This document shows positions 1 to 64,000 of a stretch of 64,000 nucleotides of DNA, piece after piece (the stretch's first letter is position 1; every line of letters starts with the position of its first letter). Source of the DNA: Corallococcus sp. RDP092CA. GTDB lineage: Bacteria; Myxococcota; Myxococcia; Myxococcales; Myxococcaceae. Position numbers and translations under genes: made by a program. The stretch spans positions 32,643 to 96,642 of the forward strand of contig NZ_JAYESI010000001.1 in NCBI RefSeq assembly GCF_041903675.1, written 5' to 3'. A model generated the notes under the pieces. The model did not search any database. It was not told the origin of the DNA and saw only the letters and a list, made by a program, of their open reading frames with translations.

Positions 1-470
1 CCGCCGAGCTGGAGCGGCTCATCAAGGGCAAGAACGAGCCGCCTCCGCCCTCCGCGGACGACATGATCGAGGACGAGGAGGAGGAGCCCCTGCCGGAGCA
101 GGAGGAGCCGCCGCTCGACGACATGCAGGACGAGGCTCCCGAGGAGGCCGAAGAGGAGGAGCCCATGGAGGAGGCGGACGAGGACGAGGGCGCCTCGCTC
201 TACCTCGTCACCGAGTCCGGCGAGCAGGAGAAGATCGTCAAGGACCGCTACGTCATCGGCCGCGGCAAGCACTGCGACTTCGTCATCAACTCCGGCAAGG
301 TGTCGCGCGAGCACGCCGTCATCGCCCGCGACGGCAGCGACTTCTACATCGAGGACCTCGGCTCCTCGAACGGGACCTGGTTCAACAAGCAGCGCATCAA
401 GCGCCGCAAGGTCGAGGACGGGGACGAGTACTTCATCTGCAGCGAGAAGATCCGCCTCGTCATCCACTGA
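1..470 (+). CDS. FHA domain-containing protein, 5'-truncated by the window edge. The N-terminus is acidic and low-complexity.
   Basis: The open frame runs in from position 3. The C-terminal FHA signature is ...YVIGRGKHCDFVINSGKVSREHAVIARDGSDFYIEDLGSSNGTWFN. The N-terminal half is acidic (EEEEP...EEAEEEE). Confidence 0.75.
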   Translation, partial: AELERLIKGKNEPPPPSADDMIEDEEEEPLPEQEEPPLDDMQDEAPEEAEEEEPMEEADEDEGASLYLVTESGEQEKIVKDRYVIGRGKHCDFVINSGKVSREHAVIARDGSDFYIEDLGSSNGTWFNKQRIKRRKVEDGDEYFICSEKIRLVIH

Positions 471-555
471 CCGCGGGATGACGCAGGGTCCCACGGTGCG
501 ATGGTCTTGTTCAGGAATTGACGGGCTCGGGGCCTCCATTGTTTGATGGGGGTCG

Positions 556-576
556 CCTGCTCCCCATGGGAGCAGG
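556..576. promoter_or_regulatory. Perfect 9-bp inverted repeat CCTGCTCCC-CAT-GGGAGCAGG, 7 nt upstream of the cpaA ATG.
   Basis: Read directly from the sequence. It overlaps the expected RBS region of the 583 ORF. Confidence 0.3.
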
Positions 577-582
577 TGCCGA

Positions 583-1119
583 ATGACACCTGTTCAGCTC
601 GCGCTGTGGACGATTCTGGGAGTGGCCCTGGTGATCTCGGTGGTGACCGACGTGCTGCGCCGGCTCATCCCGAACACCGTGACCTATCCGCTCATCGTGC
701 TGGGGCTCGGGGTGCGCGGGGTGTCCGAAGGGGTGGGCGGGTTGGAGTCGGGGGTGGTGAGCGGGCTCCTGGCGGGCGCGGGACTCGCGCTGCTGCTGGT
801 GCCGGGTGCGCTGCGCGGGCGCATGGGGTGGGGTGACGTCAAGCTGATGGCGGGCGTGGGCTGCGCGTTGGGCTTTCCCACGGTGCTCGCGGCGGCGGCC
901 TTCATCTCGCTCACGGGCGCGTTGCAGGCCATCGTCACGCTGCTGTGGCAGGGGGCCGTCTGGGACACGCTGGCGGCGGTGGCCCGTCGCTGGGCGGTGC
1001 GGATGAAATGGATGCGGGAGGAAACCTCGAGTGCTCCCGCGCGACACATCCCCTACGGCGTCTCCATCGCGCTCGGGACTTTCTGGGCCATGTGGTGGCA
1101 GCAACAACATCTGGGATAG
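583..1119 (+). CDS. cpaA: Prepilin peptidase of the A24 family (CpaA/TadV-like), Flp-pilus type.
   Basis: Polytopic membrane protein with the first catalytic Asp in a D-x4-R-IPN context (VTDVLRRLIPN). The second catalytic Asp lies in GWGDVKLMAG. The size is ~178 aa. Confidence 0.8.
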   Translation: MTPVQLALWTILGVALVISVVTDVLRRLIPNTVTYPLIVLGLGVRGVSEGVGGLESGVVSGLLAGAGLALLLVPGALRGRMGWGDVKLMAGVGCALGFPTVLAAAAFISLTGALQAIVTLLWQGAVWDTLAAVARRWAVRMKWMREETSSAPARHIPYGVSIALGTFWAMWWQQQHLG

Positions 1120-1164
1120 CGCGTCGGCGTCCGGGCGCGCGCACGCAAGAAGGGGATTCACACG

Positions 1165-2613
1165 ATGTCCACTCGCTTCACGCAAGCCCTGGCGCTCGGC
1201 GCCGTCGTCACCCTGGTGGCCAGTGCCCCCGCCCTGGCCCAGGAGGGCAGCTCCGTCAGCCTGGGGGTGGGTACCCAGAAGGTGCTCACCATTCCCGGCC
1301 TCAGCCGCGTCGCGCTGGGCGATCCGTCCATCGCCGAGGTGAAGACGCTCGGCACCGGCCAGCTGCTCGTCACCGGTAACCAGGAGGGCAAGACGACGCT
1401 GCTCGTCTGGAAGTCCTCGGGTCAGCGCATCAGCTACCTGGTGACGGTCCGCAAGCAGGACCCGAACGAGGTCATCTCCGAGATCAAGCGCCTCCTGGGG
1501 GAAATCGAAGGCGTGTCCGTGCGGATGGTGGGCGACCGCATCTACCTGGACGGTCAGGCCTACACCACGCAGGACGCGGACCGCATCGAGCAGGTGGTGA
1601 GCCTGTACCCGAACGTGAAGTCGTTCGTGAAGATCGCCCCCAACGCCAAGAAGCTGGTGGCGCAGAACCTGAACGCGGCCTTCCAGAAGGCGGGCTTGAA
1701 GAACGTGCAGGCCAACGTGGTGGGCGCGACCATCTTCCTGGAGGGCTCCGTGGAGAGCCAGCAGGACCTCCAGAAGGCGGAGCTCATCACCAAGGCCATC
1801 GGTGAGAAGGTGGAGAACCTGCTCGTCGTCGGCATCAAGCGGATGATCCTCTCCGAGGTCCAGTTCGTCGAAATCCGCCGCAACAGCCGCGACCGCTACG
1901 GCATCAAGTACCCCACGGACATCACCGGCTCGCTGACGGCCACCGTGAACCTGAACAAGGCGCTCATGCCGTCCGGTGACGCGGTGTCCAACCTCATCAT
2001 GGGCGCGACGGGCGGCTCGGACCTGAGCATCGGGTTCCAGGCCAACGACGGCTACGGCCGCCTGCTGGCGCAGCCCAAGCTGGTGTGCGCCAGCGGTGAG
2101 AAGGCGGAGTTCCTCGCCGGCGGCGAGGTGCCCATCCCCCTCATCACCAACACGCAGTTCACGGTGGAGTACAAGCCCTACGGCGTCATCCTGAACATCC
2201 GCCCCACCGCGGACCGCAACGGCAACATCCAGACCGAGGTGGAGGCGGAGGCCTCTGAAATCGACACCTCCGTGTCCGTGTCCTTCGGCGGTTCGTCCGC
2301 CATCCCCGGCTTCCGCACCCGCAAGGTCAAGACGAACGTCACCGTGCGTCACGGTGAGACCATCGTGCTGTCGGGCGTGTTCAGCCACGACGAGCAGAAG
2401 GCCGTCGCGAAGCTGCCGGGCCTGGGGCACATCCCCATCGTGGGCGAGCTGTTCAAGAACCGCGCGTTCGACTCCACCAAGCGCGAGCTGGTGATCTTCG
2501 TCACCCCGCGCATCGTGAACCCGGACTCGGACAAGGTCCGCAGCATCATCGAGGACGTGAAGACCCGCTACAAGCAGGCCCGCTCCGAGGTGAACTTCAA
2601 CATCTTCGACTGA
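1165..2613 (+). CDS. cpaC: Secretin of the Flp/Tad pilus system (CpaC/RcpA-like).
   Basis: Signal peptide MSTRFTQALALGAVVTLVASAPALAQE. C-terminal secretin domain GGEVPIPL...VILNIRPT...GFRTRKVKTNVTVRHGETIVLSGV...LPGLGHIPIVGELF. RBS AAGGGGA precedes the ATG. Confidence 0.85.
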   Translation: MSTRFTQALALGAVVTLVASAPALAQEGSSVSLGVGTQKVLTIPGLSRVALGDPSIAEVKTLGTGQLLVTGNQEGKTTLLVWKSSGQRISYLVTVRKQDPNEVISEIKRLLGEIEGVSVRMVGDRIYLDGQAYTTQDADRIEQVVSLYPNVKSFVKIAPNAKKLVAQNLNAAFQKAGLKNVQANVVGATIFLEGSVESQQDLQKAELITKAIGEKVENLLVVGIKRMILSEVQFVEIRRNSRDRYGIKYPTDITGSLTATVNLNKALMPSGDAVSNLIMGATGGSDLSIGFQANDGYGRLLAQPKLVCASGEKAEFLAGGEVPIPLITNTQFTVEYKPYGVILNIRPTADRNGNIQTEVEAEASEIDTSVSVSFGGSSAIPGFRTRKVKTNVTVRHGETIVLSGVFSHDEQKAVAKLPGLGHIPIVGELFKNRAFDSTKRELVIFVTPRIVNPDSDKVRSIIEDVKTRYKQARSEVNFNIFD

Positions 2614-2639
2614 GGCCCCCGCGCCATCACGTCGGATCC

Positions 2640-2700
2640 GGTCCGGGCCGGCCCCGTCCCTGCTTCAGCGGGGGAGGGTGCCGGCCCGTTCGTTTCCGGG
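2640..2700 (+). terminator. GC-rich imperfect hairpin between cpaC and cpaF (GGGCCGGC ... GCCGGCCC). It is a possible attenuator or weak terminator.
   Basis: Inverted repeat read from the sequence. There is no T-tract, so this is speculative. Confidence 0.2.
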
Positions 2701-2747
2701 CAGCAGGCGGGCGAGCGTCGCAGGAGTCTTTGAGGTCGTAGGAGGGC

Positions 2748-4529
2748 TTGGTAGCATCCCGCCCCATGTTTCTCATCACGTTGACGGAGAAGGGCGGCGG
2801 CTCGGAGCAGCGGGAGTTTCCCAAGAACGAGATCACGATCGGCCGGCTTGCCGGCAATGACATCGTGCTCGCCAAGGGCAACGTCTCCAAGACCCACTCC
2901 CGCATCGTCGAGAAGGACGGTCGCCTCATCATCGTGGACATGAAGTCCACGAACGGCACCTTCGTGAACGGCAAGAAGATCGCCGGGCCCATGGTGCTCA
3001 AGCCCAGCGACCAGGTCTCCATCGGCGACTACATCCTCAACGTGGAGCCGCTGGACGACGCCGCGCAGGACGAGCCCGTCGACGAGGGCTACGACGAGGA
3101 GCAGGGCGAGGAGGCCTACGAGGAGGAAGAGGCCTACGAGGAGGAGGAGCCCTACGAGGAGGAGCCCGCGCCCGCCCCCGCGGCTCCCAGCCGCATGCCC
3201 GCGTCCATGGCCGCGGCCATGGCGAAGAACAAGCGCAAGGTGGACCCCCGGCTGGAGCGCTACTCGCGGCTCCAGAAGGAGATCCACGACCGGCTCATCG
3301 AGTACCTGGACCTGCGCCGCATGGACATGGACCGGCTCGGGGACGAGGAGCTCTGGCGCCGCACCGAGAAGGCCATCCGGGACATCATCGACCAGATGGA
3401 GGCGGACCAGGAGCTCCCCGGGGACGTGGACCGGGAGGAGCTGCTCACCGACGTCATCAACGAGGCGCTGGGCCTGGGGCCCCTGGAGGCGTTCCTCGCG
3501 TCGGAGGAGATCAGCGAGATCATGGTGAACCACGCCAACCAGATCTACATCGAGCGCAAGGGCAAGCTGACCCTGTCGGAGAAGACGTTCTCCTCCAACC
3601 AGGCGGTGCTCGGCGTCATCGAGCGCATCGTGGCGCCCATCGGCCGCCGCATCGACGAGTCCAGCCCGCTGGTGGACGCGCGCTTGAAGGACGGCAGCCG
3701 CGTGAACGCCATCATCCCGCCGCTGGCGCTCAAGGGCCCCTGCATCACCATCCGCAAGTTCAAGAAGGACGCGCTGAAGATCCAGGATCTCATCAAGTAC
3801 AAGACCATCACCGCGCAGATGGCCGAGTTCCTGGAGATGTGCGTGACGGCCCGGCGCAACATCGTCATCTCCGGCGGCACGGGCTCCGGGAAGACGACGA
3901 CGCTGAACATCATCAGCTCCTTCATCCCGGAGGGTGAGCGCATCGTCACGGTGGAGGACGCCGCGGAGCTGCAGCTGCCGCAGGAGCACTGGGTCCAACT
4001 GGAGAGCCGCCCGCCCAACCTGGAAGGCAAGGGCGCCATCACCATCCGCGACCTGGTGAAGAACTGCCTGCGCATGCGGCCGGACCGCATCGTGGTGGGC
4101 GAGTGCCGCTCCGGCGAGACGCTGGACATGCTCCAGGCCATGAACACCGGCCACGACGGTTCGCTCACCACGCTGCACGCGAACACGCCGCGCGACGCCA
4201 TCGCCCGGCTGGAGACGATGGTGCTCATGTCCGGCATGGAGCTGCCGGTGAAGGCCATCCGCGAGCAGATCTCCAGCGCGGTGCACCTCATCGTGCAGCA
4301 GACGCGCTTCTCCGACGGGACGCGCAAGATCTGCTTCATCACGGAGGTGTCCGGCATGGAGGTCGACATCGTGACCCTCCAGGACATCTTCTATTACAAG
4401 CAGGACGGCTTCACGGAGGACCACAAGGTGCGCGGGCGCTTCGTGGCTTCGGGCTTCGTGCCGAAGTTCTACGACGAGCTCCAGCGCAAGGGCATCCCCG
4501 TGAACATGAGCATCTTCCGCGAGGACTGA
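2748..4529 (+). CDS. cpaF: Tad/type-IV secretion ATPase CpaF/TadA-like, with an N-terminal FHA domain and an acidic EEAYEEEE repeat linker.
   Basis: N-terminal FHA (ITIGRLAGNDIVLAKGNVSKTHSRI...STNGTFVNG). Walker A GGTGSGKTTTLN. VirB11/CpaF-type core (TVEDAAELQL, GHDGSLTTLHANTPRDA). An ATG at 2766 is an alternative start to the TTG at 2748. Confidence 0.85.
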   Translation: MVASRPMFLITLTEKGGGSEQREFPKNEITIGRLAGNDIVLAKGNVSKTHSRIVEKDGRLIIVDMKSTNGTFVNGKKIAGPMVLKPSDQVSIGDYILNVEPLDDAAQDEPVDEGYDEEQGEEAYEEEEAYEEEEPYEEEPAPAPAAPSRMPASMAAAMAKNKRKVDPRLERYSRLQKEIHDRLIEYLDLRRMDMDRLGDEELWRRTEKAIRDIIDQMEADQELPGDVDREELLTDVINEALGLGPLEAFLASEEISEIMVNHANQIYIERKGKLTLSEKTFSSNQAVLGVIERIVAPIGRRIDESSPLVDARLKDGSRVNAIIPPLALKGPCITIRKFKKDALKIQDLIKYKTITAQMAEFLEMCVTARRNIVISGGTGSGKTTTLNIISSFIPEGERIVTVEDAAELQLPQEHWVQLESRPPNLEGKGAITIRDLVKNCLRMRPDRIVVGECRSGETLDMLQAMNTGHDGSLTTLHANTPRDAIARLETMVLMSGMELPVKAIREQISSAVHLIVQQTRFSDGTRKICFITEVSGMEVDIVTLQDIFYYKQDGFTEDHKVRGRFVASGFVPKFYDELQRKGIPVNMSIFRED

Positions 4530-4536
4530 CGCGCCC

Positions 4537-6753
4537 ATGCCAACCCTGGTCGTCCGTCACCCTGACGGCACTGAGCACGAGCACGAAATCGCGGGCGAGC
4601 TGAAGATCGGCCGCCAGCAGGGCAATGACCTCGTCCTCACGGAGGGCGGCGTGTCGCGGCAGCACGCGCGCGTCTACGTGGAGGGTGGCACCGTCTACGT
4701 GGAGGACGGGGGCAGCCAGAACGGCACCTTCGTGGACGGCGAGCGCATCGCGGGGCCCACGGCGCTGACGCCGGCCTCGCAGGTGCTGCTGGGCGACTAC
4801 GAGCTGAAGCTCAAGGGCGGCGGCCGGGGCACCGGCGGTCGCCGCGCGGCGACGCCCGCGCCCCAGGACCCCTCGACGCTCGCGGACGCGCCCGTGAAGG
4901 GCACGCGCGCCATGCCCAGCATTCGCGCCAAGGCCACGCAGAAGGGCGCGGCGAAGCCCGAGGGCGCGCTGGCGAAGCGTCCCTCGCGGCCCCAGCGGGC
5001 GCTGGGCGGCGCGGAGGCGGGCGCGAGCTCGGGGCCGGTGCTCAAGGGCATGACGGGGCCGTGGGCCGGCAAGTCCTATCCCATCCAGGGCACGCTGCTG
5101 GTGGGCCGGGCGCCGCCGGCGGCGGTCATCCTGGATGACGACTCCGTGAGCCGGAGGCACGCCGAGGTGAAGCGCGAGGGCAGCGCCGTGCTCGCGCGCG
5201 ACCTGGGCAGCGCCAACGGCACCCTGCTCAACGGGGAGCTGCTGGGCGAGGAGTTCGTCGACCTGCAGGCAGGGGACGTCCTCCAGTTCGGCGTGGTGGA
5301 GATGACCTTCGAGGCCTCGGACACGCCCTCGCGCCGTCCCGGGGCGGCGGGCGCGCCTCCGCCTCGCCGGGGGGCCCGCGGGGCGGCGCCGGCGGCGGAC
5401 AACAAGCGCAAGCTGATGGTGGTCGCGGGCGGCGTCATCGCGCTGCTGGCGGTGGCGGCGGTGGTGAAGTCGTCCATGGGGCCGGCGCAGAAGGCCCCCA
5501 AGGCGGGCCCGGCCGCGCCGCTGGATCCCGCGCAGCAGGTGCAGGACCTGCTCAGCGAGTGCCGCTCCTACTCCTCCAACGAGATGGGCGCCCCCGACTG
5601 GGCCCGCGCGGAGAAGGCGTGCGACCAGGCGCTGGACATGGACCCCATCAACGCCGAGGCGAACACCCTCGTGCGGCGCATCAAGCTGGAGAAGGAGGCC
5701 TTCGACAACTTCGAGGCCGCGAAGAAGGCCATCGAGCTCAACCGCGAGCAGCAGGCCCTGGAGCTGCTGCGCAAGATTCCGAAGGAGAGCGAGTACTTCC
5801 GCCGCGCCCGCTCCAAGGCGAAGGAGACGGCCGAGCGGTTCGTGGAGCGCGCGAAGGACGACTGCAAGCGCTACCTGAACAACTCGCAGTGGGGCCCCGC
5901 GGTGCAGCGCTGCCAGCAGTACATGGAAGTGTGGTGCCAGAAGCAGAGCAAGGAGGACCTGGAGCCCCCCATTGGCCAGACGCTCCGCCTGGAGGGCTTC
6001 CTGCGCAAGAACGACTGGCGCCCCAAGGACGCCATGTTCGTGAAGTTCCTGGTGGCCCGCACGCGGGTGGACCGCAACGCCCCGCCGTGGACCTGCCCGG
6101 TGTCCGCCATCCTGCAGGAGGACGGGCTGGGCGTGGATCAGGCCAGCGAGGTGCGCGCCATGTTCGCCAAGCGCTACGCCCCGAAGCTCATCCAGGCGGC
6201 GATGATGGACTACTGGGCCGGCCGTGGCAGCGAGGCCATGGCGACGCTGCAGAAGCTGCGCGCGAAGGAAGACCAGGCGCAGTACCACCAGCTCGCGGAC
6301 GATCTCATCCGCGACGTGTCCAACGTGGATCAGCTCTTCAAGACGGGCGAGAGCGCCATCACCAACGACGACCCCGAGCGCGCCGTCACGCCGTTCACGG
6401 ACGCGCTGGCGACGGACAAGCGCATCATGGCGGAGCTGGCGGAGTCGCACCTGTCCTTCTACCGGAAGAACATGTTCCAGGACCTGGCGGCCGCGGCCTA
6501 CCAGCGCGGCAAGCACTTCGCGGACCGCGAGGACCGCCGCCGGGGCTGCCGCATCTGGAAGCTGGGCTTCGAGTTCTACAAGGGCAACACGGACCTGAAC
6601 CGCGTGGTGGCCTTCTGCTCCACGCAGGCGCAGAACACGTTGAACAACGCGGGCAGCTGTTCGGACCTGGCGGCGGTGGAGGACTACGCCGTGCCGGGTG
6701 ACGGCATCGCGGAGCAGGTGGCCGCGAAGAAGGCCGAGCTGAAGTGCCGCTGA
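4537..6753 (+). CDS. Membrane protein with two FHA domains, one TM segment and a helical TPR-like periplasmic domain.
   Basis: FHA1 (KIGRQQGNDLVL...SQNGTFVDG) and FHA2 (LVGRAPPAAVILDDDSVSRRHAEV...SANGTLLNG). TM helix LMVVAGGVIALLAVAAVV. The C-terminal domain is helix-rich with Cys residues. There is an 8-nt gap after the cpaF stop, suggesting an operon. Confidence 0.75.
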   Translation: MPTLVVRHPDGTEHEHEIAGELKIGRQQGNDLVLTEGGVSRQHARVYVEGGTVYVEDGGSQNGTFVDGERIAGPTALTPASQVLLGDYELKLKGGGRGTGGRRAATPAPQDPSTLADAPVKGTRAMPSIRAKATQKGAAKPEGALAKRPSRPQRALGGAEAGASSGPVLKGMTGPWAGKSYPIQGTLLVGRAPPAAVILDDDSVSRRHAEVKREGSAVLARDLGSANGTLLNGELLGEEFVDLQAGDVLQFGVVEMTFEASDTPSRRPGAAGAPPPRRGARGAAPAADNKRKLMVVAGGVIALLAVAAVVKSSMGPAQKAPKAGPAAPLDPAQQVQDLLSECRSYSSNEMGAPDWARAEKACDQALDMDPINAEANTLVRRIKLEKEAFDNFEAAKKAIELNREQQALELLRKIPKESEYFRRARSKAKETAERFVERAKDDCKRYLNNSQWGPAVQRCQQYMEVWCQKQSKEDLEPPIGQTLRLEGFLRKNDWRPKDAMFVKFLVARTRVDRNAPPWTCPVSAILQEDGLGVDQASEVRAMFAKRYAPKLIQAAMMDYWAGRGSEAMATLQKLRAKEDQAQYHQLADDLIRDVSNVDQLFKTGESAITNDDPERAVTPFTDALATDKRIMAELAESHLSFYRKNMFQDLAAAAYQRGKHFADREDRRRGCRIWKLGFEFYKGNTDLNRVVAFCSTQAQNTLNNAGSCSDLAAVEDYAVPGDGIAEQVAAKKAELKCR

Positions 6754-6812
6754 GCGGCGCTCCGGTGCGGGGCTTCATGGACAGGGGCCGGGAGGCGCGC
6801 TAGGGACGGGGG

Positions 6813-9518
<2,706 letters not shown>

Positions 9519-9522
9519 GCCG

Positions 9523-9566
9523 AAAAAAGCGCGGGAGGGCGCCCACCCCCGTAGGCGCCCTCCCGC
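9523..9566. terminator. Intrinsic-terminator-like hairpin with a 13-bp perfect GC stem, flanked by AAAAAA (TTTTTT on the minus strand). It sits between the convergent polA and 9847-10371 genes.
   Basis: GCGGGAGGGCGCC-(10 nt)-GGCGCCCTCCCGC immediately after the polA stop. Read on the minus strand the hairpin is followed by GCTTTTTTCGG. Coordinates are approximate (+/-1). Confidence 0.5.
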
Positions 9567-9846
9567 AGCCCTCCAGCCCCACTCCTCCGACAAAACATGC
9601 CGATCCGTCCGACCGGCGGAGCGCGCGGACCCCCATCCACGCGTTCCGGCGTTCGAACCTGTGTGCGCGCTCACCGCTCCCCCGAGCAGGAGCACGCTCC
9701 CTCAAGGCGCGTCGCGGACCCCCATCCACGACAGCGCTCCCTCCCGCCAGCCCCCGGACCCTTCCACGGAGGGAAGGGTCAAGCCGGACGGATCGGCAAA
9801 CCCTTGTGACAAAACCCCGGCGCCTCCTGCGCGCCGCGACTCCTGC

Positions 9847-10371
9847 TCAATGCATGGCGGACCGCTCGTCGCGGCGGCCCATGGGGGGCCGGCGCGCATG
9901 AGAGGGCCGCTCGAAGTACTCCACCACCAGGCCGCCGAAGGGCACCCGCGGCCCATCCGCCTTCGGGTCCGCCAGCCGCTGGAGCAGCGCCACCGCGCTG
10001 TCCACGGCCTCGTCGAGCGCGCGGTGGATGCGCTGGCGCTCCGCGTCCCCACCGCCCAGCACCTCCAGGGCGTCCACCAGGCACCGCCGCAGCAGCGCGA
10101 ACTCGTCGTGCAGGGCCCGCGCGCCGCGCTCCGGCGCCAGCCGCAGCACCGCGCGGGTGCGCGTCCAGGGGCTGGATTCCACGCCCTCCAGCGTCAGGCC
10201 CAGCTCCCGGACGAAGGGCTCCACCAGTCCGTCCAGCAGGCTGGGGCCCGGCGCGCCCTGGCCGTCGTGCGCCGCCAGCCGCATCCGCCGCCACAGCGCC
10301 GCGATGCGCTCCGGCTGCCTGGTGAAGACCCGGGCCACCCCGGCCTTCTTCCGTCCCCGCTCCGCCGCCAT
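9847..10371 (-). CDS. Hypothetical protein.
   Basis: ORF with a plausible ATG (MAAERGRKKAG...). It is convergent with polA and ends at the hairpin. No motif was recognised. Confidence 0.4.
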   Translation of the reverse strand: MAAERGRKKAGVARVFTRQPERIAALWRRMRLAAHDGQGAPGPSLLDGLVEPFVRELGLTLEGVESSPWTRTRAVLRLAPERGARALHDEFALLRRCLVDALEVLGGGDAERQRIHRALDEAVDSAVALLQRLADPKADGPRVPFGGLVVEYFERPSHARRPPMGRRDERSAMH

Positions 10372-10571
10372 GTCCGTTGTCGTCCGCATCGCGAACAGAC
10401 ACATAGCAAGTGCTTTGCCAAGGCCAGACGTGCGCTGGAGCCCAGTGAATCCGCTGACTTGGGCAGCAGGACGACCCCGAAGGGAGCGCGCAGGACGTAA
10501 ATCCTACGGGGCGGCTGTTGAAAGGCGGGGGACAGGGGAAGTTCCTTCCCTGCCTGGGAACGCCGCGCCTC

Positions 10572-11855
10572 TCAGTGGAGCGTTGGCTTGGGCGGGCGGC
10601 CCGACGGGGCCTCGCCGTCCAGCTCGTACTCGCCGCTGGACGACTCCGGCTCCTCGTCCTCCGCGTCCAGGTCCTCCGGCAGGCCCGCACCCGACTCCAG
10701 CGCCTCCGGCGCGCCCTCCAGGGCCTCCGGCTGGCGGGGGGCGGACGGATTGGACGAGGCCGGCGGGGTGGCGCCGGGCCATTCCGGCCAGGGGAGGGCG
10801 GGGGACAGCGGCTCGGCGCCGTCCGTGGGCACGGGGCCGGCCGCGCGGGCGGCCGCGAGCAGGCGCAGCGCGGCGTCCTCCGCGGCGTCCTCCGCGGCAA
10901 GCTCCGTCATGCGCGCGGCCTTCTGCCGCGTGCGGCGCACGAAGGCGGCCACGCACAGCACGGAGGCGGTGAGCCACAGGAGCGCGGAGCTGGTGGTGAG
11001 CGGCAGCCAGCCGTACCGGGCCGCCAGCCCCTCACGCCAGTCCTGCTCCTCCAGGAGCAGCGACGAATGGAAGGCCTTGCCGAAGGCCTGCTCGAAGGGC
11101 TCGCCCGCGCTCACGCCGTCCACCAACTGGCCCAGGGCCTGCGCGCCGTACTTGCCGTTGAGGAAGGCCACGAAGGCGGCGCTCTGCGCGTAGGCGATTT
11201 CGACGTCCGCGGGCACGTCCGGCCAGTTGTCGGCCAGGTCCTCGAAGTGGAGGACGCGCTCCTGCGTCACCGCGCGGAAGAGGGCGCTGTAGTGGGCGAC
11301 GGAGTAGCGCTCGTCGGTGAGGTTCTGCGCCACGCCCTCCTGGAACCAGCGCGGCCACGACTTCGCCAGCTGGCCCAGCGCCACGTGCGCCAGCTCGTGC
11401 CGCAGCGTGGTGGGCCCTTCCTCGTCGGTCAGGCTCAGCGCGTCCAGCAGGATGATCTGGTGCCCGGGGTAGGCGAGCGCCACGGCCCAGCCCGGGGGCT
11501 TGCCGCCGGGGAGCGCCAGCGCCTCGAACTCCTGGCGGCCCACGCCCAGGCGGATCTCCGTGGTGCCCGGCCAGTCGCGCCCCAGCATCGCGCCGAAGGC
11601 GTCCCGCACGCCCTCAATCTGCCCGGCCAGCGCCTTCGCCGCGCCCGCCGCCTTCGCGGTGTGCAGGATGACGAAGCGCCGGGTCCTCAGCTCGCCCGCG
11701 ACGAGGGTGGGCCGGGCGTGAGGCACGAGCGCCCTGTCGGTGACGACGGCCTCCGTGGCGTGGATGCCGCGCGGACCTTCTTCCTGCGCGAACACGCCCG
11801 GCGCGGCCAGCAGCATCATCAGGAAGGCGAACAGGCGGAGCATGCGTGGCCTCAC
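10572..11855 (-). CDS. Secreted/membrane-anchored zinc metallopeptidase-like protein (peptidase MA-like, HExxH).
   Basis: Signal peptide MRPRMLRLFAFLMMLLAAPGVFAQ. HELAHVALG motif. A later TM segment (LWLTASVLCVAAFV) is followed by an acidic Pro-rich tail. Confidence 0.7.
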   Translation of the reverse strand: MRPRMLRLFAFLMMLLAAPGVFAQEEGPRGIHATEAVVTDRALVPHARPTLVAGELRTRRFVILHTAKAAGAAKALAGQIEGVRDAFGAMLGRDWPGTTEIRLGVGRQEFEALALPGGKPPGWAVALAYPGHQIILLDALSLTDEEGPTTLRHELAHVALGQLAKSWPRWFQEGVAQNLTDERYSVAHYSALFRAVTQERVLHFEDLADNWPDVPADVEIAYAQSAAFVAFLNGKYGAQALGQLVDGVSAGEPFEQAFGKAFHSSLLLEEQDWREGLAARYGWLPLTTSSALLWLTASVLCVAAFVRRTRQKAARMTELAAEDAAEDAALRLLAAARAAGPVPTDGAEPLSPALPWPEWPGATPPASSNPSAPRQPEALEGAPEALESGAGLPEDLDAEDEEPESSSGEYELDGEAPSGRPPKPTLH

Positions 11856-12151
11856 GGTCCACCAGAGATAACAGCCTCGACCGCCGCCGCATCAACCCCC
11901 TCCACCTTCAATCGCTTACGGCGCGACGTGTCACCTGCCACGAGTGTCACCTGGCGACGTGGCACACCCAGCTTTTTGGCGATGAATTCCACCAGGGCCG
12001 CATTCGCTTCTCCATCCACGGGCGGCGCGGCCAGTTGGAGCTTCAGCTGGCCGTCGTGCTCGCCCACCACCTTGGTGCGGGACGCGCGCGGCTGGACGAG
12101 CACCGTCAGCTCCACCCCGTCGGATACGGCCTTGAGCCAGGGGGCGGGCAT
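11852..12151 (-). CDS. DUF167/YggU-family small protein.
   Basis: 99 aa, LTVLVQPRASRTKVVGEHDGQLKLQLAAPPVDGEANAALVEFIAKKLGV, typical of the UPF0235 family. There is a 4-nt overlap with the upstream gene. Confidence 0.65.
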   Translation of the reverse strand: MPAPWLKAVSDGVELTVLVQPRASRTKVVGEHDGQLKLQLAAPPVDGEANAALVEFIAKKLGVPRRQVTLVAGDTSRRKRLKVEGVDAAAVEAVISGGP

Positions 12152-12160
12152 GCGCGGGTG

Positions 12161-12688
12161 CTAGTCGTTGGAGGTGGCCTTCTTCTGCGACAGGAACGCG
12201 ACGTTGTCCTCCACGCGCGCGTAGTCGCGGTCCGCGAAGGCGGGCGCGGCGAAGGTCTCCAGCAGCTTGCGGTGGGCCTCCACCACCGAGCGCACCTGCG
12301 ACTCGAACTGGGTGCGCTGGCGCTTGAGCTCGTTGATGTCCTCCACCACCTGCACCAGCCGCTGGTGCGCGCCGTGGACGATCTTCTCCGCCTGGTGCTC
12401 CGCGTCCGCGATGATGATCTCCGCTTCCTTCTTCGCGGCGTCCTTCAGGTCCTCGCTGATGCGCTGGGCGGTGACCATCGTCTCCTGGAGGGTGCGCTCG
12501 CGCTCCTGGTGCTGCTCGAGCCGCGCCTGCGTGCGCTTCAGCTCCTCCTTGAGCGCGATGTTCTCCTTCACGACCTCCTCGAACTCGCCGGCGATCAGCT
12601 CCAGGTACGCGCCCACTTCGGGACGCGCGAAGCCGCGCATCACCGTCTCGAAGCGCTTCTGCCGGATGTCGAGGGGGGTGATCTTCAT
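12161..12688 (-). CDS. divIVA: DivIVA-domain cell-division/polarity protein.
   Basis: N-terminus MKITPLDIRQKRF...RGFARPEVGAYLELIAGEFEE, followed by a long coiled coil. Confidence 0.8.
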   Translation of the reverse strand: MKITPLDIRQKRFETVMRGFARPEVGAYLELIAGEFEEVVKENIALKEELKRTQARLEQHQERERTLQETMVTAQRISEDLKDAAKKEAEIIIADAEHQAEKIVHGAHQRLVQVVEDINELKRQRTQFESQVRSVVEAHRKLLETFAAPAFADRDYARVEDNVAFLSQKKATSND

Positions 12689-12796
12689 GCGCCCCAGTCT
12701 AACCCATACACGCGCGCACTCCAGGAATCGGCCCGGAGGCCGGGCCGCGGGGCCGCGCCGGCACAGCGGGAGGGAGGGCAGGCGGGCAGGCGTGTC

Positions 12797-13366
12797 TCAG
12801 GGCGCGGCGGCCGGAGCGGCTTCCCACTGCGACGCCACCGAGCGCGCGGCGTTCTGCACCGCGTAGCCCACGCGGCTGTCGGCGGCCACGTCCTGCACCA
12901 CCCGGCGGGCGGTGGGGGTGCGCTGGTAGAGCAGCCCTCCCAGCGCCTGGATCTTCAGCTCGTCCGGCAGGCGCGGGTGGCGCACGACGTTGCCCAGGAT
13001 CTCCTCCGCGCGGCGATGCTGGAACAGCGCCACCGCGCGCAGCGCGGCCTGCTGGATGCGCGGGTTCGGGTCCCAGATGAACGCGGCCAGCGGGTCCAGG
13101 GCGCGCGGGTCGCCCAGGAGCGCCAAGTCCTCGATGGCGAGCGCGCGGATCTCCTCCGGGCCGGGCTCCGCCGCCCACAGCAGGCCCCGGAGGAGGGCGA
13201 CGTCCTGCGCGCTTCCCTCCGCCGGCGGCCGGGCGGGGGCCGCCGCCGCGGGGGCCCTGTCGGCCTTCAGGGAGGCCCTGGGCGCCGCGGCCGGAGGGGC
13301 TGAAGACGGGGCCTGGGCGTGCGCGGCGGCGGTCAGGAGCAGGGCGGCGGCGAGGAGCGGTCGCAT
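12797..13366 (-). CDS. Periplasmic HEAT-repeat protein.
   Basis: Signal peptide MRPLLAAALLLTAAAHAQA. HEAT/PBS-lyase-like repeats (ALLGDPRALDPLAAFIWDPNPRIQQAALRAV). Confidence 0.6.
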   Translation of the reverse strand: MRPLLAAALLLTAAAHAQAPSSAPPAAAPRASLKADRAPAAAAPARPPAEGSAQDVALLRGLLWAAEPGPEEIRALAIEDLALLGDPRALDPLAAFIWDPNPRIQQAALRAVALFQHRRAEEILGNVVRHPRLPDELKIQALGGLLYQRTPTARRVVQDVAADSRVGYAVQNAARSVASQWEAAPAAAP

Positions 13367-13513
13367 GGGGCCGTTCTACCCGAATCCCGGGAAGCCCGGC
13401 AGCGCCGCGCTGGGGCACCCCCCGGGTCACCCGCGACATTTTCTTGACGGGATCCCCGGCTGTGGGAGTTTGCCGGTGCTACAGGCGTGTTGCGAACGGA
13501 GGACCGATTCACC

Positions 13514-14029
13514 ATGGGTGCGGCAGTCGCGAGCTGGCAGACACTGGAGAACGTCACGGTGGAGTGCACCCACTGCGGCGTGATGATGACGCTCCAGCCC
13601 GGAACCCGGGTGAAGTACTACCGGTGCGGTTCATGTCACCGCTGGGTGTCCAGCACCTACAGCGAGGTCTTCCGCGCGGACGCGAAGATGCGCACGCACC
13701 CGGTGAAGGACACCTCGGACGCGGACGCGCGCTTCGTGGAGCTGAAGGACCGGCTGGACAAGTGGCTCACCGCCGTCCAGGAGCAGTGCCCGTACCAGAC
13801 CCTGGGCGTGTCGCCGCTGGATCCGCCGGACGTGATTCGCGCGCGCTTCCACGCGCTGGCCCTGGAGCGGCACCCGGACCGGGGCGGCTCCGCGGAGCAG
13901 ATGCGCGAGGTCAACGCCGCCTACGAGCGCATCCTCAAGCACCGTCAGCGCAAGCGGCTGGAGGCCATGGCGTCCGGGACGTCCACGCGCGCCACGCCCG
14001 CGTCCGTCCTGCCCGCGCGCAGCAGGTAG
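13514..14029 (+). CDS. J-domain (DnaJ-like) protein with an N-terminal zinc-ribbon.
   Basis: CxxC...CxxC (CTHCG...CGSCH), then a J domain with the HPD motif (YQTLGVSPLD...LALERHPDRGG). A GTG at 13487 is an alternative start. The 3' end overlaps the convergent gene by ~85 nt, so the C-terminus is uncertain. Confidence 0.65.
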   Translation: MGAAVASWQTLENVTVECTHCGVMMTLQPGTRVKYYRCGSCHRWVSSTYSEVFRADAKMRTHPVKDTSDADARFVELKDRLDKWLTAVQEQCPYQTLGVSPLDPPDVIRARFHALALERHPDRGGSAEQMREVNAAYERILKHRQRKRLEAMASGTSTRATPASVLPARSR

Positions 14030-14955
14030 AGCCAGAAGAGGACTCCCAGCGACAGGCCCAGCCCCACCTTGGCCCAGGTGGGGAACAGGTGGCCCGGGGA
14101 GATGAAGCCCTCCACCACGCCGATGCAGGCGAGGAAGGGCGCGCAGCCCACCACCAGCTTCACGGCTTCACGCCCGCGCGTCTGGAGCGCCTGCGCGCGC
14201 GGCAGCTCGCCCGGGTCGATGAGCGCCTGGCCCACCATCAGCCCGGCGCCGCCGGAGATGACGATGATGGACAGCTCCACCGGCCCGTGCGCGGCGATGA
14301 AGTCCAGGAAGCCCGCCGTCATGCCCTCGCGGACGCACAGCGCGCCCACCGCGCCGATGAGCACGCCGTTGTTCACGAGCGTGAAGATGGGCCCCACGCC
14401 CAGCAGGATGCCGGACGCGAACGCGAACAGCGTGACGGTGAGGTTGTTGGTCGCGATGCCGGACGCGACGGCGTTGGGCGGCGCCACGGACAGCAGGTCA
14501 TCCGTCCACATGCGCCCCTGCGCCACGTAGCGCCGCACGCCCTCCGGCACCAGCAGCTCCGCGCCTCGCGGCTCCAGCGCCACCACCAGCGCGCCCAGCA
14601 GCAGCCCCAGCACCAGCAGGCCCGCGCTCACGCCCACGAAGCGGGCCTCGCGGCGCAGGGTGGCGGGGAAGTCCCGCCGGAAGAAGGCGCGCGTGGAGGC
14701 CCAGCGCTCGCGCGGCGGCTGGTAGATGGCGCCATACGCCTGCGCGCACAGCTGGTTGAGGAAGCGGTGCGCGTCCGTGCCCGGGTAGAACGTCTGCGCC
14801 TGCGCCAGGTCCGCGGCCGCGCGCCGGTACAGCGTGTCCAGCGTGCGCAGGTCCGTCAGGCCCAGCCGGCCCGCGCGCTGGCGCGTCAGCAGCGCCTGGA
14901 GCGCGTCCCAGTCCGGCCGGCGCCGCGTGACGAAGGTGGGCAGGGGCGCGGCCAT
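13945..14955 (-). CDS. SpoIIM/DUF95-family integral membrane protein.
   Basis: Multi-TM protein, domain architecture typical of the 'stage II sporulation protein M' family (the call rests on overall similarity, not a signature motif). The start overlaps the RDD gene stop (ATGTCA). Confidence 0.65.
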   Translation of the reverse strand: MAAPLPTFVTRRRPDWDALQALLTRQRAGRLGLTDLRTLDTLYRRAAADLAQAQTFYPGTDAHRFLNQLCAQAYGAIYQPPRERWASTRAFFRRDFPATLRREARFVGVSAGLLVLGLLLGALVVALEPRGAELLVPEGVRRYVAQGRMWTDDLLSVAPPNAVASGIATNNLTVTLFAFASGILLGVGPIFTLVNNGVLIGAVGALCVREGMTAGFLDFIAAHGPVELSIIVISGGAGLMVGQALIDPGELPRAQALQTRGREAVKLVVGCAPFLACIGVVEGFISPGHLFPTWAKVGLGLSLGVLFWLYLLRAGRTDAGVARVDVPDAMASSRLR

Positions 14956-14956
14956 G

Positions 14957-15742
14957 TCAGTGGACCGCCTTCGCGCGCGTGCGCAGGAAGGACTCCGTGG
15001 CCTCCGGGGACTGGAGCACCCGGGTGCGCTCCTCGTCCGTCAGGGCCGCGCCCACGCGGTCCACCAGCCGGCCGCCCAGCCGCCGCCGCACCTCCGGCTC
15101 CAGGCCGGGCGCGCGCGCGAGGAACGCCAGCACCAGCTCCACGTCCTCCGCGTCCAGCGGCCGCTGCACGGCGGCGTCCGTGGCGGGGGACCCCGCGGGC
15201 GCGGCGTCCGCCGTGGCGCCTTGCGTGTACTTGTCCAGGTCGATGGCCTCCTCGCGCACCAGCACCGTCCCGGCGAGCAGGTCCCCCAGCCGGCGGTGCC
15301 GCGCGTCCAGCAGCATGGTGATGCAGCCCGTGGCGTAGAGCACCGGCAGGAAGTCCACCGCGCGGCACAGGTTCCTCACCGCGCTCTCGAAGAAGCCCAC
15401 CGGCGAGCCGTCCTCGCGCACCACGCGGATGCGCAGCGCGCGCTTGCCGGGTGTCTGTCCATGGAAGAACACCTCCGCCAGCGTCCAGTACAGCCATTGC
15501 GTGGCGAAGAGGCCCACCGCCAGCAGCGTCTGCGTGAGCCCCGACAGCGCCTGGAAGGCCCCCAGCACGTCGGACACCAGCAGGGTGATGACGAAGTAGA
15601 GCGCCACCCAGAAGAAGAACAGCAGGCTCGCGTCCACCAGCCACGCGAGGCAGCGGTAGCCGATGCCGGCCACGGGCAGGGAGAGGGCCACCCGCTCGGG
15701 CGTGGCGACGTCGACATGGGGTGCGGGGGCGGAGGGAGTCAT
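14957..15742 (-). CDS. RDD-family membrane protein.
   Basis: Start chosen at the internal ATG (MTPSAPAPHV...). RDD-family membrane domain (ESAVRNLCRAVDFLPV). The longer ORF upstream of this ATG looks like GC-frame noise. Confidence 0.7.
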   Translation of the reverse strand: MTPSAPAPHVDVATPERVALSLPVAGIGYRCLAWLVDASLLFFFWVALYFVITLLVSDVLGAFQALSGLTQTLLAVGLFATQWLYWTLAEVFFHGQTPGKRALRIRVVREDGSPVGFFESAVRNLCRAVDFLPVLYATGCITMLLDARHRRLGDLLAGTVLVREEAIDLDKYTQGATADAAPAGSPATDAAVQRPLDAEDVELVLAFLARAPGLEPEVRRRLGGRLVDRVGAALTDEERTRVLQSPEATESFLRTRAKAVH

Positions 15743-16129
15743 GCGTGCGAGACGCACAGCATACGCCCTTCGCGTCCAGGACGTGCACCTGCGCACGCGT
15801 GGGCGCCCGCGCACGGGCATTGGACGAAACACCAAGCAAAACATCCAGATCCGGACGCGAAGCGGATGTCCCGCGCTCGACAGCGAACACGACCTGACGG
15901 GCGAGACCCTGGATTTCGATGCGATTCGTGCGCAATTGACAGTCCCGCCGGGGTCCGTTCGCATGAGGCCTTGGATGATGTTAGGGTCTCGGTTGGCTGG
16001 ATTTGCTTGAAACGAAAAAGGAGGAGTGGCCTGGACGGGCCAGTTCGGCAGTCGCAAGCGCAGTCCGCAGGGCAGCACTGACAGGACCCCCGGATGGAGT
16101 TGAAGCGCGGTTCTCGCACGCTCATCACA

Positions 16130-16144
16130 GGCGGAAGTTCCGCC
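16130..16144. promoter_or_regulatory. 15-bp perfect palindrome GGCGGAAGTTCCGCC, ~85 nt upstream of the LuxR-type regulator gene.
   Basis: Read from the sequence. The geometry suits a dimeric HTH binding site. Confidence 0.3.
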
Positions 16145-16226
16145 GCGGTTCCACCGACTCCGGGGCAGGTTGAAGTCGACAGGTAGCATTGAAAGCAATT
16201 CGCCACGACGGCTGGGGGGCCATCGC

Positions 16227-16913
16227 ATGGCAGCGAATCAATCGGCAGTTCGTATTTCGATTCTCGAAGGACCGTGGGCGGCCTGGCAGGGCCTGTCCGA
16301 GGGCCTCCGGGGTGAGGGTCATTCCACTTCAGTGACGCGCGACGTGCGCGGCTTCCTGGACGGGCTCGGCACGGATCCACCGCAAGTGGCCATCCTCGAC
16401 GTGGAGAGCGACGGCGAAGCCGCCATCGGCTGCTCCGTGACGGAGGGGCTCAACCTGCTGCGCGAGGCGCGCAAGCGCCGGCTGGAAGTGCGCATGCTGC
16501 TGCTGTCCGCGGTGAGCACGCCGGAGGTCATCTCCCAGTGCTTCGACGAAGGGGCCTCGGGGTACCTCTTCCGCGCGGGGCTGGGCGTGAACGCGGTGTC
16601 CTCCGCGGTGCAGTCGTTGGTGCGGGGCGAGCGCCTCTTCCCGGTGCAGCTGCTGCGCAACGACTTCGAGCATCCGCCGGTGACGTCACCCACGGCGAGC
16701 GTGCTCCTGCTGCTCACGCAGCGCGAGCGCGAGGTGCTGCAATACGTCGCGGGCGGGGCGGACAACCTGAAGATCGCCGCGCACCTCCAGATCGCGGAGC
16801 GGACGGTGAAGTCACACGTCACGCAGCTCTACCGCAAGCTGGGCGCGGAGAACCGCACCCAGCTCGCCTTGCGCGCCTGCCACCTGGGCGTCAGGCCTCC
16901 TCCGGATCTCTAG
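16227..16913 (+). CDS. LuxR/FixJ-family response regulator (receiver-like N-terminus, LuxR HTH C-terminus).
   Basis: C-terminal LuxR HTH (LTQREREVLQYVAGGADNLKIAAHLQIAERTVKSHVTQLYRKLG). The N-terminal receiver-like domain has acidic residues (ILDVESDGEA). Confidence 0.75.
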   Translation: MAANQSAVRISILEGPWAAWQGLSEGLRGEGHSTSVTRDVRGFLDGLGTDPPQVAILDVESDGEAAIGCSVTEGLNLLREARKRRLEVRMLLLSAVSTPEVISQCFDEGASGYLFRAGLGVNAVSSAVQSLVRGERLFPVQLLRNDFEHPPVTSPTASVLLLLTQREREVLQYVAGGADNLKIAAHLQIAERTVKSHVTQLYRKLGAENRTQLALRACHLGVRPPPDL

Positions 16914-16973
16914 GGGGACGGCCCACCCTCCCCGTCGAGGCGGGGAGGGCATGGTGGGGAGCGCGCGCGGCCT

Positions 16974-17201
16974 TCAGTTCTTGTTGCGGGCCGCGTCCTC
17001 TTCCATCTTCTTGCGGAGGCTCAGGGGGCGCATGTCCGTCCAGACCTCCTTGATGTACTCCAGGCACTCGGCCTTCAGGCCCTGCTTGCCGGCGTCCTTC
17101 CAGCCCAGCGCGTTCTCACGGTCCGCGGGCCAGATGGAGTACTGCTCTTCGTGGTTGACGACGACCTTGTAGATCGTCGTGTCTTCGCGCTCGTCGCTCA
17201 T
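16974..17201 (-). CDS. MbtH-like protein.
   Basis: [49 protein letters not shown] matches the MbtH signature (three Trp, SxWP). GGAG RBS precedes the ATG at 17201. Confidence 0.8.
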
Positions 17202-17387
17202 CGGGGTGTGACTCCTGAAAGCAGGGGACCCCCTTTCGTCGCACACCCGGGGAAAAGCGGTCAAGGTAGGCGGACGCAGCAGCCCCGCGCCCTTCCCGGG
17301 AGGGCGGATTCATGCCCGCCCGTCGGCATCGCGCCGGGGAAGCCACATTCGTGACACGGGCGATGCGGGGCGCGGATACTCGGCCGC

Positions 17388-18389
17388 ATGCGCATCTGGA
17401 AGAACGCGGTGGCGGGGCTCGTGCTCCTCGTGGGGGGCGCCTGGGCCTCGCTGGCCCTGGCCCTGACGGGGACGGGGCCGGAGGGGCCGCATGGGGTGCG
17501 GACGCTCGTCGCCGGGGCACTGGTGGCGCTGGCGGTGGTGGCCTGGCGGTGGCGCTCGCGGCGCTGGGGCGTGGCGGTGATGGTGCTGGGCTGCCTGGTC
17601 GTCCATGGCTGGGTGCGCACGTTCCAGCCCTCCAACACGCGCGACTGGGCGCCGGACCTGGCGCGCGCCCCGTGGGCGGAGGTGGCCGGGGCGCGGGTGA
17701 CGCTGCACGACGTGCGCGACTTCCGCTACCGCAGCACCACGGACTGGGATCCGGCCTGGTACACGGCCACCTACGACACGGGCGCGCTCACGGACGCGTC
17801 GTTCATCGTGGAGCCCTTCTCCGGCTTCTACGGCGCCGCGCACACCATGGTGAGCTTCGGCTTCGCGGACGGCCGCCACGTGGTGTTCTCCGTGGAGGTG
17901 CGGCGCGAGCAGGGAGAGACGTTCTCCGCGGTGGGCGGCCTGTTCCGCCGCTTTGAAATCACCTACGTCGTGGGCGACGAGCGGGACCTGGTGCAGCTGC
18001 GCTCCAACTTCCGCCACGACGACGTGTATGTGTATCCGGTGAAGGCGTCGAAGGAGCGCATCACGGCGTTCTTCCTGGACATGGTGCAGCGGATGAACGG
18101 GCTGCACGCGCAGCCGGAGTTCTACGACACGCTCACCAGCAACTGCACCACCAACCTGGTGCGCCACTTCGAGAAGGTGGCCTCGAAGGACGTGCCCTAC
18201 GATCACCGCACGTTGATGCCGGCGTTCTCGGACGCGCTCGCCTATGAGCTGGGCATCATCGACACGGACGCGCCGCTGGAGCAGGTACGCCAGCGCTACC
18301 ACATCAACGCGCGCGCCCTGGCCGCGCAAGGGCGGGACGACTTCTCCGCCCGCATCCGCGCGCCGCTGGAGACGGCCACCGCGCCGTGA
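17388..18389 (+). CDS. DUF4105-family membrane/lipoprotein-associated protein.
   Basis: N-terminal TM helices, then a domain with ...NCTTNLVRHFE... and the overall architecture of the DUF4105 (Lnb N-terminal-like) family. Confidence 0.6.
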   Translation: MRIWKNAVAGLVLLVGGAWASLALALTGTGPEGPHGVRTLVAGALVALAVVAWRWRSRRWGVAVMVLGCLVVHGWVRTFQPSNTRDWAPDLARAPWAEVAGARVTLHDVRDFRYRSTTDWDPAWYTATYDTGALTDASFIVEPFSGFYGAAHTMVSFGFADGRHVVFSVEVRREQGETFSAVGGLFRRFEITYVVGDERDLVQLRSNFRHDDVYVYPVKASKERITAFFLDMVQRMNGLHAQPEFYDTLTSNCTTNLVRHFEKVASKDVPYDHRTLMPAFSDALAYELGIIDTDAPLEQVRQRYHINARALAAQGRDDFSARIRAPLETATAP

Positions 18390-18398
18390 GGGCCTGCC

Positions 18399-19145
18399 TC
18401 AGGTGCCCGTCGCGGCCTGGGGCGGTGCTGGGGGCGTGAAGCCGCCGCGCAGGTGCTTGTCGTAGTGCGCCTGCAGCGCGGCGAAGTAGCCACGCTCCTC
18501 CCACAGCTCCTGGAGGAGCCGCTCGGTGAGGGACCTCACCTCCGCGTTCTCGGTCCGCGGGTCGGGCACCCGGGGGCCGTGCTTTGGATCCAGGAAGATG
18601 CGCAGGGCCTCGGCCATCAGCACGCGGCTGCTGCGGAAGAGGCGGCGCAGGGCCTGGTTGACGGGCCGGGCGTCCATCTCCGAGCAGGCGGCGACGATGG
18701 CGGCCTGCACCTGGCGGGGCGCGTCCCCCTGGAGCGAGGTCGCGTCCAGGTCCCCGCGCTCGAGCGCGTGGTGCAGCAGGTAGCCATGGTGCAGGCACAC
18801 GCTCGTCAGGTCCACGCAGTCCTTCACCCAGAGGACGAAGAAGACCTTGCGGAACACCTTGCGCACGGGGAAGAGGGCCACGGCCTTGAGATAGGACAGC
18901 AGCTGTCCGCCCGGACTGCGCGTGTCATACGAGCCGGCGAGCACCGCGACGGCCTTGTCCGGCGCCTTCAGCCCCTTCTCCTTGAGCTGGTCGCGCACGG
19001 ACTGCTCGCGCACCTGGCGCAGGGCGTAGTCATCCAGGAAGGGCACGGGGATGAGCGGGGTGAGCCCGGCCGCCACGGCGTGGAAGGCCACGCGGGCGAG
19101 CGAGGGCGGCAAGGCATCGGGCGGACGGGAGGCGGAATCAGCCAT
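18399..19145 (-). CDS. Hypothetical protein.
   Basis: Long ORF with protein-like composition. No motif recognised. Confidence 0.45.
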   Translation of the reverse strand: MADSASRPPDALPPSLARVAFHAVAAGLTPLIPVPFLDDYALRQVREQSVRDQLKEKGLKAPDKAVAVLAGSYDTRSPGGQLLSYLKAVALFPVRKVFRKVFFVLWVKDCVDLTSVCLHHGYLLHHALERGDLDATSLQGDAPRQVQAAIVAACSEMDARPVNQALRRLFRSSRVLMAEALRIFLDPKHGPRVPDPRTENAEVRSLTERLLQELWEERGYFAALQAHYDKHLRGGFTPPAPPQAATGT

Positions 19146-19203
19146 GGCGTGTTTCATAACCGCTTCCGCGCGGGCGGCCTTCCATCGCTAGAGTGGGAGT
19201 GTC

Positions 19204-19833
19204 ATGAACCCGGCGCGAGGCGCGGGGCAGGGAAAGGCGTTGCGCCGCATGAAGGCGAAGAAGGAGGAGCTGCCCATCGTGCCCTTCGCGTCCGAGAAGG
19301 CCTGGGAGAAGTGGCTGGAGAAGCACCACGCCGACTCGCCGGGCGTGTGGGTGAAGCTCGCGAAGCTCGAGTCCGGCATCCCGTCCGTGACGTACGCGCA
19401 GGCGCTGGAGGTGGCGCTCTGCTTCGGCTGGATCGACGGGCAGAAGGGCTCGTTCGACGACGCGTACTGGCTCCAGCGCTTCACGCCGCGCAAGCCGCGC
19501 AGCAAGTGGTCGAAGATCAACCGCGGCAAGGTGGAGGCCCTGGTCGCCGCCGGACGCATGCGGCCCGCCGGCCTGCGCGAGGTGGAGGCGGCGCGCGCGG
19601 ATGGCCGCTGGGAGGAGGCGTACGCGGGGGCGAAGACCATCGAGGTGCCGGAGGACCTGAGGCTCGCGCTGGAGAAGAACCCGAAGGCGCAGGCGTTCTT
19701 CGCCACGCTCAAGGGCGCCAGCCGCTACGCCATCCTCTTCCGGCTCCACGACGCGAAGAAGCCGGAGACGCGCGCGCGTCGGCTGGAGAAGTTCGTCGCG
19801 ATGCTGGAGGCAGGGGAGCAGCTCCACGGCTGA
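19204..19833 (+). CDS. YdeI/OmpD-associated family (DUF1801-like) protein.
   Basis: VWVKLAKLESGIPSVTYAQALEVALCFGWIDGQ ... FFATLKGASRYAILFRLHDAKKPETRARRLEKFV. An ATG at 19249 is an alternative start. Confidence 0.55.
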   Translation: MNPARGAGQGKALRRMKAKKEELPIVPFASEKAWEKWLEKHHADSPGVWVKLAKLESGIPSVTYAQALEVALCFGWIDGQKGSFDDAYWLQRFTPRKPRSKWSKINRGKVEALVAAGRMRPAGLREVEAARADGRWEEAYAGAKTIEVPEDLRLALEKNPKAQAFFATLKGASRYAILFRLHDAKKPETRARRLEKFVAMLEAGEQLHG

Positions 19834-19853
19834 CGCGAGGGCGCGACGCCCCG

Positions 19854-20162
19854 CTACGGCAGGATGCTCTGGAGGAGCGCCCCGCCCGCCTGGAGGAGCG
19901 CGCTGCCCGCGATGAGGTTCGCGCGGGTCTCGCCGCTCAGCAGCGACGCCGCCACGCTCACCCCCAGCGGCTGCTGGCGGAAGAACGCCGTCTCGCGCAT
20001 CGCGAACTCCCAGATGTTGGAGGGCGTCGCGGGCCGGTTGAGCAGCTCGCGGTTCGCTTCGTAGAAGTCACCCACCTGGCCCGCCGCCACCTCGCGCCCC
20101 GCGGCCTGCCCCGCGCGTGCCTGCTCCTGCATCGGCTGGAGCAGGGCGGGCGCCATGGCCAT
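19854..20162 (-). CDS. Small hypothetical protein.
   Basis: ORF only. Confidence 0.3.
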   Translation of the reverse strand: MAMAPALLQPMQEQARAGQAAGREVAAGQVGDFYEANRELLNRPATPSNIWEFAMRETAFFRQQPLGVSVAASLLSGETRANLIAGSALLQAGGALLQSILP

Positions 20163-20385
20163 CGCGCTGGAGCGCCGCCTGCCGCGGCGTCCGTGCGGCT
20201 TCGGCCGGAGCCGTGGAGGCGGCTCGCGCCGCTGGACGGGCCTCCGTCACCGGGTTGGACACGGGGAGCGAAACGCTCCGGTTTCCGACAGGGCCTGCGT
20301 TTCCCATGTCGTCCAGGCTGGCACGGACTCTCCGTCCGGGTCGTGCGGAGGTCGTGGTCCGCCGAGGCCGGGTATCCTCTCCTTC

Positions 20386-20886
20386 ATGAGCAGCCCGATC
20401 GACCCCTTCATGCGCGTTGCCTACCGGGGCGCCTACCAGTTGGCGCGTGCGTGGTGGTTCGTTCGCCGTCCGCGCACGGAGGGCACGCTCGTGGGGGTGT
20501 GGCGGGGGCGCGAGGTGCTGCTCTTGCAGAACTCCTACAAGCAGGCGTTCTCACTCCCCGGTGGCGGCCGGCACCGGGGCGAGTCCCCGGAGGAGACGGG
20601 CGCGCGGGAGCTGCGCGAAGAGGTGGGCCTGCACGTCCCGGCCTCACGGCTGCGCGCGGTCTGCGAGCTGCACCACACGGATGAGTTCAAGCGGGACCGG
20701 TGTCACTTCGTCGAGCTGGACCTCGACGCCGAGCCCCGGCTCGCGCTCGACGGACGGGAGGTGGTGTGGGCCCGGTGGATCGACGTGGAGACCGCGCTGC
20801 GCTTGCCGCTCATGCCCGTGGTGCGCGCCTACCTGGAGGACGCCGCGCGGCGGCGGGGACCCGTGTCCTCCTGCTCGTCCCCTTAG
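20386..20886 (+). CDS. NUDIX hydrolase.
   Basis: Nudix box GGRHRGESPEETGARELREEVGL. ATG at 20386. Confidence 0.8.
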   Translation: MSSPIDPFMRVAYRGAYQLARAWWFVRRPRTEGTLVGVWRGREVLLLQNSYKQAFSLPGGGRHRGESPEETGARELREEVGLHVPASRLRAVCELHHTDEFKRDRCHFVELDLDAEPRLALDGREVVWARWIDVETALRLPLMPVVRAYLEDAARRRGPVSSCSSP

Positions 20887-20977
20887 CGTGAAGGCAGGTT
20901 CCCCGCGCTGTCTTGCACCCTCCCTGGCTCGACCTCACCTTCGGAGGATGGCGGGGCGACAGGAGCGGAGGTGAGCC

Positions 20978-21388
20978 GTGTTGCAAGAAGTCAGGACCAC
21001 CCCTTTGCAGAACGTGGGACGCGGGCTGTTGGGCTCGTTCATGGTCGGCGCCGGCACGGGGCACCTCACCTTCGCGCGAGCGCCCTTTCAGGCGCAGGTG
21101 CCTGACTGGGTTCCCATGGACAAGGACACCGTCGTCCTGCTCTCCGGAGTCGTGGAGATCGGCCTCGGGCTGTCCCTGCTCCTCAACACGCGTCACCGGG
21201 TTCCCATGGGGTTGGGATTGGCGGCCTTCTTCGCGGCCATCTTCCCCGGCAACCTGCATCAGTACGACAAGCGCATCTCCGCGTTCGGCCTGGATACGGA
21301 TCGCAAGCGGCTGGTCCGGCTGTTCTTCCAGCCCGTGCTGATGGCCTGGGCGCTGTGGTCCACAGGTGCCCGGAAGGCATTGCGGTAA
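20978..21388 (+). CDS. DoxX-like small membrane protein.
   Basis: Three or four hydrophobic helices (VVLLSGVVEIGLGLSLLL, GLGLAAFFAAIFPGNL). Confidence 0.5.
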   Translation: MLQEVRTTPLQNVGRGLLGSFMVGAGTGHLTFARAPFQAQVPDWVPMDKDTVVLLSGVVEIGLGLSLLLNTRHRVPMGLGLAAFFAAIFPGNLHQYDKRISAFGLDTDRKRLVRLFFQPVLMAWALWSTGARKALR

Positions 21389-21427
21389 AGCCAGACGTCC
21401 GTGCAGGGCCGCGCGATGGACGGCGGA

Positions 21428-22318
21428 CTACCTGGGTTCGCCCATGACCTCCATCGTGTGCCTGAGCCGCTCCAGACCCAGGCGCACCAGGGCGCCGCGC
21501 AGGTCGGGCTGGCCCAGGAAGGCCTTCTTGAACACGTCGCGCTCCAGCTTGAGGAGCGTGCAGGGCGTCACGGTGCGCACCGTGGCGGTGGCCAGGCGGC
21601 TGCGCAGCAGGGAGATCTCCCCGAACAGGGCCCCTTCCTCCAGCTTGGGGTAGGCGGACTGGCGGCCGTCGCCGTGCGTGTGGAAGACCTCGCACTGGCC
21701 CCGGATGAGGACGTAGAGCGCGTCGCCCGGCTGGCCCCGGGTGAGCAGCGTCTCGCCCGCGGGAACGGTGCAGGGGACGAAGGCATCTCCCAGGTCGTGC
21801 TGCACGTCCGGGGGCAGCGCGGCGATGAGCGGGTTGCTGCGCAGGGCGTCCGCGAGCAGGCGCTCCCGGGCGGTGACCTGCATCTGCTCTCCCTTCACGC
21901 CATAGTCCTTGCCCAGCTCCCGGACGCCCGCCTGGGTGAGCTCCAGCAGCACGGCGTCCTCCACCGTGACGATGGTGGCGGTGCGCTGCGTGCCGGTGAG
22001 CAGCGCCAGCTCCCCGAAGAACTCACCGGCCCCCAGGCGGCCGACCTCCGTGTTGACGCCGTTGTCGCTGCCGCGAAGCACCGCGACGCGGCCCTCCAGC
22101 ACGACGAACATCGAGTGCCCCGGGTCTCCCTCGCGCACCACCACCTGGCCCGCGGGCAGGTAGCGCGTACAGACGGGAGGCGCGGACGCGGTGTCTGCTT
22201 CCACGGGGGCGCTCGTCGCCTGAGGCGCGGCGGAGGCCGCGGGCGTCCGCGAGGCGTCAGGAGCCGGGGCGGACGGGTGGGCGGACAGCAGGGCCTGCAG
22301 GCGCGCGAACAGGGACAT
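21428..22318 (-). CDS. Protein with two cyclic-nucleotide-binding (cNMP/CAP-effector) domains.
   Basis: Two copies of the cNMP-binding core (FFGELALLTGTQRTATIVT and LFGEISLLRSRLATATVRT). Confidence 0.8.
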   Translation of the reverse strand: MSLFARLQALLSAHPSAPAPDASRTPAASAAPQATSAPVEADTASAPPVCTRYLPAGQVVVREGDPGHSMFVVLEGRVAVLRGSDNGVNTEVGRLGAGEFFGELALLTGTQRTATIVTVEDAVLLELTQAGVRELGKDYGVKGEQMQVTARERLLADALRSNPLIAALPPDVQHDLGDAFVPCTVPAGETLLTRGQPGDALYVLIRGQCEVFHTHGDGRQSAYPKLEEGALFGEISLLRSRLATATVRTVTPCTLLKLERDVFKKAFLGQPDLRGALVRLGLERLRHTMEVMGEPR

Positions 22319-22522
22319 GGTGCGCAAATGCTACTGAGCCGCCAGGGCGGAAACTGTGAAGCGCTTCACAGGCACCCGATAGGGTGTCTGGAAAGGCAGT
22401 CAGGCAGCCTTGAGCAGGGATTGACGGACGTCCAATGCGTCTGGGTTTCGCCTGCCTGGCGCGGGACGCCGGACGCCGGGGGATGGCGTGGGCGAACCGG
22501 GGCATCCTACAGTTCCGGACCC

Positions 22523-23518
22523 ATGGGAGACACGCTCGACGTCGTGGTGGACCTGGGGGATGTGGGAGAGACGGCGGCGGACGCCGTGCTGCTGAAGTAC
22601 GCGCAGGGCTTCCACGGGGCGGACGGCGCGGTGGCGCGCCGGCTGGAGGGGGCGGGGGTCGTCATGGGCGCCTTCGACCTGCTTCCCGGGGACCACCGCT
22701 TCATCGACACGCGGCGGAGCCTGGCCGCGCCGGTGGTGCTCTTCCTGGGCACGGTGCGCCTGCGGCAGTTCGGCTATCACGAGATCCGCCAGTTCTCCGT
22801 GCGCGCGCTCCAGCTGCTGGAGCCCCGGCACGACGTGCGTCACCTCGCGTGCACGGTGCATGGCCCCAACTACGGGCTGGACGAGGACGAGGCCGTGCTG
22901 GCGCTGGTGGGCGGCTTCGTGGACGCGTTCCAGCGCGGCAGCGGCCCGCGCGACCTGGAGCGCATCACGGTGGTGGAGCTGAACCCCAAGCGCGTGGAGC
23001 GGCTGCGCAAGGCGTTGGCGCTGGGGCTGGGGCTCACGCCGGGCGTGGAGCCGCTGATGGGGGCCACGGGCTTCCGGGTCCGGCGGACCTCCCGCTTCGT
23101 CCAGGCGCCGCCCATGGCCTCCGCGGGCGCGAACTCCAACGAGAAGCCCCATGCCTTCGTGGCGATGCCCTTCGCGCAGGAGCTGGAGGACACGTACCAC
23201 TACGGCATCCTGAACCCCGTGAAGGCGGCCGGGCTCCTCTGCGAGCGGGTGGACCAGGCCACCTTCGACGGCCCCATCATCCAGCGCATCCGGGACCGCA
23301 TCGACACCGCGAAGGTCGTCATCGCGGACCTGTCGCTGGCGAACCCCAATGTCTATCTGGAGGTGGGCTATGCCTGGGGACGCGGCAAGCCCACCCTGCT
23401 GCTGGTTCGCGACGTGAAGGAGCTGCGCTTCGACGTGTCCAGCTACCGGTGCCTCGTCTACCGGAACATCCGGCACCTGGAGGAGGTGCTGACGCAGGAG
23501 CTGAGGCGCATCGCCTGA
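22523..23518 (+). CDS. Two-domain protein: an N-terminal macro-like domain (tentative) and a C-terminal nucleoside 2-deoxyribosyltransferase-like Rossmann domain.
   Basis: C-terminus HAFVAMPF...VVIADLSLANPNVYLEVGYAWGRGKPTLLL fits the Nuc_deoxyrib_tr-like E-x-G-x-A-x-G-K-P motif. The N-terminus (VVVDLGDVGETAADAVL...VHGPNYG) is weakly macro-like. The upstream part of the 705-aa ORF overlaps the cNMP gene and is discarded. Confidence 0.55.
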   Translation: MGDTLDVVVDLGDVGETAADAVLLKYAQGFHGADGAVARRLEGAGVVMGAFDLLPGDHRFIDTRRSLAAPVVLFLGTVRLRQFGYHEIRQFSVRALQLLEPRHDVRHLACTVHGPNYGLDEDEAVLALVGGFVDAFQRGSGPRDLERITVVELNPKRVERLRKALALGLGLTPGVEPLMGATGFRVRRTSRFVQAPPMASAGANSNEKPHAFVAMPFAQELEDTYHYGILNPVKAAGLLCERVDQATFDGPIIQRIRDRIDTAKVVIADLSLANPNVYLEVGYAWGRGKPTLLLVRDVKELRFDVSSYRCLVYRNIRHLEEVLTQELRRIA

Positions 23519-23528
23519 AGGTCCGGGC

Positions 23529-24614
23529 TCACCAGCCTCGCGCCGCGACCTCCCACGTCGCCACGCCTACGTCGCCCCGAACGACGTGCAGGCGCGGGTG
23601 CTGGGGGACGGAAACACAGACATGGTTGGGCACCACACGCACCCGGTCGCCGATGCGCGGGCGCCACGCCGTGCCGGACACGTCCAGCAGGCCGTGCTCC
23701 TCCGACAGGTTCTTCACCACGACCTCCGGCCGGTCCAGCAGGACGCCGTAGCCCGGGGCGAGCCCCTCCTCCTTCACCAGCGCCTTCGCCCCCGCGTCGA
23801 TGACCACCTGTCCCGGCACGGCGGTGCTCACCACGGTGGCCAGCACGGAATAGGCACACTCCCTCCAATCACATGCACCGATGACGGCGGCGTTGCGGTC
23901 GTTGAGCGCGTTGAGGCCGGGGCGGATCTCCGTGAGCCCCTTCACCGTATGGGATTGCCAGAGGGTGGGGGTGGAGCCACCGCTGACGACCTCCGGCGGA
24001 AGGCCCGCGCGCTCCAGGGCATCCACGAACGTCGCCAGCGCTTCCGTCTGGGCGGTCATCACGGCGGGCAGCTCCGCCTGCGGGACGCGGATGTGGCCCG
24101 CGTAGAACGTCAGTCCACGGAACGCCACGCCGGCTGTGGACGCCGCCGCGTGGGCCAGGGCCACGGTCTCGTCCGGCGTGCGCACCCCCACGCGGCGCAT
24201 GCCCAGGTCCACCTCCACGAGCACTCCCACGGTGCGCCCCGCGTCCCGGGCCGCGCGCGCCAGTCCCTCCAGCACCTCGCGGGAGTCCAGCGCCACGGTG
24301 AGCCGTACGCGCGAGGGCAGCGCCATCAGCCGCGCCAGCTTGCGCGCTCCCACCGGGGGGTACGCGAGCAGCACGTCGTCGGACACGGAGGCCATGACCT
24401 CCGCCTCCAGGACGGTGGCCACCGTGACGCCGGAGGCTCCCGCCGCGACCTGCATCGCGCCCAGCTCCGCCGTCTTGTGCGTCTTGGTGTGGGGGCGCCA
24501 GCGCAGGCCGTGCTCGCGGGCGTAGGCGGCGACGCGCTGGAGGTTCCGCTCCACGCGGTCCAGGTCCACGAGGGGCGCGGGCGTGTCGAGGGTGTCGAGG
24601 AAGGTCGAGGCCAT
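23529..24614 (-). CDS. Alanine-racemase-fold PLP enzyme, DSD1/D-threonine-aldolase-like.
   Basis: N-terminal TIM-barrel PLP region (PHTKTHKTAELGAMQ) and a C-terminal beta domain. Architecture fits the D-serine dehydratase-like family. Confidence 0.7.
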   Translation of the reverse strand: MASTFLDTLDTPAPLVDLDRVERNLQRVAAYAREHGLRWRPHTKTHKTAELGAMQVAAGASGVTVATVLEAEVMASVSDDVLLAYPPVGARKLARLMALPSRVRLTVALDSREVLEGLARAARDAGRTVGVLVEVDLGMRRVGVRTPDETVALAHAAASTAGVAFRGLTFYAGHIRVPQAELPAVMTAQTEALATFVDALERAGLPPEVVSGGSTPTLWQSHTVKGLTEIRPGLNALNDRNAAVIGACDWRECAYSVLATVVSTAVPGQVVIDAGAKALVKEEGLAPGYGVLLDRPEVVVKNLSEEHGLLDVSGTAWRPRIGDRVRVVPNHVCVSVPQHPRLHVVRGDVGVATWEVAARGW

Positions 24615-24689
24615 GCGGCGCATGCTGGCACCGCGCGTCCCGACCCGTCACACGAATCCCGCTCGACGTGTGGCGGCGAACGGCCTGCG

Positions 24690-25118
24690 CTACTGCGGCG
24701 TCGCGGGCTCGAAGCTCACCGTGGGCCGCTGCCAGCTCCAGCCGCCGCCCTTCAGCGCCTCCGTCGCCTGCTCATCCAACAAGCGCAGCGCCGCGAGCAC
24801 ATCCGCGGGCGGGCGGGGGGCTCCCGGGGCGCTCTCCACCTCGAAGCGCGGGGGAATGCCGGCGGCGTCCCGGCCGCCCATCACCACGCGCACGCGGCAG
24901 TTCTGCGGCGACAGCTCCGTCTCTCCGGACCAGGACACGTCCTGGACGAAGAGGTCCACCGTGCCCGTGGCCTTCTGGCCCTTCAGCCGCGTCACCACCG
25001 CGTCCAGGGAGCCCTTCGCGCGCTCGTTCCGCTTCCGTCCGAGGCGGGTGAGCGTCCACCAGGCGAGGCCGCCCGCGACGACGGGCGACAGGATGAAGTA
25101 GGGGATGAGCGGACTCAT
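24690..25118 (-). CDS. Hypothetical membrane-anchored protein.
   Basis: N-terminal TM (LIPYFILSPVVAGGLAWW). Otherwise unknown. Confidence 0.4.
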   Translation of the reverse strand: MSPLIPYFILSPVVAGGLAWWTLTRLGRKRNERAKGSLDAVVTRLKGQKATGTVDLFVQDVSWSGETELSPQNCRVRVVMGGRDAAGIPPRFEVESAPGAPRPPADVLAALRLLDEQATEALKGGGWSWQRPTVSFEPATPQ

Positions 25119-25203
25119 GGGGCGGCAGGCTGCCACGAAACGCGGAAGAAGAAACGCCCGTCCCGAGCACCAGGCTCACGGGACGGGCGCGTGGGAAGCA
25201 CGG

Positions 25204-27384
25204 CTACTGCGGCGAGGGCGCGACGACCTTCTTCGTCGCGTTGGGCTTGTACGTCATGCCCAGCTCGTTGAAGACGAAGGAGTAGACGTCCACCTCCTCC
25301 TCGATGCGCGCGGACAGCGGCGTGCCCATGCCGTGGCCCGTCTCCGCGTTGGCGCGCAGCAGGACGGGCTTGGGGGACGCCGTCGCAGCCTGCATCCGGG
25401 CCACCATCTTGCGCGAGTGGAACGGATCCACGCGCGGGTCATTGGCCCCGGAGGTGAACAGCACCGACGGGTACTTCGTCCCGTCCTTCACGCGGTGCAG
25501 CGGCGAATAGCCATACAGCGCCTTGAACTGCTCCGGGTCCTTCACCGAGCCGTACTCGGTGATGTTGAACTGGCCGTTGGGCGTCAGCTCCGTGCGCAGC
25601 ATGTCGTAGATGCCCACGCGCGCCACCACCGCGCCGTACTGCTCCGGGTGCTGCGTCAGGGCCGCGCCCATCAGCAGGCCGCCGTTGCTGCCGCCCTGGA
25701 TGGCCAGCTTCCTGGGCTGCGTGTACTTCTGGTCCACCAGCAGCTTCGCGCAGGCATAGAAGTCATCGAACACGTTCTGCTTGTTCGTGAGCGAGCCGGC
25801 CTTGTGCCACTCCTCGCCGAACTCCGAGCCGCCGCGCAGGTTCGCCACCGCGAACACGCCGCCCTGCTCCAGCCACATGCCCGTCAGCGGGTTGTACGCC
25901 GGGCTGATGGAGATGTTGAAGCCTCCGTAGCCGGTGAGCCACGCGGGGTTGTTCCCGTTCAGCTTCGTGCCCTTCTTCTTCAGGATGGTGAGCGGCACCT
26001 TGGTGCCGTCCTTCGACGTGGCCTCCGTGCGCACCACCTCCACGTCGCTCATGTCGATGGGCGCCGTGCGCGCCAGCGCCGTCTTCGTCACCTTGCCGTC
26101 CGCCGCCGAGTAGCGGAACCACGCGGCTGGCTGGGTGAAGCTGCCGTTGATGAAGAGCACGTCGTCTGCGCCCTGGCGCACCAGGCCGCCCACCGCCGAC
26201 ACCGGCAGCGTGGGCACCAGGCCCAGCGCCTTGCCGGTCAGGTCCACCATGCGCAGCTGCGACGGGCCGCCCAGCTGCTCCAGCAGGTACAGGCGGCTCT
26301 TCGTGGGCACCACGGCCTGCACCGTCGCCTGCCCCTCGGGGACGACCACCGTGGCCTTGTCCAGCGTGGGCGTGGCCAGCGGCAGGCGCAGCACCTTGCC
26401 GCGCGAAGCGTCCTTGCGGCTGAGCAGGTACGCCGCGCCGTCGCTGCCGAAGCGCGCCGCCACCACCTTGTCCGCGTACTTCGCCACCTGCGTCCAGGTG
26501 CCCTTGGGGCCGTGCAGGTACAGGTCGTACTCGCCGCCGTCGCCGTTGGCCACGCGCGCGAAGGTGTACTGGCCGTCGTCGCTGGACTCCAGCTCCGTCA
26601 TCGCGATGCGCGGGAAGTCCTTGCCCAGCGCGTACGTGTCCTTCTCCGTGGGCGTGCCCAGCGCGTGGAAGTACACCTGCTGGTACACCTCTCGGTCCAC
26701 GGGCGGGCGCTCCTCGCCGCGCGGATAGCGCGTGTAGAAGAAGCCCGTGCCCTGCGCGTTCCACGAGAGGCTGCCGCCCGCCGTGCCGCCGTTGACGCGA
26801 GGCACGAGCTCGTTGGGCATCGCCTTCGCCGTGGCCACGTCCCACACCGTGACGTCACCGCTCTCCGTGCCGCCCTTGGACATGGACACGGCGACCTTCT
26901 TGCCGTCGTGCGACAGCTGGAACCAGTCGATGGTCGTCTTCCCGGAGGTGTCCACCTGCGTGGGGTCCACCAGCACGCGCTCCTTGGACGTGTCGTCCAG
27001 CGAGCCCACCACGACGAGCGAGGGCTGCTGCTTGGGCGGCTGGAACTTCAGCCCCAGGAGCGTGCCGCCCTGCTCATCCAGGCCGCCGTAGGCGGGCGAC
27101 TTCCAGGACAGCAGCTCCGTGATGCGCTGGCGCAGCGGCTCGCGGCCGGGCAGCTTGTCCAGGTACGCGCGCGTGTAGGCGTTCTGCGCGTCCGTCCACT
27201 GCTGCACCTGGGGGTCGGTCGCGGACTCCATCCACTGGTACGGGTCCGTCACGGCGGTGCCGTGGTAGGTCGTCTCCACGGGCCGCTTCTCCGCGGCGGC
27301 GGGCTTCGCGGGCGCCTTGCCCGCGGCGCCCGCCACGAGCGGCAGCAGCAGCGCGGCGGTCGTCACTGCGATTCTGGACTTCAT
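25204..27384 (-). CDS. Prolyl oligopeptidase (S9A), secreted.
   Basis: Signal peptide. Beta-propeller, then an alpha/beta hydrolase with the GGSNGG nucleophile elbow. N-terminus TYHGTAVTDPYQWME is typical of POP. Confidence 0.9.
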   Translation of the reverse strand: MKSRIAVTTAALLLPLVAGAAGKAPAKPAAAEKRPVETTYHGTAVTDPYQWMESATDPQVQQWTDAQNAYTRAYLDKLPGREPLRQRITELLSWKSPAYGGLDEQGGTLLGLKFQPPKQQPSLVVVGSLDDTSKERVLVDPTQVDTSGKTTIDWFQLSHDGKKVAVSMSKGGTESGDVTVWDVATAKAMPNELVPRVNGGTAGGSLSWNAQGTGFFYTRYPRGEERPPVDREVYQQVYFHALGTPTEKDTYALGKDFPRIAMTELESSDDGQYTFARVANGDGGEYDLYLHGPKGTWTQVAKYADKVVAARFGSDGAAYLLSRKDASRGKVLRLPLATPTLDKATVVVPEGQATVQAVVPTKSRLYLLEQLGGPSQLRMVDLTGKALGLVPTLPVSAVGGLVRQGADDVLFINGSFTQPAAWFRYSAADGKVTKTALARTAPIDMSDVEVVRTEATSKDGTKVPLTILKKKGTKLNGNNPAWLTGYGGFNISISPAYNPLTGMWLEQGGVFAVANLRGGSEFGEEWHKAGSLTNKQNVFDDFYACAKLLVDQKYTQPRKLAIQGGSNGGLLMGAALTQHPEQYGAVVARVGIYDMLRTELTPNGQFNITEYGSVKDPEQFKALYGYSPLHRVKDGTKYPSVLFTSGANDPRVDPFHSRKMVARMQAATASPKPVLLRANAETGHGMGTPLSARIEEEVDVYSFVFNELGMTYKPNATKKVVAPSPQ

Positions 27385-27421
27385 GGTTCACCTCGCGTGC
27401 GGGTGTTCCCCTGCGGGACGC

Positions 27422-28909
27422 TCATCGCAGGGGCAGCTCCACCAGGGCGGTGGAGAAGGTGTCGAAGGTCTCGTTGGCGGTGGGCTTCGTGCCCTCGTCC
27501 ATGTTGCCGAGCATCAGCGCGAAGACGACGCGCGGGTGCTCCGGGTCGTTCGGCCGCTCCGCCACGCCCACGAAGCACTTCTGGCCCGTGAGCGTGCCCG
27601 TCTTCGCGCGGATGCGGCCGGAGGTGGACTGCGTCGTCTTGCGGCCCGCCAGCGTCCCGTCCACGCCCAGCACCGGCAGGCTCTCCAACAGCGCGGCGCC
27701 GTAGGGCTCCTGGAGGCTGGTGAGCAGCACCCGCGCCATGCCCCGGGGCGTGGCCAGGTTGTAGCGGGACAGGCCGCTGCCATCCACCGGGCGCAGGTCC
27801 TTGGCGGGCACGCCCCGGCGCGCCAGCTCCGCGGCCAGGGCGGTGCGCAGCGCGGCGTAGCCCTCCTGGCCGGTGCGCTCGCGGGCGAAGCGCATGCCCA
27901 GCCGCTCCGCGTACAGGTTGAGGCTCTCCTTGTTCGTCGCGCGCACCAGCTCCGACAGGGGCGGGCTGATCAGCTCCACCAGCGGCGACGGCATGGGGGG
28001 CAGGGGCGGGGTGGGGGCCTCCAGCGACAGGGGCAGCCGCGAGACTCCGTGCCGCGCCAGCGCGTCATCCACGCACGCGGCCAAGAGCGCCTCCGGCGCG
28101 TCCACCGACAGCTTCACCGCGGCGGACTGGGGGCACGGCCCGCCCGACGGCGAGCGCCAGGTGCAGCGCACGCCGCCACCGCCGCGCACGCAGGCCAGGT
28201 TCGTGCGCTCGGCGTTGACGTCCACGCTCACCACCGCCGCCAGCGTGGCGAAGGTGGGGTTCCACTGGACGGCAGGGGCGTCCGCGCAGGTGGCGCCGGG
28301 GGCGCGCGACAGCGCCAGGTCCACCACGTTCTCGCGGAAGACGAAGGGCGTGGGCGCGGCGCTGTAGGCATAGGCCGCGTCGTCCCAGGCCCAGCCCGGG
28401 CCCAGCCCGCCGTCCACGCCGTCCGTGCCGGAGATGCGCACGCTGCCGCGCCACTGGTGGATGCCGCGCGCCTGGAAGGCCTCGGCGATGCGGTCGCACG
28501 CGAGCGCCGTCTCCGGGAAGCGCCACGAGCCCAGCGACGGGTCTCCGGACGCCTGCGCCACCACGTCGCCCAGGAACAGGCCTCCGGTCTGCGAGCCCTC
28601 CAGGAACACCGGCGTCACGAAGCGGAAGTCCGCTCCCAGCGCGGACAGCGCGGCGGAGGTGGACACCACCTTCATCGTGGACGCGGGCAGCAGCCGCACG
28701 TTCTCGCGGTGGGTGAAGAGGGGCTCGCCGGTGCGCGCGTCCACCACGGACGCGCCCGCGAGCGCGCCGTCCGCCTCCAGCGTCTCCAGCAGGGCCCGGG
28801 TCACCCCGGAGAGGGTGTCGCGCGGGGCGCCCTCCGGCGTGGTGGGCGTGTGGGTGCAGGCGGACAGGCAGAGGGCGACGACGCTGGCGGGCAGGGGTGC
28901 GCGGCGCAT
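27422..28909 (-). CDS. D-alanyl-D-alanine carboxypeptidase/endopeptidase (PBP4/DacB, S13), lipoprotein.
   Basis: Lipobox LCLSAC. STMK active-site motif (LPASTMKVVSTSAALSALG). Length ~495 aa. Confidence 0.8.
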   Translation of the reverse strand: MRRAPLPASVVALCLSACTHTPTTPEGAPRDTLSGVTRALLETLEADGALAGASVVDARTGEPLFTHRENVRLLPASTMKVVSTSAALSALGADFRFVTPVFLEGSQTGGLFLGDVVAQASGDPSLGSWRFPETALACDRIAEAFQARGIHQWRGSVRISGTDGVDGGLGPGWAWDDAAYAYSAAPTPFVFRENVVDLALSRAPGATCADAPAVQWNPTFATLAAVVSVDVNAERTNLACVRGGGGVRCTWRSPSGGPCPQSAAVKLSVDAPEALLAACVDDALARHGVSRLPLSLEAPTPPLPPMPSPLVELISPPLSELVRATNKESLNLYAERLGMRFARERTGQEGYAALRTALAAELARRGVPAKDLRPVDGSGLSRYNLATPRGMARVLLTSLQEPYGAALLESLPVLGVDGTLAGRKTTQSTSGRIRAKTGTLTGQKCFVGVAERPNDPEHPRVVFALMLGNMDEGTKPTANETFDTFSTALVELPLR

Positions 28910-29099
28910 GGCGGCGGCCACCGTATGTCGCGTGCCAGGGAGTGTCATGGATTCCCGCCAGCGGGGTGGGGCGGAGGCGTGCACGGTTGGACGGCGCGCG
29001 GGCAAACGGCCCCGCGCGAGGGCTATTCCCGGCCCGCGTCGTCCAGCCACACCGAGTGCCTTGACGCGGCGTCACAGGCCCCCCATCCTGCCGCGCCCC

Positions 29100-29750
29100 A
29101 TGCCTGTCCTACGTGGTGCCGTGACCTTTTCGCGCTTCCGGACCGAACCGGCCAAGGATGCGCCGTCCGACGTCAAGCGCTGGCTGACCAAGGGCCTCAA
29201 GTCCCATGCGTTCGAGCCCATCGACCGCCGCTCCGAGGAGGAGCGGTCCGCGGGCTTCGTGGAGCTGGAGAACCCCGAGTCCTCCGAGTTCGCGACCGGA
29301 AACCTCTTCTACGGCGAGTACGCCCTGTTCGCGTTCCGCATCGACACGCTGAAGGTGCCCGCGTCGATGATGAAGTCGGAGCTGGACAAGTGGGCCGCCG
29401 CCTTCGGCAAGGAGAACGGCCGGCCGCCCGCGCGCGCGGAGAAGAACAAGCAGCGCGCGGAGCTCAAGCAGCTCCTGCGTCAGCGGGCGGTGCCGCGCAC
29501 CAGCGTGCTGGACGTGACGTGGAACCTGAAGACGCACGCGGTGCAGGTCTGGGCCGCGTCGCGCAAGACGGTGGATGAGATCTGCGTGGCGCTGGAAGGC
29601 GCCCTGGCGGTGAAGGTGATTGGCATCACGCCCGCGTCCATGGCGCAGCGAGCGGGCATCGACGAGAAGGCCCTGGGCCCCACGGCGGAGCTCATTGGCA
29701 TGGACCTGCCGGCGACGGCTTCGGTGGAGGGCGCCCATGGCGAGGCGTGA
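29100..29750 (+). CDS. Hypothetical protein with a weakly RdgC-like N-terminus.
   Basis: ORF beginning AVTFSRFRTE... resembles the start of RdgC (FKNLMVYRL). Low confidence. The stop overlaps the next ATG. Confidence 0.4.
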   Translation: MPVLRGAVTFSRFRTEPAKDAPSDVKRWLTKGLKSHAFEPIDRRSEEERSAGFVELENPESSEFATGNLFYGEYALFAFRIDTLKVPASMMKSELDKWAAAFGKENGRPPARAEKNKQRAELKQLLRQRAVPRTSVLDVTWNLKTHAVQVWAASRKTVDEICVALEGALAVKVIGITPASMAQRAGIDEKALGPTAELIGMDLPATASVEGAHGEA

Positions 29751-30426
29751 GCAGGCGAGGGAAGAGGCGGCGTTCGCCCGGGGCGACGTGGGCGTGGACG
29801 GCGTCGCGACGGAGGAGGAGAAGGACGAGGCCGAGGTCGAGAAGGGCAAGGCGCGCGAACAGCTCCTGCGCGGCCGGGCCTACCTGGGCCGCGAGTTCAT
29901 GACGTGGCTCCTGTGGCGCTCCGAGTCGGGCGACCCGCTGGTCGAGTACGACGGCGCGGGCGTGGGGGTGCTCTTCCTGGGCAAGGTGGTGCTGCGCGGC
30001 GTGGCCGGCGACGTCACGGAGATGAGCGCCAAGGGTACGCTGGCGCCGTACTCGGAGAACGTGCGCCACTCGCTGGACCGGGGCCTCCTGGTGTCGCAGG
30101 CGCGGCTGCGCCTGTCGCACGGCGAGCGCGAATACGAAGTCACCCTGGATTCCGAGTTCCTGGACATCCGCGCCGCGAAGCTGCCCGCGCTCCTGACGGA
30201 GGAAGAGGATGATCAGCTCTCCGAGCGTCTGGAGTTGACGGAGCAGCTCTCCGCCATCGTGGACACGCTGGTGCAGGACTTCCTGGCCGTGCGCGCGGGC
30301 CGCGCCTGGAGCAAGCAGGTGGTGCCGGCGATGAAGGCATGGATGAAGGGCGAGGAGAAGGGGAGCGATGTGCTCTCCAAGGCCGCCCGCGCCCGGGGCC
30401 GCGACGCCCGCGCCGCGCGCGGCTGA
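29737..30426 (+). CDS. Hypothetical protein, translationally coupled to the previous gene.
   Basis: ATGGCGAGGCGTGA overlap. Acidic N-terminus. C-terminal LSERLELTEQLSAIVDTLVQDFL weakly resembles the RdgC C-terminus. Confidence 0.4.
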   Translation: MARREQAREEAAFARGDVGVDGVATEEEKDEAEVEKGKAREQLLRGRAYLGREFMTWLLWRSESGDPLVEYDGAGVGVLFLGKVVLRGVAGDVTEMSAKGTLAPYSENVRHSLDRGLLVSQARLRLSHGEREYEVTLDSEFLDIRAAKLPALLTEEEDDQLSERLELTEQLSAIVDTLVQDFLAVRAGRAWSKQVVPAMKAWMKGEEKGSDVLSKAARARGRDARAARG

Positions 30427-30862
30427 GCAGGAGATGGACTGGGGCGGCTGTCCGGGCCGGCAGGGCAGCTGTTCTCAGTCGGGAGGCAAGGTCACGGCGC
30501 CGTGCGCCCGCCGATGGCAGGGAAGCGCTCGTAGGCCCGCTGAAGCGCGTCCAGGTGGGCGGGATTGTCGTAATCGAGCGGTGCATCCGTGAGCTGCACG
30601 ATCCACCCGCCGGATGGAGTGCGTCGCGCCCTCGCGAGCAATTCGGCATCGCGAGCAGGATTGGGGAACCCGATGACCTCCGCGGCGGAAGCGGACCAGG
30701 CGTTCAGTCACGCCATGCGTTCCAGTCTGGAGCACCGCGCGCCGGATTGGCGCAAGCGTTCGCTCCAGTCCGGAGCAGCGCGGGCCTGTTCCAGGGCGGA
30801 GGGGCGAGGCACGGGACTCGCAATGACTCGCGGCTGAACCTCCCAGCCCGAGCAGGTGCCCC

Positions 30863-39889: not shown

Positions 39890-42574
39890 ATGCGACTGCT
39901 CCCACTCCTCGTCCTGGTGGCGCTGACCGTCCGCTGTGCCCACGCGCCGGAGGCCGCGCCGCCAGTCTCCGCGCCCGCTGCCGTCTCCTGGCCGGAGGCC
40001 CTGCCTCCCGCGCTGCGGCTGCCGGACACCGTGCGGCCCGTGCACTACGCGCTGGACCTGAAGCTCGTGCCCACGGAGGCCACCTACCCGGGCAGCGTCA
40101 CCATCGACGTGGAGGTCCGTGAGCCGGTGCGTCAGGTGTGGCTGCACGCGCAGGACCTGGAGGTGACGCGGGCTCGCGTCACGGCGGGGGGCCGCACGTT
40201 CGACGCGAAGCCCGTCACCGCGACCGAGGGCCGGCTGGGCTTGCTGCTGCCGGAGGAGCTGCCCGTGGGGAAGGCCCAGCTCCTGCTGGACTTCACCGGC
40301 CAGGTGGACCGCGAGCGCAGTCAGGGCCTCTATGGGGTGGCGGAGGGCGGCGAGTCCTACCTCTACACGTTCTTCGAGCCCATCGACGCGCGCCGCGCCT
40401 TCCCTTGCTTCGACGAGCCGACGTTCAAGGTGCCGTGGCGCCTGCGCTTCACCGTGAAGGCCGGACACGTGGCGCTGGCCAACCACCCCGTCGTGTCGCG
40501 CGAGCCGCTTCCGGACGGCCTGGAGCGCGTCACCTTCGCGGAGAGCAAGCCCATGCCCAGCTACCTCGTGGCCTTCATGGTGGGGCCGTTCGACGTGGTG
40601 GAGGCGGGCGCCGTGGGGCGCACGAACGTGCCGCTGCGCTTCATCGTGCCCAAGGGGCGGGGCGCGGAGACGCGCTTCGCCGCGAGCGTCACCCCGCGCA
40701 TCGTGAAGGGCCTGGAGGACTTCTTCGACCAGGCGTACCCCTACGAGAAGCTGGATGTGGCGGTGGTGCCCCGGTACTGGGGCACCATGGAGCACCCGGG
40801 CATCGTCGCGCTCGGGCAGTCGCTCACGCTCATCCCGCCTGGCGAGGAGACGCTGGCCCGCCGCAGGTCCTACACCTCCATCGCCAACCATGAGCTGGGG
40901 CACTACTGGTTTGGCGACGTCGTCACCTGCTCGTGGTGGAACGACATCTGGCTGAACGAGTCCTTCACCTCGTGGCTGGACCGGCAGACGGTGGACCGGC
41001 TGGAGCCGTCCTGGGACTTCCAGCAGGAGCACGCGCTGGCCGCGAGGCGCTCCGCGCTGGCCGCGGATCTGCTGGAGGTGGCGCTCCCCGTGCGCAAGCC
41101 GGTGGCGAGCAACGACGACATCGTCGGCTCGTTCGACAACGGGACGACGTATAGCAAGGGCGCGTCCGTCATCGCCATGTACGAGGCGTGGCTGGGGCCG
41201 GAGCGCTTCCGCGACATCCTCCGCGGCTATGTCCGCAAGCACGCGTGGCAGGTCGCGACGATGGAGGACTTCCTCGCGGACCTGTCCCAGGCCGCTGGAC
41301 CGGAGGTGGCGAAGTCGTTTGGTGGGTTCATCGAGCGCAGTGGGGCGCCGCGCATCACCGCAGAGCTGTCGTGCCCGGCGGGCGGCGCTCCGTCGGTGAA
41401 GCTGTCCCAGGAGCGCTACCTGCCCGTGGGCTCCAAGGCGGACGCGCGGCGGGAATGGCTGGTGCCGGTGTGTCTGCGCGTGGGGACGGGCGCGCAGTCG
41501 TCGCGGGTGTGCTCGATGTTGCAGGGGCGCTCCGCGGAGGTGGCGCTGCCCGTGAAGCAGTGCCCGGCGTGGGTGCTGCTCAACGCGGGCGGCATGGGGT
41601 ACTACCGCGGGGGCTACACCCGCGAGCAGTTGACGAAGCTGCTCGCGACACCGGCTTCCGCCTTCACGCCCGCCGAGCAGGTGTCGCTCTGGGGAGACGT
41701 GGACGCGGCGGTGACTCGGGGCGACCTGCCGCTGGGCGAGGCGCTGAAGGCGGTGCCCGCTTCCGCGAAGTCGACGAACCGCCTGGTGGTGCAGGGGGGC
41801 GCCTCGCTGCTCGCCCAGGTGCGCGTGGATCAGCTCACGCAGGAGGAGCGTCAGCGCTTCCGCGCCTGGGTGGCGTCGCTCTACTCCGCCCGAGCGCGGG
41901 CGATGGGGTGGGTGCCGAAGCCGGGCGAGGATGACTCCGTGAAGGAAGCGCGCTCGCTGTTCCTCCGGCTGGCCGGCGGGCTGGGAGATGACCCTCGGCT
42001 GGCGAAGGAAGCGCTGCCCCTGGTGCGCGCGTGGCTGGCGGACCGGAAGTCGGTGGATCCGGAGGCGTTCAGCAGCGCGCTGCCCCGGGCGGCGACGCAC
42101 GGCGATGCGGCGCTCTTCGACGCGCTGCTGGAGGCCGCGAAGAAGGAGCAGGACCGCACCGAGCGCACCCGGCTGCTGACCTCGCTGGTGTACTTCCAGA
42201 ACCCGGACCTGCTGGGGCGGGCGCTGGGGCTGGTGGTCTCGCCGGACTTCGACGTGCGGGACACGCTGATCCTCCTCCGGCTGGCGCTGATGTCACCGGA
42301 GTCGCAGGCGCTGGCGTGGAAGTTCTACCAGGCGCACTTCGACGCGCTGACGCAGCGGCTGCGCTCGGATGATCTGGGCCGGCTGATCGGCGAGACGGGG
42401 AACCTCTGCGACGCCAGCGCGCTGGCGCAGGTGGAGACCTTCCTCACGCCTCGCGTGGGCAACATCGAGGGCGGCCCGCGCTCGCTCGCCCGGGCGCTGG
42501 AGTCCATCCGCCTGTGCATCGAGTCCCAGAAGGTCCAGGCCCCGAGCGTCAAGGCGTTCCTCCGCGCCCGGTGA
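39890..42574 (+). CDS. pepN: Aminopeptidase N (M1 family), secreted.
   Basis: Signal peptide. HELGHYWFGD zinc motif plus the downstream NESFTSW Glu. An ERAP-like C-terminal helical domain. Confidence 0.9.
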   Translation: MRLLPLLVLVALTVRCAHAPEAAPPVSAPAAVSWPEALPPALRLPDTVRPVHYALDLKLVPTEATYPGSVTIDVEVREPVRQVWLHAQDLEVTRARVTAGGRTFDAKPVTATEGRLGLLLPEELPVGKAQLLLDFTGQVDRERSQGLYGVAEGGESYLYTFFEPIDARRAFPCFDEPTFKVPWRLRFTVKAGHVALANHPVVSREPLPDGLERVTFAESKPMPSYLVAFMVGPFDVVEAGAVGRTNVPLRFIVPKGRGAETRFAASVTPRIVKGLEDFFDQAYPYEKLDVAVVPRYWGTMEHPGIVALGQSLTLIPPGEETLARRRSYTSIANHELGHYWFGDVVTCSWWNDIWLNESFTSWLDRQTVDRLEPSWDFQQEHALAARRSALAADLLEVALPVRKPVASNDDIVGSFDNGTTYSKGASVIAMYEAWLGPERFRDILRGYVRKHAWQVATMEDFLADLSQAAGPEVAKSFGGFIERSGAPRITAELSCPAGGAPSVKLSQERYLPVGSKADARREWLVPVCLRVGTGAQSSRVCSMLQGRSAEVALPVKQCPAWVLLNAGGMGYYRGGYTREQLTKLLATPASAFTPAEQVSLWGDVDAAVTRGDLPLGEALKAVPASAKSTNRLVVQGGASLLAQVRVDQLTQEERQRFRAWVASLYSARARAMGWVPKPGEDDSVKEARSLFLRLAGGLGDDPRLAKEALPLVRAWLADRKSVDPEAFSSALPRAATHGDAALFDALLEAAKKEQDRTERTRLLTSLVYFQNPDLLGRALGLVVSPDFDVRDTLILLRLALMSPESQALAWKFYQAHFDALTQRLRSDDLGRLIGETGNLCDASALAQVETFLTPRVGNIEGGPRSLARALESIRLCIESQKVQAPSVKAFLRAR

Positions 42575-42592
42575 GCCGTCCGGGCGAGCGTC

Positions 42593-42994
42593 TCAAGGCC
42601 CATAGGGACACAGCTTCAGCATCTCCGCGATGGGTGGGCGGCAGAGCTGCAGGAGCTGTGTCTCGTCCAGGAACGAAGACCTCCGCGCCTTGAGGTAGCA
42701 GGACGCGGGATCATCCGAGGGCGTGGCGTACTGACAGAGCTGGAGCGCCTGGAGGTCCGCGAGGAAGCCGCTCTCCTGGACCCGCAGGAAGCACCGCGCG
42801 GGGGTGTCGGAGCGGGCACCCTGGCAGAGCTGGGCCGCGACGCTCTCGCTCACTCCGCTGCCCTCGCGCGCCGCCTGGAAGCAGGAGTATTGCGGCGCGC
42901 CCTGGGGTGGTTCTTCCAGCTGTCCCACCGCTGGAAGCCCGAGCAGCCCGGCCGCCAGCCCCCAGCATCGTCTCCAATGGCCTCGCTTCATCAT
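42593..42994 (-). CDS. Small secreted Cys-rich protein with three ~28-aa repeats.
   Basis: Signal peptide. Three repeats sharing C-(F/Y)-L...LQLC. Confidence 0.45.
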   Translation of the reverse strand: MMKRGHWRRCWGLAAGLLGLPAVGQLEEPPQGAPQYSCFQAAREGSGVSESVAAQLCQGARSDTPARCFLRVQESGFLADLQALQLCQYATPSDDPASCYLKARRSSFLDETQLLQLCRPPIAEMLKLCPYGP

Positions 42995-43166
42995 GCACCC
43001 CCTGCGGAAGGTAGGGGAGGCATGGCCCGGATGGGAGGGACGGGCGGGGGGACGGCCGTCATGCGCCGGCTGCTTCAGCCGTGCACGGAGCGGCGGTCGG
43101 CGGGCACGGCCGCCCGGTCATTCAGGCCGGAGGGGAGGCATCGGATGAACCGGAGGCCACGCCGCT

Positions 43167-43637
43167 TCACCGGGGGGAGGCGTGCCGAGCCCAGAGGATG
43201 TCCCAGGGCCAGTCCGGGAAGGTCTCCTGGGGCGTGGTGATCCGCGCCAGCACCTGGGTGGCGGCGACCTGGGCGCCCTGGCGCCGCGCCTCGTTGAACA
43301 GCTGCGTGCGCAGGCCGGGCCCGTCCACCCAGGCCGCGAACAGCAGGCCTGACTCCCCCACGGGCTCGGGCGGGGACAGGTCCGGAGCGCGAGGCTCGAG
43401 TCCCCAGGACTCCAGGACGTCCTCATACACCTCGTCCAGGTCCATCAGCACCACGTGGACGCCTCGCGCACCGCAGGAGCAATCCCAGCCCAGGCCTCCC
43501 TCCAGCAGGCCCGAGGAGAGCGACCGTGCGGGGGAGAGCGCGCCGCACAGGCCACACCTCACCGGGGCCGTGCTTCGCACGCTTCGGCTCTGTTCATCCA
43601 GGGTGAGGTGAAGCACCTCCGTGGGGTCGTTCTTCAT
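43167..43637 (-). CDS. Hypothetical protein with putative zinc-ribbon cysteines.
   Basis: RCGLCG...CSCG pairs. Otherwise unknown. Confidence 0.35.
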   Translation of the reverse strand: MKNDPTEVLHLTLDEQSRSVRSTAPVRCGLCGALSPARSLSSGLLEGGLGWDCSCGARGVHVVLMDLDEVYEDVLESWGLEPRAPDLSPPEPVGESGLLFAAWVDGPGLRTQLFNEARRQGAQVAATQVLARITTPQETFPDWPWDILWARHASPR

Positions 43638-43771
43638 GCGTTCATGCGGACGACCCGTTCCAGCGCGGAGATGAGCTGCATGCGTGTCATTGCGAGAGGT
43701 GGCTCTTGGAAGAGTCTACAGATACCGGGGCCGGCGCGGGGCCGCCTCCCGACACTGTCCGGGCCTCCGGC

Positions 43772-46218
<2,447 letters not shown>

Positions 46219-46222
<4 letters not shown>

Positions 46223-46548
46223 GGGTCCATCTTCTCCAGCAGTTGTTCGAGGCGATCGACGTGCTCCGACCAGAACGCGCGGTAGTGCGCGATCCAGTCG
46301 ATGAGCGGCTTCAGCCCGCGCGGATCCACCCGGTAGTAGGTGCAACGTCCTGCACGCCGGCCCTTCACCAGACCGGCGCCCTTCAAGGCCGCGAGGTGCT
46401 GGGAGACCGCGGGCTGCGAGATGTCGAATCGCGCCGTGAGGTCCTTCACCGCCGCTTCGCCACGCGCGAGTGACTGGAGAATCGCCCGGCGGTTCGGGTC
46501 CGCCAGCGCCTGGAAGAGCTTGTTCTCGGCCACGGCCACGCGCTGCAT
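46219..46548 (-). CDS. ArsR/SmtB-family transcriptional regulator.
   Basis: LADPNRRAILQSLARGEAAVKDLTARFDISQPAVSQHLAALKGAGLV winged-helix HTH. Confidence 0.85.
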
Positions 46549-46556
46549 GCGCGACG

Positions 46557-46574
46557 CATAAGCTGATGCTTATG
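46557..46574. promoter_or_regulatory. Candidate ArsR operator: inverted repeat CATAAGC-TGAT-GCTTATG, 9 nt upstream of the arsR start codon.
   Basis: Perfect 7-bp arms in a locally AT-richer promoter region. Confidence 0.4.
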
Positions 46575-46879
46575 GGTAGTCAAGCATGCAGGGCGCGGCC
46601 CCACGTCCAGACCGTTCCAGCCGTGATCGCGGCGTGTCTGCTGGGGGCCGCCGGCGCCGAGGTCGAGCCGTGGACCCTCGACGGTTTCACCTGCTGGCTC
46701 GGGCCGGCGAAACACGAGCGGCGGTGGTGGGCCGCCGGGCTCGTGTCCGCCGATGATGTCACCCCCCGGGTCGCGGTCACCGGACCGCGGGTTCCGCGCG
46801 AAGCGCTCGGGGGGGCTGCTCGCCGCTGGCGCGGCCCGCGTCGAGGACGCGTCCGCGCGCGAGCGGCGGAGCAGCGCGC

Positions 46880-48793
46880 TCAGATGTTGATGCTCTGGGG
46901 AATGGCCGAGGGGATCAGGTAGGGGTAGGGGAAGAGGCGCGTCGTGTTGCGCTGCTCGATGGTGGCGCCGATGCGTGCCAGGTCCGCCTGGAAGACCTTC
47001 AGGTGGCTGTGCACGTGCCGGTCCTTGAACCACTGGAGGGGGTAGTGACCGAGCTTCGTGTGGTGCACCGAGCCGAGCAGGCTGAGGATGTCCACCTGCT
47101 GGGCGGCCATGTCCATCGGCGGGTACTGGTCGAGGGGCATGTCGCGCGCGGCCTCGGCGCGGGTGGTGGGCGCGGCACGGTAGGCGGCGCCGGGCGCGAT
47201 CGGCACGAACGTCATGACCCCGGCCTGGGCGAAGTTCACCGCCGCGTGCTGCGCGCTGCCGGTGAAGATGATCATCGTGAGCGCCTGGATGAGGTAGTCC
47301 ACCGTGGTCAGCTTGCCCGGGATGCCGTCCTCACCGAAGCCCTTCACCCGGCCGCCGTCCTTCGCTGCCGCCTCGGCGCTCCAGGCCTGGAGCGCGGCGT
47401 CGTCGGTCACCGCCGAGTCCGTGCTGTAGTAGATGCCCACGTACGCGCGCACCCAGTTCTCGATGGCGCCCCACAGCAGCCGCGCATCATCGCGGTAGGG
47501 GTAGTCCAGGTCGGGATCCGTCATCCCGCGCTGCCGCAGGGAATGGGGCAGCATGCCCTGGTTGAAGTCGAACGAGGAATCCTCCAGCAGCGACTCCACC
47601 GCGACCTTCTGGCTGGACTGGATGGTGCCGGCCAGCATCTGGTCCACATTTCCGCCCGGCGCGATGAGCTTCTCCGCCGCGGACTGGTTGATGGCCAGCG
47701 TGCCCTCGAAGTGCGGACGCAGGAGCAGGCTCACCGGGTGGTCATCCGGCAGGTTGCGATGGGTGGCGACCACGAAGGGCTCCACGAGCAGGTGCGTGTG
47801 CGCCAGATGCGAGATGAGCTCGTGGTGGTTCACGTCCGCCACGGAGACGACCGTCTTGGCCTGCATCCAGGCCTCGCCGTCCGCGGGCGTGAAGAGCGGG
47901 TAGGCGCTCGCGTCCTGGCCGCAGCGGATGCCCAGGGCACGCAGCCGGCGGAGACCGCTGCCCGCGGGCAGGCCGAACAGGGCGCGCGGCGCGAAGCAGT
48001 ACTTGGGGCCGTCCGGGAAGTTGCCGTTGATGACCCGCGAGAGCGCCTTGTAGTCCGCCAAGTACAGCCGGCCCTCGTCGAGCGCGCGCTGGACCGTGTC
48101 AGCCTCGCCGAGCACGGCGCGCAGGGACGCGTCCGTCAGCCCGAGCGTGTCCTCGAGCGTGCGGGCCTTGCGCAGGGTGAGCGGGTTGAAGCCCGCGACG
48201 CGCAGCCAGGCGAAGGTCGCGTCCTCCTCGTAGCTCGGGGCCACCGCGGGCAGGGGGAGGGTGGTGAAGAGATTGAAGTAGTCGAGCATCGAGCCTGGCC
48301 GGCCCGTGGGCTTGATCGTGATGGCCTCCATCACCAGCTTCAGCACGTCGAGCACGCTGCCCAGCTCGTTGTTGAACGCCTTTCGGGCCAGGAGCGCGGC
48401 CTTCGCGGCCAGCTCGGCGGCCTCGCCGAACTCGTGGAACTCGCCGAACAGCTTGCCCGCCATCGTCGAGGACGGGGGAAGCGCCTTGAGGTGGCTGAGC
48501 TCCATCCGCCCCACGCCCACATGGGACAGGTCCACGCTCAACGACGGGGCGGTGGGCGCCGCGCCTTCGGGCGCGCCCTCGTGCTTGCGCTGCTCCTGCT
48601 CGTGGACCCACTGCAGGCGGTTGTTCGCGATGTGGAGGAGCTGCACGATGACCTGGCCCCACCACTCCAGCGTGGGCCGCTGACTCGCCGGGACGTCCTG
48701 CGCCAGCGCGAGCGGGGCGATGTAGGTGTAGTTGTACTGGTACTCGGACGTGGACGGCTCACTGTGCGACGACACGGCTTGCGCGGATGACAT
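46880..48793 (-). CDS. Lipoxygenase.
   Basis: His-rich iron site (HELISHLAHTHLLVEPFVVATHRNL) and a C-terminal ...SINI (terminal Ile as an iron ligand). An ATG at 48862 is an alternative start. Confidence 0.8.
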   Translation of the reverse strand: MSSAQAVSSHSEPSTSEYQYNYTYIAPLALAQDVPASQRPTLEWWGQVIVQLLHIANNRLQWVHEQEQRKHEGAPEGAAPTAPSLSVDLSHVGVGRMELSHLKALPPSSTMAGKLFGEFHEFGEAAELAAKAALLARKAFNNELGSVLDVLKLVMEAITIKPTGRPGSMLDYFNLFTTLPLPAVAPSYEEDATFAWLRVAGFNPLTLRKARTLEDTLGLTDASLRAVLGEADTVQRALDEGRLYLADYKALSRVINGNFPDGPKYCFAPRALFGLPAGSGLRRLRALGIRCGQDASAYPLFTPADGEAWMQAKTVVSVADVNHHELISHLAHTHLLVEPFVVATHRNLPDDHPVSLLLRPHFEGTLAINQSAAEKLIAPGGNVDQMLAGTIQSSQKVAVESLLEDSSFDFNQGMLPHSLRQRGMTDPDLDYPYRDDARLLWGAIENWVRAYVGIYYSTDSAVTDDAALQAWSAEAAAKDGGRVKGFGEDGIPGKLTTVDYLIQALTMIIFTGSAQHAAVNFAQAGVMTFVPIAPGAAYRAAPTTRAEAARDMPLDQYPPMDMAAQQVDILSLLGSVHHTKLGHYPLQWFKDRHVHSHLKVFQADLARIGATIEQRNTTRLFPYPYLIPSAIPQSINI

Positions 48794-49082
48794 GTTCGCT
48801 CCCGGTTCGATGTCGGGCCCGGCTCGTGCTCGAACCCGTGTCGTGCGTGACTGCACCTTCAATGCCAGGAACTCCCACGGGACGGCCCGTCGAGTCCCCA
48901 GGGGCGCGCGGAGTCGCGGCGCTCCGGTTGACGTGTCACGCGAGGAATTGACGCGTCATGGGGCGTCAATTCACGGGGGGGAGAGGGAGGTGTCCCCAAG
49001 CCCGCGCCGCGGTTGAGCCTGCGTGAGCCTACCCCTCCAGAGGGATTCTCCGGGAGCGGTGAAGAGTCCTATTGGATGCCCC

Positions 49083-49814
49083 ATGCACATGCGCTCCCTC
49101 GTCTTGTTTTCATTGTGTGTCTTCCTGTCTCTCTCTACCGCGTGCCTCGGGGATGAAGGGTCCCTGGGATCCCAGTTGCCTCCTGAAGCCTTGGAGCCTC
49201 CGGCGCTTGCCGACAGCCTCGTGGGCGCGGTTGTCTGCGAGCCCGGCAGGACCTTCTGCGACGGTGCTCACCTCTTCTCTTGCAGCCGGTCCGGCAAGGA
49301 CGCGTTCAGCCTTGGCACTTGCGCGGGAGGCTCCGCCAACAACCCGGTGGGCTGCTTCACGACGGAGTGCCCCGGTGGCGCCACGGCGTGCTGCCGTCCC
49401 GAGAAGGTCCGGTGTGAGTGGTCGTTCACCAGCCCTGCATTCTCGGGCCGGACCTATGAGTCGGATAAAGACAAGGACACCGAAGGCTATTGCTCGGCGC
49501 CCTCGACCTGCGAGCAGCGCAGCCTTGAGTTCTCTATCGCCTCGCCGTTGACGACGGGGACGTGCCCCGTCCTGGCCAGTCGCTCCATCCACGTCACCGT
49601 CGGACGCCCGCTTCCGATTGGACAGATCGTGACCCTGCCGGATTCGAGGGTCTCCATTCATTCCGGCAGCGCCACGACCGCCTGCTCCGCGTGGACGGGG
49701 ACGCTCATCGTCCATTCGGATATTCCCAGCTGGCGGGTGAGCCTTGACGTGACGTGCAGCAATCCTGGGGCGAGCGATATCCGCCTCGTGGGCTCCGCCA
49801 GCGGAGACGTCTGA
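49083..49814 (+). CDS. Cys-rich lipoprotein, hypothetical.
   Basis: Lipobox LSTAC. Many Cys residues. Confidence 0.5.
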   Translation: MHMRSLVLFSLCVFLSLSTACLGDEGSLGSQLPPEALEPPALADSLVGAVVCEPGRTFCDGAHLFSCSRSGKDAFSLGTCAGGSANNPVGCFTTECPGGATACCRPEKVRCEWSFTSPAFSGRTYESDKDKDTEGYCSAPSTCEQRSLEFSIASPLTTGTCPVLASRSIHVTVGRPLPIGQIVTLPDSRVSIHSGSATTACSAWTGTLIVHSDIPSWRVSLDVTCSNPGASDIRLVGSASGDV

Positions 49815-49894
49815 TTCCTCCACTGGGCGCGGCGCCTCCATGGCCTTCTCAGACGCTTCCTGGATAGAGTCGCGCTCCACGCAAGCAAGGAGAA

Positions 49895-50209
49895 ATGCCC
49901 ATGAGGCGTCTGCTGCTCTCTTCCCTGGCGGTCCTGTCCCTTCAGTCGGTGGCGTGTGGCGCTGGAGCGGAGGAGGCCGAAACCCAGGCTCCTCCCGCGG
50001 CGGTCGCGGATGACAAGACCCAGCTGGGTCCCATCAACGGCCTCAAGTATGGGACGCACGTGACCTACTACAGCGACAGCACGCACACGGTGGAGGTGGG
50101 CATGGCGGAGTGGGGCTGCCCGCCCTCGACCTACCTGGTCAACTGGGGCGTGGAGTCCGGCTACTCGAGCACCTGGAAGTTCCTCTGCGCCATGGAGCCG
50201 CAGGGGTAG
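49895..50209 (+). CDS. Small secreted lipoprotein, hypothetical.
   Basis: Signal/lipobox SVACG. 104 aa. Confidence 0.5.
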   Translation: MPMRRLLLSSLAVLSLQSVACGAGAEEAETQAPPAAVADDKTQLGPINGLKYGTHVTYYSDSTHTVEVGMAEWGCPPSTYLVNWGVESGYSSTWKFLCAMEPQG

Positions 50210-50219
50210 TCTGCCCGGC

Positions 50220-50736
50220 ATGCCGCTGAAGGTGATGACGCTCAACCTCCTGGAGTGCGAGCTGGAGACAGGCGCGGAGCCGCTGACTGTCTTCGCGGCC
50301 CACTTCGACTCCCACCACGAATCCCTGCGCTTCGTGGAGGCGCTACCTGCGCTCCCTGATCGACCCCGCGGCCTTCGGTGAACGGGCCTTCGTGCTGGCC
50401 GGCGATCTCAACTCCCTGTCCCGCGCGGATCCCTATCCGGTGGATCTGGCCGACCGCGTCCGCCGCGCCCGGGTGGACCAGTACGGCCATCCGCCTCGCT
50501 TCGACGTCATCGATGACCTGGAGGGCTTCGGCTGGGCGGACACGCTGCGCCTCAAGCCGGCTTCGCCCCAGTGGGTCACCGCCCGACGCCAACGCGACGG
50601 AGCAATCATCGACTTCCGCACGGACTTCGTCTTCGCCTCACCCGCGCTGGCCCGACGGCTGCTCGCGGCCCAGGTGGTGGACGTGGGCACGGCCTCCGAC
50701 CACCACGCCCTGGCCGCGAGCTTCAGCGACGCGTGA
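50220..50736 (+). pseudogene. Decayed endonuclease/exonuclease/phosphatase (EEP)-family gene, with an internal deletion plus a frameshift near 50341.
   Basis: The N-terminal piece MPLKVMTLNL...FAAHFDSHHESLRFVE is in one frame and stops at ~50378. The C-terminal piece YLRSLIDPAAFGERAFVLAGDLNS...GTASDHHALA is in another frame (track ORF 50392..50736). The central ~100 aa of the domain are missing. Confidence 0.4.
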
Positions 50737-50745
50737 GGTGCGCCC

Positions 50746-51132
50746 TCAAGTCAGCTCGTGGCGTAGGAGGGACTCCGCCTCCGCCACGATGGCCGCGCGG
50801 ATCTTCCCCTTCAGGGGCGCTTCGTTCTGGAGCTGCTCCTGGATGACCGCCGTCTTCCCGTAGAACAACCACATCGAGGAGTGACCAGCTCCGCTGGCGG
50901 TGAAGACCCGGACCTCGAAGTAGCGCTCCTGCTTGCCCTTGTCCCCGCTCAGCGGGGACACCCGCAACTCGACGTCGCCCACGCCGTCCACGAGTGCACC
51001 GCCCGCGAAGCGGGTGCTCAACGCGGTGAAGGTCCCCGTGTCGGGCACGCCCTGGCGCACGCGCTCCGACAGCTCGTGGAGCGCGGCGCCAATCGCCTGT
51101 TGCAGCTTCTGTTCATTCAGGACGACCTGCAT
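50746..51132 (-). CDS. Small hypothetical protein (128 aa), immediately downstream of the disrupted gene.
   Basis: ATG 8 nt after the upstream stop. No motif recognised. Confidence 0.4.
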   Translation of the reverse strand: MQVVLNEQKLQQAIGAALHELSERVRQGVPDTGTFTALSTRFAGGALVDGVGDVELRVSPLSGDKGKQERYFEVRVFTASGAGHSSMWLFYGKTAVIQEQLQNEAPLKGKIRAAIVAEAESLLRHELT

Positions 51133-51140
51133 GCGGCTCC

Positions 51141-52242
51141 TCAGGGTGACTTGTAGCGGGCCTTGATGGCCGCGATGGAGCGTTCGAGCGCCTGGAACCG
51201 TTCGGTGCTCAGGATCGGGTTCAGCCCCGGGGGCAGCGGAGGCGCGGTGGACGCCTTGCCGAGCTCCATCATGCGGGCGTGGATGTATGCCGGCTTGAGG
51301 TACTGGAGGTATTGCGCTTTCTGTGCCTGGGTCAGCGCGTCCATGGCGGCCTCCATGGGCTTGACCAGGCTCTGGAGCTCCACCTCCGCGGCCTTCGGCA
51401 CATTGCGCACGAGCGGCTTGCGCAGCAATACGTCGTAGGGGATGTGCTCGGCGTTGGCGATGGCCAGCACGTCCTTTCCGATGAGCTGCAACTCGCCGCG
51501 CACGCCATTGGCATGCTTCAGGTATGCGCACACCACCGTCTACCCGCTGTCCATCACCTTGTCGTTGATGACCAGCTTCTTTCCGGCGTCGAGCGCCGCG
51601 GCGCTCAGCGTCTCCAGGTGTTCGGGAGTGAAGTCGGGCTTGCCTCCCGGCCCATGGAGATTGTTGAGCTCGACGACCTCCAACTCCCCCAGGCGGATGG
51701 CCTCCGCGAGCCGGTTCACCGCCCGCGTTATCGCCGCTGGCGAGGTGTCCGACAGGACGAGCCGCGTGCCAATGGCATCCCAGAGGTTGGTGATGGCCTC
51801 CTCGACGGTGGTGACCTTGGCCTTGAACCGGTCGATCGCGCGCTGCAACCGGTTTGAGCAACCGGAGCGCGGTGCCCACGCCCTTGGCCGTGGCCCACAT
51901 CGCCAGGGCCTCGACCAGGACGCCCGCGAGGACCCCGATGACCTCGGCCAGCTCGCGCGCCGCCTCGTCCAGCCGCTGTGCGTTCCCTCGCGCGTCCCAC
52001 ACCTTGCCGAAGAACTTCCCGAACGCGGTGCTCTCGCGGAACCACGGAACGGGCGGAGACGTCGAGCCCCTGTCCTGGCTGTGGATCCCGTGGCGTGGGT
52101 CCAGCCGCCGTGTTACTGAAGCCGCAGCCACCCGACACTCCCGATGGCGGCGCGACGCTTCGTCGTGGCCGTAGGGGTGTCCTCGGGTGGCTTTGCTCAA
52201 CCGTCGCCTCCCGAGCTTCAACCACGTTGTCGCCGGAGGCAC
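51141..52242 (-). pseudogene. Disrupted gene of unknown function: frameshift at ~51850 and an in-frame TAG at 51540-51542.
   Basis: Protein-like sequence switches from the frame of the 498-aa ORF (...LAGVLVEALAMWATAKGVGTALRLL) to the frame of ORFs 51540..51848 and 51141..51536. Those two ORFs are in the same frame and separated only by a TAG (...VINDKVMDSG*TVVCAYLKHANG...). Confidence 0.35.
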
Positions 52243-52244
52243 CC

Positions 52245-64000: not shown

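Follow-up and report, generated by a model that had tools for sequence, protein, structure and literature searches.

In Myxococcus xanthus, the Kil system is described as assembling at contacts with prey, polymerising a pilus and killing the contacted cells (PMC8460266, PMC12075869). The genes kilACF correspond to mxan_3105-3107 and kilD to mxan_3108 (Herrou et al. 2025, PMC12075869), and kilA-kilC-kilF-kilD-polA were assigned to one M. xanthus operon (DiscOperon preprint). Kil orthologues have already been tabulated for Corallococcus coralloides (PMC12075869). In two genomes of this species KilA/C/F/D are contiguous, and KilB/G/H, KilP and the tip genes are present (Suppl. Data 1, PMC12075869); the gene indices given there place KilB/G/H some 80-90 genes past kilD (PMC12075869), whereas the corresponding distance in M. 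xanthus is about 1,540 locus tags. Both the Kil system and its orthologues in Corallococcus have been published before, and identification of the locus described here is not new.

Positions 1-6753 of the window, the whole 64-kb stretch of Corallococcus DNA that was analysed, almost certainly correspond to M. xanthus kil cluster I (MXAN_3104-3108), of whose Corallococcus orthologue they cover the distal five-sevenths. This identity is based on positional orthology, as gene order and flanks are shared with M. xanthus. GC3 frame analysis and Pfam found five genes on the + strand, namely kilA-kilC-kilF-kilD preceded by the 3' part of an FHA gene, and thereby confirmed the prepilin peptidase, the CpaC secretin and the CpaF ATPase of the original prediction. 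The missing upstream DNA was contributed by another contig (L001, 99.75% identical to the window), in which glyS, two lipoprotein genes and the FHA gene follow each other in this order. The co-directional unit extends upstream past the window edge, and immediately upstream glyS and the two lipoprotein genes were found instead of a complete tad locus with flp.

The nine-gene order glyS-Lp1-Lp2-FHA-kilA-kilC-kilF-kilD-polA is the same in M. xanthus (MXAN_3102-3108 region), where the stretch from glyS to polA encloses the same seven genes, arranged identically. It is also shared by all 35 genome loci with full flanks examined, which come from Corallococcus, Myxococcus, Pyxidicoccus, Citreicoccus, Archangium, Cystobacter, Hyalangium and Vitiosangium. 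Each gene has the domain content listed for its counterpart in Supplementary file 1 of Seef et al. 2021 (PMC8460266), and the architectures shared with M. xanthus comprise the FHA protein, a short KilA, a KilC without N0 but with a BON domain, a KilF combining FHA and CpaF, and a KilD with two FHA domains and TPR. Identical gene order, flanks and domain content bear out the match to M. xanthus kil cluster 1 that had been proposed from the sequence.

Gene by gene, protein identity to M. xanthus ranges from 39 to 88%. KilC (87%) and KilF (88%) are the best conserved, followed by KilA (73%) and the FHA protein (70%), whereas KilD (56%) and the two upstream lipoproteins (47% and 39%) are far more diverged. 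KilD is 90-91% identical to the proteins of C. coralloides and Corallococcus sp. EGB. The fast divergence of KilD and the two lipoproteins might indicate a true Kil orthologue with another main role (e.g., development, kin interactions or fungal attack) that is dispensable for killing bacterial prey. Corallococcus is a known predator, and this counts against such a role, as do the 87-88% identity of the core parts, the intact state of every catalytic motif and the synteny fixed across the whole family. M. xanthus kil genes are induced by starvation (PMC8460266), in favour of another role, but a full pilin and tip repertoire has been tabulated for C. coralloides (PMC12075869), and overall this explanation appears improbable.

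Under the reading as kil cluster I, the core components can be assigned as follows. KilA (583..1119, + strand; Peptidase_A24, E 6e-16) is a short TadV/CpaA-type prepilin peptidase of 178 aa without methyltransferase domain, and its Asp23 and the G-W-G-Asp85 motif are kept in every alignable locus. Pentatricopeptide-repeat matches of KilA among PDB sequences were spurious. KilC (1165..2613, + strand) is a short Tad-type secretin of 482 aa with pilus-N (T2SS-T3SS_pil_N, 9e-15), BON (2e-9) and secretin (5e-42) domains; no N0 domain or Secretin_N family was detected in it with Pfam. Its closest solved structures are 8jvb (1e-52) and RcpA 8odn (6e-44).

KilF (2766..4529, + strand) is a CpaF/TadA-type hexameric motor ATPase. 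As had been claimed, it carries an N-terminal FHA domain (aa 29-93; Pfam FHA, E 1e-16), which is joined through an acidic linker to the T2SSE domain (aa 241-537; 8e-66). Residues 133-577 match solved CpaF (9e24/8rkd) with an E-value of about 1e-127, and the match to PilT is far weaker (1e-11). Across 60-61 loci there is no variation in Walker A, Asp box, Walker B or His box. The ATG at 2766 is the more likely start rather than the alternative TTG at 2748, because the alignment to the M. xanthus protein begins only with residue 7 and the gene as called encodes 587 aa. An exact-sequence look-up of KilF from TTG 2748 gave no match, and the deposited gene begins at ATG 2766.

In total, Pfam found four FHA domains across three proteins in 1-6753, in agreement with the predicted numbers if the ATPase itself is counted as one of the three. 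All four domains retain the canonical binding residues G-R, S-x-x-H and N-G-T.

The Cpa system of Caulobacter crescentus and the Tad system of Aggregatibacter share with this locus the CpaF-type motor, the RcpA/CpaC-type secretin and the short CpaA/TadV-type peptidase, in which both catalytic aspartates are present. The Corallococcus locus differs from them by the N-terminal FHA domain of its ATPase, by two more FHA proteins and by the lack of adjacent flp, tadB/C, cpaE/tadZ, cpaB, tadD and tadE/F/G, while KilD has no counterpart in Cpa/Tad systems (Seef Supplementary file 2, PMC8460266). Of the canonical Tad features, ATPase, secretin and peptidase are thus present, but adjacent flp/tadB/tadC and TadZ/CpaE are missing. 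Among about 50 window ORFs there was no match to the T2SSF, Flp, TadE, CpaB, ParA/CpaE or Pkinase families, nor did any window ORF match the ParA/MinD-type (TadZ/CpaE) family. A six-frame Flp-motif scan, by which alone ORFs below 80 aa were covered, gave one match, which lay inside an unrelated larger ORF. Neither the 64-kb window nor the 5.4 kb that precede it gave a match to T2SSF, Flp or TadE. These results agree with the original prediction, which had noted neither a pilin nor a TadB/C platform nor CpaE. TadZ/CpaE is reported to be absent from Kil too (Kil papers, PMC8460266).

Kil cluster II, KilP and the tip genes are absent from the window, as expected for a split system, and in M. xanthus the locus likewise lies apart from the platform and pilin genes. 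A divergent locus (L067) contains only an AMIN protein, KilA, KilC, FHA-KilF, a protein with two FHA domains and a further FHA protein, and no platform genes are present beside its kilF. Positional orthology with M. xanthus supports the split-locus, FHA-decorated Tad-like machine that had been suggested.

KilA, KilC and KilF are genuine homologues of TadV, RcpA/CpaC and CpaF, as would be expected if the region were part of a common Tad/Flp locus whose adhesive pili serve attachment to surfaces and not predation. Yet rcpB/C, like flp, tadB/C, tadZ/cpaE, tadD and tadE/F/G, is absent from the 64-kb window and the 5.4 kb upstream, its position marks the locus as an orthologue of MXAN_3102-3108, and it has the Kil hallmarks that canonical Tad loci lack, namely the FHA-fused ATPase, KilD and the neighbouring FHA protein (PMC8460266), which makes an adhesive locus very improbable. 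That the genes belong to a type III or type II secretion system has hardly any probability, since the matches of all FHA proteins to Yop-YscD_cpl (E 1e-9 to 3e-29), the Pfam family for the cytoplasmic domain of a T3SS inner-membrane component, always lie beneath a stronger FHA match and were rejected as FHA-fold overlaps, the secretin also matches T2SS and T3SS secretin models but has its best solved relatives among Tad secretins, the ATPase is CpaF-type by the E-values given above, and the window holds no further T3SS or T2SS gene.

Downstream of the kil genes follows polA, encoding DNA polymerase I (6813..9518, + strand; Pfam DNA_pol_A, 9e-154). The gap to kilD measures 59 bp, a terminator scan showed no terminator-like site in it, and polA is directly downstream of kilD in each of the 35 full-flank loci. 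It is probably co-transcribed with kilA-kilD. The same scan found a GC-rich 17-bp hairpin 3' of polA (9530..9567), where the run of co-directional genes ends. As the T-tract lies on the - strand, the hairpin serves the convergent gene at 9847-10404. A scan for sigma-70 promoters, which is uninformative for a myxobacterium with 70% GC, found none in 1-10000.

The FHA protein encoded in front of kilA is the orthologue of MXAN_3104. Its gene is cut by the window edge, with the last 155 codons at 1..470 (+ strand, frame from position 3; Pfam FHA, E 9e-20) and the 5' half outside the window. The full protein of 284 aa is encoded at 5080-5934 in L001 and consists, from N- to C-terminus, of a CopG-like module, a conserved helix in the centre, an acidic linker and the FHA domain. 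In 80 homologues the FHA residues GR..SREH..SSNGT are invariant, and the FHA domain is nearly invariant overall. CopG-family proteins were the only PDB sequence matches of the N-terminal module, with a weak E-value of 0.09, and a Foldseek search with a model of the family matched only FHA domains, the best including EmbR, FhaA and GarA. From the sequence, this protein is a putative ribbon-helix-helix/FHA regulator. It has an FHA domain in common with EmbR, an FHA-containing transcription regulator of Mycobacterium tuberculosis, but domain order and DNA-binding fold are not the same; with the CopG-family ribbon-helix-helix repressors it may share the N-terminal module, as judged from that weak sequence match.

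KilD (4537..6753, + strand) is the accessory protein of the system and starts after a gap of 7 bp to kilF. The protein of 738 aa aligns with M. xanthus KilD along its full length, and Pfam identified two FHA domains (E 2e-36) and a weak TPR match. FHA1 (aa 1-95) and FHA2 (aa 165-260) are separated by a disordered linker; FHA2 is followed by a second linker with a hydrophobic segment and then by an all-helical TPR-like C-domain (aa 330-738). Within the linker between the FHA domains, an island T123-R-A-M-P127 (4903..4917, + strand) is strongly conserved among 80 sequences (T in 79, R/K in 77, A in 77, M/L/I/V in 77 and P in all 80), whereas the mean top-residue frequency in the remaining linker is 0.43. 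Even the L067 protein, which is 23% identical to KilD, has a T-R-M-I equivalent. The T-R-A-(M/L/I/V)-P island is a candidate phospho-threonine site with a hydrophobic residue at pT+3, to which FHA domains could bind and thereby bring about clustering.

The hydrophobic segment of KilD at aa 292-310 (KLMVVAGGVIALLAVAAVV; 5410..5466, + strand) is a putative single transmembrane segment that follows a basic patch. Its Kyte-Doolittle mean over 19 aa is 2.49; the equivalent segments reach 2.05-2.84 in 25 homologues and 2.6-3.0 in seven divergent ones, with a next-best window of at most 1.4. In the AF2 model of KilD, the segment has a pLDDT below 50 and is not built as a helix. The C-domain (5524..6750, + strand) contains ten cysteines (C342, 362, 443, 459, 467, 520, 671, 694, 708 and 737) and no CxxC motifs. 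In the alignment of 80 sequences, all ten cysteines are invariant compared with 47 of 399 other residues of this domain (Fisher p 1.3e-9), and N-terminal of the hydrophobic segment all homologues have only 0-2 Cys. The C-domain is predicted to be periplasmic and disulfide-bonded.

On the basis of hydropathy and cysteine statistics, we infer that KilD is bitopic in the inner membrane, with both FHA domains on the cytoplasmic side and the disulfide-rich, TPR-like domain in the periplasm. Against this topology, KilD is called cytoplasmic in both Kil papers (PMC8460266, PMC12075869). Scaffolds with an FHA domain, a transmembrane segment and a periplasmic part are found with T3SS YscD/PrgH and the N-terminus of T7SS EssC. 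Their BON-like ring-building domains are missing from the KilD C-domain, which is an all-helical TPR-like solenoid with ten invariant cysteines, and membrane insertion of KilD is in turn a prediction. FHA-regulated assembly by T6SS Fha1/TagH is a further related case. KilD also differs from these systems in that its FHA domains retain the canonical pThr-binding residues.

By analogy to M. xanthus, KilC would be the outer-membrane secretin of the Kil Tad-like pilus machine, and KilF would be the FHA-fused CpaF motor driving polymerisation of the KilP pilus. KilA would act as the short prepilin peptidase, which in M. xanthus matures a subset of minor-pilin tips, and KilD as the accessory protein whose recruitment to places of prey contact comes first. 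As in M. xanthus, genes for the platform (KilG/H), CpaB (KilB), the pilins and the tips would be located elsewhere. Assembly at contacts with prey, polymerisation of the pilus and prey killing by the Corallococcus Kil system are carried over from the M. xanthus papers, and control of the machine by phospho-threonine, as originally suggested, might be plausible given the binding residues of the four FHA domains.

A tentative joint reading, which is possible but rather doubtful, would make KilD a bitopic inner-membrane transducer instead of a soluble protein of the cytoplasm. Its two FHA domains would bind pThr inside the cell, a single transmembrane helix would follow, and the TPR-like domain in the periplasm would be stabilised by five disulfides. 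This last domain would either interact with the secretin or CpaB or respond to perturbation of the envelope where prey is contacted. Once phosphorylated, the conserved threonine of the T-R-A-M/L/I/V-P linker island would be recognised by FHA domains, whether those of KilD, of KilF or of the FHA protein encoded upstream, and this recognition would nucleate the cluster at the contact site. Through the CopG-like/FHA protein, the same signal would also reach kil transcription. If true, the spatial determinant of Kil assembly, still called unknown in a 2026 preprint, would thereby be identified.

The locus adds one more genome to a predation locus that is conserved family-wide and has been described since 2021. 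It is useful as comparative material, as the alignments show constraint in the least understood Kil components. In KilD these are the membrane-like segment, the ten invariant cysteines and the T-R-A-(M/L/I/V)-P linker island, and in the MXAN_3104 family the CopG-like module and the nearly invariant FHA domain. The constrained sites offer specific and cheap mutational tests of Kil recruitment to prey contacts.

Six co-directional + strand genes fill window positions 1-9518, as called by third-position GC (window GC 66-73%) and assigned to families by Pfam. These are an FHA gene with a frame open to the window edge (3-470), a Peptidase_A24 gene (kilA, 583-1119), a gene with T2SS-T3SS_pil_N, BON and Secretin domains (kilC, 1165-2613), an FHA and T2SSE gene (kilF, 2748-4529), kilD with two FHA domains and a weak TPR match (4537-6753), and polA for DNA polymerase I (6813-9518). 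The original prediction had placed its genes within the same boundaries and had correctly counted, as judged by Pfam, four FHA domains in three proteins, the ATPase among them.

The DNA upstream of position 1 was supplied by L001, a near-identical Logan contig (99.75% identity over window 1-16753; window position 1 is L001 position 5465). The first ORF of the window encodes the C-terminal 155 amino acids of a 284-amino-acid protein (L001 5080-5934). Further 5' of this FHA gene lie glyS and the orthologues of MXAN_3102 and MXAN_3103 (L001 1238-5016), which encode proteins of 509 and 748 amino acids with lipoprotein-type signal peptides and matched no Pfam or NCBIfam family. A complete, pilin-bearing tad locus is not located immediately upstream, as the upstream part of L001 is without a pilin or tad gene.

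The proposed match to Myxococcus xanthus kil cluster I was supported by gene order, domains and identities. The M. xanthus locus L004 carries glyS, genes for 538 and 694 amino acids, a 286-amino-acid FHA protein, proteins of 179, 482, 595 and 740 amino acids, and polA, which is the same nine-gene order. Identities in gene order from the first lipoprotein to KilD are 47, 39, 70, 73, 87, 88 and 56%, with 74% for PolA; the lipoproteins diverge much faster (47% and 39%) than KilC and KilF (87-88%). KilD is 91% identical to its homologue in Corallococcus sp. EGB and 90% to that of C. coralloides KYC2213, which assigns the window to Corallococcus. Cluster I was described as MXAN_3102-3108, with 3104 an FHA protein, 3105 KilA, 3106 KilC (BON, pilus-N, secretin), 3107 KilF (FHA and P-loop) and 3108 KilD (FHA and TPR) (Seef et al. 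2021, PMC8460266), and kilACF as mxan_3105-3107 and kilD as mxan_3108 were later confirmed (Herrou et al. 2025, PMC12075869). A 2026 preprint gives the M. xanthus neighbourhood as glyQ-glyS, two unknown genes, FHA, kilA-kilC-kilF-kilD and polA, and predicts one operon for kilA-kilD-polA and a monocistronic FHA gene. The gaps of 7 bp (kilF-kilD) and 59 bp (kilD-polA), and a terminator scan that found no terminator-like site ahead of a hairpin at 9530-9567, agree with this operon picture. polA follows kilD in every full-flank locus, and in the window no terminator-like site separates the two; a gene essential for replication and repair thereby seems to share its transcript with a predation operon.

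A KilD alignment, run against a single genome for each species, identified 63 loci, all in Myxococcaceae/Archangiaceae-type taxa. The nine genes keep the same order in 35/35 loci with full flanks, both lipoprotein genes being syntenic in all of them despite their divergence; the remaining loci are cut by contig ends. Even a distant Myxococcales MAG (L067; KilD-like protein 23%) keeps KilA, KilC, FHA-KilF, a 2xFHA protein and another FHA protein, and no platform genes were found at its locus. Ten independent draft assemblies contain contigs of ~8.8 kb (L005, L006, L008, L010, L011, L013-L015, L018, L022) that start at kilA and end just past polA (about window 583-9560). This shared extent suggests recurrent assembly breaks, one around either the 470-583 spacer or the acidic, low-complexity stretch of the FHA gene before it, the other close to the 17-bp GC hairpin at 9530-9567.

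Catalytic and ligand-binding residues were retained. KilA Asp23 and G-W-G-Asp85, the aspartate pair of GxGD-type prepilin peptidases, are kept in all alignable loci. All four FHA domains retain the canonical residues for phosphothreonine binding (G-R, S-x-x-H and N-G-T). KilF (amino acids 133-577) matches the solved Caulobacter CpaF with an E-value of about 1e-127, and 60-61 loci show no variation in its Walker A, Asp-box, Walker B and His-box motifs. The best solved relatives of KilC are the Tad secretins 8jvb and RcpA 8odn; no N0 family was matched by Pfam, and KilC was likewise reported without an N0 domain (Seef et al. 2021, PMC8460266).

The absence of a pilin, TadB/C platform and CpaE from the window, as noted in the original prediction, also held up. 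No T2SSF, Flp/TadE, CpaB, ParA/CpaE or Pkinase family was found in ~50 further window ORFs, and a six-frame Flp-motif scan gave one match only, which falls within a longer, unrelated ORF. Supplementary Data 1 of Herrou et al. 2025 (PMC12075869) includes two C. coralloides genomes, in which KilA/C/F/D (gene indices 4692-4689 and 4935-4932) and KilB/G/H (4611-4609 and 4844-4842) are each contiguous; KilP and tip genes also occur in these genomes. These indices place the second cluster in Corallococcus ~80-90 genes past kilD in the polA direction, and collinearity of the genome with C. coralloides would put it a few tens of genes beyond the window's 3' end.

Other genes of the window include a 758-residue bacterial homologue of the Major Vault Protein of eukaryotes (30863-33139, +; Vault repeat families and MVP_shoulder, E 3e-45) and three more 'eukaryote-like' genes, for a lipoxygenase (46880-48862, -; E 5e-61), a deoxyhypusine-synthase-like protein (51978-53267, +; E 4e-34) and a 651-amino-acid protein with a C-terminal FYVE zinc finger (54095-56050, -; E 4e-6). 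An MbtH-like gene (16974-17264, -) is accompanied by no NRPS gene among the Pfam-scanned window ORFs. A D-Ala-D-Ala carboxypeptidase S13 (27422-29050, -; E 4e-65) and an RdgC-like protein (28425-29750, +; E 3e-9), both of high GC3, overlap by ~600 bp on opposite strands, and one of the two start positions has probably been called wrongly.

The interpretation as a Kil-type Tad-like machine is supported, and the finding as such is already known, because publications already cover the Kil system, including its FHA decoration and split organisation, as well as its occurrence in Corallococcus. Three leads are put forward as hypotheses, among them a KilD linker motif and a module of the MXAN_3104 family. 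The disordered linker of KilD contains a conserved island (window 4903-4917) of T123 (79/80), R/K, A, M/L/I/V and P127 (80/80). Many FHA domains prefer pT-x-x-hydrophobic, and the T-R-A-(M/L/I/V)-P island fits this preference as a candidate site. A conserved hydrophobic, TM-like segment (5410-5466) precedes a KilD domain with 10 invariant cysteines; KilD is termed cytoplasmic in the Kil literature (PMC8460266, PMC12075869). Proteins of the MXAN_3104 family share a conserved N-terminal module of ~50 amino acids, beyond the window edge, together with a central helix that is also conserved and an FHA domain showing almost no variation. The only PDB sequence matches of the module are to CopG, a ribbon-helix-helix repressor (E 0.09, in register), and in the AF2 model two helices come after an extended segment. 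The protein may act as a phospho-dependent regulator. What determines Kil assembly in space was still termed unknown in a 2026 preprint.

In M. xanthus, contact with prey is followed by Kil protein assembly at the site of contact, with KilD clusters appearing first and independently of the remaining machine, the KilP pilus is polymerised through KilC and powered by KilF, and Tip2-4 are matured by KilA (PMC8460266, PMC12075869). Extension of this mechanism to Corallococcus is the best explanation by orthology: its Kil machine would likewise assemble at the contact site with KilD first, polymerise a KilF-driven KilP pilus through KilC and depend on KilA for maturation of Tip2-4.
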